Notes under the pieces: model-generated | Told to the model about the DNA's origin: nothing | Database searches by the model: none | Seen by the model: only the letters and a program-made list of their open reading frames with translations | Made by a program: the position numbers and the translations under genes | Virus record (IMG/VR): IMGVR_UViG_3300045988_101805 | Coordinates: 1-35,912 of that record | Source of the DNA: a virus | Length of the DNA stretch: 35,912 nt | Direction: 5' to 3' (one strand) | In this document: positions 1-35,912 of the stretch, one piece after another | How the letters are laid out: every line of letters starts with the position of its first letter | How positions within the stretch are numbered: the stretch's first letter is position 1

Positions 1-88
1 AGCGTCGTGCTTATCAAGGTAGCTGTCTATTGTTTTATACAAATGGGCGGCTACTATTTTTATTGCTAATACTGCTGAAACAAAAGCT
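1..88. repeat. Terminal direct repeat, copy 1 (identical to 35825..35912)
   Basis: Read base by base: agcgtcgtgcttatcaagg...gaaacaaaagct occurs at both ends of the window. Confidence 0.95.
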
Positions 89-99
89 GTGCAAAGCAT
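1..99 (-). CDS. 5' part (33 codons) of a 49-aa small hydrophobic ORF spanning the circular junction
   Basis: ATG at 99..97 with a weak AGGA 6 nt upstream. Translates MLCTAFVSAVLAIKIVAAHLYKTIDSYLDKHDA and continues in frame at 35824. Below the ORF-track cutoff. Confidence 0.3.
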   Translation of the reverse strand, partial: MLCTAFVSAVLAIKIVAAHLYKTIDSYLDKHDA

Positions 100-174
100 T
101 AGCAGTCCTAAAATTATTACTTCCGTCTTTCTTCACCTCCTTACGCTGTTTTCTGTGAATAAAGCAATGTGTTA

Positions 175-203
175 TTGTTTTAAACGACCTTGTATGGTAA
201 TAT
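175..203 (+). promoter_or_regulatory. Sigma-A-type promoter for the 224..574 gene
   Basis: TTGTTT (175-180), 17-nt spacer, TG (195-196), TAATAT (198-203). AGGAG at 211-215 and ATG at 224 follow. Confidence 0.55.
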
Positions 204-223
204 TAAACAAAGGAGTGGTACAT

Positions 224-574
224 ATGCTTGATAAGAAATGCAGAAAGATTGTAAAATGCTGTTTAAAATATTATCCTGACGAAAGAACTATTCAAACAAC
301 AGATTTACAAAAACACCTAAATTTCAGCAAGATGGAAATACGCTATTGCTGTCAGAGATTGAATAAATTAGGTTTCTTTGATTCATTTCAAACTTCAATA
401 GAAGACACGGTTCATTTTGTTCCGAGTTATAAATTGTTTAATTATAAAGAACACGAAAGAACGAAGATTAAAGAGTTTTTGATAAACTCCGTAGCAATAC
501 CCGTCATCGTGTCAACACTATCAAGCATACTAATAACGCTGATAACACTGATGATATCAGGGATACTGCAATAG
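224..574 (+). CDS. Tail-anchored winged-helix-like protein (116 aa), unknown family
   Basis: ATG 224 follows AGGAG with good spacing. The 89..223 part of the track ORF has no RBS. N-terminus LQKHLNFSKMEIRYCCQRLNKLGFF is wHTH-like. C-terminus AIPVIVSTLSSILITLITLMISGIL is one TM helix. Confidence 0.6.
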   Translation: MLDKKCRKIVKCCLKYYPDERTIQTTDLQKHLNFSKMEIRYCCQRLNKLGFFDSFQTSIEDTVHFVPSYKLFNYKEHERTKIKEFLINSVAIPVIVSTLSSILITLITLMISGILQ

Positions 575-686
575 ATGTAAAAATCGGGTGTTTCATTAAC
601 CATTCAAGGATAAACACCTTATCTCGCCCCCCTTTTTAGTGTGGTAGTTGCATTTTGTAACATTTTTGAAATAGTCGCAAAATTAT

Positions 687-715
687 TTGACAAAATATAA
701 ATATTCTTGTATTAT
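687..715 (+). promoter_or_regulatory. Near-consensus sigma-A promoter for the 756..1412 gene
   Basis: TTGACA (687-692), 17-nt spacer, TATTAT (710-715). Confidence 0.65.
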
Positions 716-755
716 CGTTAAAGAAAGTAATATATTTACAGAAAGGAACATATTT

Positions 756-1412
756 ATGGATAAACTTTACTTTGACAATAATGCCGATGAAAATGCTGAA
801 ATTGATTTTCAGCAAATGCAATTATACATTTCTCGTAGTTTCGCTCAATTAGCTGAAAAATTGAAACCTATGTATGCTGAATTAGCAAAGGAAATGAGTA
901 AAAATATCGGACACGCACTTACCGAATCGTTAGCAAAACCGCTTGAATCCATAAGGATTACTTACACATTTTCTCCCGAAGTTATTAAAGCGTTTCAAGA
1001 ATGTATAGAAAGTTATTCTAAAAAATTTCAGTTTCCGCAAAACAATCACGAAATAACTGTTAATTTAAACAATAATGATATAAAAGTTATTAATAATTTC
1101 AACATAAATATCAACAATTATATAGTCACCGATAAATCAAATGAAAGCAAGAAAGTTTTCACATATGAACGAGTTATAGCCTTTCTGAATTTATTGCTTT
1201 CTATCATTTCTTTAATTCATACAGACAACAATCAACCTACCTGTCTGTGTGCTGAAACACAACAGGCTGTTGTTCAATTGCAAGAACAAATTGACGGAAC
1301 AAATAACTTGATAGATAAATTTGTCAAACAATTAAATGAGTCCACAGATGATGAAATTACTTCTGATGATTCGAAAGTATCGAATGAAAAAGATCATTCA
1401 GATTCTGAATAA
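756..1412 (+). CDS. Hypothetical 218-aa protein: helical N-terminus, Asn-rich centre, one TM segment, acidic C-terminus
   Basis: ATG 756 preceded by AAAGGAAC. Contains NLNNNDIKVINNFNININNY, the TM-like VIAFLNLLLSIISLIH, and an acidic tail DDEITSDDSKVSNEKDHSDSE. No family recognised. Confidence 0.6.
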   Translation: MDKLYFDNNADENAEIDFQQMQLYISRSFAQLAEKLKPMYAELAKEMSKNIGHALTESLAKPLESIRITYTFSPEVIKAFQECIESYSKKFQFPQNNHEITVNLNNNDIKVINNFNININNYIVTDKSNESKKVFTYERVIAFLNLLLSIISLIHTDNNQPTCLCAETQQAVVQLQEQIDGTNNLIDKFVKQLNESTDDEITSDDSKVSNEKDHSDSE

Positions 1413-1554
1413 CTGTCTCCGTACAAATCACCTTGCACCTTAGGTTTCTTATCATAGACTGCTGTAATGTAATCATAATCACAAACATTAAATTGATAGC
1501 AAATTGTACCCAATCAATGTTGCCTATAAATAAGCAGTTTGATAATTCGTTCAT
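1357..1554 (-). CDS. 65-aa hydrophobic small protein, convergent with and overlapping 756..1412
   Basis: Strong RBS GAGGAGGTGAGAAG immediately upstream of ATG 1554. Hydrophobic stretch WVQFAINLMFVIMITL. Overlaps the + gene by 56 nt. Confidence 0.45.
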   Translation of the reverse strand: MNELSNCLFIGNIDWVQFAINLMFVIMITLQQSMIRNLRCKVICTETVIQNLNDLFHSILSNHQK

Positions 1555-1583
1555 CTTCTCACCTCCTCGGTTAAACTATAAAG

Positions 1584-1614
1584 CTGAATAGAAACACACT
1601 CTATTCAGTTTTTT
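1584..1614 (+). terminator. Rho-independent terminator (hairpin + T-run), possibly bidirectional
   Basis: CTGAATAGA (1584-1592) pairs with TCTATTCAG (1600-1608), followed by TTTTTT (1609-1614). Confidence 0.6.
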
Positions 1615-1623
1615 GTTGGTTTG

Positions 1624-1830
1624 TTAGTTTAAAAAGATACGCACTATCCGCTTTTCATCTGTAATGTTAAGAACCTTGCAAATCAGAGCGGCTTCGTCAA
1701 TGGTAAATTTAGTTTTGCCTGAAATTTTCGCAGACAGCGTATTTACCGACACACCCAGCTTTTCTGCAAGTCTTGCCTGCGTGTAGCCTGCCTCGGCTAT
1801 TGCTCCTTTTAAACTGTTTGCGTTAAGCAA
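1624..1830 (-). CDS. XRE/Cro-type HTH protein (second copy, paralogue of 2295..2507)
   Basis: YTQARLAEKLGVSVNTLSAKISG is a classic HTH. GAGGTGATAACA precedes TTG at 1830. The track's GTG at 1839 lies inside the RBS. Confidence 0.8.
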   Translation of the reverse strand: MLNANSLKGAIAEAGYTQARLAEKLGVSVNTLSAKISGKTKFTIDEAALICKVLNITDEKRIVRIFLN

Positions 1831-1864
1831 TGTTATCACCTCTTTTTATAATTTTCATATGGTC

Positions 1865-1892
1865 TTGCACTTTCCTAATAATGTGATATAAT
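1865..1892 (+). promoter_or_regulatory. Extended -10 sigma-A promoter for the 1926..2099 gene
   Basis: TTGCAC (1865-1870), 16-nt spacer containing TTTCCTAA, TG (1884-1885), TATAAT (1887-1892). Confidence 0.6.
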
Positions 1893-1925
1893 TTCAGCAT
1901 AAATTAAGGAAAGGAGGGTTAAACT

Positions 1926-2099
1926 ATGATTACAGGCAATCATGAAAAAATTGCTTTTGATGTAACTAAGGAAATCGTTATTGCAAGATTGTCAAATTGT
2001 CAGCACGCTGTTGATAAAGAGCATGGTGAAAAAGTTGCTGATTATTTTGAAATAATCTACAATAGAATTCTTGAAATCGTTAATTCAGAAGAAAACTAA
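1926..2099 (+). CDS. 57-aa hypothetical protein
   Basis: Strong RBS AAAGGAGGG 7 nt before ATG 1926. Translates MITGNHEKIAFDVTKEIVIARLSNCQHAVDKEHGEKVADYFEIIYNRILEIVNSEEN. Below the ORF-track cutoff. Confidence 0.55.
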   Translation: MITGNHEKIAFDVTKEIVIARLSNCQHAVDKEHGEKVADYFEIIYNRILEIVNSEEN

Positions 2100-2106
2100 T
2101 CCTTAA

Positions 2107-2253
2107 TTAGCACACGGCTCTTGCTGACACCAACTCGGCAAGGGCTGTTGTTAATTTAGCAATAGTATCACCGTCATCACCGCTGTCACAGTTAACATAC
2201 TTTGTTATATGGTCACATAACAAAGAAATTAAAGTGTCAATTTGTTCTGGCAT
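2107..2253 (-). CDS. 48-aa hypothetical protein downstream of the cro-like gene
   Basis: RBS AAGGGGGTGAAAAATA then ATG at 2253. Translates MPEQIDTLISLLCDHITKYVNCDSGDDGDTIAKLTTALAELVSARAVC. Confidence 0.5.
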   Translation of the reverse strand: MPEQIDTLISLLCDHITKYVNCDSGDDGDTIAKLTTALAELVSARAVC

Positions 2254-2294
2254 TATTTTTCACCCCCTTAGTTTTGATTGGGTTTCAGTTTCCT

Positions 2295-2507
2295 TTAAGA
2301 AACCACATCAGCAAAAAAAATAGACATAATCTTATCTGAATTAAGTCCGAGAATTTTTGCAAGCTGTGCGATTTCTTCCTGCTTGAAACAAGTGACACCA
2401 TTTATCCTTGTATAAAGTGTCTTTTTATCAATTCCCATTTTTTCAGCAAGTTTTGGAATTGTAAAATTGTTTCTTGCAATTTCAGCTTTAAGATCACTTG
2501 TATTCAT
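2295..2507 (-). CDS. Cro-like XRE HTH regulator, divergent from the repressor
   Basis: FTIPKLAEKMGIDKKTLYTRING is an HTH. GAGGTGATAAAA precedes ATG 2507. Divergent from the CI-like gene across a 162-bp switch region. Confidence 0.85.
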   Translation of the reverse strand: MNTSDLKAEIARNNFTIPKLAEKMGIDKKTLYTRINGVTCFKQEEIAQLAKILGLNSDKIMSIFFADVVS

Positions 2508-2539
2508 TTTTATCACCTCGTTTCCTTTAGGATACTTAA

Positions 2540-2568
2540 ATTATATACTGCTTTTATTCCTTTGTCAA
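2540..2568 (-). promoter_or_regulatory. Consensus leftward (lytic, cro) promoter
   Basis: The minus strand reads TTGACA (2568-2563), 17-nt spacer, TATAAT (2545-2540). Flanked by CTTTAGGA at 2525-2532 and 2572-2579. Confidence 0.7.
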
Positions 2569-2608
2569 CCACTTTAGGAAACTTTTTTATATTTTTTCGG
2601 TTTAGTAG

Positions 2609-2636
2609 TTGCTTTTTTGAAACTTTGTGTTAAAAT
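2609..2636 (+). promoter_or_regulatory. Rightward (repressor) promoter
   Basis: TTGCTT (2609-2614), 16-nt spacer ending in TGT, TAAAAT (2631-2636). AAGGAGAG RBS precedes ATG 2670. Confidence 0.55.
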
Positions 2637-2669
2637 ATAGTTACAGACCTCTTATAAGGAGAGACAAAA

Positions 2670-3305
2670 ATGGATATAGGAAAAATGATTAACCAAAGAA
2701 GAACCGAATTAAAACTAACTCTTGAACAGGTAGGGCAAGTAGTTGGTGTCGGCAAGAGTACCGTCAAAAAATGGGAAGACGGTTATATATCTAATATGAG
2801 AAGAGATAAAATAGCTTTATTAGCCAAAGTCTTAAAAATGAACCCGGTTTCTTTTATTACTGGTGAATTTAAAGAAGAAGAAGACCAAGCAATCCCACTT
2901 CCGCAAACAAATGTATTTATGCGACCTGTGTATGACAGCATTTCGGCAGGGTTCGGAGCCGTTGCTCAGGATGTGCCTGTTGACTATATGCCTACATACA
3001 TCACTTGCCCCTCAGAACAGGATAAATACATATGGATAAATGTTCACGGCGATTCTATGAGCCCTCTGATTGATGACGGCAGTAAAATTCTTATTAAAAA
3101 ACAAACTTCCGTTGACAGCGGTCAGATTGCCGCAGTCCTCGTTGATGATGAAGAGGCTGTTGTTAAAAAGGTTCTTTACAGCGATAACACCGTTGAACTC
3201 CATTCAGTCAACCCCTACTATCCCCCACGAGTGTTCAAAAATAACGACATCACCCGTGTTCAAATCCTCGGTCTTGTAAAAGAAGTAAGTAAGGCTTTGC
3301 AGTAA
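2670..3305 (+). CDS. CI/LexA-like phage repressor (XRE HTH + S24 autopeptidase)
   Basis: N-terminal HTH LTLEQVGQVVGVGKSTVKKWEDG. C-terminal GDSMSP (catalytic Ser) and VVKKV (Lys), the S24 Ser-Lys dyad. Confidence 0.92.
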   Translation: MDIGKMINQRRTELKLTLEQVGQVVGVGKSTVKKWEDGYISNMRRDKIALLAKVLKMNPVSFITGEFKEEEDQAIPLPQTNVFMRPVYDSISAGFGAVAQDVPVDYMPTYITCPSEQDKYIWINVHGDSMSPLIDDGSKILIKKQTSVDSGQIAAVLVDDEEAVVKKVLYSDNTVELHSVNPYYPPRVFKNNDITRVQILGLVKEVSKALQ

Positions 3306-3368
3306 GCCGGCAACCGTAAGTGTAAAAACACATAAACCACGAATACTATAAAACAAGGAGGAATTCGT

Positions 3369-3590
3369 ATGTCAGCAAAAGAAAAAATCATCAATCTTAT
3401 AAACGACTTTTCAGAAGAACAGCTTGAAGAACTGCTCACTATGTTGCAAAGTTTAAGACATATCGTAGATGACGCAGAAGATGACGCTTATTGTCAGAAA
3501 CTCTATGACGAATACAAGAATAACCCGTCTGATCCGAATGAGAATGTCAGCCTTGAAAATTTTGCAAATGAGTTGGGGATAAATCTGTAA
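3369..3590 (+). CDS. Putative antitoxin of the RelE-type TA pair
   Basis: 73-aa acidic protein with RBS AAGGAGGA. Its stop overlaps the toxin ATG (TAATG at 3588-3592). Confidence 0.6.
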   Translation: MSAKEKIINLINDFSEEQLEELLTMLQSLRHIVDDAEDDAYCQKLYDEYKNNPSDPNENVSLENFANELGINL

Positions 3591-3841
3591 TGAAGTATAA
3601 AATTGAACTGAACAAAAAGGCTCAGAAGTTTATTAAATCTCAGCCCCGCAACCAACAAGAACGAATTTTGAAAGCTGTTTCAAAACTTCCTGACGGTGAT
3701 GTAAAGGCCTTGTCAGGAAACAGCAACGCTTACCGCCTGCGTGTCGGCAATTATCGTGTTATCTATGAAATCAATAACGATATTCTTCTCATAACCGTTG
3801 TTGATGTCGGCAACCGAGGTCAGGTTTATAAGAGAATATAG
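3590..3841 (+). CDS. relE: RelE/ParE-family type II toxin
   Basis: YRLRVGNYRVIYEINNDILLITVVDVGNRGQVY is the typical RelE/StbE C-terminal signature. 83 aa. Confidence 0.85.
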   Translation: MKYKIELNKKAQKFIKSQPRNQQERILKAVSKLPDGDVKALSGNSNAYRLRVGNYRVIYEINNDILLITVVDVGNRGQVYKRI

Positions 3842-3850
3842 GTAATAACT

Positions 3851-4081
3851 ATGACTTGCTTTTATTGTAAAGGTGATATGGTTGACAGCACAACAACCCA
3901 TGTTGAAGATTTGGGCAACTGCATTGTCATCATTCGCAATGTTCCTTGTTCAAAGTGCAGTCAGTGCGGAGAAGTATCCTACAACGGTACTGTATTAAGA
4001 CAGATTGAACAGGTTATTGACAACCTCAAAAATTCACTTACCGAGGTTGCTATCGTAAACTATAAGCCAAGTGTAGCTTAG
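3851..4081 (+). CDS. Stand-alone YgiT/MqsA-type zinc-ribbon protein
   Basis: CFYCKG ... VPCSKCSQCGE pattern (CxxC ... CxxC) with the V-P-x-x-x-C context typical of the YgiT-type Zn finger. No HTH domain follows. Confidence 0.7.
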   Translation: MTCFYCKGDMVDSTTTHVEDLGNCIVIIRNVPCSKCSQCGEVSYNGTVLRQIEQVIDNLKNSLTEVAIVNYKPSVA

Positions 4082-4093
4082 AATAAACCAAAA

Positions 4094-4136
4094 TAAAAAA
4101 ATCCGCCCTGCTCGACTGGTCCTCGAACAGAGCGGA
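4094..4136 (-). terminator. Minus-strand-oriented intrinsic terminator between the lysogeny genes and int
   Basis: 13-position stem 4102-4114 / 4124-4136 with 2 mismatches. The A-run 4094-4101 is a U-run only on the minus strand. Confidence 0.4.
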
Positions 4137-4192
4137 ATCACCTACACAGGGTGCAGATGATACGATTAAAACGCAAGATAATTGTATCACAT

Positions 4193-4228
4193 TCCCTTGT
4201 GTTTTGCAACAGTTTACAGCACAAGGGA
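4193..4228. repeat. 9-bp perfect inverted repeat upstream of int
   Basis: TCCCTTGTG (4193-4201) and CACAAGGGA (4220-4228), 18-nt spacer, about 38 nt before the int ATG. Confidence 0.6.
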
Positions 4229-4265
4229 TTTTTGCGCCCTTTTTTTCAGAAAAGGAGTGTATTAA

Positions 4266-5417
4266 ATGCGTTGTAAAAAATGTAAAAAGCAAATTCCGGA
4301 CAAATCTAACTTCTGCAATTGGTGCGGAACAGCAGTTGTCAAGAAACCGCACAGAAGAGCAGACGGAAACTATGAAAAATCAATCTGCATAAACGGCAGG
4401 CGAAAAACCTTTTATGCCAAGACCGAACGAGAGCTTACAAGGAAAATTGCAATGTACAGTGCTGAGCAGGAGCGTAGTAAACGATTTGATGAGCTGGCAG
4501 AGGATTACAAGGATAATTATCTTCCTGAGCTTTCCCCTACTACACAGAAAAGTTACAATACTATTCTTGATAAGTTTACAGATGAATTTAAAGGTCGTGC
4601 GGTAAATGAGATTAAGCCGTCGGATATTCAGAAGAGTATTGACAACCTTTCAAGAACATATACTGCGAAAACAAAACGAAACTACCTTGCCACATTGTCA
4701 AGTGTATTCTCTTTCGCTGTGAGAGCCTCAGAGTACGGAATTGACACTAACCCTTGTAACTATATTAAAATTAAAGGAAAGCCGTCCACGGAGCGTAGAA
4801 TAGCCACAGATGAAGAGATTAAAATAATTTGCAGGAATACAAAAGTTCATTTTGGGTTGTTCGCATTCTTCTTGCTGACAACGGGTTGTCGCAGGTCAGA
4901 GGCTTTGGCTCTCAAATATGAGGATATAGACTTTAAGAATGATGTCATACATATAACAAAGTCGGTCACTTGGGAAAAATCAATCCCTGAATTGAAAGCT
5001 CCTAAGACAGTTAAAGGCATTCGTGATATTTTTCTTGTACCGCACTTGAAAGATGTACTGCCAAAACGAAAAAGAGGTCTTATCTTCCCTTCTTCCAAAG
5101 GTCAGTTGATGACGGAGTGTCAATATGCTACTGAATGGCATAAATATTGTGCTGAATCGGGATTAGATGATTATGCCAATGAAAACAACCTCTCTCCCTT
5201 GACTGCTCATTGCCTTAGGCACAATTATGCTACGATACTTAACGAAGCAGGCATTGACACAAAACAGGCTATGCAGTTGCTCGGTCATGCAAATGAGGCA
5301 ACCACAAAAGATGTTTATACAGCGATAACTGAAAGAAAAAATAAATCCGACAAAGTTCTTGTAACGGAAAAATTTGAAAAACGCATTCAGGAAATCACCG
5401 CAGCCGACAACCCTTGA
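4266..5417 (+). CDS. int: Tyrosine integrase with N-terminal zinc ribbon
   Basis: CKKCKK...CNWCG ribbon. Catalytic residues in GCRRSEAL (R), HCLRHNYAT (HxxR) and LLGHANEATTKDVY (H...Y). RBS AAAGGAG. Confidence 0.93.
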   Translation: MRCKKCKKQIPDKSNFCNWCGTAVVKKPHRRADGNYEKSICINGRRKTFYAKTERELTRKIAMYSAEQERSKRFDELAEDYKDNYLPELSPTTQKSYNTILDKFTDEFKGRAVNEIKPSDIQKSIDNLSRTYTAKTKRNYLATLSSVFSFAVRASEYGIDTNPCNYIKIKGKPSTERRIATDEEIKIICRNTKVHFGLFAFFLLTTGCRRSEALALKYEDIDFKNDVIHITKSVTWEKSIPELKAPKTVKGIRDIFLVPHLKDVLPKRKRGLIFPSSKGQLMTECQYATEWHKYCAESGLDDYANENNLSPLTAHCLRHNYATILNEAGIDTKQAMQLLGHANEATTKDVYTAITERKNKSDKVLVTEKFEKRIQEITAADNP

Positions 5418-5418
5418 T

Positions 5419-5439
5419 TTTACGAAACTTTTACGTAAC
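5419..5439 (+). promoter_or_regulatory. Candidate arm-type integrase-binding repeats (P arm)
   Basis: TTTACGAAAC (5419-5428) and TTTACGTAAC (5430-5439), 11-bp phasing. The same dimer recurs at 5640-5660. Confidence 0.5.
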
Positions 5440-5495
5440 TTGTATGTATTTTGATGTCTTTTTGTGTCCTGTACTGACACTCTGAAAGCAAAAGA

Positions 5496-5541
5496 AAAAC
5501 AAGCCGATTGTTCGATGAACACTGAACTTTCGGCTTGTTTT
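5496..5541 (+). terminator. Hairpin terminator downstream of int
   Basis: AAAACAAGCCGA (5496-5507) pairs with TCGGCTTGTTTT (5530-5541). T-rich tail follows. The loop is long. Confidence 0.5.
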
Positions 5542-5549
5542 CTTAACTT

Positions 5550-5568
5550 TTTTTGAGAATCTCAAAAA
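5550..5568. repeat. 19-bp palindrome adjacent to the att core
   Basis: TTTTTGAGA a TCTCAAAAA, 9-bp perfect arms, ending 9 nt before the tRNA-like segment. Confidence 0.6.
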
Positions 5569-5577
5569 GTCACAATT

Positions 5578-5603
5578 TGGCGGAGACGGAGGGATTCGAA
5601 CCC
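5578..5603 (-). other. attP core: 26-nt mimic of a tRNA 3' end (T-loop + acceptor + CCA), probably tRNA-Ser-like
   Basis: The minus strand reads GGGTTCGAATCCCTCCGTCTCCGCCA (T-loop TTCGAAT, T-stem CCCTC, acceptor CGTCTCC, discriminator G, CCA). No D-arm or anticodon arm follows, so it is a fragment. Confidence 0.7.
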
Positions 5604-5639
5604 GATTTTACAGCAGATAAACACTGTATGAATGCCATT

Positions 5640-5660
5640 TTTACGAAACCTTTACGAAAT
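5640..5660 (+). promoter_or_regulatory. Candidate arm-type integrase-binding repeats (P' arm)
   Basis: TTTACGAAAC (5640-5649) and TTTACGAAAT (5651-5660), same 11-bp phasing and orientation as 5419-5439. Confidence 0.5.
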
Positions 5661-5812
5661 TACCTAAGTTAATATAGCAATCAAGTTATGATTGCGGTGC
5701 GACTTTCCTTACCTCATTGTACTTTACAATAGTATAAAAGTCAAGAAATTAGATTCATAAGATTGATTTATGGATTATTTTATAAATTGTTTATATTCTT
5801 GTGAGAAAACGC

Positions 5813-5841
5813 TTGACAAATACACCTATTAGGTGTATAAT
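5813..5841 (+). promoter_or_regulatory. Consensus sigma-A promoter with a 15-bp palindromic operator in its spacer
   Basis: TTGACA (5813-5818), 17-nt spacer, TATAAT (5836-5841). The spacer carries the perfect palindrome ACACCTA t TAGGTGT (5822-5836). Confidence 0.7.
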
Positions 5842-5866
5842 ATAGACAATGAAAGGGGGTGAGGAA

Positions 5867-5965
5867 ATGAAAAAGCCAAAAAAATCCACCATCAAAATGG
5901 TCGAATTAATAATCAAAGCGATACTTGCCCTATCTGCTCTGATAACAGCCATTAGATGGTGGTAA
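5867..5965 (+). CDS. 32-aa basic/hydrophobic peptide (type I toxin-like or small membrane peptide)
   Basis: RBS AAAGGGGGTGAGGAA then ATG 5867. Translates MKKPKKSTIKMVELIIKAILALSALITAIRWW. A GC-rich hairpin GAGGGGCTTAAGCCCCTC follows. Confidence 0.5.
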   Translation: MKKPKKSTIKMVELIIKAILALSALITAIRWW

Positions 5966-6041
5966 CATCAAGAGGGGCTTAAAGCCCCTCCCCCCTTATG
6001 GGGATAATATTATTATATCAGTATGAAAGGAAAAATGCAAT

Positions 6042-6209
6042 ATGAAGAAAAATAATTTTTGGTTATTCAGTCTTGTGTGCCTGATTATTGTATGTGTGGC
6101 AAGTAAATTCTTTGTTGTTGCTCGTGTAGCCTTGGGAATAAATGCAGTTATTGTACTTGCACAAACTATTCACGAATTTGTAATGTTCAGGAGAAATCAC
6201 AATGAATAA
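6042..6209 (+). CDS. 55-aa two-helix membrane protein
   Basis: RBS AAAGGAAAA. Translates MKKNNFWLFSLVCLIIVCVASKFFVVARVALGINAVIVLAQTIHEFVMFRRNHNE. Overlaps the next gene by 8 nt. Confidence 0.5.
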   Translation: MKKNNFWLFSLVCLIIVCVASKFFVVARVALGINAVIVLAQTIHEFVMFRRNHNE

Positions 6210-6378
6210 AATCAAAGAAGCAAGAATTGCAACAGGATTGAGCAGAGCAGAAATTGCAAAAATAATGGAAGTACCGTACCGCACTTGGGAAAATTGGGAA
6301 AGCGACAACAACCCGAACTACCCGAAACCATACTTTGAGCGACTTATTCTGAAAGAGCTTAAAAATATCCATAAATAA
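6202..6378 (+). CDS. 58-aa HTH-like small regulator
   Basis: RBS CAGGAGAAA. Translates MNKIKEARIATGLSRAEIAKIMEVPYRTWENWES..., an XRE-like HTH. Confidence 0.6.
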   Translation: MNKIKEARIATGLSRAEIAKIMEVPYRTWENWESDNNPNYPKPYFERLILKELKNIHK

Positions 6379-6383
6379 CAAAC

Positions 6384-6417
6384 TCCCCTCACCCACTTTT
6401 TACGGCGGATGAGGGGA
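6384..6417. terminator. Bidirectional hairpin between the micro-cassette (+) and the lysis genes (-)
   Basis: TCCCCTCA (6384-6391) pairs with TGAGGGGA (6410-6417), followed by ATATTTTT. Confidence 0.55.
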
Positions 6418-6449
6418 ATATTTTTGCAATTATGTGTTCGGTTTAAAAC

Positions 6450-7247
6450 TTATTTTATTTTTGCGGTATAGTCAAGGGCAATCCAGCCTGCACCGCTTTT
6501 GAGTTTGCCCCACTTTTTAGCGCCTGTGCCTGTTTTTTCGGCAACAATCGTGTACGCTCCGCCCTTGGGGATTGAGCCGCACACGGCATAGTTTGTGCCT
6601 GCACCTTTGCGAATATTTACACCGTCATTTGCGGTAATCCTGACAATGTACGGCTTAAACGCTTTTGATACACTCGGCTTTGCAGTCTGTGCAGGCTTTG
6701 TTGTGCCTGATGAGCTTGCCGACTTGTATTTATAGCCGAAATAGTTGCACATACCCTTGCAGATTGCCTCAGCGATAGCGTTTGTGTTATTGCGAATCCA
6801 GTTTGAGCCTGTCACGGTGTCATGAAATTCACACTCAACATACACAGTTAATGCCCTCGGCACATTGATTTCGTAAAGGTCGGTTTTATAGCTAACCGAA
6901 TCATCCTTGCCGGGCGAGATTGCTCCGAGGGCATTTTTCACCGATTCGGCAGCCTTTCTGCCGTTTGAGTTCAGGCAAAACACTCTTGTACCGCCTGTGT
7001 ATTTGCCGTTAAAAGCGTTGGTGTGAATCGGCATATGAATGTCTGCACCGAACTTGTCCGATTCGGGACAGCGTGTCTGCATAAGCGTTCCCGACTTTGC
7101 GACCATAACCTCAAAACCACAACGCTTAAGAGCTTTGGCTGTTGCGGCGGCGATTTTGTCGCACTGAGCCATTTCGTTTGTACCGCCAGTTGCATAGGTG
7201 TTTCTGTTCTGATTTGACGGACTGAGATAAATTCTTTTTGCTGGCAT
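6450..7247 (-). CDS. Endolysin: N-acetylmuramoyl-L-alanine amidase (Amidase_3-like) + C-terminal SH3 wall-binding domain
   Basis: YLSPSNQ..., IHMPIHTNAF and YVECEFHD are amidase-type Zn/catalytic motifs. The C-terminus GVNIRKGAGTNYAVCGSIPKGGAYTIV...WGKLKSGAGWIALDY is SH3b-like. Confidence 0.9.
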   Translation of the reverse strand: MPAKRIYLSPSNQNRNTYATGGTNEMAQCDKIAAATAKALKRCGFEVMVAKSGTLMQTRCPESDKFGADIHMPIHTNAFNGKYTGGTRVFCLNSNGRKAAESVKNALGAISPGKDDSVSYKTDLYEINVPRALTVYVECEFHDTVTGSNWIRNNTNAIAEAICKGMCNYFGYKYKSASSSGTTKPAQTAKPSVSKAFKPYIVRITANDGVNIRKGAGTNYAVCGSIPKGGAYTIVAEKTGTGAKKWGKLKSGAGWIALDYTAKIK

Positions 7248-7249
7248 AA

Positions 7250-7462
7250 TTATTCCTCACTTTCTTTAACTTCCGGCAAGCCACCGACACTTGTAAGCAT
7301 TGAGAGAATGCCGGCAAGAAGTGTTGAACTTGCAACCGCAACCCAGTTTACATCGCTCATTACTACCGCAACTGAGAGTGTTGCCGCTGCAGTCTGTGCC
7401 ATTGTCTTTGCAGCTCTGATGAGTGCCGCAACCGCCCATTTCTTAATTTTCTTCTTATTCAT
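7250..7462 (-). CDS. Holin (r1t-holin-like, 70 aa)
   Basis: ATG 7462 with AAAGGA RBS. KKWAVAALIRAAKTMAQTAAATL...VNWVAVASSTLLAGILSMLTSV gives two TM helices plus a charged tail. Lies directly upstream of the endolysin. Confidence 0.8.
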   Translation of the reverse strand: MNKKKIKKWAVAALIRAAKTMAQTAAATLSVAVVMSDVNWVAVASSTLLAGILSMLTSVGGLPEVKESEE

Positions 7463-7775
7463 TATTTTCATCCTTTCTAATAGGGTTAGTCGGTAAGTCC
7501 ATGACCTTCTCGTGCATATCGTCCATTGTGCCGTTCTGCCCGAGGTGATGATATGACTGATAACATTTATCATAAGCATCTTTGGCATAAACTTCAATCC
7601 ACCCTCTTTTTATGTATTTTTCGCCCGAGCGGATAAGCTCCGCCCTGAGCAATGACTGTGTACCTTTGCCGATTGCCTTAATCTTGCTCCACTCGGTTTT
7701 TACGATTGCAACAATTGCGGTAAGTATAACGCCAAAAAGGGCCTGCACCCAATATTGTATAATCCAATCCCACAT
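7455..7775 (-). CDS. N-terminally membrane-anchored protein of the lysis cassette
   Basis: WIIQYWVQALFGVILTAIVAIV is a TM helix. The stop overlaps the holin start by 8 nt. Confidence 0.6.
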   Translation of the reverse strand: MWDWIIQYWVQALFGVILTAIVAIVKTEWSKIKAIGKGTQSLLRAELIRSGEKYIKRGWIEVYAKDAYDKCYQSYHHLGQNGTMDDMHEKVMDLPTNPIRKDENNE

Positions 7776-7776
7776 T

Positions 7777-9459
7777 TTAACTTACTCCTTTTATATCCCA
7801 ATCGCAATGGTCGGCTGGTGCAGCATACAACTTCTTAATTTCAGATATATTGACGCAGCGGTCAACAGTAAGTACATTCGGCGTGTCAGAATATTCACCT
7901 TTCAGCGTTCTTGCCTGAATTTCAGTATTACCAAAATCACAGTTGCGAATAGTAATACTTGAACCTGTTTTGATTGACAATCCAAAATCGCTATTGTCAG
8001 CATTTTCGTGGTTCTGATAGCCAACAGTGCAATTTGTGGGGATAATTTTGCAGTTTTCAATCAATCCTACCTCACCAAAGCTGTGACCACATCCGAGCGC
8101 TGGAACCGTTGTTTTGCCAGAATAATCAACGCAATCCGCTCTGCCACCCCACTTAAATATGCAATTAGCGACTGTCCATTCTGTTGCATAACCTGTACCG
8201 CCAGATTCGAGATGTAAAGCGTAACGGATATTTTTACAATCAAATGTAAAACCTTTGATGTGAGTGTGGACATTCAAATCCAAATGAAACGGACATTTTT
8301 TGATTATATCTTTTGACATCAATTTAGACTTATCAAACCCTGTCGCACCGTCCCACTTAATTATTGTAGCCTGTGGATTGTATATATTTTCAGACTCATA
8401 ATAGACATAGTCTTTCATCATTACCCCACGATAACCCACAAGTCCCACATCAGACATTCCTGCAAATTTATCTTGCATATCTGTATATGTGCCTTGTGCA
8501 ACGATGATTGTGTAGCGATTATGGTAGTTGTTGTCTGTTATGCTATCATTAGCAGACAGAATAGAATTGAACTTCGTAACGCCAAAACCGTCAGTATTCT
8601 CGTTGTAATCATTTGAAATATACAGATAATTCATAGCGTAGTCGGGAGCCTGGTACAACTCAGGTTTAATTCTTTCGCTTATAAAATCCGGATTTGCGTA
8701 CGCTGATTTTTTGTTGTTCTGTTCAAGTTGAAGATTACAACTGTTGTCAACAAGTCTATTTGTAGCAACCGCAACTTTAATCGAATTTACGGTTACATTT
8801 TCTGTCGCTGTATAAGTAGCCACTGCATTTTTAAAAGCACTAACTTCTGACAAGAGCCAAGATGAGCTAATTGCTGTCTGTCCGTTCGCAGGATAGAAAA
8901 CACAGCCACCGTTTGCAATGTTAGCAAAATTCTGCAACGATAAGCAATACGCTTTGCCTTTCTCAAGAGTAACCGCACGCTTGAGTTTGAGATAAAAATT
9001 AACCGCAGCGGTAGATGTGCCGCTTAAACTGATTTTGCCTTTGACAACTGTAACGGTTACACCGTTTTGATGTTGTGAATAATCTGCCAAATAAGCCAAA
9101 TTTATACTCTTAGTAACATCAAATAATTTGCTACTGTCTACTTTTTCGCCAAATTTATTTATGACATCATCTGCCAAGTTGACAGCTCTGACCGTGCCTG
9201 CTGCATCTTTAATTCCGTCTGTGATACCGTAACCTGCAAGGGTACTGGCTTTATCTGCTTTTTCCGCAAGATTTGCGTTGACTGTATCAAGCCTTGCTCC
9301 AAGTGAATTAGAACCGCCTCTTGCCGTGGCTATTTCGGTTTCAAGTGCAATTGCTCCGTCTGTTGCCCGTTCAATCCCCTCGTCCATATGGTTGAGGTTG
9401 TCGGCATTGAGAGCAGGAGCAGAGCCGTTCACAAAGCCGATTTTATTGTATTTGTTCAT
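7777..9459 (-). CDS. Tail fibre / receptor-binding protein
   Basis: Last large tail gene. The N-terminus GFVNGSAPALNADNLNHMDEGI is a motif I associate with Firmicute phage fibres. The Gly/Cys/Asn-rich C-terminal half could be beta-helical. Confidence 0.7.
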   Translation of the reverse strand: MNKYNKIGFVNGSAPALNADNLNHMDEGIERATDGAIALETEIATARGGSNSLGARLDTVNANLAEKADKASTLAGYGITDGIKDAAGTVRAVNLADDVINKFGEKVDSSKLFDVTKSINLAYLADYSQHQNGVTVTVVKGKISLSGTSTAAVNFYLKLKRAVTLEKGKAYCLSLQNFANIANGGCVFYPANGQTAISSSWLLSEVSAFKNAVATYTATENVTVNSIKVAVATNRLVDNSCNLQLEQNNKKSAYANPDFISERIKPELYQAPDYAMNYLYISNDYNENTDGFGVTKFNSILSANDSITDNNYHNRYTIIVAQGTYTDMQDKFAGMSDVGLVGYRGVMMKDYVYYESENIYNPQATIIKWDGATGFDKSKLMSKDIIKKCPFHLDLNVHTHIKGFTFDCKNIRYALHLESGGTGYATEWTVANCIFKWGGRADCVDYSGKTTVPALGCGHSFGEVGLIENCKIIPTNCTVGYQNHENADNSDFGLSIKTGSSITIRNCDFGNTEIQARTLKGEYSDTPNVLTVDRCVNISEIKKLYAAPADHCDWDIKGVS

Positions 9460-10654
9460 TCTCTTTTATTTCCTTTCCTAATCGCTTTTCACCCTTTGAT
9501 GTGAGGGTAGTTATAAATCCGTCCATTTTCTTATTGAACACAAATGTTTCGATTGTCGGCAAATCCTTAAACGGAGTTTTAATTGTGTACTTATCGCCTG
9601 CCTCAAGCCACCAATACGAAAACAGCTTAATTTTTGTCGGGCGGTATTTATATACACTGCCAAAAAAATTAGCAGAATTATATTTAGCACCGATATCACT
9701 TGCTGTTGTTCTGCACCTCATCAAAATATTATCGGAAACATACCACGAAAAATCGTTACTGCTGCCATACAAATATGTTTTTTTATCGGCAAACTTAGCA
9801 CTGTACATACGGATAGGTTCAAGTTCGTAATCCTCAAAAGACAGGTCCTTGTATGAATCAACGGTATCTGCCGACTTTTTGCCGTAGAGCGATAAAAATT
9901 TAAGATACCCGTATTTAGGGTCAATCATCGCAAAACACAAGGATAATTCCGCATAAGCCTGAATTAAATCCGATAGGGTAATATTCCTTATAACCTTTTC
10001 CACGCAGGCATCATCAAAATTAAGAGGCAAACTTAAAATATCAAGTTCCGGCAAGTATGAAACAGCCTCCACACCGTAATCTTTCCACTTATCATAAAGG
10101 GCGCCGTATAAATTCTTAAAAGTTTGGTCTTTTGCATAGTGAGCATAACCATAACCAAAACTGCCGTCCTCGTTCTCTTTGCCTGCAAACCACAAAGACA
10201 CATCCACCTTTGACATATCATAAAAAGCGTCATAGGCTGTGATTTTGACGATGTTACGCTGTTTTTTATCTCTTTGAGCCGACTGAATTTTACCGTAGAA
10301 AACAGGACATTCAACCGTTCCTGTTTCGGCAGGACAAATAAGAGTATTTGACGGGTACAAATCATCTGACGGATACAGCTCCGATTCAAGATATGTTGCC
10401 GTTATGATGACCTGTACCGTCTTTCCTATCAAAGCCGAACAATCATAATCAATGAGTTTCACGCTCATTTCAGAGGCTATGCAACCGCCGAATTTCAATT
10501 CTTTTTCAACGATTTCATTTTCAAGCGAAAAACTGTCGAGCACGATACTTTCGCCGGTTATATCCTCAAAACTGCCGTCAGGAGAATGCAGGGCAACAGT
10601 ATTGTAAAGTGTGTTTGTTTTCAGCTTATCAGCAATTTCTTTAGATACAAGCAT
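9443..10654 (-). CDS. Tail-tip/baseplate protein (Tal-like position)
   Basis: 403 aa, between the Dit-like gene and the fibre gene. RBS AAGGGGTGA. Function assigned by synteny only. Confidence 0.6.
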   Translation of the reverse strand: MLVSKEIADKLKTNTLYNTVALHSPDGSFEDITGESIVLDSFSLENEIVEKELKFGGCIASEMSVKLIDYDCSALIGKTVQVIITATYLESELYPSDDLYPSNTLICPAETGTVECPVFYGKIQSAQRDKKQRNIVKITAYDAFYDMSKVDVSLWFAGKENEDGSFGYGYAHYAKDQTFKNLYGALYDKWKDYGVEAVSYLPELDILSLPLNFDDACVEKVIRNITLSDLIQAYAELSLCFAMIDPKYGYLKFLSLYGKKSADTVDSYKDLSFEDYELEPIRMYSAKFADKKTYLYGSSNDFSWYVSDNILMRCRTTASDIGAKYNSANFFGSVYKYRPTKIKLFSYWWLEAGDKYTIKTPFKDLPTIETFVFNKKMDGFITTLTSKGEKRLGKEIKENEQIQ

Positions 10655-10670
10655 TTTTAAGAATCACCCC

Positions 10671-11072
10671 TTAATACTCAATCAGCTCAACCGTAATCGG
10701 CTGATAGGTTATATCACTTTTTTCGGCATTCATTACGGTATATTCAATATCAGGAATATAAAAATAAGAGGTGTAATAGCTGTTCGTTTCATCGTTCCAA
10801 TAAGTTACCCTGCACTTTCTCTGTAATTTATTCGCCATTGAGAGGTTGATAATCGACTGAAAATCAATCTTTTCGTTAAGATGAAGAATGTGAGTTGAAA
10901 ACGAAATTTTTGTTTTGTAATTTGGCAGCGTTGCCCTTTGAAGCGTACCGTTCTGATCTCGTTCCGCAGAAGTTTCAAGTCGCTGATTCGGAGTTGACGA
11001 AAATGCGTTAATGTACTTATTCGGCATGATGTTGTTGCCGAATTTAAGCAAATAGCCGTTATAATTTGACAT
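10671..11072 (-). CDS. Distal tail protein-like (short Dit-position protein)
   Basis: 133 aa immediately after the tape measure gene. RBS AAGGGGA. Assigned by synteny. Confidence 0.55.
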   Translation of the reverse strand: MSNYNGYLLKFGNNIMPNKYINAFSSTPNQRLETSAERDQNGTLQRATLPNYKTKISFSTHILHLNEKIDFQSIINLSMANKLQRKCRVTYWNDETNSYYTSYFYIPDIEYTVMNAEKSDITYQPITVELIEY

Positions 11073-11084
11073 ATCATTCCCCTT

Positions 11085-14006
11085 TTATGCAAATGCGGAT
11101 TTACCGTTGTGTCTGCGTCTGTAAAGCTCATCCTGCCTTATCATTTCTTCAAAAAGCGTTGAACCCTCAAGTTCTGCCGTAAACAAATAAGTGTTGCCGC
11201 CGTTATTGCGGAAGATAATGAACATTTCATAAATGCGTTTAAGCAGGTCAAGAATTTGCGTAAGAATCACGGTATCCTGACCGCCCGAATTGTCGAGCAT
11301 ACCCTGCAACTTGTTGAGCGGAGAAATAACCTCAGGATTGCCGCTGTTAGCACCTGCGTTATCGCCGACAACAGCAAGTGTCGGAGCTTTAACAATACCG
11401 CCTTTTGCAAATTTTCGTGCCGGTGATTCCGTGGGTTCTTCAAATCTCGGAATGAGAGGAGGATTTTCAGGCATTGAAAAGCTCCAATCCTGTCCAAATG
11501 CCGCTCCGATAATACCGGCAATTCCGCCGATTGAATTAACAACGCCCGAAACAAAGTTATAAATACCCGTCCACAACGCATTTATGCCGTCAATGATTGC
11601 GTTTATAATGAACTTAAACACGGCGCAAATGCCGTCCCAAATGCCTTTGAAGAAGTCGTAGATACCCTGCCATGCTTTTTTCCAATCGCCTGAGAAAACA
11701 CCTGTGATGAAGTCAAGAAGACCGCCGAATGTTTTCTGTATAGAGGTAACCAACTCACCGATAAATGTAAACACATTATCAAACACCCTTTTTACGGCAT
11801 TGAAAACATTCTGAAATATAGGTCCCCAAAAACTGACAAGCCAGTTTACAAACGGTGACAGGAAGTTATTCCACACGGTCGAAACACAGTCTGCAACCTT
11901 GCCGAAGAAATTTATTGCACCCTCAAAAACAGGCTTCAGCCAGTTTTCCCAAGCTGACTTTACGATTGCTACGATAAAATCCCACGCAGGCTTAATCCAT
12001 TGATTGTAAACATTCATCAGGGTTGTACCGATATTGGTAAACATATTGCAGACATTCTGAAAAATCTGCTGTCCGCTGCCGTTCCACCATTTGCTGATAA
12101 CTGTTCCGATATCTCCGAAAATCTGACCGACAAGATTAAAAACATTTGCAAACTGCAATTGTAAATTTTCAAGAAATTTTATGATTGTTGCACCGTCATT
12201 TTCAGTCCATTCAACAAGGCTTTCGGTTGCGATTGAAAACGCACCCGAAACAACTTCGCCGACTGAGCCCGCAAAGGTTGTAAGACCGCTTAAAAGATTG
12301 GAAATTGATTCTTCCATTTGAGGGCGAACATTGTCAATTGCAGTGCCTGCAAGAGTACCGAAATTATCAAAAAAAATTGAAAGGTTGTTATAGCCGTTTG
12401 TAAGATTGTTGCCTATGGTGTCGATAAAGCCGATAATCTTTTCCCTGTCTTTTGAAATCCACTTAGCAACACCGCCTGAAATGGTCTGAAACGACTTTCC
12501 GCCGATTGTCGCAACCGCTCCGAATGCAGAACCGATTGCCCCGAGTTTTGCAGAACCGACCTTTTGCATTGTGCCGAATGCCTTTTGAACTATGGGAACA
12601 GCATTATCAAAAACAGTCTTGCAGTTCTTGCCTATAGCTGACCAATCAACCTTGTTAATACCTTTCTGTACATTCTCGACAAAGCCTTTGAATCCGCTTT
12701 TTTCGTATAGATTTTTGAATGCCCCCGAAAGGTTTTTGCTTGTGTCCTTGACAACATTCTTTGCAACAGCTCCGCCCGATGAACCGCCTGAAGAGCTTTT
12801 TGATGAGGAGGTGTCTGACTTTGAAGATGAGCTGTCAGAGCTTGAAAGCACATTCAGCTTATCAAAGCCCGCAACACTTCTCTTTGCTTTTTCGGAACTT
12901 TTCTGAACATTATCAAGTGACTTTGAACTGTCATCTGCCGTATCCGTAAGGCTTTTGGCAGAATCGGACGCAGATTTGATATTGCTTGCGGTGTTGTTGC
13001 CTGTATCCCAGCCGAATACCTTTGAAAGCGATTCAACCGCACCTTTGGCATATTCCGTTAAAGTTGCAAGTGCGGAACTCAACCGCTTTACAACCTGAGT
13101 TGCCACCTGAAGAATAGGCTGACCGACTACGGCAAGGAGCTGTTTCCAACTTTCTCTGAGGTTGCCCGTTACATTCTCCCAACCGTCTGCTTCACGGCTT
13201 GCCTGTCCCATAGCACCCGAAAGCTGATTAGCGTCCTTAACCATTTGCAAAAGCGTGAGCTGTTTCTGCGATTCCGACAAATCCGTAAATGACTTGCCAT
13301 ACAGCTTATTAGCCGCCGCATTTCGTGTGGTTTCAGTACAGGACAAACCGAGTGCGGCGTCATTTTCAAAGTTACCTTTGAGAAATGATTTCAGGCTTTC
13401 TGCGGTGTCTTCAAGCGAACGGTCGTAATATGCGGCACTGTCGGCTGTTACCTGTAAAGCCTCCTGCATCATTCCCAAAGCACTTGAACTGTCCATACCC
13501 GTAGTTTTTGCAAAGGCATAAATGCTTGTGCCGACACCCTGTAATCGGGTTTCAAGAATACCGCTCTGATTGGCAACGCTCTGAATGGCTGATTCTGCCT
13601 GTGACTGCATTGTGCCGAAAGTCTGCTCAAACTGCGAATTTGCCGCATTGACTTCCGCAGCCGATTCAATGCACTGCTGACCGAACTCCTTAATTTTGGC
13701 AACGGAAAAGGCGGCAACCACAGCTGTACCGATTTTCTTAAACGAAGATGAAACCGAATTGCTTAACTGCTCACCGCTGCCTTTGATGTTTGAAAACTCT
13801 TTCTCGGTTTTTTGAGAAACGCCCTCCGAAACCTTTGAAAAGGACCGTTTCATATCCGTGCTTACATTTTCAAAATCTTTTGAAAGACTTGAAAATGCCG
13901 AATCAAACTTTTTGGTAATTGAATCGGAAATCTTATGCAATGTTTTGGAAATATCATCACCCGTAAGCCTGACATCAAGCTCAATTTCACCCGCCTTTGT
14001 CGCCAT
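11085..14006 (-). CDS. Tail tape measure protein
   Basis: About 970 aa, helical, Ala/Ser/Gly-rich, with a Trp/Phe-rich repeat region (WNNFLSPFVNWLVSFWGPIF...). Lies after the chaperones. ATG 14006 has the better spacing to AAAGGAAGTG; the track's GTG is at 14015. Confidence 0.9.
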   Translation of the reverse strand: MATKAGEIELDVRLTGDDISKTLHKISDSITKKFDSAFSSLSKDFENVSTDMKRSFSKVSEGVSQKTEKEFSNIKGSGEQLSNSVSSSFKKIGTAVVAAFSVAKIKEFGQQCIESAAEVNAANSQFEQTFGTMQSQAESAIQSVANQSGILETRLQGVGTSIYAFAKTTGMDSSSALGMMQEALQVTADSAAYYDRSLEDTAESLKSFLKGNFENDAALGLSCTETTRNAAANKLYGKSFTDLSESQKQLTLLQMVKDANQLSGAMGQASREADGWENVTGNLRESWKQLLAVVGQPILQVATQVVKRLSSALATLTEYAKGAVESLSKVFGWDTGNNTASNIKSASDSAKSLTDTADDSSKSLDNVQKSSEKAKRSVAGFDKLNVLSSSDSSSSKSDTSSSKSSSGGSSGGAVAKNVVKDTSKNLSGAFKNLYEKSGFKGFVENVQKGINKVDWSAIGKNCKTVFDNAVPIVQKAFGTMQKVGSAKLGAIGSAFGAVATIGGKSFQTISGGVAKWISKDREKIIGFIDTIGNNLTNGYNNLSIFFDNFGTLAGTAIDNVRPQMEESISNLLSGLTTFAGSVGEVVSGAFSIATESLVEWTENDGATIIKFLENLQLQFANVFNLVGQIFGDIGTVISKWWNGSGQQIFQNVCNMFTNIGTTLMNVYNQWIKPAWDFIVAIVKSAWENWLKPVFEGAINFFGKVADCVSTVWNNFLSPFVNWLVSFWGPIFQNVFNAVKRVFDNVFTFIGELVTSIQKTFGGLLDFITGVFSGDWKKAWQGIYDFFKGIWDGICAVFKFIINAIIDGINALWTGIYNFVSGVVNSIGGIAGIIGAAFGQDWSFSMPENPPLIPRFEEPTESPARKFAKGGIVKAPTLAVVGDNAGANSGNPEVISPLNKLQGMLDNSGGQDTVILTQILDLLKRIYEMFIIFRNNGGNTYLFTAELEGSTLFEEMIRQDELYRRRHNGKSAFA

Positions 14007-14101
14007 ATTCACCACTTCCTTTCATTTTAGATTCTTTAAAAACAGGCATAAAAACAGCGCACACTGTTATGATGTACGCTAATAAAATTTTGCAAAAGAA
14101 C

Positions 14102-14123
14102 AGCCACCCCGTTTGGAGTGGCT
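14102..14123. terminator. Hairpin terminator after the moron, upstream of the TMP gene
   Basis: AGCCACCCC gttt GGAGTGGCT. The T-run is clean on the + strand and interrupted (GTTCTTTTGC) on the - strand. Confidence 0.5.
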
Positions 14124-14130
14124 TTTTGTT

Positions 14131-14859
14131 TTATTTGTTGAGTTCGTAGTATTTGATGTCGATTTTCGGAAGTGACACATTGTTGCCCATTACGGTTTCA
14201 TATGTATAGTCGCCGTCGCAAGTTCCCCAGAATGCGATTACATCATCTTCAAGGAGTTTGTCCGCACCGTCAGGAATTTCTACAGTTGCGTAGATTGTAT
14301 CAGTCCACAATGGTTCATCAAGATACTCATTTTCTTCTTTGGTTATATTGATTCTCAGGTCAACCGAATCGCCCCAGCCTTCCTGAACCTGAATAATCTG
14401 ACCTTCAAACTTGTAGTCATTACCTTTGTACTTGTCAGGGTTTCTTGAAAGAGTTTTAAAGTCGATTGTTTTGCAACCGTCTTTAAATTCTTTTTCAACC
14501 TTCTTCGGGTCTTTAGTAGGCTTTTCTGTTGCAACTTCTTTTGTGGTCGGTGCTTCTGTCGCTTTTTCAGTCGCTTTTTCAGTTGCTTTTTCTGAACTCT
14601 GATTTGCAACAGTAGTTTCCTGCTTTGATTTGTTTGAGCTGCTGTTACCGTTAATTGCACCGTTTACACCGCCAACAATCATAATAGCAACAACGATAAT
14701 AACCCAAAAATACCAACGCTTGTAAATTTTCTTCTTTGCATTTGCAGGATTTACGGTTGCCGAAGTTGAATCGTTTCCGCCAAAGCCTGCACCGCACTTG
14801 TCGCAAAATTTTGCATCGTCCTTTAATTCGTTTCCGCAATGTGGACATTTCATAAACAT
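14131..14859 (-). CDS. Zinc-ribbon / single-pass membrane protein with extracytoplasmic domain (moron)
   Basis: MKCPHCGNELKDDAKFCDKCG ribbon, TM helix WYFWVIIVVAIMIVGGV, then a Ser/Thr/Lys linker with EKATEKATEKATE and a 130-aa C-terminal domain. Confidence 0.8.
   Translation of the reverse strand: MFMKCPHCGNELKDDAKFCDKCGAGFGGNDSTSATVNPANAKKKIYKRWYFWVIIVVAIMIVGGVNGAINGNSSSNKSKQETTVANQSSEKATEKATEKATEAPTTKEVATEKPTKDPKKVEKEFKDGCKTIDFKTLSRNPDKYKGNDYKFEGQIIQVQEGWGDSVDLRINITKEENEYLDEPLWTDTIYATVEIPDGADKLLEDDVIAFWGTCDGDYTYETVMGNNVSLPKIDIKYYELNK
14558..14593. repeat. 3 x 12-bp tandem coding repeat (EKAT repeats)
   Basis: GTCGCTTTTTCA, GTCGCTTTTTCA, GTTGCTTTTTCT, all inside the moron ORF. Confidence 0.8.
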
Positions 14860-14894
14860 ACACTCTCCTTAATAAATTTGTTAGTGTATGTTAC

Positions 14895-14923
14895 ATTTTA
14901 TCACTATATATTAACATTGTCAA
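14895..14923 (-). promoter_or_regulatory. Consensus sigma-A promoter dedicated to the moron
   Basis: The minus strand reads TTGACA (14923-14918), 17-nt spacer, TAAAAT (14900-14895), followed by the AAGGAGAG RBS. Confidence 0.65.
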
Positions 14924-14958
14924 GAATTTTGTAGATACAGCGAAAATTATGTACAAAT

Positions 14959-15297
14959 TTACAGATTGGCGAAGAAGTTTTGAAATTCTGCAAGAACGGT
15001 GTTCATATCTTCGTCTGAATAGTGCTTTACATTTCTTGACCGCCATTTGTTGCGGATTTTATGCTGTGACGAAGTAAAGTTTTTCAAGACCTCTTTGTCG
15101 GTTTCAAGGCGAATTTGAACCGTTCTTGCAAGTGGTGTTTCGGGTCCTAAGCCTTGCAGAAGTGAGCAGAACTCATTCCAACTCATTTTTGCAAAATCCT
15201 TTGAATAAATGCTGACCCCGTACTCCGAGCGAAAGCTCGACACGATTAAATCAAAGTCATCAATCAGGTCGTAGCCGGGGTCTGAGCTTCCCCCTCG
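14959..15297 (-). CDS. Tail assembly chaperone -1 frame extension (gpT-like), expressed as a G-T fusion
   Basis: This frame is open from 15297 with no convincing own start. It is -1 relative to 15264..15581 and overlaps that gene's last ~11 codons. Confidence 0.7.
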   Translation of the reverse strand, partial: RGGSSDPGYDLIDDFDLIVSSFRSEYGVSIYSKDFAKMSWNEFCSLLQGLGPETPLARTVQIRLETDKEVLKNFTSSQHKIRNKWRSRNVKHYSDEDMNTVLAEFQNFFANL

Positions 15298-15581
15298 TCA
15301 GTCAAATCGCCCTGTACAATTTTGGCAGATTCGCTGATAAGGGTGCTGAAATCGTGAATATTCAGCTGTAACTTTTCAATCTTTTCCCTTTCGGATTCAT
15401 CAAAAAGAAGATGATACATTTTGATAACATCTTTGTTCTTGCCGTTGCCGTCCTCAAAAATTGCCGCAACTTTGAGCATTGAAACTGCGTCATTGTTGAT
15501 TGCAAGGTCAACATTTTTAACTCTGACACTCGGCTTTTCCTCAAAATTAAGTTTGTCTGTAATATCAATTAACTTTGACAT
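15264..15581 (-). CDS. Tail assembly chaperone (gpG-like)
   Basis: 105-aa acidic protein between the major tail and TMP genes. A G5 run (15294-15290) lies near its 3' end. Confidence 0.75.
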   Translation of the reverse strand: MSKLIDITDKLNFEEKPSVRVKNVDLAINNDAVSMLKVAAIFEDGNGKNKDVIKMYHLLFDESEREKIEKLQLNIHDFSTLISESAKIVQGDLTDEGEAQTPATT

Positions 15582-15603
15582 AATCGTTCATTCCTTTCGT
15601 TTT

Positions 15604-16047
15604 TTAAGCGGCTGCTGTATATACGGGTTTGCCGTTTGACATAACTTCAAATTCAAGCGGAGCAACACCCGTACTTGCGCCTGCACCGTTTGATGTAACG
15701 GATACAACTGCATTTTTAAAGAGGACGGTTGCACCGTTGGGGAAGGTCCACATAAACGAAACTTCTGCCTTTCTGCCGTTTTCAAATGCAAGGGCGGCAA
15801 TCTGGTCATTGCCTGCGTCACCGATTGTACGCTTGCCCTTTACCGAAATTGTGATTGACTTAGCAGTCATAAGCCTTGACTTCCAGCCCTCGTTTTCAAA
15901 GGCTGTCCATTCCTCGACACCGTTGTCAAATGCAACAGAAAATTCTTCGCAGTTAGCAATATTTGTCGTGGCGGATTCTGTTCCTGCCTTGCCAACCGCA
16001 AACTGATTTTCATAGCACGGGAATACTCCCGATTCAACTTTTGCCAT
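15604..16047 (-). CDS. Major tail protein
   Basis: ATG 16047 with an AAAGGAAG RBS. 147 aa, beta-rich. Position follows the neck genes and precedes the chaperones. Confidence 0.8.
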   Translation of the reverse strand: MAKVESGVFPCYENQFAVGKAGTESATTNIANCEEFSVAFDNGVEEWTAFENEGWKSRLMTAKSITISVKGKRTIGDAGNDQIAALAFENGRKAEVSFMWTFPNGATVLFKNAVVSVTSNGAGASTGVAPLEFEVMSNGKPVYTAAA

Positions 16048-16051
16048 AAAA

Positions 16052-16444
16052 TTACTTCCTTTCGTAATAAAATTTAACTTCAATGACCTGCTCATACACA
16101 CCCTTGTCGTCTGTTCCCACATCAACGGGTTCTTCCGTGAGCAGTTCGATTATATAGATTTTGTGTTCCTTAATTTCAACTTTTTTAATGCCGTAAAGCG
16201 TTTCGTAAAGTCTGCGTGCAAACTCCTCGGTTTCTCTTGCGTTGTCGGTGTAATGGATAAGCAAAGACACGCTTATTGTATCGTAGGTACTTTCACCGCC
16301 GATTGCCCTTGTGGGTGTTCCCGACTGCTTTAATGAATACACACCGATTGACTTATCCTGCTTATTGTCGAGTTTACCTATGTAATAATGCTCGGCTGAG
16401 GTAACGCTTTTGAGCCAATCTCTGATGTCCGATAAGTAAATCAA
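16052..16444 (-). CDS. Tail terminator / neck protein
   Basis: TTG 16444 preceded by AAAGGAAGC and overlapping the upstream stop. Assigned by synteny. Confidence 0.6.
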   Translation of the reverse strand: MIYLSDIRDWLKSVTSAEHYYIGKLDNKQDKSIGVYSLKQSGTPTRAIGGESTYDTISVSLLIHYTDNARETEEFARRLYETLYGIKKVEIKEHKIYIIELLTEEPVDVGTDDKGVYEQVIEVKFYYERK

Positions 16445-16827
16445 AGTCCTGCTTCCTTTCTGTATAATCTTGCAAATGCCCGACTGCAAAAATTCTGCCG
16501 TGTACCGCCCTCAAGCCACTGTGCAAACCATTTACCGCCGGCGGCAATGTTTTCCTTACGGCTGAAATTATACTCGGGATGAAAATACAACCGCCTTGCA
16601 TACGGAGTGCTTGACACAATTTTAACTACCCCATTTGCACTTTGTGAATAATCAACAGCGGTACTATCGTTTTGAAGTATGCTTGTATCAAACGGCATTA
16701 CCTGCGTGTTTTTCACCTGTGTAAGAAGTGCGTCACCTGTCTGTTCAAGAGCCTGTTGCTTTGCCTTGTCAAGCTGTTTTACAACAGGCATATTGAGTTT
16801 GATTTTTGATGATACCGAAAATCCCAT
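16441..16827 (-). CDS. Tail completion / head-tail joining protein
   Basis: 128 aa, TAATG coupling to the upstream gene. Assigned by synteny. Confidence 0.6.
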   Translation of the reverse strand: MGFSVSSKIKLNMPVVKQLDKAKQQALEQTGDALLTQVKNTQVMPFDTSILQNDSTAVDYSQSANGVVKIVSSTPYARRLYFHPEYNFSRKENIAAGGKWFAQWLEGGTRQNFCSRAFARLYRKEAGL

Positions 16828-17228
16828 TAAATCACATCCAATTCCGTAAAATTAACTTTGCCGTCGGGGTTGCGGTGTTTTGTACCCTGTACGATGTTTC
16901 GTTTTACGCCGTCAAGGATTACAAAGCCACCGCTTAAATTTGGGCTGTCGGGGACAATATCGCCGTCAAAAAGCAAGACAGCCGACACCTGAACAATTTT
17001 CTGCTCTTTGGTATAGACCGTCTTTGCCTTTGACTGCATATTACACAAGGCAGAGCCACCGTGCAGGGTTGCTGACGGGTACAAGCTGTCGGAGGGATAC
17101 AGATTTTTGCATTCAAACACGGTCAGGGGTGCTCCGTCTTCTGTAACACCCTCACCGTAGATTGTGACCTCGACAGGAGTTTTGCAGAACTGCTTTTTTA
17201 CAAGTGACGGAAATTTCACGGTTTTCAC
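16827..17228 (-). CDS. Head closure / connector protein
   Basis: 133 aa; start uncertain (GTG 17228 or GTG 17219). Carries LYPSDSLYPSATL. Confidence 0.55.
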   Translation of the reverse strand: MKTVKFPSLVKKQFCKTPVEVTIYGEGVTEDGAPLTVFECKNLYPSDSLYPSATLHGGSALCNMQSKAKTVYTKEQKIVQVSAVLLFDGDIVPDSPNLSGGFVILDGVKRNIVQGTKHRNPDGKVNFTELDVI

Positions 17229-17235
17229 GCACCTT

Positions 17236-17565
17236 TCAGATTGCAGGATAACAAAGTCCTGTTGATTTTAGCAACGCATAGAGGTCGGCAGGAATTGCCA
17301 CTCCGCTGATACACATTAAATTCCAGCTTGCACCAAATTCCATTGATGTGCCGTTGATTGAATAGCTTTTCAGATAGGAAGAAATCATATCGGCATTTTC
17401 TTCTTCAAAAGCAGTAAGTCTGCTATGCACTCTGCCGATGATTCTCTTCTGCATTTCCGAAAGTTTTTCAAAATCAATGCGGTTAAAAGTCAGAACATCA
17501 ATGTGTTCGGCAGAGATAATGCTGTTTTCATCTCCGCCCTGCTGTTCAATGTAATCGGCATACAT
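17236..17565 (-). CDS. Head-tail adaptor
   Basis: 109 aa, start overlaps the capsid gene stop (TAATG). Assigned by synteny. Confidence 0.55.
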   Translation of the reverse strand: MYADYIEQQGGDENSIISAEHIDVLTFNRIDFEKLSEMQKRIIGRVHSRLTAFEEENADMISSYLKSYSINGTSMEFGASWNLMCISGVAIPADLYALLKSTGLCYPAI

Positions 17566-18503
17566 TACGCAACCGCCGTTGTGTCAACATCGGCATAAAT
17601 GCTGTCAATTTTGCCGTCCTTGCCGTTCGGGAATACGAATGTATCGGAAAGCGAACGGTTCTGATAGAGCCAGCCGTCACCCTCTGTGTGTGAGCCGGGA
17701 GCAAAGAAGTAAATGCTTGAAATCTTCGGAACAGTCTTGCAGGTTTCACCGCAGGCAACAAGAACATTGATTTTGTGAGCACCTGTTGCAGGCTCAAAAC
17801 CGCCGTCATCTGGGTTAAAGTTGAAGTTATCGTAGAAACGCTCATCGTCAATAACCTCGATGATAGGGCAACCGTCAATCTCGGTCACTCTTGTTTCAAT
17901 GCCGATACCGCCCTCTGCAATCTGTGTAAGCTCAATCTTACGAGTGAACTCCGTTGACTGTTCAAGGCAGTCCATAATGTGAGATGTCACATAGGCAACA
18001 AGTGTGCCTCTTGCCTTGTATCTGCGGAGCTTGCCGGCAGAAAGAATTGTTTTGAGCTTTGAATAAGCGTTCTCCTTAGTCCACTCCGATGTCTTTGTTG
18101 AAGAATGATATCCGTCTGTTGCCTGCGCCTTTGCGGCAACCTTTGAGAAGAAAAGTGCGTCTGTTTCGGGAGCAACCTGTGTCTGCTCAAACACCTTTGA
18201 AATATTCTCAACCTTTGCGGTTGCGTTAGTTTCATCAACATCTGCCTTGTCAACGAGGAACTCAATATCACGGTCGTGTTCGCAGGTGAACGGAACATCG
18301 GTCTGAACATACTTGCCCTTGTTCCAACCGCCGTTGCGATTGTGGTTCTTAAAGCCTGATGTACTCATCTGTGTGAAGTGGAATGTTCTTGCGCCAACCC
18401 ACTTTACATTTGAAGTGATGAACGGTGATGTGAGTGTGCCCTGAACGAGAATTTCAAGCAGATCAGGGCTGAACTGCTCGGCATAGTTATTTGTGTTTGC
18501 CAT
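17565..18503 (-). CDS. Major capsid protein
   Basis: 312 aa after the scaffold gene. RBS AAAGGATTG. Position and composition are typical of SPP1-like capsid genes. Confidence 0.85.
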   Translation of the reverse strand: MANTNNYAEQFSPDLLEILVQGTLTSPFITSNVKWVGARTFHFTQMSTSGFKNHNRNGGWNKGKYVQTDVPFTCEHDRDIEFLVDKADVDETNATAKVENISKVFEQTQVAPETDALFFSKVAAKAQATDGYHSSTKTSEWTKENAYSKLKTILSAGKLRRYKARGTLVAYVTSHIMDCLEQSTEFTRKIELTQIAEGGIGIETRVTEIDGCPIIEVIDDERFYDNFNFNPDDGGFEPATGAHKINVLVACGETCKTVPKISSIYFFAPGSHTEGDGWLYQNRSLSDTFVFPNGKDGKIDSIYADVDTTAVA

Positions 18504-18525
18504 GATTTTTCAATCCTTTCTTTGG

Positions 18526-19116
18526 TTAAATATTAAATCTGTTCCATTTTTTGGTAGGAACATTTGCCTTTGGTTTTGTACCGTCCGATGTACCGTTGCC
18601 GTCACCGCCGATTTTCTTAACTCCTGTGCCGTTCTCGGCAGGTTTGCCCTTGAGTGCGGGGATATCGTCAAGCACCTTTTTAACAGCCTCTGTCAGCTTT
18701 TCTGCATTGACCTTGCCGTCTGTCACAGCCTTTGAAAAGTCTGCAATTTTAAGCACATACGGAACGGTTGCAATGTCAACGCCCTGTTTTACGGCTTCGA
18801 GGGTTGCCGATTGGTTGACTTCTGCCGTGAGCTTTGCGTTGTTTGCAGATTCAACTTCCGACTGCATTTTTGCAAAGTCGGGAGTGTTCTTGGCTTTCTG
18901 CTTTTTAAAAGCACCGATAGCCTCTTTCATCTCATCGGCTGACAATCCCTGCTCCTTAAAATATGACTTCAAAACGGTATCCTCTGTCACGCTCTGTTTG
19001 CCTGTAATAAGGCTTGCGAGCTTGTCGTAATCAAAGACAGGAGCGTTTCCCTGTGGAGTTCCCTGCGGTGCAGGTGTCGGTTCATTGGGGGTTGGTGTTG
19101 GATTTGGTTCTGCCAT
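18526..19116 (-). CDS. Scaffolding protein
   Basis: Pro/Thr-rich N-terminus then long charged helices (KSYFKEQGLSADEMKEAIGAFKKQKAKN...). Lies directly upstream of the capsid gene. Confidence 0.8.
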   Translation of the reverse strand: MAEPNPTPTPNEPTPAPQGTPQGNAPVFDYDKLASLITGKQSVTEDTVLKSYFKEQGLSADEMKEAIGAFKKQKAKNTPDFAKMQSEVESANNAKLTAEVNQSATLEAVKQGVDIATVPYVLKIADFSKAVTDGKVNAEKLTEAVKKVLDDIPALKGKPAENGTGVKKIGGDGNGTSDGTKPKANVPTKKWNRFNI

Positions 19117-19141
19117 TTTTTCATATCCTTTCAGTTTTTCG

Positions 19142-19210
19142 GGTGTCTCCCGTAATCAGTTTATAGAGTGTCTCTCTGTTTCAGTTTTGCACGGTGTCTC
19201 CCGTAGTTTA
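19142..19210. repeat. Three ~25-bp-phased copies of a GTGTCTC(C/T)C motif upstream of the scaffold gene
   Basis: GGTGTCTCCCGTAATCAGTTT (19142), GAGTGTCTCTCTGTTTCAGTTTT (19166) and GGTGTCTCCCGTAGTTTA (19193). Confidence 0.7.
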
Positions 19211-19224
19211 ATGTCTTCGGACAA

Positions 19225-19258
19225 TAAAAAAGCACCTTACATATTCGTAAAGTGCTTA
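19225..19258 (-). terminator. Strong intrinsic terminator inside the late operon
   Basis: The minus strand reads AAGCACTTTA cgaatatg TAAGGTGCTT + TTTTATT. 10-bp stem with one G-U pair. Confidence 0.7.
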
Positions 19259-19456
19259 ATCCGCTTTTTCTGTTTTTTCTGTTTTAACTGCTTTGGCTCT
19301 CGGCTTTTTGGGAGTGTCAGGCTTGACCTCTTCTGCAAAACCGCCGTCAATAAGTTCCTTTGCTCTCTGCTCGGAACATTCAAAAACTTCATTCACAGGT
19401 CGGGTTACATAACCGTTCTGCCTGTCATTAAATGCTGTTGTTACTCTGATTTTCAT
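19256..19456 (-). CDS. 66-aa hypothetical protein with basic tail
   Basis: RBS AAAGGTGGTGA. Its stop lies inside the terminator stem. Confidence 0.6.
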   Translation of the reverse strand: MKIRVTTAFNDRQNGYVTRPVNEVFECSEQRAKELIDGGFAEEVKPDTPKKPRAKAVKTEKTEKAD

Positions 19457-19593
19457 TCTGTCACCACCTTTCTAAGCCGGTCAAAATCGACGGGTTTAAA
19501 TGCAAAAAAAAGCACCCTATAATCAACATTGCTGTCGGTTATAAAATGCTCAATTCGTAATTTTATGCTGTTTTTGTGAATTGCATATAACAA

Positions 19594-19617
19594 AACCGCC
19601 CTTTTTACGGAGCGGTT
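19594..19617 (-). terminator. Intrinsic terminator after the 53-aa gene
   Basis: The minus strand reads AACCGCTCC gtaaaaa GGGCGGTT + TTGTTAT. Confidence 0.55.
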
Positions 19618-19622
19618 AAGAT

Positions 19623-19784
19623 TTATGCTGTTTCTCTTTGTGTTCGTTTTATCTTCTCGTTTTTCACAATCACAATTTCTGATTCAAGTCTTTCTATTTC
19701 GGCATCTATTTCTTCATTTGTCATATTTTTTATTTCATCAGGAATAATAATTCTATCATCAATAAAATACTTCTTATCAGCCAT
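19623..19784 (-). CDS. 53-aa acidic protein trailing the MuF gene (candidate immunity/partner)
   Basis: Strong RBS GGGAGGTG 7 nt before ATG 19784. Overlaps the MuF stop by 8 nt. Translates MADKKYFIDDRIIIPDEIKNMTNEEIDAEIERLESEIV... Confidence 0.6.
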   Translation of the reverse strand: MADKKYFIDDRIIIPDEIKNMTNEEIDAEIERLESEIVIVKNEKIKRTQRETA

Positions 19785-21513
19785 TATAAGACACCTCCCA
19801 AAAATTAATATCAAATGACTGTGATAATTTTTTAATAGTTTTTACTTGGGCTTCCATTTCAGAAAAACCGCCATTCATATATTTTTGAATGTACAAATTA
19901 TAAAGCTTTGGGTTAATCATTTCATTGGAGTGATACCCGTAAAGTACGCCATTGTGACAAGCCACAAAACATTTAGCATATCCGTTATTAGCACAGGAAT
20001 TAAAGTCTTCAATGCTTGGTGGCATACTACTTGGGTGTGTATGAATTGTTACAACATTATTATTTGTCTGAATACATTTCTTTATTCTATCGGTATATGT
20101 TATTGTTCGTTCATCAGCACTGTCGGTTACAGATAACATAACTCTTCCTGTTTCACCGTCAATCCAATACATATCCTCAAAAGCCGTTCCGCTTCTGTGT
20201 TTTAATGCTTTTTTAGCACAATCGTAAAGTGACTTGTTGACTTCTTTATTATCAGTAGCACTATCATACTTGCGTTTATATTCGCCGCTGTCAACATAAG
20301 TTTTATTAACAAGCGTACTTTTATTGCGTCCATAACGCTGATTTTCAAGAGCCACAACATCACTTCCTAATTTCATTATAACAGTTTTTTTAGATTTTGC
20401 AACAGCTTCACTTGAAATCTTGTTGACACTCCCTGCTTTTTTCACCTTTTCTTCAAGCGTATTCGCCCTATCGTGCCACTCATCGGCTCGGGTTTGGGCA
20501 ATGCGTTTATTGTCCTCATCAAGGCTGTATTCGGCACGGCGGTCAAAGCGTTCTGCCTGACGCTGTGCATACTGCTGTTTTTCCTCAATTCCTCGCTGAC
20601 AGTCAAGCTCTTTGATTTCATCTTCAGACAACGGTGCGTCCAAATCATCAAGTTCGGGATAATATGTACTTGTGCTGTCCTTACATCTCGGATGAAACAA
20701 ACCGTTCTTGATTGCGGTTGAGAGGAGCGGATAGTTTCCGTCTGACTTTTTGCCGTTTGAATAAACATCATCAATAAACACCTTGCCGATATATTTTGCA
20801 CAATCGGGGCAACCGCCCTGTCTTGAGTTCACAACAACAAGGGATACTCCACATTCGGCTCGCTTTTCGCCCTCACCACGCAGATAGGCTCTTTTGTTGG
20901 CTGTTTTAACCGCCATATCCGCATAATCGGAGAGCGTATGCCTTGCACCGTTCTTGTATTCCACACAATTAAGACCTGCGTTGAGCATATCTTTGCAAGC
21001 TATATCAACGGCTTTTTCGTATGTAACCGCACCCGTGTTCATTGCAACCTGTGCGTTAAAAATCGCCTTGCGGTACTTGTCGTTGCTCATACGCAAAACT
21101 GCCGTTTCTGCCCTCTTTAAATCGTCTGTGGTTGATTTTATGAGTGCGTCAAGTTTACGGTCATTCACCTTAAAAAACTCGGCTGTGCTGTGTTCTGACG
21201 GCTTTTCCGGGGCTTTGAATCCGTCCTTGACAGCTTCAAGAATTTCTGCCTCCTGACTTGCGTTTCCGTCAGCTTTGGCGGTGCGAATCATCTCTTCAAC
21301 CTTGCTGTTAATGGTTTTGAAACGCTTGCCGAATTTCTTTGCGTTGTGCTTACGGTACTCTTCAAGACTTTTGAGCTGTTCTGCCTGCCATTGTGTCCAG
21401 TTGTAACCCTCTTTGGTTTCTTCGGCTCTGTGACGGCTGAAATTGCGCATCATGCTGTCGATAAGCTCATTTTCAATTCTCTCAAAAGCCTCTTTAATGT
21501 TGTAATCACTCAT
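19777..21513 (-). CDS. Minor head protein (MuF / SPP1 gp7-like) with a C-terminal JAB/MPN-like extension
   Basis: MuF-type region ending in LFHPRCKDSTSTYY, a coiled linker, then TIHTHPSSMPPSIEDF (20043..20005), which resembles the JAMM HxH-x(n)-S-xx-D motif. Confidence 0.8.
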   Translation of the reverse strand: MSDYNIKEAFERIENELIDSMMRNFSRHRAEETKEGYNWTQWQAEQLKSLEEYRKHNAKKFGKRFKTINSKVEEMIRTAKADGNASQEAEILEAVKDGFKAPEKPSEHSTAEFFKVNDRKLDALIKSTTDDLKRAETAVLRMSNDKYRKAIFNAQVAMNTGAVTYEKAVDIACKDMLNAGLNCVEYKNGARHTLSDYADMAVKTANKRAYLRGEGEKRAECGVSLVVVNSRQGGCPDCAKYIGKVFIDDVYSNGKKSDGNYPLLSTAIKNGLFHPRCKDSTSTYYPELDDLDAPLSEDEIKELDCQRGIEEKQQYAQRQAERFDRRAEYSLDEDNKRIAQTRADEWHDRANTLEEKVKKAGSVNKISSEAVAKSKKTVIMKLGSDVVALENQRYGRNKSTLVNKTYVDSGEYKRKYDSATDNKEVNKSLYDCAKKALKHRSGTAFEDMYWIDGETGRVMLSVTDSADERTITYTDRIKKCIQTNNNVVTIHTHPSSMPPSIEDFNSCANNGYAKCFVACHNGVLYGYHSNEMINPKLYNLYIQKYMNGGFSEMEAQVKTIKKLSQSFDINFWEVSYNG

Positions 21514-23080
21514 TGCTTACCCATTTGCTGTCATCGTCCTGATTTGCGATATCTTCGGGTTTATCGGGTTCATTGCCCGTGTCGGTAAGGTCCACATCGT
21601 CAAGCTCCGATTTTTCTTCCTCGCCTGCAATGCCCTGTTCTTCCTTAATTCTCTGCACCTCTTCGGCTTTCCAATCCTCCGACTTGCTGTCGCCGTAAAG
21701 CTCGTCAACCGAGGTTTCAACTGACATCAAACCGCCCTGTCTTGCTTTTGACACGGTTTCAACCTGACTTTCAAAGCTCGGATTTGCATATTCGCCGAAG
21801 TTTACGGATACTTCCAAGCCCTCAACAATACCCTTGCCGTTAAGTTCACCGTCTGCATTGAGTACAACTGCAACAAGGCTTTGAAGTGCGTTCTGCGTAA
21901 TTTTCACAAGGTTCTGCCTTGTGTAAAGGGTTGTCTTTTCCTTTTCACGCTGAGCGTCTGCATTATCAAGCTTCTTCGTATCAATACCGAGAGTTGACGG
22001 CGATATAATACCCTGCAAACAGAGGTCGAGGGCAGTAATGTATGAACTCAAATAGCTTTCGTGCTGAATCTGCGGACTTTCGGTGTAAATCCTGTTGCCG
22101 TTGCCGTTTTCAGACATATCGTTGCCCACGGTGATAAATCGGTTGTCAAACGGATTTGGCGATATCGGCTGACAGGTTTCGGGATTTCTCGGAACAAGGC
22201 AATCAGGCACATACTGCTTTGTTCGGCAGGCTCTGAGTGCGTCCATCCACTGTGACCACACTTCATCAAGGCTGTCGAAAGCGTCTGTTTTTATGCCAAT
22301 AATGCCCGCACCTCTGCCCTTGTGGCACGATTTGCCGTAAAGGACAGGTACAGCCCACATATATGATTCGTCAAATGTAACGCCCTTTGAATCAATCCAC
22401 GAAAGAGCGTCAACCGTGTGCAGGTCAATCTCTTTGCCGTTGTCATCATACAAAGCATAGTGAATATAGCCGTAACCGTATGTTTCTTCAAAACGATAAC
22501 GGCGGTGTTTTTGCGTGTAATCGGTGTAAAACTTAACCTCTCGGATTCTGCCGCGCACATATGTAAAGTCGATGTTTTCGGCAGGATACCATTCAACAAT
22601 CGGAACATCTGATACAGCCGTGTCAAAGCTGACCTTAAAAGCACCGTCACCGACAACACATAGGTCACGGAGCATTTGCTTAACCGTGTCGGATAGCTTG
22701 TTCTGCTTTTCAATGTCTTCCCAACGCTCTGCATAAGCGGTTGAATTTTTACTTGTAACATCTGTGCCGTTGTAGTCGGCAATTACAATATTCACAAGCG
22801 TTTCGCAGATGAGTGCCGGCAGGCCCGTGTGTATTTTACGGATTTCAAGCCCCTTTGTGCTTTTTGCCGCCCAAAACATAGTTTTGTTTGTATCAATCTG
22901 CCTGTACAGCTCCGCAAGCTGTCTGCTGTTGCCCCAATACCAAATGCGATTGATAAAGCACTCGGTCAGATGATTGCTTGTTTCGGTGACGGTAATTGTT
23001 TTGTCGCTTGCAGGAGTAATCTGCAAAAAGTTTTTAATTCCCGATCTGATAGATTCAGCCATTCTGTTAATCAGCCCCAT
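21506..23080 (-). CDS. Portal protein (SPP1 gp6-like)
   Basis: 524 aa between TerL and MuF, with an acidic C-terminus. Confidence 0.85.
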   Translation of the reverse strand: MGLINRMAESIRSGIKNFLQITPASDKTITVTETSNHLTECFINRIWYWGNSRQLAELYRQIDTNKTMFWAAKSTKGLEIRKIHTGLPALICETLVNIVIADYNGTDVTSKNSTAYAERWEDIEKQNKLSDTVKQMLRDLCVVGDGAFKVSFDTAVSDVPIVEWYPAENIDFTYVRGRIREVKFYTDYTQKHRRYRFEETYGYGYIHYALYDDNGKEIDLHTVDALSWIDSKGVTFDESYMWAVPVLYGKSCHKGRGAGIIGIKTDAFDSLDEVWSQWMDALRACRTKQYVPDCLVPRNPETCQPISPNPFDNRFITVGNDMSENGNGNRIYTESPQIQHESYLSSYITALDLCLQGIISPSTLGIDTKKLDNADAQREKEKTTLYTRQNLVKITQNALQSLVAVVLNADGELNGKGIVEGLEVSVNFGEYANPSFESQVETVSKARQGGLMSVETSVDELYGDSKSEDWKAEEVQRIKEEQGIAGEEEKSELDDVDLTDTGNEPDKPEDIANQDDDSKWVSNE

Positions 23081-24431
23081 TTATTTCACTTCCAATAATA
23101 TTTTTAAACGGCAGCCACGCATATTGACCGCTGTTAATGCAATGGTCGTGACCGTCCTCGGGTGTGTTGTCTTTATCCTCTCGCCAGCTGTAAATTTCAA
23201 ACTCGGCAATCGTGTTTTTGCAATGGTCAAGCACAAAATAACAGTCGGTGGCAAGCCAGCCGAGTACAAGATTGATTCGGTCGATAATCTTCGTTTTCTT
23301 CCATGCATTTGCAAAGTCATAGACACAGCCGTGCTGTCGCTTATACTTTTGAAATTCGGTAATAGTCGCTTGGTCGGCGCTGTCAATAAAAGCCGTGCGT
23401 GCAAAGCCCCATTCATCACGGTTGCGGTCAAGAAAATCAATAAAATTCTTCACCGTGTCACTCGGGGCGATAGGCGTTTGCATTTCAGCGTTGTTATAAA
23501 CTCTTTCATCAAGCTGAACACACTTGCCGTGATTGGTAATGCCGTAAAATGTCATTGCGATAGTGTCAGGCGACTTCTGCGAATAGGCGGTATCAAGACC
23601 TGCGGTGAACTGGACAAAGTGTTCCGACTTGCGGTTACAGTTCAAAAACTTTCCTGCCCACTCTTTTGATTTGATATGTCTTGCCCTCTCAAAATTCGGG
23701 AACACAAGACCTGTTGCTCTGCCTCGCAAACCTAAGATTTTATTTTTATAGAGCTTTGTACCTTTTGGCGCAGAGTTCTTTTTCTTTTCGATTTGCTCGG
23801 GTGTAAGACTTAAATTGTCGGCAAAAGAAAAGAACCAATACCGCCAATTCGGTACAGGTTCTTCGGTAAGCTCCGCCATAATTTCGGGAGGAACATCGTT
23901 TTCATATTTTTTAAAAGGACGTGAGCGGTTGACAAACTCCTTATACACAGGCAGGCTCGGATCATCGGGATTCAAAGTTGCAAGCATATAGTCATTACGG
24001 GTTGACATTTCTCGGATAAACTCGATATCGGCGGTGTTGATTTCGTCAATATAAACGCACCCAAACTGCGCACCGAGAACCATTTCCCACTTATCCCGAC
24101 TGCTGTAACCGAGAATATAGATAATTTTGTCCTCAAACTTGATATGCGGCAGCTTGTAATCCTTGTCGCCGTTACCGCAATAGACAGCGTTGCGGTGCAA
24201 GTCAAGAATACCGTTGTCCTGCTGAATTATAGTTTCCTCAGCCTTGCCCGTAGTCTTGGCGGCAATTGCGTGAAGCTTCTTCGGCGACTGCGACACCATT
24301 CGCATAAACTTAACGCCTGCTCCGACGGTAGTTTTGCCGGACGCTGTAGTTCCTTCAAGAAATTCAGCCGACACATTTGTTGTGTTGATAAAGTCGATAT
24401 ACTTTTGTGACAGCGGAAATTTGTTACTCAC
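23067..24431 (-). CDS. terL: Terminase large subunit
   Basis: Walker A GTTASGKT and Walker B VYIDEI. 454 aa. Start overlaps the terS stop. Confidence 0.92.
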   Translation of the reverse strand: MSNKFPLSQKYIDFINTTNVSAEFLEGTTASGKTTVGAGVKFMRMVSQSPKKLHAIAAKTTGKAEETIIQQDNGILDLHRNAVYCGNGDKDYKLPHIKFEDKIIYILGYSSRDKWEMVLGAQFGCVYIDEINTADIEFIREMSTRNDYMLATLNPDDPSLPVYKEFVNRSRPFKKYENDVPPEIMAELTEEPVPNWRYWFFSFADNLSLTPEQIEKKKNSAPKGTKLYKNKILGLRGRATGLVFPNFERARHIKSKEWAGKFLNCNRKSEHFVQFTAGLDTAYSQKSPDTIAMTFYGITNHGKCVQLDERVYNNAEMQTPIAPSDTVKNFIDFLDRNRDEWGFARTAFIDSADQATITEFQKYKRQHGCVYDFANAWKKTKIIDRINLVLGWLATDCYFVLDHCKNTIAEFEIYSWREDKDNTPEDGHDHCINSGQYAWLPFKNIIGSEINGAD

Positions 24432-24939
24432 TCAGTCCCTCACCGCCCAACTGTCTGAACACATCGGATAGCTTTTCGGACTGCTCAACCTTTGCGTCAA
24501 CATTAAGTTTATCCTTGAAAAGGCTATATACTTTACCTAACAACTCGGCCGCTTTGTTTGCGTCGGATATTCTTGTTGGTATCGTTACTATCTCCGGCAC
24601 TTCGCTTTTAATTGTATGTTTTCGTATTGTACCATTTTCATCAGGTTTGTATGTTGACTCTTCCTGACTGACTGTTACAACAACGCTTTCTTTCTTTTCA
24701 CGTCTCATAACTGCAGTAAGGTATTTCAGAACCTCATCTTGCTGAGCAATTAGTTTTGATTCTTTTTCAGATAATCTTTTGTCTATATACTCCCTTATGT
24801 TGGGTTTTGCCAAGTTTTCACTTGCTATATTATTTGCGTTCTTTTTTGAATATCCTGCCCTTATTGCGGCTTGTGTTGCATTAAGGTCAACTAAATATTC
24901 ATCGCAAAATCTTTGTTGCTTAGCTGTTAGCATAGCCAT
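24424..24939 (-). CDS. terS: Terminase small subunit (Terminase_2-like)
   Basis: LTAKQQRFCDEYLVDLNATQAAIRAGYS signature. ATG 24939 preceded by GAAAGGCGGTG. Confidence 0.88.
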   Translation of the reverse strand: MAMLTAKQQRFCDEYLVDLNATQAAIRAGYSKKNANNIASENLAKPNIREYIDKRLSEKESKLIAQQDEVLKYLTAVMRREKKESVVVTVSQEESTYKPDENGTIRKHTIKSEVPEIVTIPTRISDANKAAELLGKVYSLFKDKLNVDAKVEQSEKLSDVFRQLGGEGLSE

Positions 24940-24969
24940 AATACAACACCGCCTTTCGCTTAAACAGTG

Positions 24970-24994
24970 CAAAACCGCCCTCAAACGAGAGCGG
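24970..24994 (-). terminator. Intrinsic terminator in the leader of the late operon, 30 nt before terS
   Basis: The minus strand reads CCGCTCTC gttt GAGGGCGG + TTTTG. Confidence 0.6.
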
Positions 24995-25058
24995 TCTGTG
25001 CGATTTATTTTAGGAGGACATAAATGCCTATGTCGTTTTGTTGCTTTCTTCAGTTTAC

Positions 25059-25090
25059 ATTATATCACCCTGATTCGGGACATCGGGACA
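25059..25090 (-). promoter_or_regulatory. Candidate late promoter: extended -10 without a -35, plus tandem TGTCCCGA repeats
   Basis: The minus strand reads TGTCCCGA TGTCCCGA (25090-25075), then 7 nt, then TGATATAAT (25067-25059). No TTGACA-like hexamer at the -35 position. Confidence 0.45.
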
Positions 25091-25092
25091 AA

Positions 25093-25458
25093 TTACCAGC
25101 GGTGACGATAACACATTTTCTTTATACTGTCGATTGTATTATTACCGCCTACCTTTGTTAAAATCTTCGCCCAGCTGTATTTTAAGCCGAGGTGCATAAA
25201 CAGGCAGTTTTCCACAAAATCATCCCGTGAGAGGCTGTTCAGAGCCGAGTTTCTGCGGATTTCAAGGTTCTGAATATCCCTTTGAATATCTGCAATCTGC
25301 ACCACCGCATTGCCCACCCTGTCGGATGTCTGACCTGACGGAACAATTCGTTCGCCCAGCGTCACCGCCGTGTTGTCCGCCTCAGCCTGAATCCGTGCCA
25401 TTTTCGCTCTGAGCCGTGAAATCTCTCGGTTAATGTCCTTAATCTCTCTCGCTGTCAA
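25093..25458 (-). CDS. Putative late-gene regulator (sigma region-4-like HTH at C-terminus)
   Basis: Last early gene before terS. The C-terminus LKYSWAKILTKVGGNNTIDSIKKMCYRHR looks like a sigma r4/LuxR-type HTH. The N-terminus is coiled-coil. Confidence 0.5.
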   Translation of the reverse strand: MTAREIKDINREISRLRAKMARIQAEADNTAVTLGERIVPSGQTSDRVGNAVVQIADIQRDIQNLEIRRNSALNSLSRDDFVENCLFMHLGLKYSWAKILTKVGGNNTIDSIKKMCYRHRW

Positions 25459-25862
25459 TCCATATCTACCTCACTTTCAAGCCAATGCTTTGTGCAGTCA
25501 ATACAGCTGTTATTGAATCGCTCTTCCATAGCGCAACCGACATACGGAGTGCCATACGGGCAGTCGAAAAAACTCATACAACTCCGAGCCATTTCGTCAA
25601 TTGACATCTGTTTGATTTTTTCAAAGTTAGTCATTTTTGCTAAAGCAAATGTTTTTATGTGAGATACTTTAAAAAGACATCTACTACTTATAAAACCATT
25701 TTTATCAGTACAAAAATATCTCTGTTTTGGTATTGACAAATCAGGGTCATTTTCAAAGGCTTTTTCGCCTGTCTTATGTAAAGTGCCTTTAATTGCCGTC
25801 CCGTCAAAAAGGATAATTTTAACATACTTTCCCAAATAGCTTTCAAGTTTATCTCTTTTCAT
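25455..25862 (-). CDS. Hypothetical protein with C-terminal Cys-rich domain
   Basis: ATG 25862 after GAGGAAGGTGA. The C-terminus MTNFEKIKQMSIDEMA...CPYGTPYVGC...CIDCTKHWLESE carries the cysteines. Confidence 0.65.
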   Translation of the reverse strand: MKRDKLESYLGKYVKIILFDGTAIKGTLHKTGEKAFENDPDLSIPKQRYFCTDKNGFISSRCLFKVSHIKTFALAKMTNFEKIKQMSIDEMARSCMSFFDCPYGTPYVGCAMEERFNNSCIDCTKHWLESEVDMD

Positions 25863-26232
25863 TTTCTTCACCTTCCTCAATCTCCAAATTCAGATAACTT
25901 CCGCTGTCAATTTCATCTCTTAATTTCTGCCCGTAATCAATGCCGTTGTTTTTGAGTGCCATAATTTTATCAAATTCCTTGTGCATTTTGATAGAGGCAT
26001 ATTCAACATTGTTTTTGTATTCTTCGGTGAACTCTTTTGCACCGTCTTTGATACTTGCAATGTACCTTAAGGCTTCAAGATTTAACTTATAAAGCCTTTT
26101 TGCACCAAAACCGAAATGGTGACTCAATATTACGGAAGCAAGTTCCAACCCGTAACCGATACCGGTATCAAACATTTCACCACGAATACGATCTTCGTGC
26201 TGTTTACTTCTTAATTTCCAGTTGCTTTTCAT
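25849..26232 (-). CDS. Hypothetical protein (FGFG-motif family, paralogue of 26966..27142)
   Basis: RBS TAGGAGTTG. Contains ILSHHFGFGAKRL. Confidence 0.65.
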   Translation of the reverse strand: MKSNWKLRSKQHEDRIRGEMFDTGIGYGLELASVILSHHFGFGAKRLYKLNLEALRYIASIKDGAKEFTEEYKNNVEYASIKMHKEFDKIMALKNNGIDYGQKLRDEIDSGSYLNLEIEEGEENEKR

Positions 26233-26264
26233 TTATCACAACTCCTATTTAAATTTCTTTTTGT

Positions 26265-26549
26265 TTAGCTAATATTTGCAGTACACATAATATTAAGAGA
26301 TTTTTCAGGATTATCCCTATAAAATTTCTGAATCCAATATTTTTCCCGTTCCAGTATATTACAACCAAGAGGAACAATTTCAATGACCTCAAATTGATAA
26401 TCTGTGATATTCTCTATTGGGAATCTTTCGGTTTTGAGATGTTGCCCCCAGCGAAAAACAGGAGCATACATTGTTTGTCCTATGTAAAATTCACCAGTTG
26501 ATTTTTTGGATATTTTATATATGTATCCTGATACTTTCTCCGAAAACAT
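26265..26549 (-). CDS. Small GIY-YIG nuclease-domain protein
   Basis: GYIYKI...GEFYIGQT...R...H...E motif series. 94 aa. Weak RBS. Confidence 0.7.
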   Translation of the reverse strand: MFSEKVSGYIYKISKKSTGEFYIGQTMYAPVFRWGQHLKTERFPIENITDYQFEVIEIVPLGCNILEREKYWIQKFYRDNPEKSLNIMCTANIS

Positions 26550-26587
26550 ATCTTTGGTGATATAAAATTCTTCATCATTGTTAGGTC

Positions 26588-26695
26588 TTATCTTGTTACG
26601 TTCTCTGCTCTCATATACTTGCTTACACTTATGGGAACAAAAGCGTTTTTCACATCACCAAAAAAACGGCGTGTATCTTCAACATTATATATCAT
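26588..26695 (-). CDS. 35-aa micro-ORF
   Basis: Strong RBS AGAGGGGGTGA 4 nt before ATG 26695. Translates MIYNVEDTRRFFGDVKNAFVPISVSKYMRAENVTR. Confidence 0.35.
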   Translation of the reverse strand: MIYNVEDTRRFFGDVKNAFVPISVSKYMRAENVTR

Positions 26696-26709
26696 ACCGT
26701 CACCCCCTC

Positions 26710-26964
26710 TTATGCAATCGGTGTTGTTTCTAATGCACTTTTGAAATATTCAAGTGCTTCTATGAGTTTTGTAACCTTTTCTTCATCTACAACGACTTCA
26801 TACTTATCACGCAAGTCTAAAAGTGTGTTTGTGTGTTCTTCTATCTGCTTTCTGCAAACATCTAAATATGCAATTTTAACTTTCATCTTCAATACCTCTT
26901 TCTTCATACTGTTTTCATTTGCTTCTTTTCTTGTCAAGAATATCTTTTCGCCAATGTCGTTCAT
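26710..26964 (-). CDS. 84-aa hypothetical helical protein
   Basis: ATG 26964 lies 1 nt after the upstream stop (TGAtATG). The longer track ORF overlaps the upstream gene. Confidence 0.55.
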   Translation of the reverse strand: MNDIGEKIFLTRKEANENSMKKEVLKMKVKIAYLDVCRKQIEEHTNTLLDLRDKYEVVVDEEKVTKLIEALEYFKSALETTPIA

Positions 26965-26965
26965 A

Positions 26966-27142
26966 TCATATGTCACGACCAAAGCCGAAATCCTTATGCA
27001 AGGCAAATACAATCGTCTTAAAAATTCGCCTTGTGGCGTCCGCAATTTCTTTGTCCTTGACTTTCTGATATTCCCTGTCGGCAAGGCGGTTAATCTCCGC
27101 CATAGCCTCTTTTTTTAGCTTAACTGGTATTCTTGCTTTCAA
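26966..27142 (-). CDS. 58-aa FGFG-motif protein
   Basis: AAGGAGAG then 6 nt then TTG 27142. Ends FALHKDFGFGRDI. Confidence 0.5.
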   Translation of the reverse strand: MKARIPVKLKKEAMAEINRLADREYQKVKDKEIADATRRIFKTIVFALHKDFGFGRDI

Positions 27143-27347
27143 CGCTTTCTCTCCTTTTAAATTCACAGACAAAGCCTGTGCTTACGGGCTTGCAAAACTT
27201 GCAGTGCTTACAGCAGTAAACGCAGATGTACGCCCCGAATCGTTCGTTTACCGCTGCATATTTGCACCGCTGAATCTGCAAACCTCCGTACAAATTTCTG
27301 CATATTCCACATTGCTTTTTGTTTTTATAAAAATCAGTAATTTTCAT
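27120..27347 (-). CDS. Cys-rich 75-aa protein
   Basis: Nine Cys residues, including CGIC, CVYCC and CKFC. Confidence 0.6.
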   Translation of the reverse strand: MKITDFYKNKKQCGICRNLYGGLQIQRCKYAAVNERFGAYICVYCCKHCKFCKPVSTGFVCEFKRRESVESKNTS

Positions 27348-28548
27348 TTATTCCCGTGAACCTCTGATGATTTCCGTCAAATACAAAGCTGATTCTACCC
27401 GTCCAGCCGAACTTGTTTTTGTCAAGTAAAACCTCTGTTTGGGCAGGATCATTGTTTGCCTTATCAAGCACATACGGTCTGTGCAGAATAAAAATGTAGT
27501 CGCCGTCCTGTTCCAACGCTCCCGACTCTCTGAGATCGGACATAGTGGGGGCATTTTTACCCTCTCGTGTCATTTGCGATAGAGCGATAATTACGCAACC
27601 CGTCTTTTTGGCAACCCGTTTAAGCTCGGCGGAAATGTAGTTAATTTTCACTCGGTCATCTGCAAAACTTTTCACCGACTGCACAATTTGAATAAAATCG
27701 ATAACGACAACATCAGGCTTGACCTCGACAATTTTTGAGCAGATATTTTCGATGTTATAGACATCATCAAGCACAAAAACATAGTCACGCATTGCATTGA
27801 TTTGGTTCTCAATTTCAATAGCTCTGTTAGCAAGATTCCGTTGTTTGGCAAATTCCGAATAATCAATGTTGAGCATATCGGACATCATTCGTTCAAAGAC
27901 CATTTCAGCGGTCATTTCAAGGCTGAAAACCAGTGAGCGGATTTTTCGTCTGAACTGATTGCGGACAATATTCAGGGCAAATGAAGTCTTACCTGTTGAC
28001 GGTCTTGCACCCACAATTGCGAAAGTACCCCGTTCAAGTCCGTTTGCAACAACATCAATATCCGCAAATCCCGTTTTGATTAACTGCTTTTTTCTGAGTA
28101 GTGAATCGAGAAATTTATTGGCATTTTCCTTAGCCTGCTGTTCGGTAGTGCCGATTTGCATTCGGCTTTGTTCGTATTCAATTGCTTTCTGAACATTTCC
28201 AATTGTTACATCGTCCGAAAAAATCAGCCTGCCGAGGTTGTCTTTAAGCCGTTTTTTGCTCGCCCATTCTTTAAGGCAGTCTATGTAGTCGTTGATCATA
28301 GACGGAGCAATTGCCGATTCGCAACATTCAAGCAAGAGCCGCTTGCCGTTTTCATCAAGATTTGACAGCACCTTGATTTTGTCTATTTTGCCGTAGGATT
28401 TATAAACCTCGTTCATAACCTCAAAAATGTCTACAAAGACACTTTCAAAATCATCGGCAGAGAGCAACAGCATTTTATCACTCAGTTCCTCTTCATACTG
28501 AAAAATCAGACCAAGAACGGCTTTTTGATACTCAATCCCATTCGTCAT
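27334..28548 (-). CDS. dnaB: Replicative DNA helicase (DnaB-type)
   Basis: Walker A GARPSTGKTSFALN, Walker B VVVIDFIQ, and a DnaB-type N-terminal domain. Confidence 0.9.
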   Translation of the reverse strand: MTNGIEYQKAVLGLIFQYEEELSDKMLLLSADDFESVFVDIFEVMNEVYKSYGKIDKIKVLSNLDENGKRLLLECCESAIAPSMINDYIDCLKEWASKKRLKDNLGRLIFSDDVTIGNVQKAIEYEQSRMQIGTTEQQAKENANKFLDSLLRKKQLIKTGFADIDVVANGLERGTFAIVGARPSTGKTSFALNIVRNQFRRKIRSLVFSLEMTAEMVFERMMSDMLNIDYSEFAKQRNLANRAIEIENQINAMRDYVFVLDDVYNIENICSKIVEVKPDVVVIDFIQIVQSVKSFADDRVKINYISAELKRVAKKTGCVIIALSQMTREGKNAPTMSDLRESGALEQDGDYIFILHRPYVLDKANNDPAQTEVLLDKNKFGWTGRISFVFDGNHQRFTGINENY

Positions 28549-29212
28549 TTTCTTCGGCCTCCTTTTTTAAACGGAGAAATTCCTCACGACTTATTGTCGG
28601 CACTCCATCGTATGCTCCGGAGGCATATGTCTTATGTTCATTCTTTGACCAGGTTTTTAATAATGATTTCCAATCATCAATCGGCTTATCCGCTATCTGC
28701 CATTTTCGCTCTTCGTAATAATCAAAAAACTTCTTTGCATCAACATTCAAATTTTCAGTGCGAACAAACTGTTTGACCTCCGAAAAAGAGGGGATATCTC
28801 TTTTTTCCCTTCTTTTCCTTTCTTTCCCTTTCTTATATTGTTGTCGGTCGTTTGTCACCTGTTTGTCATCGGTTTGTCGATTGATTGTCGAACACTTTGT
28901 CACTTTCTGATACTGATTGTAATTTTTTACAGTAATAATCGAGTATTTCGGGGTTGTTTTGATTGCCACTTCGTTTGTCGATTTTAAGTGATTTAGTGCA
29001 GTTCGGATACTACGAGTTGAAATATTAAGTTGTTCAGATATTTTATTAACGCTTGTAACCCACTGCCCTCTTTTTACCGTAATGTTTTCAAAATCGTGAT
29101 CGTAAACATTTGCATTAAGGAGAATATGTACAAACACACGCATTGTGTTGGCGTCCTGATACCATCGCCACGATTGGATTTTACGGCTTAATTTGATAAA
29201 AGTGTTATCCAT
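28532..29212 (-). CDS. Replication initiator / replisome organiser (wHTH N-terminus)
   Basis: FIKLSRKIQSWRWYQD...RGQWVTSVNKISEQLNISTRSIRTALNHL is wHTH-like. A basic linker and a C-terminal domain follow. Directly upstream of the helicase gene. Confidence 0.8.
   Translation of the reverse strand: MDNTFIKLSRKIQSWRWYQDANTMRVFVHILLNANVYDHDFENITVKRGQWVTSVNKISEQLNISTRSIRTALNHLKSTNEVAIKTTPKYSIITVKNYNQYQKVTKCSTINRQTDDKQVTNDRQQYKKGKERKRREKRDIPSFSEVKQFVRTENLNVDAKKFFDYYEERKWQIADKPIDDWKSLLKTWSKNEHKTYASGAYDGVPTISREEFLRLKKEAEENDEWD
28841..28901. repeat. Six helically phased TTGTC iterons (candidate ori) inside the initiator gene
   Basis: TTGTC at 28841, 28852, 28863, 28874, 28885 and 28897 (spacing 11, 11, 11, 11, 12), next to a 34-nt polypyrimidine tract at 28801-28834. 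Confidence 0.65.
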
Positions 29213-29717
29213 TTTCCAATCGCTCCTTCATTTCTCTGTACAGAATTTCTCTGATGATTTTTCCGCTTGTTTCTTCCTTACAGAAGATGATCTGGCAATT
29301 GTATCTTGCAAGCCAAGCAAACATACTTGCGGTTAATGCCGATGAAGTCATTTTTGACCTATATTTGCCGTTAAAAGTGTTTTCCCAACTTGCGTTTTCA
29401 ATGAGCAGATAAACTTTCGCGCCTGCCGATTTTGCCCGTTCAAATTCCCTTGTGAAGCGTTTTCTACCCTTGCAATAACAGTTGCAGAGTTCATCAAGGT
29501 TCATCTTCCGTTCAATCGACACAGAGCTTGAAATGTCAAACTCCGTGCCGTTGTCGAGTGTTGTTTTCGCCGAATAGTCGCCAAAGTCAAGTTTTTGCCG
29601 GACGAACGAAAGTCCCGTCTGTCTTATTCTTCTGCGAAGCCTGTCAGTGTCCTGCTCTCGTGTGTCAACTATGAGCGTCAAGTTTTTTAACGCTCTGCTT
29701 ACTTCAAACGGATTCAT
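29205..29717 (-). CDS. ERCC4/Mus81-type nuclease (candidate junction resolvase)
   Basis: VDTRE, FGDY and IERKMNLDEL motifs. Confidence 0.8.
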   Translation of the reverse strand: MNPFEVSRALKNLTLIVDTREQDTDRLRRRIRQTGLSFVRQKLDFGDYSAKTTLDNGTEFDISSSVSIERKMNLDELCNCYCKGRKRFTREFERAKSAGAKVYLLIENASWENTFNGKYRSKMTSSALTASMFAWLARYNCQIIFCKEETSGKIIREILYREMKERLENG

Positions 29718-29720
29718 TTA

Positions 29721-30308
29721 TTAAATGAACGGCAAATCATCATCAATGGGCATATCGGCAAAGCCCTGATTTGTAGATTGAGCTGGCGCAGTCTGTCTGT
29801 TTTTGAGAGGCTTGTCCTTTGGTTCTGAATAATTCCCCTGCCTTGCGTCATCAGAAGCGATGAACATAAACGGCTGTGTTTTCCAGCCCGATTTGCCTGT
29901 TTCAGTGTTCTCCCACTCCTCATTGCGGACAAGCACACCGATTTCCTTGCCTTTAAGTTTGGTTTCGTCCCAATCCCAAGCGTAGCCGCTGTTACTATCT
30001 TCAACTGCATTTGTAAAGCTTTTGAACGATTTCTTCGTCCACTCGTCTTTTTCACTTCCGTCATCTTTCGGAACAAAAAGCCTTACAACACCGTGCCACT
30101 TCTTGTCCTCTCTGTCCTGACTGCGGTAGTCCTCAGCATAGTAGTTTGCATACTCGCCCTCGGCGATGTCAACGCTCACCCAAAGCATATTGCCAAAGCC
30201 GTATTTCTTTTCCTCTGCGCCCATAATTTTGGCTACATAACCGCCTACAGGAAGCTGTTCTCTCTGTGTTACTGCCTGCTGTTTATCCCAATTGTTAATT
30301 TTTTTCAT
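29721..30308 (-). CDS. DUF669-like ssDNA-binding protein with SSB-type acidic tip
   Basis: Ends in DDDLPFI (compare the SSB DDDIPF tip). Lies directly after a Sak4-like ATPase gene. Confidence 0.7.
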   Translation of the reverse strand: MKKINNWDKQQAVTQREQLPVGGYVAKIMGAEEKKYGFGNMLWVSVDIAEGEYANYYAEDYRSQDREDKKWHGVVRLFVPKDDGSEKDEWTKKSFKSFTNAVEDSNSGYAWDWDETKLKGKEIGVLVRNEEWENTETGKSGWKTQPFMFIASDDARQGNYSEPKDKPLKNRQTAPAQSTNQGFADMPIDDDLPFI

Positions 30309-30954
30309 CGTTAATTACCTCCATATTGTAGTAGTTTCTGATTTCTCTATCGACCTCTTTAAGGTCATTATCAATTTCATTTGTTGCGAACATTTCCATA
30401 GGCGACTTTGCTGATGTTTTGCCGTCCGACTGCGTGATGAACCTGTGGCTCTTGCCGTCAGTTGTGCAATAAAGAACTATCGAAAACAAGCCCTCAACGG
30501 TCAGCTGATTGTCGAGCATTTTGCCGATTGTTTTAGCCTTGATTTCACCCATATCGTTGCTTTCACAATGATGTAAAAAATAGACGATTTTATCGTCAGG
30601 AAGATTGTTCGATACAAATTCAATCAGCTTCTCAAAATTAAGGGCGATGTCGGTAAACTTACCGTAGCCGACATCTTTTGCCCTGTCAAAACTATCAAAT
30701 GCCATAAGATACTGGCTGTCGTCAATCACAATTGACTTTGCCGAACACCTCAGCAACATCTGCTGTGCAAGTGCGTATCGTGACACGCCCCTCTTGGTCG
30801 CCTCTCGGTTAAGATTGAACGGTTTTATGCTTGTGCGAAACGGCAACGGCTTATTCGCTACATTTATAACGCTGATTTCGTCAGCTTTGAAATTTCTCAG
30901 GCTTGCGGATTTTCCGCTTCCGCTTCTGCCGAGAACCATAACGGGTATTCCCAT
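30295..30954 (-). CDS. Sak4-like / AAA_24 RecA-fold ATPase
   Basis: P-loop GRSGSGKS and Walker B SIVIDD. 219 aa. Confidence 0.75.
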   Translation of the reverse strand: MGIPVMVLGRSGSGKSASLRNFKADEISVINVANKPLPFRTSIKPFNLNREATKRGVSRYALAQQMLLRCSAKSIVIDDSQYLMAFDSFDRAKDVGYGKFTDIALNFEKLIEFVSNNLPDDKIVYFLHHCESNDMGEIKAKTIGKMLDNQLTVEGLFSIVLYCTTDGKSHRFITQSDGKTSAKSPMEMFATNEIDNDLKEVDREIRNYYNMEVINDEKN

Positions 30955-30956
30955 AA

Positions 30957-31181
30957 TTATTTCCTTTCGCTAATTTGTATCGGACAGCCGTCAGGCAATC
31001 CGAGTATGTATGGATTGTAAATCATTCTGTTTGTTAACCTGCACCAGTAGCGGTTTAAATCGCTTTCTGAACGACAAAACGGACAGTAGTGACATTTTAC
31101 CCTGTCTTCGGGAAAATGGACTGTGAGCGAAATCTCGCCGTCCGTGAAGTATGAAACGCCATTTGGGAACTCCTGCGACAT
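30957..31181 (-). CDS. Cys-rich 74-aa protein
   Basis: ATG 31181 after AAGGGGG. Contains CHYCPFC...C...C. Confidence 0.55.
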   Translation of the reverse strand: MSQEFPNGVSYFTDGEISLTVHFPEDRVKCHYCPFCRSESDLNRYWCRLTNRMIYNPYILGLPDGCPIQISERK

Positions 31182-31366
31182 CACTTTCGCCCCCTTGTAT
31201 TCAGATCTATCTTGTGGCAAATATAGTCGTCAAAATCGTAATTCTTAGAGCGTTTGGCTCGGCGATTATCGCATTCGGATTTATATTCGAGGTATTTTTC
31301 GCAGCCGCTATGACAGCGTTCACTTCTCGTCTGACAGCCATAGCACGGAGCTTTTGTTCTTACCAT
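31181..31366 (-). CDS. Cys-rich 61-aa protein
   Basis: CYGC...CHSGC...C...C. RBS GGTGGTG. TGATG coupling to the next gene. Confidence 0.55.
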   Translation of the reverse strand: MVRTKAPCYGCQTRSERCHSGCEKYLEYKSECDNRRAKRSKNYDFDDYICHKIDLNTRGRK

Positions 31367-31871
31367 TTCTTAAGCACCACCAATCGTAGAAGAAATCAAT
31401 GCCGTCACAATCCAACGCCCATTCCCTGATTCTGCCACAAATCAGCTTTTCGGGCTGAGATTTTACGGGCTTTTTCATAATTTTAAGTGCTGTTTTGTAC
31501 AGCGTTTTGATTGCAATACCGTCCTTTAGCGATGACAGCTCCGCCTCAAAATCATAGGCACTGTTGACGATTTCACTCATCAGCTCAACCCTCGGGTTGT
31601 CATAATATCTGATAATGTATGGTTGCTTGTACTCATTGACATACCATTCAACGAATGACAAGACTTCGCCGTCCGAAACGCTCTTTACAAAGCAGTCATA
31701 ACACTTACCGTCGAATAATCTTCCAAAATCAAAGTCTTCAAGAACTTCTTTTCGCCCGCAGTCTTCACAAGTGTAAAGTTCTTCAAACTGCCAGTCGTGA
31801 CATCTCGGACACTCCTTAGGCTGTTCGTCATCAACCCATTCGTTGTTGCAGTTTCTGCACCAAAATTCCAT
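31320..31871 (-). CDS. Double zinc-ribbon protein (183 aa)
   Basis: ATG 31871 after AAGGAAGG. Contains CRNC..CPRC and CEDC..CYDC. Confidence 0.65.
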   Translation of the reverse strand: MEFWCRNCNNEWVDDEQPKECPRCHDWQFEELYTCEDCGRKEVLEDFDFGRLFDGKCYDCFVKSVSDGEVLSFVEWYVNEYKQPYIIRYYDNPRVELMSEIVNSAYDFEAELSSLKDGIAIKTLYKTALKIMKKPVKSQPEKLICGRIREWALDCDGIDFFYDWWCLRNGKNKSSVLWLSDEK

Positions 31872-31907
31872 TTTTTCAACCTTCCTTCTTGATTTTTTAA
31901 TCAATAA

Positions 31908-31945
31908 AGGATATAATCAAATCGGTGATATTTGTTATATCCTTG
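31908..31945. repeat. 10-bp perfect inverted repeat in the 87-bp intergenic gap
   Basis: AAGGATATAA (31908-31917) and TTATATCCTT (31936-31945), 18-nt spacer. Confidence 0.7.
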
Positions 31946-31991
31946 CTATCCGTTGAGGCTTTGCAGAGCTTCAGCGGATTTTTCTTTGCAA

Positions 31992-33080
31992 TTAATATTT
32001 AACATTGATATAATCCAACACCCTTGCCCAGCCGTATCTTTCGCCTGTTTTATCATCTATACAGCAGTTATACATCCAATAATCCCACTCTTTAGGATTT
32101 CGCTCTTTGAGTAAATCAAATCTATGAGGACGCTTTTCCAAGTGCAAACCGAATCCGCACATTGAACAACCTGTTCTTTGAGCCTTGGTTGTGTACAAAG
32201 TACCATCTTCTTGCCTCTCGATTTTTCCGTATATTTCGGGAACAGGAACATTTAAATCAAGAGCAAGTTGCAAAATATCTTGTCTGTTAAAAATCGCAAA
32301 CGGTGCTGATCTGATTGTAGATTTACCGAAATAATTACAACCATTTATCATTAAGGATTTAGCTCTTCTTCCACCTTCGGAAGCCATCAAGCCAAGATAA
32401 GGCACGCTGTTATGTTCTTTCGCCCAAGTGTCGCAAGGCTTTTCTTTTAGATAATAACAGCATTTTGATGACACTTTGAAATTTGGAATTTGGTAATTTG
32501 TACCCTCTTCATCATTCGCATAACCGCCGAACTTTTCAAGCCACTTTTGCGACATTTTCATACGACTGTTTTTTTGATAACCGCCATAGGCTCCTGTTTC
32601 GCCTGTCACAATAGCATGTCGAACAGTTTTGTTTTTTTCGGTCGGATTTGCAAGTAATTCAATCTTGGCGGCAATTTCTTTTGATAAGACAGGAAATCCA
32701 AACTCTTGAATTATATCCTGCTTAGTCCAGCGGTGTTCTTTTCCTGCACCGTCAACATACCGAACTGATGGCTTTAACCTTTCAATTCCGAGCTCTTTAT
32801 GTATTTTTTGAATGCTTGAATCTTCAAGATAAGAAACGCTGATTCCTGGGGCATGGATTCCGATTGACTTTAAAAAGATAAATAATGTAATGCTATCAAG
32901 ACCGCCGACCGAAACGTGATAGTTTAATTCTCGTTTATCGCATTCTTCGGCAAATTCTCTCGCTCTGATAGTTGCATACTTAACTTTAAATTCATAATCT
33001 TGTTTTTGCTTAACAATGAAATCAGAGATTTTTCTCTGTCCGTCAATTCTTTCCATTCGTTCAAAAACATTTTCTTTCAT
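31992..33080 (-). CDS. PAPS-reductase-family PP-loop enzyme (DndC/IbrA-like)
   Basis: PP-loop SVGGLDS, C-terminal cysteines CSMCGFG and CC. ATG 33080 after GGGGGTGGAGA. Confidence 0.8.
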   Translation of the reverse strand: MKENVFERMERIDGQRKISDFIVKQKQDYEFKVKYATIRAREFAEECDKRELNYHVSVGGLDSITLFIFLKSIGIHAPGISVSYLEDSSIQKIHKELGIERLKPSVRYVDGAGKEHRWTKQDIIQEFGFPVLSKEIAAKIELLANPTEKNKTVRHAIVTGETGAYGGYQKNSRMKMSQKWLEKFGGYANDEEGTNYQIPNFKVSSKCCYYLKEKPCDTWAKEHNSVPYLGLMASEGGRRAKSLMINGCNYFGKSTIRSAPFAIFNRQDILQLALDLNVPVPEIYGKIERQEDGTLYTTKAQRTGCSMCGFGLHLEKRPHRFDLLKERNPKEWDYWMYNCCIDDKTGERYGWARVLDYINVKY

Positions 33081-33355
33081 TTCTCCACCCCCACACATTC
33101 AAAGCCGATTGTTTCGGGTTCTGATGATTCATAAGCTTTGAGCTTGCGGGTAAGCTCTGCGTTTTCAAGGGTAAGTTCGTTTATAACCCTTTCACAGGTG
33201 TTTGCTTTCTTTTTCCAAAGTTCGTTGTTACTGTTCAGAGCGTTACATTTAGCTGTAAGTTCTTCAATAGTCTTGTTGCGTCGGTCAATTGTTTCGATTC
33301 GATTTTCGAGTTCTAAACGCAATGACCTGCGTGTTCTGAAATCTTTAAATGCCAT
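33077..33355 (-). CDS. Coiled-coil 92-aa protein
   Basis: Heptad-like ELENRIETIDRRNKTIEELTAKCNAL.... RBS AAAGGAGC. Confidence 0.65.
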   Translation of the reverse strand: MAFKDFRTRRSLRLELENRIETIDRRNKTIEELTAKCNALNSNNELWKKKANTCERVINELTLENAELTRKLKAYESSEPETIGFECVGVEK

Positions 33356-33369
33356 TTTTCAATGCTCCT

Positions 33370-33564
33370 TTAACTTAAAAAGTCTGCTACTCTGGCTTTT
33401 GAAATACTGTTTCCTGTTTTTCTTTCGCCGAAAATCCTTGAAACGGTTTTCTTGCTTTTTTGCAAATATGTTGCTACTTCATCGTAACTCAACAATTCTT
33501 TGCCAGGAAATTTTTCGTCAAGCCTTTCAAGATTTCTGCGAAATAATGGCTTTTCTCTCGGCAT
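33370..33564 (-). CDS. Small HTH DNA-binding protein
   Basis: LLSYDEVATYLQKSKKTVSRIF is an HTH. Strong RBS AAGGAGGTG. Confidence 0.65.
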   Translation of the reverse strand: MPREKPLFRRNLERLDEKFPGKELLSYDEVATYLQKSKKTVSRIFGERKTGNSISKARVADFLS

Positions 33565-33576
33565 ATGTACACCTCC

Positions 33577-33792
33577 TTACTTTACTTTTTCAACCTTGAC
33601 GCCTTCCTGAATTTCAATTCTCGGCAGGGCAAACTCAATGCACATTCTCGCAAGCTGTGAGATGTAAATTCCTGTCTTGTCCGAAATCTCGTTAAGCTCC
33701 TTGAGCGTGTCATTATCAACAACCGCTCTGATTGTGTTGCCCTCTTTAGGTGTCAATGGCTTTACGATTGGTACAATCAATCTGTCTGACAT
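33577..33792 (-). CDS. Ribbon-helix-helix-like small regulator
   Basis: IRAVVDNDTLKELNEISDKTGIYISQLARMCIEFAL fits a beta-alpha-alpha pattern. RBS TAGGAGGAG. Confidence 0.6.
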   Translation of the reverse strand: MSDRLIVPIVKPLTPKEGNTIRAVVDNDTLKELNEISDKTGIYISQLARMCIEFALPRIEIQEGVKVEKVK

Positions 33793-33816
33793 ATAAACTC
33801 CTCCTAAAAATAAATA

Positions 33817-33960
33817 TTACTCATCATCTGATTTTGGAAAATGATAATGATAGATTGTGTTGCCGTTAATATCAGTTTCAATTGTGCAGTCACCTCTGTA
33901 ATCGCTTTTCAGCAGATTCATAAATTCTGCGATTTCATCGGGTGTGCCTGTTATCTGCAT
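33817..33960 (-). CDS. 47-aa first gene of the early leftward operon
   Basis: RBS GCAGGTGA. Translates MQITGTPDEIAEFMNLLKSDYRGDCTIETDINGNTIYHYHFPKSDDE. Confidence 0.45.
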   Translation of the reverse strand: MQITGTPDEIAEFMNLLKSDYRGDCTIETDINGNTIYHYHFPKSDDE

Positions 33961-34011
33961 TGTTATCACCTGCTTTCTGTTTTCTTGTGTTATTTGTGAT
34001 TAGATGTTACA

Positions 34012-34749
34012 ATGTTTTCAACACTATACAGAAGGGAGTCCTTGACTATACGAAAGACAATATACAACTGTAAATCATTGAACAACGAAGAACATTACAA
34101 AAATCTTGAAATTGAATATCCGCCCGGTTGTCCCATGTGTCACAAAACAGGTAATCCGTTTTGTTTAAGTTCCTACTATATTGAAGATGAATTTACCCGC
34201 CCAAATCTTTTTGTTCATTTTTTCTGTCAAAATTGTGAAAGGACATTTTTAGGGAATTACTATATAGGTCCTTATTACGATAAAACTGAATTTGAAAGTT
34301 TTGAGCCGGTTTACAATACCAAAGAACGAGAATTTCCTAAACACATAAGAGAGTTGTCACCTGATTTTTGCGACATATATAACCAAGCATACGCTTCTGA
34401 ACAGTATGGATTGAAAGATGTTTCGGGTATGGCTTACAGAAAAGCCTTAGAGTTCTTAGTAAAGGATTACGCAATACTGTTACAGCCGAACGATATGGAG
34501 AAGATTGTTAAAGCACCATTATCAAGATGTATTAGCGATTACATTGATAACAAAAAAATCAAGAAATTAGCAATAGCCTCTGCTTGGCTTGGTAATGATG
34601 AAACACATTACGAACGAAAATTCAAAGATTACACTATTGATAACTTAGTCGAATTTATAAACGCTATTGTTTCTTTCATAGATTCAGACATTTCTGTAGC
34701 AATCGCTGAAAATATGATAGAAGAACAAAAAGCTACTCATCAGTCGTAA
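34012..34749 (+). CDS. Zinc-ribbon + DUF4145-like (HEPN-clan-like) protein
   Basis: CPMCHK...CQNCERTF ribbon. The C-terminal half AYRKALEFLVKDYAI...WLGNDETHYE resembles DUF4145. Start uncertain (no RBS at 34012). Confidence 0.65.
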   Translation: MFSTLYRRESLTIRKTIYNCKSLNNEEHYKNLEIEYPPGCPMCHKTGNPFCLSSYYIEDEFTRPNLFVHFFCQNCERTFLGNYYIGPYYDKTEFESFEPVYNTKEREFPKHIRELSPDFCDIYNQAYASEQYGLKDVSGMAYRKALEFLVKDYAILLQPNDMEKIVKAPLSRCISDYIDNKKIKKLAIASAWLGNDETHYERKFKDYTIDNLVEFINAIVSFIDSDISVAIAENMIEEQKATHQS

Positions 34750-34915
34750 ACTTAAAACGCAAATTAAAAAATTCGAGCTGATTGATTGTTTCCTGCAATT
34801 CATCAGCTTGTTTTTTTGCCTTATCTATAAGACTTTCAAATTCCTTAAAATTTGTAACCAATATATTGAGAGTGCCGTCATTTGATGAATAGTTACCAAA
34901 CATTTTTTCTTCCAT
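34733..34915 (-). CDS. 60-aa helical protein, convergent with and overlapping 34012..34749
   Basis: RBS AGAGGTGAG 4 nt before ATG 34915. 17-nt 3' overlap with the + gene. Confidence 0.55.
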   Translation of the reverse strand: MEEKMFGNYSSNDGTLNILVTNFKEFESLIDKAKKQADELQETINQLEFFNLRFKFTTDE

Positions 34916-34940
34916 TTTCTCACCTCTTTTCGATATTTTA

Positions 34941-34969
34941 TTGCTTTATTACCCAGATAATGTTATTAT
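34941..34969 (+). promoter_or_regulatory. Sigma-A promoter for the Abi-alpha-like gene
   Basis: TTGCTT (34941-34946), 17-nt spacer, TATTAT (34964-34969). RBS AAAGGTGGTG precedes ATG 34993. Confidence 0.6.
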
Positions 34970-34992
34970 TTATTTAGAAAGGTGGTGCACAT

Positions 34993-35808
34993 ATGAGTGA
35001 CCAAAACATAAATGATACTGCTTATGGTGTTACAAAAGCTGTTTTAGAATCAGAAGCAGTAAGTAATCTTACAAATCCACCAACAAAAGTTGCAGGTGGT
35101 CTGTTAGCCGATTTCATAAACTTAACTGTAGGTGGCATACACTATGCTTCAATAAAAGCCGAATTAAAGCGCCAAAAAAAGTTTGAAGACTTTAAAGCTA
35201 ACATTCAAAAGGGTGTAGATAATATTCCAACAGAACATAAAGTTGAATCGAGAGAATCGATTATTGGACCTGCTCTTGAAAAAGCGAAATACTTTATGAA
35301 TGAAGACGAAATTCGTGAAATGTTTGAAAAGTTAATCGTCAATTCATTCGACAGTAGAAAAATCGAAAAAATTCATCCGTCTTTTTCTGACATCATTCAA
35401 CAAATGTCGCCTATAGATGCCCAGAATTTGAAATGTTTTGCAAACGAAGAGCGTTTACCTGTGTGCGAAATACAATTAAACCTAACAGACGCTTCTCACA
35501 GAACTTTGCTAACTAATGTTTTTTGCGGTAATAAATTGTGTAATTCAATTGAACAACAATCAATATCTTTGTCATCCTTATCTCGTATAGGGATTATAAA
35601 AATTGCATACGATGAATACTTAACCGATGATTCGTTTTATAAGATTTTTGATTCATTACCTTTAGTGATAGGTTTGAAAAATCAAGTTGAAGCTGATAAC
35701 AAAATTAATAACACTAATTTTAAAATTGATTTGCAAAAGGGAGTGGCAACACTTACTCCCGTGGGAAAAGCTTTTATTGATGTTTGTCTTCGTCCTTTGC
35801 CCACTTAA
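34993..35808 (+). CDS. Abi-alpha (DUF4393)-like abortive-infection candidate
   Basis: IIGPALEKAKYFMNEDEIREMFEKLIVNSFDSRKIEKIHPSFSDIIQQMSPIDAQNLK matches my memory of the Abi_alpha core (ALE...L..MFA.LL....HPsF..II.qLsp.DA..L). Confidence 0.65.
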   Translation: MSDQNINDTAYGVTKAVLESEAVSNLTNPPTKVAGGLLADFINLTVGGIHYASIKAELKRQKKFEDFKANIQKGVDNIPTEHKVESRESIIGPALEKAKYFMNEDEIREMFEKLIVNSFDSRKIEKIHPSFSDIIQQMSPIDAQNLKCFANEERLPVCEIQLNLTDASHRTLLTNVFCGNKLCNSIEQQSISLSSLSRIGIIKIAYDEYLTDDSFYKIFDSLPLVIGLKNQVEADNKINNTNFKIDLQKGVATLTPVGKAFIDVCLRPLPT

Positions 35809-35824
35809 TCAGATCCATAATTTG
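35774..35824 (-). CDS. 3' part (16 codons + stop) of the junction-spanning 49-aa ORF
   Basis: Continues QIMDLIKWAKDEDKHQ, stop at 35776..35774. Overlaps the 3' end of the + strand gene 34993..35808 by 35 nt, convergently. Confidence 0.3.
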   Translation of the reverse strand, partial: QIMDLIKWAKDEDKHQ

Positions 35825-35912
35825 AGCGTCGTGCTTATCAAGGTAGCTGTCTATTGTTTTATACAAATGGGCGGCTACTATTTTTATTGCTAATACTGCT
35901 GAAACAAAAGCT
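35825..35912. repeat. Terminal direct repeat, copy 2 (identical to 1..88)
   Basis: Same 88 nt as the window start. Indicates circular assembly overlap or terminal redundancy. Confidence 0.95.

Follow-up and report, generated by a model that had tools for sequence, protein, structure and literature searches.

Gene content of the island

The window, the whole stretch of 35,912 nucleotides analysed here, belongs to a family of temperate siphophages of Ruminococcus bromii. Comparison of the window with itself showed that bases 1..88 are identical to 35825..35912, an 88-bp terminal repeat that gives a circular genome of 35,824 bp. An island of ~4.1 kb spans this junction, with leftward genes on either side: the cro-type gene (2507) and the conserved early genes (33960). 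Continuation across the junction had been proposed in an earlier, sequence-only reading of this DNA and is genuine, as the identity of the window ends demonstrates; the length of ~4.3 kb given there shrinks to ~4.1 kb once the repeat is closed into a circle. The island has genes on both strands: five rightward (backward) genes, each with a promoter-like site upstream, are interleaved with small leftward (forward) ORFs. From the repressor leftwards around the circle, the features are the following (SD, Shine-Dalgarno sequence; TM-like, membrane-helix-like).

2670..3305, + strand: LexA/CI-type repressor (Peptidase_S24 E 1.8e-24, HTH_3)
2609..2636, + strand: candidate promoter for this repressor (promoter motif)
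2540..2568, - strand: candidate early promoter PR (TTGACA-17-TATAAT, 12/12 match)
2295..2507, - strand: cro-type repressor, first gene of the leftward early operon (HTH_3 E 8.7e-6, DUF739 E 7e-6)
2114..2148, + strand: hairpin with T-rich tail, terminator-like for r57, within the o48 3' end (hairpin scan)
2107..2253, - strand: o48, small early ORF, 48 aa (SD, relatives)
1926..2099, + strand: r57, backward gene, 57 aa (SD AAGGAGG)
1865..1892, + strand: promoter-like site of r57 (TTGCAC, 16 nt, TGa-TATAAT)
1624..1830, - strand: HTH68, orphan second cro-type gene (HTH_3 E 1.9e-10)
1580..1612, + strand: terminator-like hairpin, strong T-run on the + strand only (hairpin scan, sequence)
1357..1554, - strand: o65, small early ORF, 65 aa, one TM-like segment (SD, relative)
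756..1412, + strand: geneB, backward, 218 aa, TM-like segment (ORF list, public-collection calls)
687..715, + strand: promoter-like site of geneB (TTGACA-17-TATTAT, 11/12)
442..603, - strand: possible extra small early ORF, 53 aa, weak SD, status uncertain (conservation in loci)
224..574, + strand: geneA, backward, 116 aa, C-terminal TM-like helix (SD AAAGGAG; public-collection gene call)
175..203, + strand: promoter-like site of geneA (TTGTTT, 17 nt, TGg-TAATAT)
1..129, - strand: junction ORF o49, 5' part (SD 141..134, in-frame ACG 129..127, first ATG 99..97)
35825..35912: copy of bases 1..88 (assembly overlap, circular contig)
35774..35824, - strand: o49, 3' part, overlapping the end of Abi-alpha by 35 nt (ORF list, sequence)
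34993..35808, + strand: Abi-alpha (DUF4393), backward defence gene, 271 aa (PF14337 E 9.7e-45; phrog_2232)
34941..34969, + strand: promoter-like site of Abi-alpha (TTGCTT, 17 nt, TGt-TATTAT)
34733..34915, - strand: o60, small early ORF, 60 aa (phrog_3882 E 4.9e-12)
34042..34749, + strand: backward zinc-ribbon/DUF4145-like gene, 235 aa from TTG 34042 (phrog_1305 E 1.7e-39)
33985..34013, + strand: promoter-like site of the DUF4145-like gene (TTGTGT, 17 nt, TGt-TACAAT)
33817..33960, - strand: first ORF of the conserved leftward early block, which resumes past the island (ORF list, relatives)

All ORFs of the sequence-only reading lie where it had placed them and its overlaps are exact: 17 nt between 34733..34915(-) and the gene ending at 34749(+), 35 nt between the junction ORF (35774..35824+1..99(-)) and the gene ending at 35808(+), and 56 nt between 1357..1554(-) and the gene ending at 1412(+), with a 7-nt gap from 2099(+) to 2107(-). 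It had counted four rightward genes, to which geneA (224..574) adds a fifth, and had missed the cro-type HTH gene 1830..1624(-), the + strand hairpin 1580-1612 and the possible small ORF 603..442(-). The DUF4145-like gene, which it began at ATG 34012, probably starts at TTG 34042, judging by alignment with relatives and the promoter position.

The GC content of the island is 0.32-0.33, against 0.38-0.46 elsewhere in the genome. On its - strand (4.1 kb), four ORFs of at least 45 aa are preceded by an SD, where the density on the antisense strand outside the island (0.15 per kb) predicts ~0.6; in 500 shuffles the mean was 0.13 and the highest count 2. Both strands of the island are gene-dense, beyond chance. 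An SD had been claimed for every small leftward ORF. It is strong for o60 (GAGGTGA, 4 nt, ATG 34915), o65 (GGAGGTGA, 4 nt, ATG 1554) and o48 (GGGGGTGA, 7 nt, ATG 2253), but ahead of ATG 99 the junction ORF shows no more than a weak AGGA; the strong SD of o49 (141..134) serves the in-frame ACG 129..127, a codon that is ATG in some relatives. The cro-type gene starts at ATG 2507 behind the SD GAGGTGA, and an identical copy of its protein, named from R. bromii, is found on more than 1000 contigs.

Promoter-like sites and terminators

The promoter sites previously proposed at 175, 687, 1865 and 34941 are all present as motifs, and a fifth precedes the DUF4145-like gene. Sites 175, 1865 and 34941 have an extended -10 element (TGn), and site 687 reads TTGACA-17-TATTAT. 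A strict motif (TTGnnn, 16-18 nt, TGn, TAnnnT) has eight matches on the + strand of the whole genome, six of them inside the 6.4 kb carrying + strand genes, where ~1.4 would be expected under a uniform spread. A general promoter scan showed no enrichment over shuffles (14 found, 13.4 expected). The site at 34941..34969 is conserved in relatives ahead of a different backward gene, r172. Promoters and terminators of the island are predictions at motif level. The hairpin at 1580-1612 would end the geneB transcript ahead of HTH68. Its - strand face (1584-1608) could attenuate PR transcripts ahead of most of the island; transcription of the small ORFs and the early block would then have to start elsewhere, from another promoter. 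HTH68 (dN/dS 0.13-0.16) is 72% identical to a protein of L050-L059 that is the cro adjoining a different LexA-type repressor.

A recombination hotspot behind cro

Comparison of ~60 related prophages revealed a recombination hotspot 3' of cro, in which backward genes are swapped at SD/start boundaries. Prophages whose cro and repressor are ~96% identical in DNA carry differing sets of backward genes (r186, r172, r125, r59, r76, geneA, Abi, DUF4145), with small forward ORFs interleaved. The blastn breakpoints recur at 2256/2260, 1836, 1552, ~142, ~35793, 34912/34930 and 34736, which are SD/start or stop codons of forward ORFs. The Abi and r172 cassettes have a common ~60-bp junction, which contains the forward-ORF start and the backward-gene promoter, and L058 matches window 34912..1629 without a break (98%), there behind a different cro. 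The r57 gene is always accompanied by o48, as a 420-bp insert (1836..2256). The ORF at 442..603(-), which overlaps the geneA 3' end by 133 nt, is kept in 24 loci, in some of which geneA is reduced to a 3' remnant.

The best explanation, to which we give a probability of about 0.72, is a hypervariable cargo hotspot behind cro where the early lytic operon has taken up five genes in backward orientation, forming a noncontiguous operon. The repetition of convergent pairs had been read as design. This is a weak argument, because any backward insert in a packed operon meets one operon gene 3'-to-3', and the pairs are mostly a consequence of insertion geometry. One could go further and regard the whole arrangement as neutral: backward morons would pile up in the hotspot, each insertion replacing the stop of the preceding small ORF, with no selected antisense regulation and no interaction between small ORFs and their neighbours. 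The position of the breakpoints at ORF boundaries fits such a scenario, as do the last 4-6 residues of o49, which differ (DEDKHQ or ENEN) according to the gene inserted behind it. So do o60-type and o49-type ORFs found without their partners (L052-54 and L059 have an o60-type ORF without the DUF4145 gene), and the r57 gene, which has a 59-aa backward homologue in L002 (E 3e-5) while the forward partners of r57 and r59 are not alignable.

Abi-alpha and its convergent neighbour

The Abi-alpha gene makes a purely neutral origin unlikely. The family assignment is firm (Pfam 153 bits for a cut-off of 29; PADLOC PDC-S47 E 1.9e-44), and its orientation bias is near-universal in the Firmicutes phage contexts examined. 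The homologue alone runs against its neighbours in 8 of 9 cultured-phage contexts (80alpha gp19, phiNM2 gp18, StB20-like gp43, IPP23, Javan489, phi4B1, Roseburia phage Jekyll and Latilactobacillus P1; Moraxella Mcat6 is the sole exception) and is opposed to them in 5 of 5 metagenomic lineages. Its convergent overlap with the o49 family also persists at Abi identities as low as 37-46%. An o49-type ORF lies beside Abi-alpha in every Clostridia-type homologue context checked; it converges on and overlaps the gene in L077, L078, L081, L074-76 and L079 (Abi 44-62% identical), having previously gone uncalled in L074-76 and L079, and in phage Jekyll (Abi 37% identical), whose ORF is 41% identical to o49 (E 1e-6). 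Furthermore, the antisense arrangement of tha/ith in 80alpha is required for the balance of immunity and autoimmunity (PMC11087260).

Judging by its retention across distant phages, observed directly, the Abi-alpha/o49 pair exceeds insertion geometry. We found no report in the literature of an association between Abi-alpha and an o49-type small membrane protein. It had been suggested that pairs in relatives might travel as cassettes; Abi-alpha and o49 do so in Clostridia-type contexts, but o60 and o49 also occur without their partner. Because o49 lies beside the non-homologous r172 in ~20 loci and beside a mere 3' remnant of Abi in 4-5 loci, its link to Abi-alpha is not obligatory. The o49 protein may serve self-immunity by acting against Abi-alpha, although any inhibitory role of the small proteins is one that we infer.

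Extending this idea to the whole island, all four (or five) pairs would be cognate defence and counter-defence genes like Tha-Ith or Tai-Ati: every small protein would inhibit the product of the gene that it overlaps, and the island would be a tandem of immunity/self-immunity switches. Small overlapping antisense inhibitors are documented for both systems, and the Abi-alpha/o49 linkage is conserved. The DUF4145-like gene (a member of its 90% cluster carries this name; CPxC...C and GNDxxHY are invariant in the alignment with relatives) has homologues in the same backward arrangement in Streptococcus IPP26, Javan253 and Anaerostipes AC844P2, and small convergent ORFs adjoin such genes in Streptococcus and Anaerostipes phages. 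Neither o65/geneB (adjoining in 11 of the 11 loci carrying o65) nor o48/r57 is separated in any compared locus. Nevertheless, we find this extension improbable. The co-occurrence of these two pairs comes from near-identical DNA in which the genes overlap or abut, o60 and o49 are found alone or with a different partner, the small ORFs next to DUF4145-like genes are of unrelated families (phrog_3882 and phrog_4488), and dN/dS between o48 alleles is ~1. A plasmid-borne abi-alpha with its own promoter gives Abi, so a lytic-phase partner is unneeded for defence, a result that is silent on self-immunity.

The small leftward ORFs as genes

That the small ORFs are no genes at all, only chance frames lying in spacers and 3' UTRs within a rightward array of four genes, is very hard to sustain. 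They do fall in + gene spacers, with o65 entirely inside the predicted geneB 3' UTR, codon usage gives o48 and o65 ambiguous scores, and o48, o49 and o65 lack distant homologues. Against this stand the strong, correctly spaced SDs, the excess over both controls above, the match of o60 to a phage family (phrog_3882; dN/dS 0.24-0.45), the exclusively in-frame indels of an o49 family conserved to 27-60% identity, and the persistence of forward ORFs in loci where the + gene is lost. The substitutions of o65 in a 77%-identical relative are conservative (dN/dS 0.2-0.3, few sites). The relatives of o48 (52-79% identity) are of equal length, with the hydrophobic pattern kept and an invariant C-terminus; its coding status is only probable because dN/dS is ~1 between close alleles.

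The hydrophobic peptides o49 and o65, predicted as small single-helix membrane peptides with 3'-overlapping convergent transcripts, recall type I toxins whose mRNAs are controlled by overlapping RNAs, such as txpA/ratA and bsrG/SR4 of Bacillus prophages. Such a function is highly improbable here: the convergent partners are protein-coding genes of 218-271 aa instead of small RNAs, no Rfam family matched anywhere in the window, and in many phages o49 follows cro within the lytic operon and shows no evident promoter of its own.

Comparison with known systems

The sequence-only reading knew of no description of such an architecture. Noncontiguous phage operons switching defence genes between lysogeny and lysis were published in 2024 (PMC11087260, PMC11364771); the concept is that of Saenz-Lahoya et al. 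2019, and the phage case that of Rostol et al. 2024 (PMC11087260). Like the window, 80alpha and phiNM1 of S. aureus are temperate Firmicutes siphophages with single genes, under their own promoters (predicted ones in the window), antisense inside a cro-driven early operon. The backward DUF4393 gene gp19 in the early operon of 80alpha is a homologue of 34993..35808 (26% identity, E 2e-16, 82% coverage). As with o49, a small membrane-type ORF converges on the DUF4393 gene (phiNM2 gp17, unannotated in 80alpha), with no detectable homology to o49. Direct RNA-seq of 80alpha revealed a strand switch on induction around antisense genes homologous or analogous to the island cargo; the experiments on whether antisense placement matters functionally concerned tha/ith and not the DUF4393 gene (PMC11087260). 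In phiNM1 lysogens, the DUF4393 homologue is the most abundant prophage protein (42% of prophage protein by proteomics; bioRxiv 10.1101/2025.10.23.684294). The antisense genes of 80alpha/phiNM1 are on in lysogeny, switch at induction and are scattered, whereas the window, known from sequence alone, has five within 4 kb directly behind cro and a host among the Clostridia, a gut commensal.

Tha-Ith (80alpha/phiNM2, PMC11087260) is another prophage defence gene with a small convergent gene overlapping its 3' end (64 nt in 80alpha), and opposite life-cycle expression states are proposed for the genes of both systems. The polarity is reversed: the 80alpha defence gene belongs to the cI operon, and it is the small gene that has been inserted antisense and carries a promoter of its own. 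The small gene of Tha-Ith is an inhibitor, a role that is at most putative for the small ORFs of the window, and the DUF4145-like protein has no demonstrable relation to Tha (hhalign probability <1%). In Tai-Ati of phi80 (PMC11364771), a constitutive, divergent immune gene likewise breaks up a lytic operon, to which the neighbouring counter-defence gene belongs, but this operon is the Q-dependent late one, in a lambdoid phage of Gram-negative hosts, and the proteins are unrelated. Abi-alpha is a prophage abortive-infection protein by experiment, with its own mapped promoter, and confers the Abi phenotype from a plasmid under that promoter (PMC6356687). This protein, ef2833 of Enterococcus faecalis V583 prophage 6, shares with the window protein the Pfam family DUF4393/Abi_alpha, a prophage location, an own promoter (predicted in the window) and a similar length (272 and 271 aa); the likeness is drawn via the family model and not by direct comparison, and Abi activity here is predicted by homology. 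Neither gene orientation nor a small partner ORF is mentioned for ef2833 (PMC6356687).

Morons and prophage defence hotspots resemble the island as independently transcribed cargo between backbone genes, of atypical composition, variable among relatives and often defence-related. HK97 gp15 and lambda bor/lom are morons. Prophage defence at P2/P4 hotspots was reportedly described by Rousset et al. in 2022, and lysogeny-expressed defence genes of mycobacteriophages are said to have been described by Dedrick et al. in 2017. The window differs in that its inserts are consistently antisense, their 3' ends overlap early genes, and exchange takes place at the SD/start of small early ORFs. Excludons also involve opposed, overlapping neighbours, expressed in a mutually exclusive way via transcriptional interference and RNase III (PMC7154746; ExcludonFinder PMC12288877), but they are defined from transcript maps, and the window from its letters only.

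A putative lysogeny-lysis switch

In the noncontiguous operon that we favour, the cargo would consist of the DUF4145-like gene, Abi-alpha, geneA, geneB and r57, each with its own predicted sigma-70-type promoter and inserted at boundaries of small early genes. The earlier proposal that the + genes are cargo is supported by their promoter-like sites, low GC, presence or absence among near-identical prophages and the Abi-alpha homology; their expression in the lysogen, like all expression states given here, is what we infer. In the lysogen, a CI-type repressor would close PR and the backward genes would be transcribed from their own promoters, giving the host phage defence (Abi-alpha) and probably also membrane-level exclusion functions. 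Homology supports defence for only one of the five genes (Abi-alpha), and geneB had no family match in Pfam, phrog and PADLOC searches. The rightward hairpins at 1580-1612 and 2114-2148 would halt backward transcripts short of the cro-type genes. Upon induction, PR transcription would cross the island leftward, express the small early ORFs and collide head-on with the backward promoters, so that the two strands would be expressed in a largely exclusive way. Cassettes would recombine at the SD/start of small forward ORFs, with the forward ORF reading a few codons into the insert, and the Abi-alpha/o49 pair may represent a defence gene with its self-immunity factor. In summary, the layout is a new example and not a new principle, as the idea of the switch has been published (Rostol 2024; the Tai/Ati study of 2024; the phiNM1 lysogen proteomics of 2025).

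Genome organisation and control region

The first 88 bases of the window are identical to positions 35825..35912, an exact 88-bp direct terminal repeat, and the window is therefore a circular assembly with a true length of 35,824 bp. The features on which the analysis rests are the following, where forward genes share the leftward direction of the early operon and backward genes (the putative cargo) oppose it.

4266..5417, + strand: tyrosine integrase
2670..3305, + strand: LexA/CI-type repressor with Peptidase_S24 and HTH_3 domains
2568..2540, - strand: leftward promoter with perfect consensus
2507..2295, - strand: cro-type gene
2107..2253, - strand: o48, small forward ORF
1926..2099, + strand: r57, backward gene
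1624..1830, - strand: HTH68, second cro-type gene
1357..1554, - strand: o65, small forward ORF
756..1412, + strand: geneB, backward gene
224..574, + strand: geneA, backward gene
35774..35824 joined to 1..129, - strand: o49, small forward ORF across the junction
34993..35808, + strand: Abi-alpha, backward gene
34733..34915, - strand: o60, small forward ORF
34042..34749, + strand: DUF4145-like gene, backward

All long ORFs from 33969 down to 6450 are on the - strand. Three operator-like GTTTC-N6-GAAAC palindromes lie in the control region, two between repressor and cro (2520..2535 and 2608..2623) and a third at the cro 3' end (2288..2303), a layout similar to OR/OL/OD of lactococcal phage TP901-1. 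In a search for CI operators inside the island, this motif, with up to one mismatch, occurred only at 2288, 2520, 2608, and 17893; the site at 17893 is probably due to chance, and total matches are no more frequent than in shuffled sequences. The operator search thus gave no support to CI control of the cargo promoters. The Rfam scan of the whole window returned no family reaching its threshold.

Identical copies of the island proteins are named from Ruminococcus bromii genomes and gut viromes. Megablast of both island halves against the phage collection found no close cultured phage at the DNA level, and tblastn of o60 gave no match, so relatives were located through exact-protein look-ups.

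Five antisense genes are nested in the early operon

From cro leftward, the gene order is cro, o48, (r57), HTH68, o65, (geneB), (geneA), o49, (Abi-alpha), o60, (DUF4145-like), and then e50, the first ORF after the island, and onward, with backward genes in parentheses. Opposite-strand genes are thus nested among the co-directional genes of an operon, the arrangement called a noncontiguous operon (Saenz-Lahoya 2019; for phages, Rostol 2024). The forward ORFs of the island have Shine-Dalgarno (SD) sequences with short spacers. At the level of motifs, the backward genes have predicted promoters of their own, since each is preceded at 30-110 nt by a -35/extended -10 site; six of the eight matches of the strict motif on the + strand of the genome fall within the 6.4 kb that hold + strand genes. 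Terminator-like hairpins follow only r57 and geneB among the five backward genes. The T-runs of these hairpins (1580-1612 and 2114-2148) work in the + direction only; on its - strand side, the 1584-1608 hairpin has no T-run. We found no terminator-like sites between convergent partners in 33300..35912. These features, together with the physical overlap of the ORFs, are indirect signs that the operon genes on either side of a backward gene may share one RNA overlapping the antisense transcript. The GC content of the island is 0.32-0.33, compared with 0.38-0.46 elsewhere. Its - strand has about one ORF of 45 aa or more with an SD per kb, which is the density of the coding strand elsewhere, versus 0.15 per kb on the antisense strand elsewhere and a maximum of 2 in shuffles.

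A sequence-only reading had described four convergent pairs in this stretch, and its ORFs, overlaps, and four promoter candidates were all recovered. A fifth promoter candidate precedes the gene it placed at 34012, whose true start is likely the TTG at 34042. Its inventory lacked a fifth backward gene (geneA, 224..574), the second cro-type gene (1830..1624, HTH_3 E 1.9e-10), the two + direction hairpins, and a possible small ORF at 603..442.

HTH68 has a counterpart outside this immunity group: a protein 72% identical to it is the cro of a heteroimmune group of R. bromii phages (L050-L059). There it adjoins a different LexA-type repressor, whereas in the window it lies within the early leftward operon without that repressor. 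Its dN/dS is 0.13-0.16, and it might act on co-resident heteroimmune prophages.

The cargo includes a putative abortive infection gene

The product of 34993..35808 matches the Abi-alpha/DUF4393 profile PF14337 over its full length (153.4 bits for a cut-off of 29, model positions 1-196 of 196) and the PADLOC profile PDC-S47 (E 1.9e-44). Abi-alpha of Enterococcus faecalis prophage 6 (ef2833) has its own mapped promoter and was shown experimentally to cause abortive infection, with premature lysis of infected cells and loss of plaquing (PMC6356687). This phenotype belongs to ef2833; the window gene is a predicted Abi-alpha by family match. In the DUF4145-like protein, a zinc ribbon is accompanied by an invariant GNDxxHY motif. 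GeneA, geneB, and two backward genes of related loci, r172 and r186, encode segments resembling membrane helices, which would fit exclusion-type functions.

The small forward ORFs as genes

We regard o49, o60, and o65 as genes, o48 as a probable gene, and 603..442 as uncertain. For o60, the match to phrog_3882 has an E-value of 4.9e-12. The o49 family shows only in-frame indels and is recognisable in distant phages at 27-60% identity. Compared with a 77%-identical relative, o65 has only conservative changes, and relatives of o48 at 52-79% identity preserve its amphipathic pattern. The values of dN/dS, which on close alleles are based on very few sites, are 0.24-0.45 for o60 and about 1 for close alleles of o48; the value for o49 against a 47-aa form is meaningless because their last codons are not homologous. 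Codon-usage log-odds did not discriminate for o48 and o65. Forward ORFs also remain at loci where the backward gene has been lost. Gene assignment was based on the gene calls of the collection and on blastn breakpoints. Three calls from home-made gene callers (f13, f17, and f62) were rejected as reverse-frame artefacts, and their choice of f18 over geneA was set aside.

The SD sequences assigned by the sequence-only reading are strong and well spaced for o48, o65, and o60. The junction ORF is a less simple case, in which an in-frame ACG (129..127, - strand) follows 6 nt after the strong SD, GAGGTGA (141..134). This codon is also ACG in most relatives, and it is ATG in L015 and in 59-aa public clusters; the comparison took in proteins P0116 and P0127. 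The ACG reflects either non-AUG initiation or a widespread start down-mutation. The window copy additionally lacks one Ile codon, in frame.

Two observations concern the use of both strands. In the o48 family, the invariant C-terminal residues (TTALAELVSARA) are specified by bases that also form the + strand terminator hairpin of r57 (2107..2150), a possible dual use of one sequence. The 53-aa leftward ORF at 442..603 (- strand) shares 133 nt with the 3' end of geneA and scores better than that gene in codon usage; it is kept in 24 related loci, some with only a 3' remnant of geneA.

Backward genes are exchanged at conserved junctions

We gathered 59 related R. bromii prophage and phage loci in four ways: by identical cro (L001-L010), by Abi-alpha (L011-L017), by o65 (L050-L059), and by a scan of viral contigs (L018-L047). 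Phages about 96% identical in repressor-cro carry different gene sets directly behind cro. The constant pattern is one of small forward ORFs alternating with backward genes, the latter including genes of 186, 172, 125, 76, and 59 aa, geneA, Abi-alpha, and the DUF4145-like gene. The blastn breakpoints relative to the window recur at 2256/2260, 1836, 1552, ~142, ~35793, 34912/34930, and 34736, each of them the SD/start or stop of a forward ORF. A moron, as defined by Hendrix and Juhala, is reportedly an extra gene present in some but not other close relatives at a gene boundary, and is also said to have atypical base composition and its own promoter and terminator flanking the insert. The backward genes are indeed present or absent among close relatives at gene boundaries. 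The block of HTH68, o65, and geneB corresponds to 'cro-o65-[geneB]' in a group of heteroimmune phages, and window positions 34912..1629 are contiguous in L058 at 98%, from which we infer that the unusually long island is a fusion of two variable regions.

The repetition of pairs had been read as design, with partners possibly travelling together as cassettes. This holds only in part. The pairs o48/r57 and o65/geneB are never separated in our sample, where the loci are near-identical DNA. O60-type ORFs occur without the DUF4145-like gene in L052-54 and L059 (homology at 34736..34930 only). O49-type ORFs lie beside the non-homologous membrane protein r172 in about 20 loci and beside only a 3' remnant of Abi in L028 and L042-45. 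The forward partner of r59, a homologue of r57 (E 3e-5), is unalignable with o48. The reading as designed pairs does not hold, and the repetition largely reflects the geometry of backward insertion in a packed operon and recombination at conserved SD junctions. The last 4-6 residues of o49 vary with whatever DNA follows, as expected if a forward ORF reads into inserted DNA until a stop. A type I toxin-antitoxin arrangement does not fit, as the convergent partners are protein-coding (218-271 aa) and the window has no Rfam match. Two further comparisons gave no homology: r172 is unrelated to Abi-alpha, and o48 is unalignable with a 46-aa ORF of L002.

The cassettes of Abi-alpha and r172, which are not homologous, have in common a junction of about 60 bp (window 34905..34975; L003 10775..10850) in which the SD/start of a forward ORF lies together with the -35/extended -10 of a backward gene. 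This junction serves both as a portable promoter and as an anchor for recombination. A second cargo hotspot lies in the integrase-repressor interval of L001-L010, where prophages that otherwise resemble one another differ in their cargo, with Fic, SIR2_2, ThsB_TIR with SLATT, a TPR protein, and an HTH-Peptidase_M78 protein as the alternatives.

The same layout occurs in other phages

We surveyed a sample of Abi-alpha contexts comprising nine from cultured phages and five metagenomic lineages. In eight of the nine cultured-phage contexts, the homologue stands alone in an orientation opposite to that of its neighbours (80alpha gp19, phiNM2 gp18, Staphylococcus epidermidis StB20-like gp43, pneumococcal IPP23, Javan489, Bacillus phi4B1, Roseburia phage Jekyll, and Latilactobacillus P1), the exception being Moraxella Mcat6. 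Most of the eight lie within early lytic genes; the flanks are morphogenesis genes in phi4B1 and the neighbours hypothetical proteins in Latilactobacillus P1. In all five metagenomic lineages (44-62% identity to the window protein), the gene is antisense and directly behind cro or an antirepressor. Homologues of the DUF4145-like gene are backward in early genes, with small overlapping convergent ORFs, in pneumococcal IPP26, Javan253, and Anaerostipes AC844P2; those of Javan197 and AP45 are not backward. In AC844P2 (2438..5346), three backward genes lie within 3 kb of the leftward operon, each overlapping a convergent leftward ORF by 4-20 nt. With three such pairs there, the tandem arrangement is not peculiar to R. 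bromii phages.

Published precedents for the expression logic

The sequence-only reading proposed that the backward genes are expressed in the lysogen and silenced by antisense lytic transcription, and considered this architecture undescribed. It has in fact been published (PMC11087260, PMC11364771). In 80alpha, the HEPN defence protein Tha and the small overlapping antisense gene ith form a 'noncontiguous operon' (Rostol et al. 2024, PMC11087260). In that study, direct RNA-seq found opposite strands expressed in the lysogenic and lytic states, and a switch on induction for further antisense genes lying inside lytic operons; reciprocal regulation between sense and antisense, by polymerase collision or RNase III, was shown only for 80alpha. 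The Tai/Ati study found the same logic in phi80 and predicts many defence/counter-defence pairs in noncontiguous operons (PMC11364771). The proposed mechanism is therefore a rediscovery of the one described in the 80alpha and phi80 studies. Overall, the original observation is confirmed with corrections, and its interpretation is partly supported.

One cargo family of the window, DUF4393, is among the published examples. The legend of Extended Data Fig. 8 names orf11, orf17, and orf72, with orf19 mentioned in its text (PMC11087260); the DUF4393 homologue of 80alpha is gp19, and we took 'orf19' as gp19 from the numbering only. In phiNM1 lysogens, the DUF4393 protein makes up 42% of prophage protein (2025 preprint, bioRxiv 10.1101/2025.10.23.684294). 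By analogy with these experiments on homologues, it is plausible that the window genes would follow the same lysogenic and lytic expression logic.

In the Tha-Ith pair, a small convergent gene encoding the inhibitor lies over the 3' end of the defence gene, and the positional counterpart in the window is o60, with a 17-nt overlap. The DUF4145-like protein was rejected as a homologue of Tha (BLASTP E 5; hhalign of the family against Tha-1/2, probability 0.07%, E 0.68). The position of the catalytic Arg of Tha (HEPN Rx4-6H) aligns with the Gly of the invariant GNDxxH of the family, and the DUF4145 matches of Tha-1 and of a close relative of the window protein are both sub-threshold.

A candidate convergent partner of Abi-alpha

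The o49 family consists of small single-pass membrane proteins of 52-60 aa, encoded on the lytic strand, with the core AKI(I/V)A.(H/Y)..K.ID.(F/Y)L and, in most members, also IMDLI.WAK. An o49-type ORF converges on and overlaps Abi-alpha in the window, in all R. bromii loci having Abi, and in L077, L078, L081, L074-76, and L079, although the gene calls of L074-76 and L079 do not include it. A convergent overlapping pair is also present in Roseburia phage Jekyll, with Abi 37% and o49 41% identical (E 1e-6). At the same position, phages of staphylococci and pneumococci carry small membrane ORFs that are not homologous (phiNM2 gp17, StB20-like gp44, and a 54-aa ORF in IPP23, to which o49 has no significant similarity). 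We found no mention of a small convergent partner of Abi-alpha in the searchable papers. In 80alpha (NC_009526), we observed an unannotated 38-aa membrane-type ORF at 3264..3380 (- strand), between gp18 and gp19; its sequence is identical to that of phiNM2 gp17, and it runs convergently to gp19, the DUF4393 gene.

The parallel to Ith and Ati, together with the lysis phenotype of Abi-alpha, led us to propose that, in Clostridia-type phages (Ruminococcus, Roseburia, and related metagenomic lineages), Abi-alpha may not be a single-gene system. It would instead form a conserved convergent, 3'-overlapping pair with an o49-type protein that is made only on prophage induction and neutralises Abi-alpha, thus providing self-immunity. 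We hold this tentatively, with a probability of roughly 0.3, because o49 persists beside r172 and beside Abi remnants. If true, this would add a third case to the principle known from Ith and Ati and offer a way into the mechanism of Abi-alpha.

Significance

The general principle is already known, with experimental demonstrations for staphylococcal phages (PMC11087260) and coliphage phi80 (PMC11364771); the element that may be new is the o49-type partner of Abi-alpha. Our analysis extends the noncontiguous operon arrangement of phages to prophages of a keystone human gut commensal, in an unusually dense island with five antisense cargo genes in 4 kb, and identifies the region downstream of cro as promising ground for finding new defence and exclusion genes. 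The value lies mostly in the density of this array in a phage of a gut commensal and in the most useful product of the work, the testable prediction that the small membrane ORF converging on Abi-alpha is a possible partner or antidote.

Follow-up and report, generated by a model that had tools for sequence, protein, structure and literature searches.

A slot beside cro in a temperate phage genome may hold two independently inherited cassettes for putative membrane proteins

The window, i.e. the whole 35,912-nt stretch of DNA analysed here, is a complete circular temperate phage genome whose first and last 88 nt are identical, forming a terminal overlap. The genome is siphophage-like and its cro/CI/int layout is clear. 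DNA and protein searches returned no match among GenBank phages to the region described here or to proteins of the p116 family, and the structural region matched only two unannotated human-faecal fragments. Hints of the host come from one member of the p218 family labelled Ruminococcus bromii and one member of the p116 family labelled Ruminococcus sp. In the human gut, R. bromii is a keystone degrader of starch; to our knowledge, almost nothing is known of how its prophages affect phage susceptibility. The features around cro are listed below, beginning with the gene that precedes position 1 on the circular genome.

34993..35808, + strand: Abi_alpha / PDC-S47 gene (Pfam E 1e-44; PADLOC PDC-S47 2e-44)
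117..656 (~520 bp), + strand: p116 cassette, with 97-99% nucleotide identity across many phage backgrounds
175..215, + strand: candidate p116 promoter TTGTTT-17-TGgTAATAT (extended -10), found by eye within the conserved cassette and not reported by the consensus scan
224..574, + strand: p116, a 116-aa predicted tail-anchored winged-helix protein
657..2259, strandless: block missing from the closest relatives, containing p218, p65, HTH71, p57 and p48
687..715, + strand: p218 promoter TTGACA-17-TATTAT with a TG upstream of the -10, matching at 11/12 positions
756..1412, + strand: p218, a predicted bitopic membrane protein
1357..1554, - strand: p65, a small protein hydrophobic at its N-terminal end; the gene runs towards p218, with which it shares 56 nt
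1552..1631, strandless: conserved block (98-99% identity) with the p65 start codon and RBS (1552-1575) and a hairpin (1580-1612)
1624..1839, - strand: HTH71, another Cro-like gene (HTH_3), acquired together with the p218/p65 cassette
2293, 2525 and 2572: candidate operators in the cro region
2295..2516, - strand: cro73 (HTH_3/DUF739, by Pfam domains)
2568..2540, - strand: perfect cro73 promoter (promoter scan)
2670..3305, + strand: CI-type repressor (HTH_3 + Peptidase_S24, by domain profiles)

The three ORFs p116, p218 and p65 are all present and under coding constraint. A preliminary description had placed them beside Abi-like genes, and around the circle p116 does follow the Abi_alpha gene after ~240 nt; because the window ends share 88 nt and the contig is circular, that gene truly adjoins the cluster across the junction. 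Cassette borders were located by aligning the joined ends of the window to 66 loci with blastn. We see nine close relatives that do not have 657..2259, their position 656 being joined directly to 2260, and in these nine p116 directly adjoins cro. The p116 cassette itself ends at 117-136 or further left, and at 631-656 on the right. In the donor-type phage L057, the HTH71 homologue is the sole cro-like gene between CI and the cassette. A search of Rfam over positions 1..2800 gave no match.

The ATG at 224 is the correct start of p116, since its relatives begin with ML(D/T)K. Among 45 gapless copies of the gene there are 17 DNA variants, with variable sites distributed 1/4/12 over the three codon positions, and all of the resulting amino-acid changes fall within residues 19-48. 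The family comprises at least 77 clusters, nearly all of 107-125 aa and with full-length matches, that share the winged helix and the C-terminal TM helix. No Pfam or NCBIfam match to p116 reached threshold. The earlier statement that none of the three proteins could be placed in a family stands as far as Pfam, defence and Rfam families are concerned, but must be qualified for p116, whose relatives fit phrog_12206: this profile, whose length of 119 suits the size of the family, is matched by 47 of 60 members (proteins found by the p116-family profile at E < 1e-3), with a best E of 6e-11. The window p116 itself differs in reaching only E 0.031 against it, over its C-terminal 40 residues, and the PHROG carries no functional annotation. 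A hairpin 3' of the gene at 586-617 is no better than shuffled sequences (z -0.9) and was rejected as an unconvincing terminator. A search of GTDB species-representative genomes gave no relative of p116 or p218, and our literature search on tail-anchored or C-terminal-TM winged-helix phage proteins, and on DUF2513, gave nothing relevant. Two other proteins were considered as kin and set aside, namely a protein of L022 that occupies the same slot and joins DUF2513 to a TM segment (hhalign probability 0.6%) and a 106-aa protein of L076 that by eye has a winged-helix-like part and a TM segment (no HMM match).

The AlphaFold2 model of p116 agrees with the architecture first proposed, of a wHTH-like domain with a single C-terminal TM helix. 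Residues 1-67 form a canonical winged helix with H1-b-H2-H3-hairpin topology (helices at 4-16, 25-29 and 36-48, β hairpin at 52-67, pLDDT 85-92), and a long helix then spans 69-112. The TM segment is at ~86-114, with a Kyte-Doolittle maximum of 2.25 at residues 94-112, and only ~2 residues follow the hydrophobic stretch; in most family members the TM helix likewise closes the protein, with 0-4 residues behind it. Foldseek against the PDB returned generic winged helices, of which the top matches were PefR, SarA and MarR (probability at most 0.99, best E 6e-3), and in BFVD two uncharacterised full-length look-alikes from gut viromes. Profile matches to winged-helix regulators were at E 0.002-0.05. 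As p116 has no signal sequence and its anchor is at the tail, the bulk of the protein is predicted to be cytoplasmic. Conservation within the family is highest in the TM helix, with its Ser/Pro/Thr face (S89-P93-S97-T100/101-T104), and in two basic juxtamembrane helices. P93 is invariant, and S89 and I94 are kept in >90% of members.

In every context examined, p116 sits just beyond cro and convergent with it, in the same orientation as cI and int, and relatives at 27-36% identity keep the same slot. The exact protein, or copies of at least 97% identity, occur without p218 or p65 in 40 of 50 loci, which were retrieved using these same proteins as queries, so that the counts given here are not an unbiased census. 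In 35 loci of the p218 family we find a full-length p116 in 10, a 27-34-codon 3' remnant of p116 in 17, and neither in 8.

The gene p218 has the near-consensus promoter previously ascribed to it, the spacer of which holds a unique 21-bp near-palindrome (690-710). The composition of the protein also agrees with the preliminary description in that there is an Asn-rich stretch (11 of residues 100-130 are Asn), one hydrophobic segment and an acidic tail (11 D/E against 4 K/R in the last 33 residues); the Asn/Ile core, by contrast, is not conserved among homologues and cannot be taken as a family trait. The single hydrophobic segment at 136-154 is borderline in the window (KD 1.62) and strong in homologues (2.36). 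By the positive-inside rule, with K/R before the TM segment and acidic residues after it, an N-in/C-out topology is predicted, in which a helical N-terminal part of ~135 aa would be cytoplasmic and a C-terminal part of ~65 aa with the acidic tail would lie outside. The AlphaFold2 model has a pLDDT of 40, and p218 is clearly under protein-level constraint. Nothing reached threshold in Pfam, PHROGs, PADLOC or NCBIfam; the single PADLOC row was a weak ZorA1 match (E 0.0027, 14 bits). We rejected identification of p218 as the ZorA of a Zorya system. The match joins residues 11-87 to the ZorA tail (247-324) at E 0.003-0.04, apolipoprotein A-IV is matched equally well, there is no MotA/ExbB-type channel domain, and ZorB (or ZorC/D) partner genes are absent. 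We put the likeness down to amphipathic-repeat resemblance.

The p65 ORF converges on p218, and is wholly antisense to the 3' end of the p218 transcript. Its strong RBS, GAGGAGGTG, stands 5-6 nt upstream of the ATG, in agreement with the first reading of the locus. The hydrophobic segment is borderline (KD 1.62), and p65 gave nothing at threshold in Pfam, PHROGs or NCBIfam and no match in PADLOC. A promoter scan found no dedicated p65 promoter, so that p65 looks like a member of the cro operon. A p218-family gene and a small convergent ORF are found together in 34/34 complete loci, and 22/22 contigs retrieved via the small ORF carry a p218-family gene, a linkage that is partly trivial because the two genes physically overlap. 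In short, p218 and p65 are an obligate convergent pair. The block at 1552..1631 keeps its identity even where both coding bodies are replaced, and cassettes swap a single stretch, flanked by conserved ends, that takes in the C-terminal half of p218 together with the small-ORF body. In L076, where p218 identity is only 23%, the promoter and the RBS-terminator block are nearly invariant. The hairpin at 1580-1612 is a strong terminator on the + strand (T-run, z -3.2) and a weaker one on the - strand.

These observations bear on several explanations of the region. The preliminary description combined p116, p218 and p65 into one undescribed three-gene exclusion or defence system. The genes do stand next to each other in the window and in six other loci (L011, L012, L032, L038, L054 and L056), L093 has a 65%-identical p116 variant beside a 23%-identical p218 variant, and 27 of the 35 p218 loci have p116 or its remnant upstream. 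The adjacency can be accounted for by p116 being the usual resident of the cro slot, into which the p218 block was inserted. Against a single system, p116 is alone in most of its loci and has its own sharp recombination boundaries, and p218/p65 persist after loss of the p116 promoter and winged helix, at no fewer than two independent junctions. Independent occurrence of p116 and p218 had been named beforehand as the outcome that would refute the unit, and it is what we see; we now regard a three-gene system as extremely unlikely. Should p116 instead bind DNA from the membrane, to regulate the switch between lysis and lysogeny or to anchor phage DNA like p16.7 of phi29, its winged helix, nearest in structure to MarR, SarA and ArsR-type regulators, its constant place beside cro and CI, and the net charge of +6 on the cytoplasmic part of the window protein (~residues 1-85, counted from sequence) would all be as expected. 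We nevertheless judge such a role unlikely. Across the 60 family members the recognition helix (H3) and wing are acidic or neutral, not basic, with K/R at 5% or less at the wing tip and a median net charge of +1 on the N-domain, so the fold proposed earlier stands while DNA binding is weakened. Although p116 has the fold of MarR/SarA-type regulators, it differs from them in lacking dimerisation helices and a recognition helix or wing with conserved basic residues, and in having a TM segment right after the wing. With ToxR/CadC-type proteins it shares a cytoplasmic winged helix joined to a single TM helix, but it has no sensor domain past the membrane. A switch component should also co-vary with immunity type, whereas nearly identical p116 cassettes stand beside several unrelated repressor/cro types and replication modules, which argues against a role bound to one immunity specificity. 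Near p116 there is no repeated operator-like motif; CI/Cro-type operators are absent near both p116 and p218, CTTTAGGAAAC sites being restricted to the cro region. Finally, p116 runs opposite to the early and replication genes, unlike a replication organiser.

For p65, the simplest alternative is that the frame is open by chance, antisense to the 3' region of p218, and is not a gene. It is short, AT-rich, partly overlaps p218 and has no family, and the ORF at the equivalent position in other cassettes, p58, has no BLAST similarity to it. Such an origin is nonetheless very unlikely, as the ORF has neither shifted frame nor changed length at 80% identity, third positions are favoured among its substitutions (9/4/14 by codon position), the RBS is strong, correctly spaced and conserved at 98-99%, every cassette variant has an ORF of equivalent size and architecture at the site, and p58 shows 88% conservation where the accompanying p218 proteins share only ~37% identity. 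A different reading takes p218/p65 as a type I toxin-antitoxin-like module serving prophage maintenance or abortive infection, in which p65 would be a small membrane toxin and the last 200 nt of the p218 mRNA would act in antisense as its antitoxin. Type I loci of Firmicutes prophages (txpA/ratA, bsrG/SR4, fst/RNAII) have convergent 3'-overlapping transcripts, a shared hairpin and a small hydrophobic peptide. The p218/p65 pair resembles them in its convergence, its 3' overlap, its shared bidirectional hairpin terminator, its small hydrophobic peptide with a strong RBS, and its prophage setting; further, the p218 terminator falls just beyond the p65 RBS and the RBS-hairpin block is conserved. 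It departs from them in that the antisense partner would be the 3' end of a conserved, protein-coding mRNA under protein-level constraint, in the borderline hydrophobicity of p65 and its likeness to a part of the cro operon, and in the lack of any p65 promoter or Rfam family among our scan results. On balance we think a type I module improbable.

The explanation we prefer is that the interval from cro to the early genes is a variable site for accessory ('moron') genes, occupied by two unrelated, independently inherited cassettes, and we give this explanation, taken as a whole, about an even chance of being correct. The p116 protein would be a winged helix held on the cytoplasmic face of the membrane by its C-terminal TM helix, and would act there via contacts between helices, its partner being either another copy of itself or a membrane protein of the host or phage. 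Such contacts are favoured over classical operator binding because the TM and basic helices are conserved and the DNA-reading surfaces are not. For the second cassette, the p218 transcript would cross the whole p65 gene and its RBS in antisense before reaching the strong terminator, and p65 would be read in the cro, i.e. early lytic, direction. In a lysogen, p218 would then be made while its antisense transcript keeps p65 silent; firing of the cro-side promoter would bring on p65 and oppose p218 expression, giving a state toggle. The pair would be a compact example in which the mRNA of one gene is antisense to the partner that always accompanies it.

Morons, in the concept of Juhala and Hendrix, are extra genes in a conserved phage operon, and many encode small membrane proteins. 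The two cassettes are like them in lying between operon genes, in being present or absent among close relatives, in being oriented for prophage expression, and in their sharp boundaries, given that 657..2259 is missing from nine relatives, ~117..656 recurs in unrelated backgrounds, and deletion variants exist. The p218 gene also has its own terminator and a promoter conserved in distant cassettes; p116 has only its by-eye candidate promoter. Two differences concern p116, which is without a convincing terminator and is a positionally fixed resident of the slot across the whole family, not a sporadic insert. HK97 gp15 is an exclusion moron, going by the citation of Cumby et al. 2012 in PMC11436027. 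Known exclusion proteins are typically prophage products anchored to the cytoplasmic membrane at its outer face, and one of these, Ltp, engages the tape measure protein through negatively charged residues (PMC3952083). Ltp of Streptococcus thermophilus TP-J34 and the Sie2009-type proteins of lactococcal P335 phages are lysogeny-region, prophage-expressed and membrane-tethered, as the products of both cassettes probably are, and the acidic exposed domain of Ltp has a parallel in the acidic C-terminal part predicted to be exposed in p218. Neither by sequence nor by family do these proteins resemble p116, p218 or p65. The known proteins face outwards via an N-terminal helix or lipid anchor, whereas p116 is predicted to be tail-anchored with its domain inside, and p218 differs by an additional ~135 aa predicted to lie on the cytoplasmic side and by the antisense gene that always goes with it. 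That the bulk of p116 would be cytoplasmic, unlike typical exclusion proteins, counts against an exclusion role for it.

A prophage-expressed, membrane-level function in superinfection exclusion or abortive infection would be the most likely role for both cassettes. As candidates for exclusion or defence they retain what is compatible with such a role, namely a variable lysogeny-region slot beside Abi_alpha; what falls away is the three-gene unit, and the main practical result is a negative one, that the three genes should not be handled as one defence system. None of p116, p218 and p65 has an accepted match to the defence families of PADLOC-DB v2, a search for which the Abi_alpha match to PDC-S47 (2e-44) served as positive control. 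Two separate and more specific possibilities, which we consider unlikely, are that the p116 family is an unrecognised class of minimal, single-polypeptide membrane effectors and that p218/p65 is a state-toggled exclusion module. Many temperate phages of Firmicutes would have such an effector beside cro, the cytoplasmic winged helix serving as sensor or adaptor and the TM helix oligomerising or capturing a partner, and the effectors would exclude or abort superinfecting phages. In the toggled module, induction would bring on a partner, encoded in antisense in the 3' UTR of p218, that neutralises the p218 made by the lysogen; if true, this would spare the phage's own lytic cycle, as esc spares P22 from sieB. 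For p116, near-identity of the cassette across co-circulating phages, together with the fixed position of the family beside cro, suggests a selected function that is unnamed in databases.

The three ORFs that the preliminary description had proposed as one undescribed exclusion or defence system were located where it had placed them. They and their neighbours are listed below.

34012-34749, plus strand: p245, 245 aa, upstream of Abi_alpha; phrog_1305 'DNA binding protein' (E 2e-39)
34993..35808, plus strand: Abi_alpha; Pfam 1e-44, PADLOC PDC-S47 2e-44
224..574, plus strand: p116, 116 aa, the gene of cassette 1
756..1412, plus strand: p218, 218 aa, cassette 2
1357..1554, minus strand: p65, 65 aa, cassette 2
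657..2259: extra block with p218, p65, HTH71 (a second cro-like gene), p57 and p48
1926..2099, plus strand: p57, then a 14-bp-stem terminator at 2114-2148
2516..2295, minus strand: cro73, with a perfect TTGACA-17-TATAAT promoter (2568..2540)
2293-2303, 2525-2535 and 2572-2582: three CTTTAGGAAAC-type sites around cro and its minus-strand promoter, candidate CI/Cro operators
2670..3305, plus strand: CI/S24 repressor
3590..3841: ParE-family toxin, 83 aa
3851..4081: possible zinc ribbon, 76 aa, with CxxC...CxxC motifs
4266..5417: integrase

Since positions 1-88 are identical to 35825-35912 and contig L012 spans the circle junction without a break, the window is a complete circular genome of 35,824 bp. 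The minus strand carries the early, replication and structural genes, and a plus-strand island of p245, Abi_alpha, p116, p218 and p57 lies inside the early operon. The claimed Abi-like neighbour is thus real, with Abi_alpha ~240 nt upstream of p116.

Co-inheritance of all three genes did not hold up for p116, but it did for p218 and p65. Among loci retrieved using the three proteins as queries, so that fractions are descriptive, full p116 occurs alone in 40 and with a p218-family gene in 10; a p218-family gene accompanies only a 27-34-codon p116 3' remnant in 17 and stands without any p116 sequence in eight. By contrast, p65 or p58, its 57-58-aa positional equivalent, is present in 34/34 complete p218-family loci, and when IMG/VR was searched with the small ORFs alone, 22/22 contigs carried a convergent, overlapping p218-family gene. 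Neither the small ORF nor the conserved block that carries its RBS was found in any of the 40 p116-only loci. Because the distribution of p116 is independent of p218/p65, an outcome that the preliminary description had itself named as refuting its proposal, the three-gene system dissolves into independent parts: p218 and p65 are a real unit, and we hold with considerable confidence that p116 and p218/p65 are separate cassettes. The remnant loci show at least two deletion junctions, each against the RBS and start of a minus-strand gene. They lack the p116 promoter and winged helix; L016-L021, L052 and L057-L064 retain the TM-part codons and downstream spacer (equivalents of 469-574) at 96-100% amino acid identity.

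The boundaries of the two cassettes are visible in the alignments. By blastn the p116 cassette measures ~520 bp, with left ends at 117-136, right ends at 631-656 and 97-99% identity. In nine close relatives position 656 is followed at once by 2260, so 657..2259 is an extra block in the window. This block gives the phage tandem cro-like genes, HTH71 (1839..1624) and cro73; L057, a donor-type phage, has just one cro-like gene in the stretch from CI to the cassette, the homologue of HTH71. Public assemblies contain the exact p116 protein in 47 indexed blocks. In a context survey of ten listed contexts and 29 IMG/VR contigs, the flanking replication modules vary (RecT/DUF1351, DNA polymerase A/VapE, PcfJ/Sipho_Gp157, ERCC4-type), as do the repressors (S24-type CI; 124-131-aa HTH or unannotated proteins). 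The slot is constant: int ... CI (+), cro (-), 0-1 small ORF, p116 (+), early genes (-), and it is also occupied by family members of only 27-36% identity. This cro-adjacent slot is a hotspot of cargo encoding membrane proteins. In L007, the position between p116 and cro that p218 takes in the window is filled by a 186-aa protein (8521-9081; phrog_17486) with a TM at its N terminus. In L022 (5283-5846) and L076 (2580-2900) the slot is filled by proteins without detectable p116 homology which, by eye, have an N-terminal winged-helix-like part and a C-terminal hydrophobic tail, one being a DUF2513 protein; this layout may be recurrent there. Variants of p245 at 70-79% identity co-occur with p116 in several other phages.

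For p116, the ATG at 224 is preceded by AAAGGAG and is the right start because relatives begin ML(D/T)K; a GTG at 89, used by some gene callers, was rejected on the same grounds. The described wHTH-like domain with a single C-terminal TM is well supported. AlphaFold2, given five aligned sequences, models a canonical winged helix (helices 4-16, 25-29 and 36-48, a strand, hairpin 52-67; pLDDT 85-92) followed by a single long helix at 69-112. High hydrophobicity (KD 2.25) marks the final ~30 residues, beyond which only ~2 more follow. A word-indexed search returned only six close clusters, and an exhaustive profile search returned 77 at E < 1e-3. Almost all have 107-125 aa and align from end to end, so the winged helix plus C-terminal TM defines the family. 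The preliminary description could place p116 in no family; its relatives are already represented by a PHROG that carries no annotation, phrog_12206, matched by 47/60 members. No Pfam or NCBIfam model applies to the family; its profile matches to PDB are weak (E 0.002-0.05), to winged helices of MarR, Lrp and Z-alpha, and Foldseek matches are at fold level only.

The rival reading of p116 is a membrane-tethered regulator, and the fold itself is of a kind with generic winged-helix regulators. The family nevertheless has an acidic or neutral recognition helix and wing tip and a median N-domain net charge of +1, with conserved basic positions in helix 1 (4, 7, 8, 11, 15) and the juxtamembrane helix (70, 75, 79, 83, 88); judged from sequence, this is not the pattern by which a winged helix that reads operators would be recognised. 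In the TM helix every member has P93 and >90% have S89 and I94; S97, T100/101 and T104 share one face. These features suggest a winged helix docked at the inner leaflet, predicted to be cytoplasmic by the positive-inside rule, and a TM helix making specific helix-helix contacts. Notable here are the constant genomic position of a tail-anchored winged helix and the conservation of polar residues along one face of its TM helix. The 45 gapless copies bear the mark of purifying selection: their variable sites divide 1/4/12 over the three codon positions, and all seven amino acid changes fall in residues 19-48, with none in the C-terminal half.

The described features of p218 were recovered: 11 N within residues 100-130, one hydrophobic segment at 136-154 (borderline in the window, KD 1.62; clear in homologues, 2.36), 11 D/E among the final 33 residues, and a near-consensus promoter, TTGACA-17-TATTAT. 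The family is small (four close clusters and five at 23-28% identity by profile search) and constant in architecture, with a helical N-terminal part of ~135 aa, a single TM helix and a C-terminal part of 60-75 aa ending in a conserved N-E-S-T-x-D-E-I-T-S; at pLDDT 40, the predicted structure could not be used. The positive-inside rule predicts N-in/C-out, which would expose the acidic part. Residues 11-87 (786-1016) weakly resemble the ZorA proximal cytoplasmic tail (8qyy/8qyk 247-324, E 0.003-0.004; PADLOC ZorA1, E 0.0027), sharing A-[IL]-E-x-S-L-x-x-P-L-[DE]; as apolipoprotein A-IV scores equally, kinship was set aside as an amphipathic-repeat resemblance.

As described, p65 is convergent with p218, overlaps it by 56 nt and has the RBS GAGGAGGTG. 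It could be read as a spurious ORF, and p58 in other cassette variants has no detectable similarity to it; p58 does share its layout of an N-terminal hydrophobic segment and helical tail, and the frame and length of p65 are kept at 80% identity with third-position bias (substitutions 9/4/14). Between the window and L016 types, 469..1075 is 87-93% identical, 1076..1551 (the p218 C-terminal half and small-ORF body) is swapped as a single piece, and 1552..1631 is again 98-99% identical. The p218 promoter, whose spacer holds a near-palindrome, hardly changes even in L076, where the p218 protein is 23% identical; the same holds for an 80-bp block with the small-ORF RBS and a hairpin. This hairpin is a strong plus-strand terminator (T-run; -14.4 kcal/mol, z -3.2), weaker on the minus strand, and because it lies beyond p65 the p218 transcript is antisense to the entire p65 ORF and RBS. 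The pair is notable as an obligate antisense one in which the control ends stay invariant and the coding bodies diverge fast.

Since the antisense overlap is complete, a toggle is suggested, in which p218 would be on and p65 off in the lysogenic state and p65 on in the lytic state. The rival is a type I TA-like module, and type I TA loci are among the closest kinds, with morons, Gram-positive Sie proteins and generic winged-helix regulators. Both cassettes are co-oriented with cI and int, opposing the cro-driven early transcript, and would be expressed from the prophage; such orientation with an own promoter is usual for prophage-expressed accessory genes. That either cassette serves in exclusion or abortive infection is the leading reading of their role but a tentative one of low confidence, and none of the three proteins belongs to a named defence family. 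Many exclusion proteins are membrane-tethered at the outer face, and acidic residues of Ltp act on the tape measure protein (PMC3952083); p218, predicted C-out and acidic, fits this pattern loosely, whereas p116 does not. The cassettes are best filed as uncharacterised prophage accessory membrane-protein cassettes.

No CI/Cro-type site was found near the p218 promoter. A stretch of 36 nt upstream of it (633-668) resembles the CI-upstream region 2594-2629 (72% identity, core GTAGTTGC), and a fourth CTTTAGGAAAC-type match at 16200 is probably chance. The CI-integrase interval 3369-4081 holds a 73-aa ORF, the ParE-family toxin and the CxxC...CxxC protein, probably toxin-antitoxin cargo. With its terminator (1926-2148), p57, conserved in both L022 and L064, has the appearance of a further small plus-strand cassette within the early operon. 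The sequences come from human-gut metagenomes; p218-family protein WP_304033870.1 is annotated Ruminococcus bromii, and one p116-family member Ruminococcus sp.

What the first reader, a model, noticed from the sequence alone, without database searches (positions are those of the whole stretch)
5813..6417. att-proximal micro-cassette: operator-embedded consensus promoter driving a 32-aa toxin-like peptide, a 55-aa membrane protein and a 58-aa HTH
A perfect TTGACA-17-TATAAT promoter carries a perfect 15-bp palindrome (ACACCTA t TAGGTGT) exactly between the -35 and -10 hexamers. That is the position of a repressor operator that would occlude RNA polymerase. The promoter drives three tiny genes. 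The first, MKKPKKSTIKMVELIIKAILALSALITAIRWW, has a basic head, a TM helix and a WW tail, like type I toxins or small holin/antiholin peptides. The second is a two-helix membrane protein. The third is an overlapping XRE-like HTH that is a plausible autorepressor for the palindrome. A hairpin closes the unit. The cassette sits at the prophage end next to attP, a typical moron or lysogenic-conversion slot. It could be a toxin/immunity unit, a superinfection-exclusion unit, or a lysis-timing unit.
Basis: partly seen in the sequence, partly recalled or inferred. Interest (0 to 1): 0.65.

Follow-up and report, generated by a model that had tools for sequence, protein, structure and literature searches.

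The report
Self-repressed toxin-like cassette at prophage end
Next to its integration site, this gut-Clostridia phage carries a tiny three-gene unit (a membrane peptide, a small membrane protein and a repressor that shuts off its own very strong promoter); the unit belongs to a widespread family that no searched library or paper describes, and it looks like a doubly locked toxin/immunity module, though no function has been tested.

Summary
A perfect TTGACA-17-TATAAT promoter (5813-5841) holds a 19-bp 9-1-9 palindrome (5820-5838). It is followed by a 32-aa membrane peptide, a 55-aa two-TM protein and an overlapping 58-aa XRE HTH, closed by a terminator, about 210 bp from an attP core.

Comparative data add four points:
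- The unit belongs to a family found in 22 Clostridia genome contigs and 39 metagenome contigs, usually at prophage or element ends.
- The third gene switches fold (three HTH/RHH classes confirmed by Pfam, two more RHH-like by weak evidence), and the promoter palindrome switches with it.
- The window's HTH is closest to Aca10, whose proven operator ATACGCTCATTGAGCGTAT has the same geometry and 13 of 19 bases.

An intact ORF1 never occurs without ORF2 and ORF3. ORF1 is often inactivated while ORF2 and ORF3 persist.

Best reading: toxin (ORF1), membrane immunity (ORF2) and an exchangeable autorepressor (ORF3), with a type-I-like antisense layer. Autoregulation is well supported. Toxicity and the antisense RNA are inferred.

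The parts
5578..5603 (-). attP core: the 3' end of a tRNA gene (…GGGTTCGAATCCCTCCGTCTCCGCCA) carried by the phage.
   Evidence: Read directly. ARAGORN finds no whole tRNA. Similarity to the integrated relatives L002, L004, L005 and L007 starts exactly at 5578. Host SleB-like genes lie to the left of it in L005.
5419..5660 (.). attP arms: tandem TTTACGAAAC-type repeats at 5419/5430 and 5640/5651, flanking the core. These are presumed arm-type integrase sites.
   Evidence: Direct-repeat families D1 and D2. The tyrosine integrase gene 4266-5417 is immediately upstream. That they bind integrase is inferred.
5813..5841 (+). P(op): consensus sigma-A promoter TTGACA-17-TATAAT.
   Evidence: 12 of 12 matches. 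Invariant in close relatives while the sequence just upstream diverges. 35 of 59 distinct family upstream regions also carry a perfect 12/12 promoter with a 17-nt spacer.
5820..5838 (.). Operator: 19-bp palindrome ATACACCTA-T-TAGGTGTAT in the promoter spacer, overlapping the -10.
   Evidence: The palindrome type covaries with the class of the third gene. It has the same 9-1-9 geometry and 13 of 19 bases as the Aca10 minimal operator.
5867..5965 (+). ORF1: 32-aa single-pass membrane peptide MKKPKKSTIKMVELIIKAILALSALITAIRWW. An alternative in-frame start at 5849 would give 38 aa. This is the putative toxin or effector.
   Evidence: The family consensus is (K/R-rich)-KPT[AT]FEIAELIIEA.VAIAALITAI[KR]WW in 43 distinct DNA variants. 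Codon-position entropy is 0.90/0.34/1.27. There is an in-frame 3-nt indel, and 3 of 3 substitutions in the TM part are synonymous. No Pfam or NCBIfam family matches. phrog_6632 matches weakly but repeatedly.
5972..6003 (+). Two tandem hairpins: A (GAGGGGC-TTAAA-GCCCCTC, 5972-5990) and B (CCCC-TTAT-GGGG, 5992-6003), followed by an A/U-rich tract. Presumed attenuator, RNA stabiliser or sense/antisense pairing module.
   Evidence: dG -22.9 kcal/mol, z -3.2. Hairpin A is conserved in 26 diverse cassettes, and 6 of 7 pairs show a compensatory change in at least one sequence. In L007/L086 it is replaced by a hairpin of unrelated sequence.
6012..6040 (-). P_as: convergent (antisense) promoter. The -35 TTGCAT is the complement of 6035-6040. 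The spacer is 17 nt. TG is at 6020-6019. The -10 TATAAT is the complement of 6012-6017. The predicted start is near 6005, reading back through the hairpins into ORF1.
   Evidence: TTGnnn-17-(TG)n-TATAAT is present in about 48 of 55 distinct cassettes: TATAAT 36, TATACT 8, TACAAT 5, TG extension 38. It is a perfect TTGACA-17-TATAAT in L039 cassette 1, where ORF1 and ORF2 are non-homologous analogues. It is degenerate in L037, which lacks ORF1. No transcript has been shown.
6042..6209 (+). ORF2: 55-aa two-TM membrane protein. This is the putative immunity partner of ORF1.
   Evidence: 36 distinct family members align around the motif NFWF..LC.LLI....G....LRIA..ANA. Changes among close relatives are conservative. 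It carries no known family.
6202..6378 (+). ORF3: 58-aa four-helix XRE-type HTH, Aca10-like. This is the autorepressor of P(op).
   Evidence: HTH_19 and HTH_3 match below their cutoffs. The best PDB sequence match is Aca10, 7XI5, E 1.1e-3, over residues 4-51. The AF2 model has pLDDT 91. The top Foldseek hits are Aca1, HigA2 and a lambda-repressor-like protein. There are many synonymous and few replacement changes.
6384..6417 (.). Bidirectional terminator shared with the convergent amidase gene (6450-7247, minus strand).
   Evidence: dG -18.7, z -4.1. The mosaic breakpoint to different lysis modules falls at about 6438.

Best explanation
The region is a self-contained, autoregulated accessory cassette. 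It sits at the att-proximal end of a temperate phage of gut Clostridia.

Well supported by comparison, though not tested by any binding experiment:
- A consensus sigma-A promoter carries, in its spacer, the operator for the cassette's last gene product.
- That product is a 58-aa Aca10-like HTH. It is presumed to bind as a dimer to the 19-bp 9-1-9 palindrome and to occlude RNA polymerase, giving negative autoregulation.

Inferred:
- The first gene, behind a near-perfect SD, makes a 32-aa single-pass membrane peptide that is harmful when over-produced (a small pore-forming or holin-like toxin).
- The 55-aa two-TM ORF2 is its cognate membrane immunity protein.
- The two hairpins after ORF1 limit read-through into ORF2-ORF3.
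- A conserved convergent promoter over the ORF2 ribosome-binding site makes an antisense RNA, or causes transcriptional interference, that further silences ORF1. This is a type-I-toxin-like second lock.

In a lysogen the unit would sit repressed. Loss of repressor and antisense RNA (prophage loss, or shut-off by an invading phage) would release a burst of ORF1. The module could therefore serve prophage maintenance and/or exclusion of competitors.
For: Autoregulation.
- The same promoter architecture recurs in 25 distinct sequences; 23 have a perfect inverted repeat of 6 nt or more in the spacer. The mean arm is 7.2 nt against 3.7 nt in shuffles.
- The repeat type tracks the class of the third gene:
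  - 63-aa RHH_1 (Pfam above cutoff) with ACATACTGCAAGCAGTATGT.
  - Window-type 58-aa HTH with ATACACCTATTAGGTGTAT.
  - 66-aa HTH_3 (Pfam above cutoff) with ACCGCACAATGTGCGGT.
  - A 55/65-aa class with no Pfam hit, with CATAGTTATATAACTATG.
  - A 61-aa class with only a weak RHH_7 hit, with CATACCCCGCGGGGTATG.
- L039 carries two tandem cassettes with two regulators and two matching operators.
- ORF3 matches Aca10. The EMSA-mapped minimal site of Aca10, ATACGCTCATTGAGCGTAT, overlaps its own promoter.
- The operator occurs nowhere else in the window or in IMG/VR.

Toxin/immunity.
- All 34 cassettes with an intact SD-plus-start ORF1 and enough flank also have ORF2 and ORF3.
- 11 cassettes have ORF1 inactivated (frameshift, start loss or promoter loss) with ORF2 and ORF3 intact. 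L037 has ORF2-ORF3 only.
- ORF1 remnants without ORF2/3 are always degenerate.
- In L039 cassette 1 the ORF1 slot holds an unrelated peptide with the hydrophobic-N, Lys-rich-C shape of C. difficile type I toxins. The ORF2 slot changes with it.
- ORF2 pairs with every ORF3 fold, so ORF3 is an exchangeable regulator and ORF2's specific partner is ORF1.

Antisense layer. P_as is conserved in about 48 of 55 cassettes, survives replacement of ORF1 and ORF2, and decays where ORF1 is absent.

Coding status and membrane character.

Location at the ends of mobile elements.
Against: - There is no experimental or transcriptomic evidence for toxicity, immunity, the antisense RNA or operator binding.
- ORF1 and ORF2 match no known toxin, holin, immunity or defence family.
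- Expression signals favour ORF1 far over ORF2. ORF1 has a consensus promoter and a near-perfect SD. ORF2 lies behind hairpins and usually has a GTG start. That is awkward for a stoichiometric immunity protein.
- No convincing terminator for the antisense transcript was found.
- The Aca10 match is marginal (E 1e-3), and Aca10's critical R44 aligns with Asn in ORF3.
- The loci were collected with a pattern on the ORF1 C-terminus, so cassettes lacking ORF1 are under-sampled. The C-terminal conservation is partly an artefact of that search.
- The presence/absence asymmetry would also fit a signal/receptor pair.
Confidence: 0.5

Rival explanations
1. A non-toxic lysogenic-conversion or superinfection-exclusion unit. 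ORF1 and ORF2 are prophage-expressed membrane peptides that block DNA entry or a receptor or transporter used by competing phages. They are kept at a set level by the Aca-like autorepressor. P_as merely fine-tunes expression.
For: The cassette lies at prophage ends, beside att and lysis genes, which is the classic moron slot. Both products are membrane proteins. Negative autoregulation gives steady expression. The strong promoter and SD point to an abundant ORF1 product.
Against: It does not explain why ORF1 is so often knocked out while ORF2 and ORF3 stay. It does not explain why an intact ORF1 never occurs alone. It does not explain why a consensus-strength antisense promoter is kept opposite ORF1. 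It does not explain why a type-I-toxin-shaped peptide can occupy the same slot.
Confidence: 0.2
2. A bacteriocin-like peptide with its immunity protein and regulator, as in leaderless class II clusters (aureocin A70, garvicin KS). ORF1 is released from the cell, possibly by phage lysis, and kills non-lysogens. ORF2 protects lysogens. ORF3 regulates.
For: ORF1 is a 32-38-aa cationic, Trp-ended peptive without a leader, i.e. a peptide of the right size and charge. There is a small membrane 'immunity' gene next to a small DNA-binding regulator, and an inverted repeat in the promoter. These clusters have the same layout. 'Orphan immunity' (ORF2-ORF3 without ORF1) is typical of bacteriocin systems.
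Against: There is no ABC exporter in the cassette or among the window ORFs examined, whereas those clusters carry one. The ORF1 helix is a plain TM segment after a positive-inside N-terminus, so it should stay in the producer's membrane. The antisense promoter is not a bacteriocin feature.
Confidence: 0.1
3. An anti-defence (acr-aca-like) operon. A strong promoter fires on DNA entry, the cargo proteins disable a host defence, and the Aca-like ORF3 then shuts the operon down.
For: ORF3 is closest to Aca10 and Aca1. The operator geometry is that of Aca10. Relatives of ORF3 close operons with other small cargo, including a very acidic 94-aa protein, at prophage ends (L013-15 and L041).
Against: Here the cargo is two hydrophobic membrane peptides, unlike known soluble anti-defence proteins. 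Most family members use an RHH rather than an Aca-type HTH. The antisense promoter and the ORF1 knock-outs are not explained.
Confidence: 0.08
4. A peptide-signalling circuit. ORF1 is a pheromone precursor (like ComS, SHP or PrgQ: basic N-terminus, hydrophobic core, C-terminal WW). ORF2 plus ORF3 is a minimal membrane-sensor/repressor pair like CylR1/CylR2. Promoter, small ORF, hairpin and convergent promoter would work like prgQ/prgX.
For: The shape of ORF1 fits. There is a small TM protein with a small XRE HTH, and CylR2 is among the fold matches. ORF1 and ORF2 change together in L039. 'Solo' ORF2-ORF3 pairs exist.
Against: No RRNPP-type receptor was found in the window ORFs scanned. The operator controls nothing but the cassette itself, so the circuit would have no output. 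The same ORF2 family pairs with unrelated ORF3 folds, which argues against a specific ORF2-ORF3 protein contact.
Confidence: 0.06
5. A lysis-timing unit: ORF1 and ORF2 act as a holin/antiholin-like pair that modulates the neighbouring holin-endolysin module.
For: In the window and in L044 and L063 the cassette is convergent with amidase and holin genes. In L053 and L089 it lies just downstream of them.
Against: The phage has its own holin (Phage_r1t_holin, 7250-7597). The cassette is on the opposite strand with its own promoter and repressor. Many relatives sit next to integrases, host genes or other genes, not lysis genes. The lysis modules next to the same cassette are interchangeable.
Confidence: 0.04

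Closest known systems
acr-aca operons, especially acrIC7-acrIC6-aca10 (Aca10, PDB 7XI5; PMC9410881)
   Same: A small stand-alone HTH is encoded last in a short operon of tiny genes. The operon has a strong promoter overlapped by a 19-bp 9-1-9 palindrome bound by the dimeric HTH. The operators share ATAC....A-T-T....GTAT (13 of 19 bases). ORF3 is the best PDB sequence match to Aca10, and Aca1 is the best fold match. Relatives of ORF3 close operons with other cargo.
   Different: The cargo is two membrane peptides, not soluble CRISPR inhibitors. Most family members use an RHH instead. The cassette has internal hairpins and a convergent antisense promoter. Aca10's key R44 is not conserved. The host is Clostridia, not Pseudomonas.
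Type I toxin-antitoxin loci of Firmicutes prophages (C. difficile CD0977.1-RCd11 and relatives, PMC6563280 and PMC7699646; from my own knowledge, B. subtilis bsrG/SR4 and txpA/ratA)
   Same: A hydrophobic peptide of 60 aa or fewer is made from its own sigma-A promoter. A convergent promoter is placed to give an RNA overlapping the 3' part of the peptide mRNA. The loci sit in prophages and mobile elements. In one relative the slot is filled by a peptide with the C. difficile toxin shape.
   Different: There is no sequence relationship to any known type I toxin family. ORF1 has the opposite polarity (basic N-terminus, TM segment, WW end). The antisense RNA is not shown. The cassette adds a protein repressor and a second membrane protein, which classical type I loci lack.
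Three-part toxin-antitoxin systems with a separate regulator, such as omega-epsilon-zeta (from my own knowledge)
   Same: The DNA-binding repressor (omega is an RHH) is a separate small protein rather than a domain of the antitoxin, and it represses the operon promoter. The regulator module is exchangeable.
   Different: Zeta and epsilon are soluble proteins. The gene order and the antisense layer differ. There is no homology.
Leaderless multi-peptide bacteriocin clusters (aureocin A70 aurRI, garvicin KS gakIR; bioRxiv 10.64898/2026.09.04.749385)
   Same: Peptides of 30-34 aa without leaders. A small membrane immunity gene is paired with a small DNA-binding regulator. An inverted repeat overlaps the peptide promoter.
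   Different: Those clusters need an ABC exporter and usually three or four peptides. Here there is no exporter, only one peptide, and an antisense promoter.
CylR1/CylR2 of the E. faecalis cytolysin operon (cited; CylR2 structures 1UTX and 2XIU appear)
   Same: A small membrane protein and a 66-aa XRE HTH are encoded together. The HTH binds an inverted repeat in the promoter of a membrane-active peptide toxin.
   Different: CylR1/R2 are transcribed divergently from the toxin genes and respond to a processed lantibiotic subunit. Here the ORF2 family pairs with unrelated DNA-binding folds, which argues against a CylR1-CylR2-type contact.
prgQ/prgX region of pCF10 (from my own knowledge)
   Same: A repressor-controlled strong promoter leads into a very small hydrophobic ORF, then a hairpin before the downstream genes. 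A convergent promoter produces antisense RNA across the small ORF.
   Different: PrgX is a large RRNPP receptor and the downstream genes are conjugation genes. No such receptor is present here.

Membership tests
acr-aca operon (Aca-controlled anti-CRISPR locus) | A small HTH (Aca) gene lies at the 3' end of the operon. | tested here: met
   ORF3 is the last gene. It is a four-helix XRE HTH. Its best PDB sequence hit is Aca10 at E 1.1e-3, and its top fold hits are Aca1.
acr-aca operon (Aca-controlled anti-CRISPR locus) | An inverted-repeat operator overlaps the -35/-10 of a strong operon promoter. | tested here: met
   The 19-bp palindrome lies inside a 12/12 consensus promoter. It has the same geometry as the Aca10 IR2 site. 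Binding itself has not been tested.
acr-aca operon (Aca-controlled anti-CRISPR locus) | The upstream gene products inhibit a CRISPR-Cas (or other defence) system. | not testable with these tools
   ORF1 and ORF2 are membrane peptides with no family assignment. No Acr library was available.
Type I toxin-antitoxin system | A small (under about 60 aa) hydrophobic membrane peptide. | tested here: met
   ORF1 is 32-38 aa with one hydrophobic helix (KD15 maximum 2.4) and shows a coding signature.
Type I toxin-antitoxin system | A cis-encoded antisense RNA antitoxin overlaps the toxin mRNA. | tested here: inconclusive
   A convergent TTGnnn-17-TGnTATAAT promoter is conserved in about 48 of 55 cassettes. 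No transcript data exist, no clear terminator was found, and there is no Rfam match.
Type I toxin-antitoxin system | The peptide is toxic when over-expressed and is neutralised by the RNA. | not testable with these tools
   Only indirect evidence exists: ORF1 is recurrently inactivated, and an intact ORF1 always co-occurs with ORF2 and ORF3.
Type I toxin-antitoxin system | Membership of a described toxin family (Fst/Ldr, TxpA/BsrG, Hok, Hol_Tox and others). | tested here: not met
   ORF1 and eight family members match no Pfam or NCBIfam family, even at E up to 10.
Type II toxin-antitoxin system (HigBA-like, toxin first) | The antitoxin combines a DNA-binding domain with a toxin-neutralising domain, and the toxin is a soluble enzyme of a known superfamily. 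| tested here: not met
   ORF3 is only a 58-aa four-helix HTH, or a 63-aa RHH in relatives. ORF1 and ORF2 are membrane peptides without a known domain.
Leaderless class II bacteriocin cluster | A dedicated ABC exporter is encoded with the peptide, immunity and regulator genes. | tested here: not met
   The cassette has three genes only. Neighbours are the integrase/attP and lysis genes. Described clusters carry gakT or aurT.
RRNPP-type peptide signalling (ComRS, Rgg/SHP, PrgX/PrgQ, AimRP) | A cytoplasmic HTH-TPR receptor is encoded next to the propeptide gene. | tested here: not met
   ORF3 has no TPR part. No such protein was found among the window ORFs scanned.
Holin/antiholin pair | Membership of a holin family, and position within the lysis cassette on the late-gene strand. 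| tested here: not met
   There is no holin family hit for ORF1 or ORF2. The phage's own holin is 7250-7597 on the other strand.
Known anti-phage defence systems (PADLOC-DB) | A match to a PADLOC protein model. | tested here: not met
   ORF1 and ORF2 have no hits. ORF3 gives only weak HTH matches to RmrA.

The most novel reading that the evidence does not exclude
The cassette is the founding example of a hybrid toxin module with three locks: an exchangeable protein repressor (HTH or RHH) on a consensus promoter, a cis-antisense RNA from a convergent consensus promoter, and a cognate two-TM membrane immunity protein. It marks the att-proximal ends of prophages across gut Clostridia and acts as a prophage-addiction and/or abortive-infection device.
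Probability: 0.3. Interest if true: 0.75.

Novelty: new variant of a known kind. Interest (0 to 1): 0.6.

Why it matters
If the reading holds, three things follow.
- Small-peptide toxin/immunity modules in uncultured gut Clostridia prophages form a coherent, easily recognised family. The signature is a consensus promoter with a palindrome in its spacer, a peptide ending in KWW, a GNRA hairpin and an antisense promoter. The three-gene unit carries no named family in Pfam, NCBIfam or PADLOC: ORF1 and ORF2 match nothing there, and the third-gene proteins match only generic HTH or RHH domain models.
- The family offers a natural series of orthogonal repressor/operator pairs on an otherwise identical promoter: about five classes, of both HTH and RHH fold. 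These could serve as parts for genetic tools in Clostridia.
- It links two regulatory worlds normally treated apart: Aca-type protein autorepression and type-I-like antisense control.

It may also affect prophage stability and phage competition in the gut. The claim is directly testable in cultured carriers, such as the Roseburia genomes behind L049 and L057.

Tried and rejected
Searches that found nothing useful:
- Rfam at a permissive threshold over 5300-6600 gave only chance-level matches.
- INPHARED phages by DNA, and phages and PLSDB plasmids by tblastn with an ORF1 consensus, gave no match.
- Full-text searches for peptide motifs of ORF1, ORF2 and ORF3 found no paper.
- PADLOC and NCBIfam have no family for ORF1 or ORF2. 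The VC1465/XafT hit of ORF3 (27 bits against a cutoff of 70) covers only the HTH. I did not take it as evidence of a recombination-directionality role.
- The word-indexed protein search gave few hits, and ORF1 was too short for it or for the search for related loci. A degenerate DNA pattern replaced them.
- The exhaustive representative search with ORF1 found only 7 small proteins.

Ideas considered and dropped:
- A protein-coding gene antisense to ORF1 (5791-5952, minus strand). The frame is open in many relatives but not all, so I did not pursue it.
- A plus-strand internal promoter for ORF2-ORF3 in the ATTATA region. I rejected it by eye because no -35 lies at a workable spacing. The conserved hexamers fit the minus strand.
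- An intrinsic terminator for the antisense RNA. None is convincing.
- ORF3 as an excisionase. There is no support beyond position; its fold is XRE, not the MerR/Xis type.
Full report
**1. What is in the sequence**

The window is a complete temperate phage genome in its circular (attP) arrangement.
- A CI-like HTH/S24 repressor lies at 2670-3305.
- Cro-like genes lie on the opposite strand, behind a second perfect consensus promoter at 2540-2568(-).
- A RelB/ParE pair, a YgiT zinc finger and a tyrosine integrase (4266-5417) follow.
- After the cassette come the amidase (6450-7247, minus strand), the holin (7250-7597, minus strand) and the tail-to-replication genes on the minus strand.

These assignments rest.

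Between the integrase gene and the cassette lies an attP. A 26-nt tRNA 3'-end fragment sits on the minus strand at 5578-5603; no whole tRNA is found. Tandem TTTACGAAAC repeats flank it on both sides.

The reported features are all present:
- TTGACA (5813-5818), a 17-nt spacer, and TATAAT (5836-5841).
- A palindrome that is really 19 bp: ATACACCTA-T-TAGGTGTAT, 5820-5838.
- ORF1 at 5867-5965, behind AAAGGGGGTGA.
- ORF2 at 6042-6209.
- ORF3 at 6202-6378, overlapping ORF2 by 8 nt.
- A terminator at 6384-6417 (dG -18.7 kcal/mol, z -4.1).

Chance does not explain the promoter. The window has two perfect matches; with up to one mismatch there are 4 matches against 0.34 expected. The palindrome is unique in the window. 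In IMG/VR the 19-mer is found in only 9 contigs, all carrying the same cassette.

**2. Close relatives**

Twelve IMG/VR contigs and several ENA or Logan contigs carry the same cassette at 80-100% protein identity.

Similarity to the window starts at one of two points. In L002, L004, L005 and L007 it starts exactly at 5578, the tRNA end. In L001, L003, L009 and L011 it starts about 40-50 nt upstream of the -35. It often ends at about 6438, just past the terminator, where different lysis modules begin. So the cassette is a mosaic unit.

In integrated form it is the outermost prophage feature:
- L005 has host SleB-like genes to the left of 5578.
- L033-L035 have host metabolic genes, a tRNA-Met, and then the cassette.
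- L001 and L009 use a tRNA-Arg, and L037 a tRNA-Pro.

Within this group the stretch from promoter to peptide is almost invariant, while the 25 nt upstream of the -35 vary freely.

All three ORFs behave as genes:
- ORF1 shows an in-frame 3-nt insertion, and 3 of 3 substitutions in the TM part are synonymous.
- ORF2 changes are conservative.
- ORF3 collects many synonymous and few replacement changes.

One sublineage has the SD-linked ATG changed to ATA and the SD weakened (GAGG to GATG). It keeps the in-frame ATG at 5849, 7 nt after the -10. So ORF1 there either starts leaderless or is down-tuned.

L037 carries ORF2-ORF3 behind a different promoter, with no ORF1 and no palindrome.

**3. The wider family**

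More distant ORF3 relatives gave the first informative loci.
- L040 has the same operator with a changed centre base and a diverged ORF1, MKKPKKTTIQMVDLIIKAIVAIAALITAIKWW.
- L039 holds two tandem cassettes beside HicAB.

A degenerate DNA pattern for ALITAI[KR]WW-stop then retrieved 22 contigs from GTDB genomes. These are Acutalibacteraceae, Eubacteriales, Roseburia, Ruminococcus and Lachnospiraceae. It also retrieved 39 metagenome contigs.

The ORF1 family reads (K/R-rich)-KPT[AT]FEIAELIIEA.VAIAALITAI[KR]WW and is 32-38 aa long. In the 17 codons not fixed by the search pattern, entropy by codon position is 0.90/0.34/1.27, a coding signature.

The architecture is constant:
- a perfect TTGACA-17-TATAAT promoter, in 35 of 59 distinct upstream regions;
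- an SD and ORF1;
- hairpin A (GAGGGGC-GAAA-GCCCCTC) and hairpin B (CCCC..GGGG);
- an ATTATAnCA box;
- an SD and, mostly, a GTG start for a two-TM ORF2 with the motif NFWF..LC.LLI....G....LRIA..ANA (36 distinct sequences);
- an overlapping or closely following gene for a small DNA-binding protein.

Hairpin A shows compensatory changes. In one lineage it is replaced by a hairpin of unrelated sequence.

None of ORF1, ORF2 or their relatives matches Pfam, NCBIfam or PADLOC. Only phrog_6632 (unknown function) gives weak but repeated hits to ORF1 members. An exhaustive HMMER search of 1.8 billion representatives found 7 small proteins. No paper contains the peptide motifs.

**4. Regulator and operator**

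The third gene is not one family.
- Most cassettes encode a 63-aa RHH (RHH_1, above the Pfam cutoff).
- The window type encodes the 58-aa XRE HTH.
- L043 and L048 encode a different 66-aa HTH_3.
- L050 and L063 encode a 55/65-aa protein, and L083 a 61-aa protein. Only the L083 protein gives a hit, a weak one to RHH_7 (E 0.024, below cutoff); the L050 protein matches no Pfam family. I call them RHH-like from that hit and a shared ..YIK.LIRADI.. motif.

Each class has its own palindrome in the same 17-nt spacer:

| Third-gene class | Palindrome |
|---|---|
| 63-aa RHH | ACATACTGCAAGCAGTATGT and variants |
| Window 58-aa HTH | ATACACCTATTAGGTGTAT |
| 66-aa HTH | ACCGCACAATGTGCGGT |
| 55/65-aa RHH-like | CATAGTTATATAACTATG |
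| 61-aa RHH-like | CATACCCCGCGGGGTATG |

Of 25 distinct perfect promoters, 23 contain a perfect inverted repeat of 6 nt or more. The mean arm is 7.2 nt against 3.7 nt in shuffled spacers. The one promoter whose spacer holds no palindrome at all (best arm 3 nt) belongs to a cassette whose ORF1 has lost its start (L058). L043 is the other exception; its repeat carries a single mismatch.

The two tandem cassettes of L039 carry an HTH with the window-type operator and an RHH with the RHH-type operator. This one-to-one switching is the strongest available evidence that the third gene product binds the palindrome.

Independent support comes from Aca10.
- ORF3's best match among solved structures is Aca10 (7XI5; E 1.1e-3, residues 4-51 against 11-57).
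- Aca10 is a dimeric HTH encoded last in acrIC7-acrIC6-aca10.
- Its EMSA-defined minimal site is ATACGCTCATTGAGCGTAT, which overlaps its own promoter (PMC9410881).
- That site and the window palindrome share the 9-1-9 geometry and 13 of 19 bases.

The AF2 model of ORF3 is confident (pLDDT 91, four helices). Its nearest folds are Aca1, the HigA2 C-terminal domain and lambda-repressor-like proteins. I therefore treat autorepression by promoter occlusion as well supported, although binding has not been shown.

**5. A conserved antisense promoter**

The ATTATAnCA box, the complement of the ORF2 SD, and the CAA before the ORF2 start read on the minus strand as TTGnnn-17-TGnTATAAT. This holds in about 48 of 55 distinct cassettes: 17-nt spacing in 48, TATAAT in 36, TATACT in 8, TACAAT in 5, and the TG extension in 38.

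In the window it is TTGCAT (complement of 6035-6040), a 17-nt spacer, TG, and TATAAT (complement of 6012-6017). The predicted start is near 6005, reading through the complements of hairpins B and A into ORF1.

Three observations argue that this is not a by-product of translation signals:
- The ATTATA and CA positions have no plus-strand role that I can see.
- In L039 cassette 1, where ORF1 and ORF2 are replaced by unrelated analogues, the element is a perfect TTGACA-17-TATAAT.
- In L037, which keeps ORF2's SD and start but lacks ORF1, it has decayed to CTGCAT...GTATAA.

No transcript, terminator or Rfam family supports the RNA itself. The promoter is an observation; the antisense RNA is an inference.

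**6. What the peptides may do**

Three kinds of indirect evidence point to ORF1 being harmful and ORF2 being its partner.

(a) Presence and absence.
- All 34 cassettes with an intact SD-plus-start ORF1 and enough flank also have ORF2 and ORF3.
- Eleven cassettes keep ORF2 and ORF3 but have ORF1 inactivated, by a -1 frameshift in an A-run shared by at least 9 contigs, loss of SD and start, or loss of the promoter.
- ORF1 fragments lacking ORF2 and ORF3 are always degenerate.
- L037 is an ORF2-ORF3 'solo'.

(b) Slot replacement. In L039 cassette 1 the ORF1 slot holds a peptide with a hydrophobic N-terminus and a Lys/Arg-rich tail. That is the shape described for C. difficile prophage type I toxins (PMC6563280). 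The ORF2 slot changes at the same time.

(c) Partner specificity. The ORF2 family combines with every ORF3 fold. So ORF3 is an exchangeable regulator, and ORF2's specific relationship is with ORF1.

Together with the double negative control, this fits a toxin/immunity/repressor module with a type-I-like antisense layer.

Two caveats apply. Expression signals favour ORF1 far over ORF2. The same asymmetries could also arise from a signal/receptor pair or from a dispensable exclusion factor. Nothing here tests toxicity.

**7. Context across the family**

Cassettes lie within a few hundred bases of tRNA genes in many loci. They are also found:
- convergent with holin and amidase or M23 lysin genes (window, L044, L063);
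- just downstream of lysis genes (L053, L089, L051, L080);
- directly after integrases (L065, L081 and others);
- at junctions with host genes (L046).

The common denominator is the extremity of an integrated element, not the lysis module.

**8. Comparison with known systems, and verdict**

- The regulatory half works like an acr-aca operon and may be distantly related to the Aca10 family.
- The ORF1/P_as half looks like a Firmicute type I TA locus.
- The separate regulator recalls omega-epsilon-zeta.
- The peptide, membrane protein and small regulator recall leaderless bacteriocin clusters and CylR1/CylR2.

The cassette fails defining tests for each of these as a family: it has no known toxin family, no exporter, no RRNPP receptor, no Acr-like cargo and no two-domain antitoxin.

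I file it as a new variant of a known kind, namely an autoregulated toxin/immunity-type accessory cassette of prophages.

| Claim | Confidence |
|---|---|
| The cassette is a real, conserved unit | about 0.95 |
| ORF3 autorepresses through the palindrome | about 0.85 |
| P_as is a functional promoter | about 0.7 |
| The toxin/immunity function as a whole | about 0.5 |

Noticed in passing
window 2540-2568 (-), with 2295-2516 (-) and 2670-3305 (+): A second perfect TTGACA-17-TATAAT promoter lies just upstream of a Cro-like 73-aa HTH gene. It is divergent from a CI-like HTH plus Peptidase_S24 repressor. This is presumably the lysis/lysogeny switch of the phage.
   Followed up: partly
window 3369-4081 (+): A RelB-like antitoxin (weak match) and a ParE-family toxin are followed by a YgiT/MqsA-type zinc-finger protein, all just upstream of the integrase. 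This is a second, conventional TA-like unit in the lysogeny module.
   Followed up: partly
window 34993-35808 (+): A 271-aa Abi_alpha (abortive-infection) protein sits in a block of plus-strand accessory genes. Its neighbours at 34012-34749, 89-574 and 687-1412 have no family.
   Followed up: partly
window 5419-5660: attP anatomy: a tRNA 3' fragment at 5578-5603(-), pairs of TTTACGAAAC repeats 11 bp apart on each side, and a strong hairpin at 5496-5541 after the integrase gene. Rfam mis-scored that hairpin as a miRNA-like hit.
   Followed up: partly
window 5716-5744 (-): A promoter-like site, TTGACT-17-TACAAT, lies on the minus strand, divergent from P(op) and pointing at attP. After integration it would point at host DNA. 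It is present only in the window-type left flank.
   Followed up: no
L065 10200-12600 (OGYK01000233.1); also L064, L070, L075, L077, L082, L090, L093, L096: Two cassettes lie 1.8 kb apart, downstream of an integrase. The second has no consensus promoter, and its ORF1 carries a -1 frameshift in an A-run (ATGGGCAAAAATAAAAGCC). The same allele recurs in at least 9 independent contigs. It may be a pseudogene, slippage-dependent expression, or a junction created by integration inside ORF1.
   Followed up: partly
L007, L009, L011, L012, L066, L073, L078, L086, L099 (equivalent to window 5849-5870): A sublineage has the SD-linked ORF1 start changed from ATG to ATA and the SD weakened. It retains an in-frame ATG 7 nt after the -10 hexamer. 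This suggests either a leaderless ORF1 mRNA or selection to lower ORF1 translation. L039 cassette 1 also has ATA at the start position.
   Followed up: partly
L039 680-2159 (Logan SRR23924964): Two different cassettes lie in tandem next to a HicA/HicB pair. The first has a non-homologous peptide (a TM segment with a KDSKKKNRQRQKPGKTKKRKR tail) and a non-homologous 59-aa two-TM protein.
   Followed up: partly
L013-L015 (for example L015 358-1496) and L041 111-909: Relatives of the 58-aa HTH (46-81% identity) close other small operons at prophage ends. One has a very acidic 94-aa protein plus a 204-aa protein, convergent with an amidase. Another has an 84-aa protein plus a DUF551-like 91-aa protein. 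These are possible anti-defence cargo under an Aca-like regulator.
   Followed up: no
window 5791-5952 (-): A 53-aa ORF lies antisense to ORF1, downstream of P_as. The frame is open in many family members but not all, so it is probably not a gene.
   Followed up: partly
window 5985-5995 versus 5853-5866 and 6026-6031: The C-rich linker between the two hairpins (CCCCTCCCCCC) contains an anti-SD-like CCUCC. It could pair with the SD of ORF1 or ORF2, suggesting possible translational sequestration. This was seen by eye and not analysed.
   Followed up: no

Follow-up and report, generated by a model that had tools for sequence, protein, structure and literature searches.

How does a lysogen, in which the late operon is silent, express immunity to a toxin encoded within that operon? 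The question has so far gone unexplained for the polymorphic toxins that temperate phages carry on MuF proteins (Jamet et al. 2017, PMC5576092), which are thought to be injected with the phage DNA, have a small immunity ORF downstream (PMC5576092; PMC11699363), and of which only Apk2 and Bxa have been characterised (PMC11699363). The locus described here, from a viral stretch of 35,912 nt (IMG/VR record IMGVR_UViG_3300045988_101805, hereafter the window), offers a testable answer: a putative consensus promoter, ribosome-binding site (RBS) and start codon at the cargo boundary inside a head gene, an arrangement found at about 75 loci and with several kinds of cargo (Table 1).

Table 1. Positions of the head gene, its C-terminal module, the partner gene and the predicted expression signals in the window.
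Feature	Position	Strand	Basis or remark
578-aa MuF-type minor head protein with C-terminal JAB-like module	19777..21513, including stop codon	(-)	ORF list
Phage_min_cap2 (MuF2) head-morphogenesis domain, residues 6-327	20533..21498	(-)	PF06152, phrog_581
Predicted in-frame sigma-A-type promoter at module junction	20375..20402	(-)	Consensus scan, homologous loci
Promoter -35, TTGCAA	20402-20397	(-)	16-nt spacer follows
Promoter extension, TG	20383-20382	(-)	Within the 16-nt spacer
Promoter -10, TATAAT	20380-20375	(-)	Window reads TTGCAA-16-TGtTATAAT
Putative internal Shine-Dalgarno, AGGAAGTG	20368-20361	(-)	Part of the 20353..20368 feature
Internal GTG start candidate (Val387)	20355-20353	(-)	Free-standing homologues start here
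Predicted JAB/MPN-fold (RadC-like) module, residues 387-578	19780..20355	(-)	AF2, Foldseek, BFVD
General-base candidate E446, in TAFEDMY	20178-20176	(-)	Near-invariance in alignments A1 and A2
Metal-site motif HTHPSSMPPSIED (H491, H493, S500, D503)	20005..20043	(-)	Alignments A1 and A2; RadC 2qlc alignment
Partner-gene Shine-Dalgarno, GGGAGGTG	19799-19792	(-)	7 nt upstream of start
53-aa partner gene (putative neutralising/immunity protein)	19623..19784	(-)	Homologues in other loci
Intrinsic-terminator-like hairpin AACCGCTCCGTAAAAAGGGCGGTT with T-rich tail, closing the cassette	19594..19617	(-)	Hairpin scan

The 578-aa ORF comes from a temperate siphovirus prophage. An integrase gene (4266-5417; phrog_1, E 1.8e-69) and a gene for a CI-like repressor (2670-3305; phrog_4) are both present in the window. 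TerL and TerS genes lie upstream of the portal and head genes, the portal gene (phrog_533, 21506-23080) overlaps the start of the head gene that directly follows it, and further downstream come the genes for the scaffold (18526-19116) and the major head protein (17565-18503). The N-terminal part of the ORF, taken from the letters alone to be MuF-type, is borne out as such by its match to PF06152 at E 1.1e-35, which with 123.7 bits clears the curated threshold of 26.3 and places the protein in the MuF superfamily. The ORF also matches the minor head protein family phrog_581 (E 2.8e-71), and the peptide LFHPRCKDS begins at residue 272.

The last ~190 aa of the head protein are predicted to form a divergent JAB/MPN-fold domain with RadC as its nearest relative. 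An AF2 model of the domain has a pLDDT of 86.3 and a pTM of 0.83, with an N-terminal helical segment of ~60 residues and a C-terminal helical hairpin as extra parts. When this model was compared with the PDB using Foldseek, ranks 1-5, 7, 8 and 10 were BRCC36, PfJAMM1 (in complex with SAMP2), RadC and AF2198, at probabilities of up to 0.96 and weak E-values (0.009-0.4). In BFVD it best matches the C-terminal parts of proteins labelled 'minor capsid proteins' (E 7e-20). Cytidine deaminases rank after the JAMM structures in the PDB; a deaminase reading of the fold was rejected because the H/CxE...PCxxC motif is absent and the JAB residues are conserved. A role in head maturation as a protease was likewise rejected, because copies that are not joined to a head gene lie between housekeeping genes, and the partner always accompanies the module.

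Sequence profiles point to the same family. RadC (2qlc) is the best PDB hit of the domain profile (E 0.015, across the HNHP..PS..D metal site), and is reached only by the broader profile A2; the single sequence has no match in the PDB, and the sole match of the close-family profile A1, NURS pir2, is spurious. No curated model of the JAB clan (PF01398, PF14464, PF04002) reaches its gathering score with the domain. Sub-threshold matches nevertheless recur: Prok-JAB scores 12.9 bits against the window domain (threshold 25) and is hit by 20 of 34 family members (best E 0.0043), and RadC (PF04002) by 14 of 30 (best E 0.0039). Matches to Toxin-JAB1 (E 0.041, one member in 30) and DUF4329 (E 0.023, one in 34) are isolated and insignificant, and no curated toxin domain matches the module significantly. 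Searches of NCBIfam and PADLOC with the fusion, its free homologues and the small protein returned nothing meaningful. The sequence-only reading had proposed a JAB/MPN-like C-terminus, to be checked by fold and HMM searches and by the conservation of its motif; the model, the structural matches, the A2 profile hit and the recurrent Pfam hits together support it.

The residues of the motif are conserved as well. The JAMM catalytic set of Glu, HxH, Ser and Asp is present as E446, H491, H493, S500 and D503, and among 30 homologues 27-63% identical to the window domain E64, H109, H111 and D121 (domain numbering) are invariant, while S118 is retained in at least 90% (alignment A2). The invariant glutamate is the one in TAFEDMY, as had been guessed. 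The domain has the spacing HxH-x6-S-xx-D in HTHPSSMPPSIED where the canonical JAMM site has HxH-x7-S-xx-D. That it is one residue shorter than in RadC, again as suspected earlier, is confirmed by the HMM alignment to 2qlc (HNHPSGdVQPSNAD), which contains exactly one gap, at the metal motif; the short spacing is kept across the family.

Two described groups of JAB domains invite comparison with the module. It shares with RadC-like domains (PF04002; 2qlc; polyvalent proteins, Iyer et al. 2017, PMC5512222) a link to phages and early-delivered proteins, the HNHP..PS..D metal site and weak PF04002 hits, but differs from them in falling below the curated threshold, in its shorter His-Ser spacing, in its extra helical parts and in having a dedicated partner gene. 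The JAB domains of polymorphic toxins, described in 2012 (PMC3482391), have E, H[ST]H, S and D residues, form the C-termini of toxins and lie upstream of immunity genes; they resemble it in fold, residue set, position and downstream gene, although their immunity genes belong to the Imm65 and Imm-NTF2-2 families and no MuF carriers are given for them in PMC3482391.

The 53-aa gene begins at an ATG within ATGGCTGA, so that it overlaps the end of the head gene (TGA at 19779-19777) by 8 nt. The tight coupling of this ORF, already remarked upon from the sequence, is confirmed by the overlap, the Shine-Dalgarno sequence 7 nt upstream and the terminator-like hairpin, and extends to other loci: at 84 of 86 a local HMM search finds a homologue of the small gene directly after the JAB module, starting -26 to +6 nt relative to the JAB stop codon. 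The exceptions are L079, where a divergent small ORF and a hairpin are present, and L063, in which the JAB gene is frameshifted and the sequence ends soon after. The partner family comprises 75 distinct sequences of 33-62 aa with the consensus M..KEYF.DDRVIIP..IK.MT.EE. An equivalent hairpin (dG at or below -6 kcal/mol, plus a T-run) lies at most 80 nt from the small-gene stop in 63 of 78 loci, with stems that differ in sequence. The JAB domain and the small gene are a near-obligate pair.

The 53-aa protein has no known fold or family and carries no DNA-binding signature, and no natural fusion of the JAB enzyme with its partner was found. A ubiquitin-like substrate and a ribbon-helix-helix antitoxin were both discounted as identities for the partner, on account of its shortness, the lack of a Gly-Gly end, its variable C-termini and an acidic predicted first strand. 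A two-gene operon with tight coupling is the sole trait of type II toxin-antitoxin systems seen at this level.

The sequence-only reading had suggested that the domain could be an injected isopeptidase that counters ubiquitin-like or CBASS-type conjugation defences, rather than a classical toxin. On this view it would strip ubiquitin-like conjugates, such as those of CBASS Cap2 or Bil type, on arrival and would not be a toxin. The intact catalytic residues agree with this, as do the deubiquitinases BRCC36 and SAMP2-bound PfJAMM1 among the top Foldseek matches, and delivery by MuF or portal fusion would suit an early-acting effector (PMC5512222). Indeed, the domain shares its predicted fold and catalytic residue set with CBASS Cap3 and the JAMM deubiquitinases (Rpn11, BRCC36, PfJAMM1), but it has no significant sequence similarity to them and a different motif spacing; its sequence and profile affinity is to RadC rather than to Cap3/Rpn11-type JABs, and it has been argued that the groove for a Ubl tail is missing from JABs of the RadC and toxin types (PMC3482391, PMC5512222). 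An obligate coupled partner of ~50 aa and free-standing chromosomal copies would be unexpected for a harmless counter-defence enzyme. No Ubl, E1 or E2 genes occur among the precomputed Pfam annotations of neighbours, for the few loci with such listings, PADLOC gave no hit, and the module shares its junction with the bona fide toxin domain Tox-MPTase4 (see below). We do not favour this idea and regard it as quite improbable.

The most unusual feature of the locus, missed by the sequence-only reading, is the promoter, RBS and start codon predicted at the domain junction, embedded in the head gene. The window promoter has 10 of 12 consensus matches plus the TG in a consensus scan. In the window alone, promoter-like and terminator-like counts are not above shuffle expectation; the significance of these signals comes from comparison across loci. 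A near-consensus sigma-A promoter (TTGACA-N16/17-TGnTATAAT) followed by a Shine-Dalgarno sequence and a GTG or ATG start is found at about 75 of 78 non-redundant loci. Measured against TTGACA-N16/17-TATAAT, the hexamers at these 78 loci average 11.4-11.65 of 12, coding or non-coding alike. The 29 fused genes include 20 with a perfect 12/12 promoter and 27 with the TG extension, and the 15 loci in which in-frame stops make the junction non-coding have a mean of 11.4/12. The codon equivalent to Val387 is GTG, ATG or TTG in 74 of the 78, with an SD-like motif upstream in 67, and free-standing homologues begin (M)ALENQRYGRNK at the matching codon.

Isoleucine is encoded by ATA in 43 of 45 cases within the promoter span, compared with 38% elsewhere in the same ORFs, and the -10 hexamer is translated in two frames across loci, as G-I-I or as Y-N; the constraint therefore lies on the DNA and not on the peptide. 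The spacer sequence is variable whereas the -35, TG and -10 elements are not. The same arrangement recurs in relatives only 32-35% identical and upstream of other cargo modules, Tox-MPTase4 included. It is absent in some branches of the family (among them Anaerostipes phage AC844P2 and several viral contigs), so the MuF-JAB design can do without it. Anaerostipes phages AC844P1-3 have MuF-JAB and a 45-aa gene and lack the junction promoter. The invariant N-terminal peptide ALENQRYGRNK was considered as a cleavage or targeting site and dropped: more distant relatives do not share it, and it falls in a low-confidence region of the AF2 model.

Conserved junctions are used by polymorphic toxin systems (PMC3482391), and this one is the boundary at which different cargo modules attach, so the junction could instead be a conserved linker peptide or a site for cassette-swapping recombination, like VENN in CdiA or the core boundary in Rhs. 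Such a role would not account for hexamers that are equally conserved in the 15 non-coding loci, for fixed -35, TG and -10 elements around a varying spacer, for the ATA bias and two-frame reading of the -10, or for a Shine-Dalgarno sequence and start codon at the correct distance; moreover, a conserved core of ~40 nt is short for homologous recombination. We consider it very improbable that the junction is not a promoter, though promoter and linker or recombination roles are not mutually exclusive.

Outside phages, the JAB and partner genes occur as a free-standing pair on Oscillospiraceae chromosomes, between housekeeping genes; these copies occupy unrelated sites and there may be several per genome. 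The JAB module has been fused independently to PF04233 (Phage_Mu_F), PF06152 (Phage_min_cap2) and PF04860 portal proteins. It is fused in nearly all viral contigs, and 29 of 78 genome loci have an unbroken fusion frame through the junction. Decaying loci follow a pattern in which JAB pseudogenes retain the small gene, and one orphan small gene exists. From its distribution and predicted signals, the pair appears to be a mobile cassette and an autonomous transcription unit. Prophage-remnant neighbours of the JAB loci include a portal-Ntox50 fusion.

A self-contained unit of this kind is reminiscent of the morons of lambdoid phages such as HK97 and lambda, which are promoter-gene-terminator units in late operons. 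By sequence prediction the cassette likewise has its own promoter and terminator within a late structural operon, and expression in the lysogen would be expected. Unlike morons, it continues the reading frame of the structural gene before it; the promoter and RBS are therefore also translated, and the product should be made as a structural-protein fusion too. The cassette could be mainly a toxin-antitoxin or abortive-infection moron expressed in lysogens, its fusion to the head gene a by-product of insertion with no role in delivery. Its self-contained set of promoter, Shine-Dalgarno sequence, start and terminator agrees with this, as do the free-standing copies at unrelated sites, of which a genome can have several, and the retention of the small gene in decay. 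Against it stand the frame kept open in 29 of the 78 genome loci and nearly all viral contigs, the emergence of fusions with three capsid-interior families (PF04233, PF06152 and portal) and the sharing of the fusion point by other cargo modules. The open frame and the three carrier families argue that the fusion itself has been selected, and we therefore judge a moron without a delivery role unlikely.

The affinity to RadC raises a further alternative, that the domain is a non-toxic RadC-like factor for processing nucleic acid or nucleoprotein that helps the incoming phage DNA to become established, with the small protein as its regulator or cofactor. RadC is the closest solved and curated relative, and RadC JAB domains recur in early-delivered polyvalent proteins of phages and conjugative elements (PMC5512222), but RadC itself has no established function. 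On the other side, the junction is shared with the toxin domain Tox-MPTase4, a portal-Ntox50 fusion is among the prophage-remnant neighbours, and orphan partners and partner-retaining JAB pseudogenes resemble toxin/immunity decay. These observations make a non-toxic processing factor distinctly unlikely.

We therefore propose, with a probability of roughly 0.6, that the locus encodes a capsid-delivered effector and its neutralising partner, of the MuF polymorphic-toxin kind, on a moron-like cassette that works in two modes (as deduced from sequence comparison). The cassette would consist, in order, of a sigma-A promoter, Shine-Dalgarno sequence, GTG or ATG start, JAB gene, small gene and terminator, and in phages would continue the reading frame of MuF or portal genes at their 3' ends, so that promoter, RBS and start codon double as linker coding sequence. 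Its product is probably made in two forms, as a fusion packaged in the virion and as a free pair of proteins. In the lytic phase the 578-aa fusion would be translated from the late transcript, and its MuF part may carry it into the procapsid for ejection with the DNA into the next host, by analogy with presumed MuF behaviour and with SPP1 gp7 as template. In the producing cell, the enzyme, a putative divergent RadC-like JAB/MPN metallohydrolase acting on a peptide/isopeptide or nucleic acid substrate, would be neutralised by the translationally coupled small protein. In lysogens and at free-standing copies, the internal promoter would give a short mRNA of ~770 nt (roughly 20368 to 19594) encoding a predicted free 192-aa JAB protein and the partner. 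This pair could provide standing immunity, a toxin-antitoxin-like addiction or exclusion function, or both. The promoter lies upstream of the enzyme and not just of the partner, so the putative toxin would be co-expressed in lysogens, which fits a toxin-antitoxin-like pair and is odd for a device that purely expresses immunity.

A broader form of this proposal is more tentative, and we would put it somewhat short of even odds. It holds that the ~60-nt junction serves as both linker and promoter/RBS/start, so that the lytic cycle would give a capsid-delivered fusion and lysogeny a free enzyme with its inhibitor; that this is a general, previously undescribed device by which prophages of gut Clostridia keep immunity to injected cargo, or an addiction/exclusion module for it, switched on; and that the RadC-like JAB with its ~50-aa partner is a new effector/immunity class.

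Comparison with described MuF toxins is consistent with the proposal. As in those systems, an N-terminal MuF-superfamily domain is encoded just after the portal gene of a temperate phage, followed by a variable C-terminal enzymatic domain and directly by a small ORF, and the cargo is also found on other carriers. On the criteria of Jamet et al. (2017), the downstream ORF is below 150 aa and conserved (53 aa; 84 of 86 loci), and the integrase and CI-like repressor mark a temperate phage or prophage. Regarding shared domains, the module occurs on PF04233, PF06152 and portal proteins and free-standing, while curated toxin models match only at E 0.02-0.04. The locus differs from described MuF toxins in its JAB-fold cargo, its partner of only ~50 aa and its embedded promoter, RBS and start. 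JAB-fold cargo does not appear in the toxin lists or text of PMC5576092 and PMC11699363, neither of which mentions an embedded junction promoter, RBS or start, and searches of the accessible MuF-toxin literature turned up neither a JAB cargo on a MuF protein nor a promoter inside a MuF toxin gene, in agreement with the sequence-only reading, to which no JAB/MPN cargo was known among the described MuF toxins. Orphan CdiA-CT and Rhs-CT cassettes offer another parallel, as free or tandem toxin and immunity genes that share the carrier-gene junction, with arrays and with orphan immunity genes; the junction here has the sequence of a complete consensus promoter, Shine-Dalgarno sequence and start rather than a peptide motif such as VENN, and the carriers are capsid proteins.

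The family of the JAB module, at 1249 clusters (50% identity), is a handle on the biochemistry of RadC-type JAB proteins, and if the broader proposal is true, a RadC-type JAB domain could gain an assayable activity. The family is abundant in the Oscillospiraceae of human and animal guts, among them Ruminococcus bromii, a keystone degrader of starch, and the JAB module of the window is 100% identical to one in the genome of R. bromii ATCC 27255.

The window is a temperate siphovirus prophage; it encodes an integrase, a CI-like repressor, an endolysin, a tape measure protein, TerS/TerL and a DnaB-like helicase. An ORF check of the window confirmed both genes described in the sequence-only reading: a 578-aa MuF-type head protein (the fusion) and a 53-aa protein (the partner) encoded directly 3′ of it. 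Residues 6-327 of the fusion match Phage_min_cap2 (PF06152; E 1.1e-35, 123.7 bits against a cut-off of 26.3), and the protein also matches phrog_581, 'minor head protein', bearing out the proposed N-terminal MuF-type domain. The stop codon overlap, upstream Shine-Dalgarno (SD) sequence and following hairpin with T-tail described for the partner gene were likewise found when the coordinates were checked. The partner SD is GGGAGGTG, 7 nt upstream of the ATG.

Features of the fusion gene, its internal junction and its surroundings in the window
Feature	Position	Strand	Remark
Portal gene	21506-23080		one side of the fusion gene
MuF-type fusion	19777..21513	(-)	578-aa ORF
-35 TTGCAA	20402-20397	(-)	predicted, coordinates verified
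TG	20383-20382	(-)	predicted, coordinates verified
-10 TATAAT	20380-20375	(-)	predicted, coordinates verified
SD AGGAAGTG	20368-20361	(-)	predicted, coordinates verified
GTG start (Val387)	20355-20353	(-)	predicted, coordinates verified
E446 (in TAFEDMY)	20178-20176	(-)	
Metal-site motif HTHPSSMPPSIED	20043-20005	(-)	
53-aa partner ORF	19784-19623	(-)	start within ATGGCTGA; 8-nt overlap with TGA
Terminator-like hairpin and T-tail	19617-19594	(-)	predicted, coordinates verified
Scaffold gene	18526-19116		other side of the fusion gene
Major head gene	17565-18503		same side as the scaffold gene

Between the partner and the scaffold gene sits a 66-aa gene (19230-19456(-); DUF7302-like, phrog_2616), with a promoter-like site upstream (19484-19455) and a second terminator-like hairpin after it (19257-19230, 12 pairs); possibly this too is a small insertion into the head operon. 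In the early/replication region, a 368-aa protein (31992-33098(-)) matches phrog_424, a phosphoadenosine phosphosulfate reductase-like family in the category 'moron, auxiliary metabolic gene and host takeover'.

A search with residues 383-578, covering the C-terminal module of the fusion (residues 387-578), returned 455 homologues, two of which carry the JGI label 'proteasome lid subunit RPN8/RPN11'. In alignments of 34 close homologues (A1) and 30 diverse ones (A2; 27-63% identity), E64, H109, H111 and D121 (domain numbering) are invariant, S118 is present in 90% or more, and Y130, H138, G140 and Y145 are likewise conserved. The AlphaFold2 model is confident (pLDDT 86.3, pTM 0.83). Foldseek against the PDB places BRCC36, Pyrococcus JAMM1 (with and without SAMP2), RadC 2qlc and AF2198 at the top, with probabilities up to 0.96 and E-values of only 0.009-0.4; the next ranks go to cytidine deaminases, whose fold is the same. 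The best PDB match of the A2 profile is also RadC 2qlc (E 0.015), and the aligned sites (itiHnHPes.mpPSieD against ILVHNHPSGdVQPSNAD) differ by exactly one gap, which confirms the earlier suggestion that the metal site is one residue shorter than RadC's. Recurrent Pfam matches are to JAB-clan families (Prok-JAB in 20 of 34 A1 members; RadC in 14 and Prok-JAB in 6 of the 30 in A2), all below the gathering score, which no curated JAB-clan model reached. No single test is decisive, and all point the same way. Because conservation, model, Foldseek, profile and Pfam matches agree, the module is assigned to the JAB fold, as a RadC-like branch that is divergent and uncurated, with an intact metal site and putative enzyme activity. 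The proposed JAB/MPN-like C-terminus thus stands as regards catalytic residues, fold and affinity to RadC, but not as regards curated thresholds.

The family comprises 1249 clusters at 50% identity (E ≤ 1e-3), many members being 400-610 aa long with the domain at the C-terminus, and the best structural matches in BFVD are the C-termini of 570-633-aa gut-siphovirus 'minor capsid proteins' (E 7e-20, TM 0.87). The peptide ALE(N/Y)QRYGRNK, which opens the module (residues 387-400, 20355-20314), is invariant in the close subfamily, absent from relatives at 31-41% identity and modelled as disordered (pLDDT <50).

Across 86 loci from genomes and assemblies, many of them metagenome-assembled, a local HMM built on the small proteins found, in 84, a partner homologue that begins at or very near the JAB stop codon. 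The two loci without a match are L079, where a divergent small ORF is followed by a hairpin, and L063, where the JAB gene is frameshifted and the locus stops soon after. The 75 distinct partner sequences (33-62 aa; consensus M..KEYF.DDRVIIP..IK.MT.EE..AEI.RLE.EA) have an acidic N-terminal and a basic C-terminal half, and start at -26 to +6 nt relative to the upstream stop. Most relatives at only 31-35% identity also have a small charged ORF next. By this pattern of co-occurrence, the small gene is evidently an obligate partner of the module. Many partners end in [KR]ETA or KKTA (...RTQRETA in the window, 19623-19640) despite an otherwise variable C-terminal tail; this ending may serve as a tag for degradation or recognition.

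The module occurs on several carriers: Phage_Mu_F (PF04233) in loci L008, L016, L032, L043, L054 and L070, Phage_min_cap2 in L009, L044 and the window, and a Phage_portal protein in L057. Copies in viral contigs are almost always fusions, encoded by ORFs of 500-650 aa, and about half of those in genomes are free-standing proteins of 188-200 aa beginning MALENQRYGRNK. Some free-standing copies are flanked by ordinary chromosomal genes (MntP and ABC transporters, FtsW, pyruvate-ferredoxin oxidoreductase, FtsA); others lie in prophage remnants, adjoining a portal-Ntox50 fusion. Several genomes hold more than one copy, and the window module is 100% identical to a copy in Ruminococcus bromii ATCC 27255 and in 12 IMG/VR viral contigs. 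Tandem cassettes (L028:2600-4900, L064:730-1100), frameshifted JAB pseudogenes retaining one or two partner genes (L063:6013-6639, L072:2445-3350) and an orphan partner with no adjacent JAB gene (L034:7068-7202) were also found. By these comparisons the module is mobile cargo, and its pattern of fusion, free-standing copies, tandems and decay is the behaviour of toxin/immunity or toxin/antitoxin cassettes. The sequence-only reading had suggested an injected isopeptidase countering ubiquitin-like or CBASS-type conjugation; this is a less likely reading, which has no specific support and leaves both the obligate partner and the chromosomal copies unexplained.

In one prophage remnant (L087:7133-8216; also L088 and L089), a 291-aa portal fragment is fused to Ntox50 (PF04860 and PF15542), with a 65-aa gene next, and adjoins a Peptidase_S78 gene and a free-standing JAB-partner cassette. 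Two distinct cargo systems with capsid carriers are therefore present on one element.

DNA upstream of the module was aligned across loci, and 78 non-redundant loci were scored on two hexamers. The near-universal junction consists of TTGACA, a 16-17-nt spacer ending in TGn, TATAAT, AGGAAGTGA, 5-6 nt and a GTG/ATG that coincides exactly with the first codon of the free-standing proteins. The mean hexamer match is 11.4/12 where in-frame stops make the upstream DNA non-coding (15 loci), 11.65/12 in the 34 loci with an open stretch of 25-109 codons and 11.41/12 in the 29 loci that are true fusions (110 or more upstream codons); 20 of these 29 fusions have perfect hexamers and 27 the TG extension. 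Conservation centres on the -35, TG and -10, the spacer and all DNA upstream being variable. Within the promoter span of fused genes, 43 of 45 isoleucine codons are ATA, a codon that accounts for 38% of isoleucines in the rest of these ORFs. The -10 is read as G-I-I (GGT ATA ATA) in most genes and as Y-N (TAT AAT) in a few, such as L125, L064 and L035; TATAAT contains a TAA stop, and both reading frames that bypass it have thus been used in joining the cassette. Since non-coding loci match equally well, conservation centres on the hexamers and TG, ATA is favoured and two -10 frames occur, the constraint acts on the DNA rather than on the linker peptide.

Of the 78 loci, 74 have GTG, ATG or TTG at the start position and 67 have an SD-like motif ahead of it; a hairpin with a T-run, of differing stem sequence, follows the partner in 63. 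The promoter-SD-start arrangement also occurs in relatives at 32-35% identity (L134/135, L137/139/160/171), and is absent from other family branches and the Anaerostipes phages as regards the promoter. Within the window alone, promoter- and terminator-like motifs are no rarer than chance; the evidence for the predicted junction promoter is the comparative pattern across loci.

Among the compared loci, the same promoter-like junction precedes other cargo: a Tox-MPTase4 metallopeptidase toxin (L067:6027-6505; PF15640, 27.1 bits against a cut-off of 25), two different HxHP...S..D JAB-like modules on MuF remnants (L087:6246-6761, L027:8861-9271), a portal-fused 82-aa module (L034:11155-11471) and a 160-aa module without a Pfam match (L053:3491-4035). 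The junction is thus generic: in these Clostridia it marks the point where a capsid carrier gives way to one of several interchangeable cargo cassettes.

Polymorphic toxins of the MuF kind, followed by small immunity ORFs, are already known from the MuF paper (PMC5576092), which, with parts of its supplement, makes no mention of JAB cargo on MuF, promoters or orphan cassettes. The only characterised MuF toxins are Apk2 and Bxa (PMC11699363). The JAB-fold toxin domains Tox-JAB-1 and Tox-JAB-2 occur on Rhs, T6SS and T7SS carriers (PMC3482391) and are not listed there with MuF carriers. A literature search of incomplete coverage found nothing on internal promoters in MuF toxin genes. Neither the JAB cargo family nor its ~50-aa partner has been described, and a coding junction that is at once promoter, RBS and start codon is new as far as this literature shows.

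Comparison of the loci establishes the anatomy, conservation, mobility and pairing of the cassette. We propose, with a probability of roughly 60%, a composite in which late transcription would yield a MuF-JAB fusion that is loaded into the capsid and later ejected, the route suggested for MuF cargo (PMC3482391, PMC5512222, PMC5576092), while the coupled small protein would neutralise the enzyme within the producer cell. In lysogens and from free-standing copies, the internal promoter would give a free 192-aa enzyme plus partner, a pair that may confer constant immunity, act in addiction or exclusion, or do both. The frequent GTG of the enzyme against the strong SD-ATG of the partner in the window would favour partner excess. 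The architecture within this composite is close to certain. For toxin/immunity function of the pair the odds are roughly even, the balance being shared by a toxin-antitoxin module acting purely in lysogens and a non-toxic RadC-like establishment factor; RadC JAB domains occur in polyvalent proteins (PMC5512222).

The cultured Anaerostipes caccae phages AC844P1-3 encode a full-length, 538-aa MuF-JAB homologue (42% identity) followed by a 45-aa gene, all annotated 'hypothetical'; the AC844P2 locus is L092 (OP172636.1:34444-36207). The junction promoter is lacking in these phages, which could serve as an experimental system and as a natural 'promoter-less' control.

Follow-up and report, generated by a model that had tools for sequence, protein, structure and literature searches.

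Introduction

Genes of the Abi-alpha (DUF4393) family are among the commonest prophage-borne defence genes in Gram-positive bacteria, and descriptions of how they act go no further than 'premature lysis'. The prototype, ef2833 of Enterococcus faecalis V583 prophage 6 (PF14337), has its own mapped transcription start site and is described as having been cloned individually with its own promoter, giving full resistance (Lossouarn et al. 2019, PMC6356687). Premature lysis is also the outcome with AbiZ of Lactococcus lactis, which works through the holin and has no sequence similarity to Abi-alpha (PMC6356687). What the Abi-alpha prototype shares with AbiZ is a class of phenotype, lysis that comes too early. 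For AbiZ, we know of no report of a small convergent partner.

Small membrane peptides encoded opposite another transcript are familiar from txpA/RatA, bsrG/SR4 and par/fst, which are type I toxin–antitoxin loci of Firmicute prophages. A different arrangement is found in Tha/Ith, where a prophage carries a defence gene on one strand and the gene for its small inhibitor on the other, and expression of either excludes that of the other (Rostol et al. 2024, PMC11087260). In phage 80alpha, other antisense genes (orf11, orf17/orf19 and orf72; figure legend) switch transcription on induction (PMC11087260), and because the DUF4393 protein A0EWI8 of phiNM1 precedes homologues of ORF20/21 (bioRxiv 10.1101/2025.10.23.684294), 80alpha orf19 should be a DUF4393 gene.

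Here we analyse an IMG/VR virus record of 35,912 nt (the window), in which an abi-alpha gene meets, at its 3' end, a convergent gene for a small membrane protein. The window protein and ef2833 belong to the same family over their full length (271 versus 272 aa), each gene sits in a prophage and has on its lysogeny side a promoter of its own (a predicted one in the window), and the window protein is ~30% identical to enterococcal-type members; the prototype, however, was described as a single gene, whereas the window has the convergent membrane-peptide gene. Such a gene does lie beside Abi in the enterococcal relatives L089 and L276–L279. For ef2833 itself, a search of pp6-like contigs with primers taken from the supplement of PMC6356687, together with a profile scan of IMG/VR, yielded no locus with the JL12/JL13 primers or Abi: the JL12 15-mer gave >120 matches and is unspecific, the JL13 18-mer gave 0 matches, and JL8/JL9 delimit a ~530-bp fragment elsewhere in pp6-like prophages.

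Like Tha/Ith of 80alpha/phiNM2, the locus pairs a prophage defence gene with a small gene on the other strand, here with transcripts that are predicted to overlap, which would make lysogenic (defence on) and lytic (defence off) expression exclude each other. The proteins are unrelated, Tha being a HEPN RNase and Ith a soluble protein of a 201-nt gene. Moreover, ith is transcribed from a promoter of its own within the cI operon, whereas here the private promoter is that of the defence gene and the partner, a membrane peptide, would be read with the lytic operon; and inhibition, demonstrated for Ith, is for the window peptide a role suggested by likeness. The resemblance to the type I loci lies in the N-terminal transmembrane helix with charged tail and in the convergent, 3'-overlapping units, but the antisense partner here is the mRNA of a conserved 271-aa protein and no toxin promoter travels with the peptide gene. 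Searches of Pfam, NCBIfam and PHROGs gave no sequence similarity between the small peptides and type I toxin–antitoxin peptides.

Results

A full-length Abi_alpha gene in a circular phage genome

The two ends of the window are identical over exactly 88 nt (1–88 = 35825–35912 by sequence comparison), from which we take the record to be a circular genome of 35,824 bp with terminal redundancy; features therefore cross the window ends, and the small ORF reads through the junction. The source is a temperate phage of gut Clostridia, of the Ruminococcus group, and a nucleotide search of a phage collection gave 0 matches, that is, no close sequenced relative among isolate phages. The features that set the scene are the following.

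1..88, no strand: terminal redundancy, an exact 88-nt match to 35825–35912
34993..35808, plus strand: abi-alpha gene, 271 aa, Abi_alpha/DUF4393 (PF14337, PADLOC PDC-S47 and phrog_2232 matches)
34012–34749, strand not given: DUF4145-like neighbour, outside the cassette (phrog_1305 'DNA binding protein' match)
6450–7247, strand not given: endolysin, the phage's own lysis gene
7250–7597, strand not given: holin (PHROGs match, phrog_443)

The original prediction had placed the 271-aa product in Abi_alpha/DUF4393 from a segment matching the family core and had proposed a profile search, and that search bears the assignment out: PF14337 matches the ORF at E 9.7e-45 (153.4 bits against a cutoff of 29), with residues 59–265 covering model positions 1–196 of 196, a full-length match, and the ORF at 34993–35808 on the plus strand contains the segment that had been quoted. 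The protein also matches phrog_2232 (E 8.7e-67) and all three PADLOC PDC-S47 models (best E 1.9e-44); the PADLOC scan covered seven proteins, the small peptide not among them, and the match is to the Abi protein only. The core motifs of the family are present (GP.LE..K; H.SF..II.Q..P.DA..L; the C-terminal G..F...C), and comparison with phage and bacterial members picks out G92, P93, E96, H128, S130, D142, A143, L146, G258, F261 and C265 as invariant or nearly so. An AF2 model of the protein has a pLDDT of 85.8, and its only structural neighbour is the uncharacterised 3H35, which is likewise the only structural relative named in PMC6356687; no function follows from the structure.

The abi-alpha gene lies on the strand of cI and the integrase, opposite to the structural genes, and is preceded by a predicted promoter and a ribosome-binding site (RBS).

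34941..34969, plus strand: predicted abi-alpha promoter (TTGCTT at 34941–34946, a 17-nt spacer, TATTAT at 34964–34969), function assigned by prediction
34978..34987, plus strand: abi-alpha RBS, AAAGGTGGTG, conserved, 5 nt ahead of the ATG
35842..35888, plus strand: terminator-like hairpin (stem-loop 35842–35879 with a ~16-bp stem, then ATTTTTATT; RNA fold z −2.5)

A TG at 34961–34962 makes the −10 an extended one (TG-n-TATTAT, 34961–34969). The promoter does not appear in the output of a consensus promoter scan, whose rule is at least 4/6 matches; by manual count the −35 matches TTGACA at 3/6. Across 41 cassette copies the stretch of promoter and RBS is nearly invariant, with 1–3 point differences in a few: the −35 differs in one copy and the spacer in two, and every copy has the same extended −10. 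At 13 nt ahead of the −35, by contrast, the sequence depends on the context. The hexamers, spacer and RBS of the original prediction are thus present and travel with the gene, and its view of abi-alpha as a lysogeny-side gene agrees with the strand and with expression of homologues in lysogens: the phiNM1 DUF4393 homologue is the most abundant prophage protein of its lysogen, at 42% of prophage protein (bioRxiv 10.1101/2025.10.23.684294). From promoter and strand, we infer that abi-alpha is expressed in the lysogen.

The terminator-like hairpin falls inside the coding sequence of the small ORF (equivalent window positions 18–64) and is likely, judging by its fold and T-run, to form the end of the abi mRNA. 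Among diverse loci, a hairpin with a T-run downstream of the abi stop occurs in 15/38, against ~5 expected from shuffles, and 11 of those 15 lie no more than ~110 nt from the abi stop, inside the small ORF.

A convergent small gene that spans the junction

Once the 88-bp terminal overlap is considered, the predicted small ORF on the opposite strand, overlapping the abi 3' end, proves real. The overlap with abi is 35 nt.

35774..35912, minus strand: 3' part of the small membrane-protein gene, 46 codons plus the stop at 35776–35774
89..126, minus strand: 5' part beyond the junction, with the family start codon at 126–124 and an internal ATG at 99–97
136..142, minus strand: small-ORF RBS, AAGGAGG, 9 nt ahead of codon 126–124 and the last conserved cassette element
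35739..35760, minus strand: weak hairpin followed by UUUU, downstream of the small-ORF stop and inside the abi coding sequence

The extent first given to the ORF does need revision: the 49-aa frame (MLCTAFVSAVLAIKIVAAHLYK...), which runs on the minus strand from the ATG at 99–97 through the junction to the stop at 35776–35774, is a truncated version of a family protein of 58/59 aa. The canonical start of that protein lies 9 codons upstream, at window 126–124. That codon is ACG in the window and in 27/39 cassette copies, GTG in 8 and ATG in 4; an alignment of relatives places ATG there in L029–L032 and GTG in the variant-2 loci, and many relatives in the databases start MEVIII... or MKVIII.... 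No minus-strand promoter was found by the consensus scan from 143 to ~690, and in the window no co-directional gene lies directly upstream of the small ORF. Given the ACG start and this upstream context, expression of the small ORF in the window may be very low. The weak hairpin at 35739–35760 does not differ significantly from shuffles (z −0.4) and is tentatively put forward as a possible 3' end of the small-ORF transcript.

A membrane-protein family linked to Abi_alpha

Comparison with relatives places the small ORF in an unnamed family of 50–65-aa single-pass membrane proteins. The single transmembrane helix and charged tail foreseen for the ORF (58 aa here) recur as membrane-protein features across the family: K+R stands at 0.13 in the N-flank and at 2.8 in the first 15 residues past the helix, and the helices carry ~4 Ser/Thr each, often spaced i/i+4. 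This charge distribution suggests a topology with the N-terminus out and a charged helical tail of ~35 residues in the cytoplasm. When Pfam, NCBIfam and PHROGs were searched for a family name, the streptococcal, enterococcal and staphylococcal types matched PHROGs of unknown function and nothing else, and the window type gave 0 matches. The original prediction had also likened the ORF to a small membrane toxin or holin-like peptide and had said that its absence or interruption in relatives keeping the large gene would count against the idea. The ORF is intact in 37/37 close relatives with enough flank, an outcome in favour of the prediction. The holin reading, in turn, we rejected: no Pfam holin family matched five small peptides significantly (best Phage_holin_6_1, E 0.061, below cutoff), and the lysis genes of this phage, an endolysin and a holin at 6450–7597, lie ~7 kb from the small ORF around the circle.

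The small ORF is under purifying selection: its own frame has a dN/dS of 0.30, and the other frames have values of 0.89 and 1.43. Where the transmembrane sequence has diverged (56% nucleotide identity), its hydrophobicity is retained. Small ORFs that run convergently and encode a transmembrane helix and a charged tail accompany 31/83 Abi_alpha genes and 0/219 control genes (Fisher p 3e-20). With a profile of the small protein, matches were found at 37/83 Abi_alpha loci at E<1e-3 and at 59/80 at E<0.01; in the 83-locus survey, matches below E 1e-2 fall nowhere but at the convergent 3' position, and at that fixed position the best E-values reach 1e-24. Independent gene callers report the small gene, and several variants have canonical starts. 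The convergent, 3'-overlapping arrangement spans >20 genera of Bacilli, Clostridia, Negativicutes and Tissierellia, and the linkage holds down to ~28–30% Abi identity. In the reciprocal test, a convergent PF14337 gene was present at 28/28 distinct places encoding the small protein. No small gene apart from Abi_alpha was found in searches whose sensitivity was low: tblastn of phages with the staphylococcal peptide returned nothing, probably from low-complexity masking, and with the pneumococcal-type peptide it matched only three phages, all of which carry Abi too.

Where two different pairs of Abi and small ORF stand in tandem (L287/L288), their subtypes match, and distances between Abi proteins correlate with those between small proteins (Mantel r 0.58, p 0.001); on these comparisons the two appear to be cognate pairs. 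The pairing is not obligatory. The small gene is missing from between roughly one quarter and one half of the Abi_alpha loci, including prophages with abi antisense to lytic genes. In L103, L106 and L076 Abi is intact and the small ORF decayed, which argues that the partner is not an essential antitoxin; in L100 and L111 abi is truncated and the peptide gene intact. A tiny remnant in streptococcal chromosomes, which has no lytic genes and no longer makes phage, still keeps the pair.

Boundaries of the mobile cassette

When ~40 IMG/VR loci were compared with the window by blastn, they had in common one block, 34912/34925 to 142, with several unrelated flanks on each side.

34928..35912, continuing 89–142 past the junction, no strand: two-gene cassette, ~1,039 bp (~1.04 kb)

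Judged by this alignment, the cassette is a discrete portable unit that recurs in ~40 phage contigs. It contains the abi promoter, abi-alpha, the convergent small ORF and the small ORF's RBS; on the left it breaks off 13 nt ahead of the −35, and on the right at the small-ORF RBS, immediately upstream of which homology between loci ends. At each end stands an RBS-like AAGAGGTGA motif that belongs to a lytic-strand gene. Since the cassette provides a promoter for abi and an RBS alone for the small ORF, the latter would be read from transcripts arriving from the lytic direction. The surroundings in other loci fit: of 36 loci, 26 have a co-directional gene upstream of the small ORF, in 14 of them within 30 nt, and in relatives the small ORF comes directly after genes of the lytic direction. 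Other copies of this cassette have it in a series of small ORFs read in its direction, with a short HTH (cro-like) gene a few hundred nt upstream of it, and streptococcal prophages have it between cI and a cro-like gene. In the window, lytic-strand genes flank abi on both sides (the small ORF and a 60-aa ORF at 34733–34915). The orientation of abi and its predicted promoter fit the layout of a noncontiguous operon, with overlapping transcripts expected from the gene arrangement.

The DUF4145-like neighbour lies outside these boundaries. The neighbour protein itself gave no match to DUF4145 (PF13643) at E<=1; of its homologues, PF13643 is present in one that is 43% identical, and NCBI gives the name DUF4145 to another with 48% identity. 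It had been suggested that abi-alpha and this gene act either as independent modules or as one system. Independence stands; the joint system we rejected, as the cassette excludes the neighbour and only 1 of the ~40 cassette relatives shares it.

Discussion

A proposed life-cycle switch and its alternatives

We tentatively favour, at somewhat less than even confidence, the reading that by analogy the locus is a self-immunity off-switch of the Tha/Ith type, a 'noncontiguous operon'. Abi-alpha would be made in the lysogen from its own promoter on the lysogeny strand and would abort the infections of other phages through mistimed (premature) lysis, as the E. faecalis prototype does. The small protein would be expressed only from transcripts entering from the phage's early lytic direction, which would then run on antisense through abi. 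On its own induction the resident phage would thus make the small protein, which at the membrane would inhibit or modulate its cognate Abi-alpha, convergent transcription would silence abi during lytic growth, and the phage would be spared from aborting its own growth. The proposal builds on what was observed of family membership, cassette boundaries, conservation, purifying selection on the second gene with its exclusive abi linkage, and the layout of expression signals; it supposes a timing of expression, a topology and, above all, an inhibitory role for the small protein, this last by analogy. Several observations count against a switch. Small genes free of Abi were absent, unlike ith, in searches of low sensitivity; the streptococcal remnant keeps the pair where, without lytic genes, a self-immunity factor should be useless; and the window has an ACG start with no co-directional gene or consensus promoter directly upstream. 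Because many Abi_alpha loci do without the small gene, some with abi antisense to lytic genes, an off-switch protein is not universally required.

The premature lysis of the prototype would fit a membrane effector equally well, and a two-component Abi, in which Abi-alpha acts through the small protein as its effector or membrane partner, is less likely but the main rival. Abi-alpha would sense infection and engage the peptide's tail; the peptide would oligomerise through its Ser/Thr-striped helix and depolarise or permeabilise the membrane, triggering the invader's holin early. The authors who described the prototype propose pmf collapse or holin interference (PMC6356687), and the partner's single pass, its Ser/Thr spacing and long cytoplasmic tail, the cognate and co-inherited pairs and their retention in a phage-less chromosomal remnant all agree with such a role. 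Yet the peptide has no promoter in the cassette, its orientation puts it in lytic rather than lysogenic transcripts, most copies of this cassette start it with ACG, and many Abi_alpha genes lack a partner or keep Abi beside a decayed one. In addition, ef2833 was reportedly sufficient when cloned individually (PMC6356687), which would fit a partner dispensable for defence.

We hold it improbable that the small ORF is a physical hitch-hiker, an early-lytic gene of unrelated function (membrane remodelling or superinfection exclusion, for example) that adjoins abi through phage recombination breaking at the RBS-like sequences bracketing both genes. Motifs of this kind at both ends are typical of mosaic joints, and translation of the small gene is in many cases coupled to that of the lytic gene before it; adjacency alone, however, should have broken across >20 genera and down to ~28–30% Abi identity, and it explains neither why the family was never found apart from Abi in the surveys nor why tandem pairs keep matching subtypes. 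Quite doubtful, too, is a type I toxin–antitoxin-like module, in which the peptide would be a membrane toxin of the TxpA/BsrG/Fst kind and the abi mRNA 3' end its cis-antisense antitoxin, with toxin released when abi transcription is lost during infection. The peptide has the shape (38–65 aa, an N-terminal transmembrane helix and a charged tail, on a prophage), the 3' ends are convergent and overlapping, the abi mRNA 3' end covers two thirds of the peptide coding sequence, and the abi terminator-like hairpin lies ~70–105 nt into the peptide gene. The cassette, however, has no promoter of the peptide's own, the antisense partner is the mRNA of a conserved protein under selection, more than a 3' UTR carrier, and the hairpin is found in 15/38 loci. 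Decayed peptide genes occur beside intact abi, and the truncated abi with intact peptide of L100 and L111 should be lethal on this model, unless the 3' UTR survives there. Finally, that the ORF is a chance open frame antisense in AT-rich DNA has a negligible probability: it is short, T-rich antisense easily yields hydrophobic peptides and its canonical start in the window is ACG, but the empty control set, the profile matches at a fixed position and frame-specific dN/dS effectively refute this, as do the canonical-start variants and the independent gene calls.

Significance

The observation behind the original prediction is confirmed, and its interpretation is partly supported. Defence by the Abi_alpha family was known already; what is new is a conserved, convergent membrane-peptide partner, which is unnamed in every family library searched and probably escapes defence-system finders. 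We consider it rather probable that in much of the family Abi-alpha belongs to a two-gene module, with the lytic strand encoding a cognate micro-membrane protein as the second part. Together with convergent transcription, this protein would couple defence to the life cycle, either as an anti-autoimmunity inhibitor or as executor of premature lysis. The compact cassette, bounded by a promoter and an RBS and moving between phages, should help in annotating similar 'moron' units. The partner would give a handle on how Abi-alpha reaches the membrane or the lysis clock, and would bear on how an induced prophage escapes its own abortive-infection gene. If true, the two-gene reading would be the first mechanistic handle on Abi-alpha and would carry the principle of Tha/Ith over to a defence that is unrelated to it and widespread in the Firmicutes.

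Cassette boundaries and phage context

The locus very probably consists of an Abi_alpha gene (abi) and a genuine, co-inherited membrane-peptide gene convergent to it, which together form a mobile cassette of about 1.04 kb. The last 88 bases of the window are the same as its first 88 by sequence comparison, and the record is therefore a circular genome of 35,824 bp. The phage is a temperate tailed one; a nucleotide search of an isolate-phage collection with the window gave no match, and the nearest cellular copy of the abi/small-ORF region lies in Ruminococcus intestinalis (locus L045). The relevant features are:

minus strand: structural, replication and lysis genes
2568..2540 (-): perfect TTGACA-17-TATAAT promoter facing the cro-like gene
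2670-3305 (+): cI-like repressor
3369-3590 (+): 73-aa ORF, its stop overlapping the start codon of the following toxin gene
3590-3841 (+): RelE-like toxin gene (phrog_1213, E 2e-23)
3851-4081: 76-aa Cys-rich (zinc-ribbon-like) ORF, after the toxin gene
4266-5417 (+): integrase
35842-35888: terminator-like 16-bp hairpin of abi, then ATTTTTATT, within the peptide coding sequence

The 73-aa ORF and the RelE-like toxin are a probable toxin-antitoxin pair, placed between the cI repressor and the integrase. We also observed that a 368-aa early-region protein (31992-33098, -) has a sub-threshold match to a PAPS-reductase domain (E 6e-4; 20.3 bits, where the cutoff is 22.5).

When related contigs were aligned to the window with blastn, one common block emerged, running from 34912 or 34925 to 142 across the junction of the window ends, in several unrelated flanking contexts. 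The left break falls 13 nt upstream of the abi -35 and the right break immediately upstream of the small-ORF ribosome-binding site (RBS), so that the unit carries the abi promoter but just an RBS for the small ORF. Both ends, at 34916-34930 and 127-142 (-), show an RBS-like AAGAGGTGA followed by a lytic-strand start codon, which suggests exchange between phages via recombination at ribosome-binding sites. The original prediction had considered that the neighboring DUF4145-like gene (34012-34749) might belong to one system with abi; it is common to only one relative (contig L042), and thus lies outside the unit. A profile search of its product gave no DUF4145 match, and two of its homologues are labelled DUF4145. 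Separately, two lysogeny-strand genes without a family match, 224-574 (+) and 756-1412 (+), lie between PR and the cassette; the 116-aa product of one of them resembles a DNA-binding domain and has a transmembrane helix at its C-terminus. Counting abi and the DUF4145-like gene, four plus-strand genes are interspersed here with lytic-strand genes, an arrangement reminiscent of a noncontiguous operon.

The Abi_alpha gene and its product

The 271-aa ORF is present at 34993-35808, and its proposed Abi_alpha membership was borne out by an end-to-end match to PF14337 (E 9.7e-45, 153 bits against a cutoff of 29), with further matches to PADLOC candidate PDC-S47 and phrog_2232. The predicted promoter hexamers are likewise in place (34941-34946 and 34964-34969), a TG extends the -10, and the RBS occupies 34978-34987. 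The promoter and terminator calls are pattern-based; a generic promoter scan did not list the abi promoter, and its -35 scores only 3/6 by our own count. Across 41 copies of the element the promoter/RBS stretch is nearly invariant, and the DNA 13 nt further upstream varies. A confident AlphaFold model (pLDDT 85.8) shows a helix of 40 residues and an alpha/beta body, with disorder at the N-terminus; its sole structural neighbor, the uncharacterised 3H35, is also the only one in the paper on the prototype (PMC6356687).

The small ORF is a selected gene

The original prediction placed a 49-aa ORF on the minus strand, and this ORF is present, from an ATG at 99-97 across the junction to a stop at 35776-35774, overlapping abi by 35 nt; the start used by the family, however, lies further upstream. 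Among forty IMG/VR contigs with Abi at 82-94% identity, the ORF is uninterrupted in each of the 37 long enough to cover it. Their alignment reveals a strong RBS, AAGGAGG (window 142-136), with a start codon 9 nt after it (126-124, -) that is ACG in 27 of 39 cassette copies including the window, GTG in 8 and ATG in 4. Many database members begin at this upstream codon (MEVIII..., MKVIII..., one cluster of 161 members), others being called as 49 aa from the internal ATG, which puts the family protein at 58-59 aa. In the window, initiation would take place either at ACG, a very weak start, or at the internal ATG, which is preceded by a weak AGGA. The strong RBS is retained at optimal spacing despite the ACG, a pattern that may reflect weakened initiation at a non-canonical codon or else a move of the start to the internal ATG.

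Between two sequence variants of the cassette, dN/dS over non-overlapping codons is 0.30 in the small-ORF frame versus 0.89 and 1.43 elsewhere, and the transmembrane segment, though diverged to 56% nucleotide identity, keeps its hydrophobicity. We regard a chance ORF as ruled out. About 2 residues, almost devoid of Lys and Arg, precede the peptide's helix, which holds about 4 Ser/Thr; the first 15 residues past the helix have 2.8 Lys+Arg. The positive-inside rule therefore predicts a cytoplasmic location for the tail, which is about 34 residues long and 36% charged. Pfam and NCBIfam contain no model of the family, and its PHROGs matches are only to families of unknown function.

The pair recurs across diverse hosts

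Our survey took in 83 diverse loci with Abi_alpha, from 79 species-representative genomes and 4 phages, and reached Abi identities as low as about 26-30%. In 31 of the 83, the abi 3' end is overlapped by a convergent ORF of 45-80 aa whose product has a charged tail and a transmembrane helix near its N-terminus; none of 219 other long ORFs of the same loci has one (Fisher p 3e-20); these surveys include related loci, so counts are not independent events. A profile built from the survey peptides themselves matches 37/83 loci at E<1e-3, and all matches below E 1e-2 fall at the convergent abi 3' position. Host genera include Ruminococcus, Streptococcus, Gemella, Enterococcus, Vagococcus, Limosilactobacillus, Lentibacillus, Cytobacillus, Clostridium, Acetobacterium, Alkalibaculum, Peptoniphilus, Veillonella and Anaeroglobus, among others. 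In a further 80 IMG/VR loci, of the enterococcal and streptococcal types, the small gene was recognized 59 times (E<0.01), and among annotated phages the arrangement recurs in Roseburia phage Jekyll, pneumococcal IPP23 and, with a different 38-aa peptide, staphylococcal phage 77. Conversely, all 28 distinct places encoding small-protein homologues have a convergent PF14337 gene.

Some streptococcal phage contigs carry two different tandem Abi_alpha genes, each with its own convergent peptide subtype:

L287 (contig): Abi/small-ORF pairs at 1034-1955 and 2809-3768
L288 (contig): Abi/small-ORF pairs at 2501-3422 and 4276-5235

Another locus, L283, has two tandem small-ORF copies behind a single Abi gene. 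Pairwise identities of Abi and of the peptide are correlated (Mantel r 0.58, p 0.001). Although common, the pair is not obligatory: downstream of many Abi_alpha genes there are ordinary convergent phage genes instead, and in a few loci either Abi or the peptide gene is kept while the other has decayed.

Transcriptional setting and function

Of 38 diverse loci, 15 have a comparable hairpin and T-run after the abi stop, where shuffled sequences would give about 5; in 11 of these 15 it falls inside the small ORF, at most about 110 nt past the stop. In 26 of 36 loci the peptide gene is preceded by a gene read in its own direction, which is no more than 30 nt away in 14. Other copies of this cassette have the peptide gene within a series of small ORFs that share its direction, a few hundred nucleotides downstream from a short HTH (cro-like) gene, and in streptococcal prophages it sits between cI and the cro-like gene. 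In the window its nearest upstream neighbors are two plus-strand genes, and no consensus promoter was found just upstream of it.

The prototype that defined Abi-alpha, ef2833 of E. faecalis V583 prophage 6, is reported to have been cloned on its own together with its promoter; phage Idefix then formed no plaques, infected cells died and lysis came earlier by about 10 min (PMC6356687). No paper among those we found mentions a small partner for Abi-alpha. One possibility, and the main rival to the reading we favor, is that the peptide is a membrane effector or partner behind this premature lysis. Besides that phenotype, it draws on the persistence of the pair in Streptococcus australis-type chromosomes (L125-L134), where the small gene (2501-2683) and Abi (2643-3410) survive in a tiny remnant beside a Peptidase_S24 repressor fragment, between DegV/HU and Fur genes and with no other obvious phage genes; this peptide sequence is indexed in 194 blocks of the collection, with the same layout in every contig examined. 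We consider an effector role less probable than the reading we favor. Mere physical linkage of the two genes is less likely still, and so is a type I toxin-antitoxin-like arrangement.

We tentatively prefer to see the peptide as a life-cycle off-switch, because it lacks a cassette promoter, lies in lytic-direction transcripts, and the prototype is reported to work as a single cloned gene. In a phiNM1 lysogen, 42% of prophage protein is the DUF4393 protein (bioRxiv 10.1101/2025.10.23.684294). In 80alpha, the Tha defence is restrained by Ith, a small inhibitor whose gene lies on the opposite strand in a 'noncontiguous operon', and other antisense genes switch on induction (Rostol et al., PMC11087260). 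One of these, orf19, is by gene order the DUF4393 gene. Under the off-switch reading, lytic-direction transcripts would express the peptide and run antisense to abi, and peptide and antisense transcription together may protect the phage's own lytic growth.
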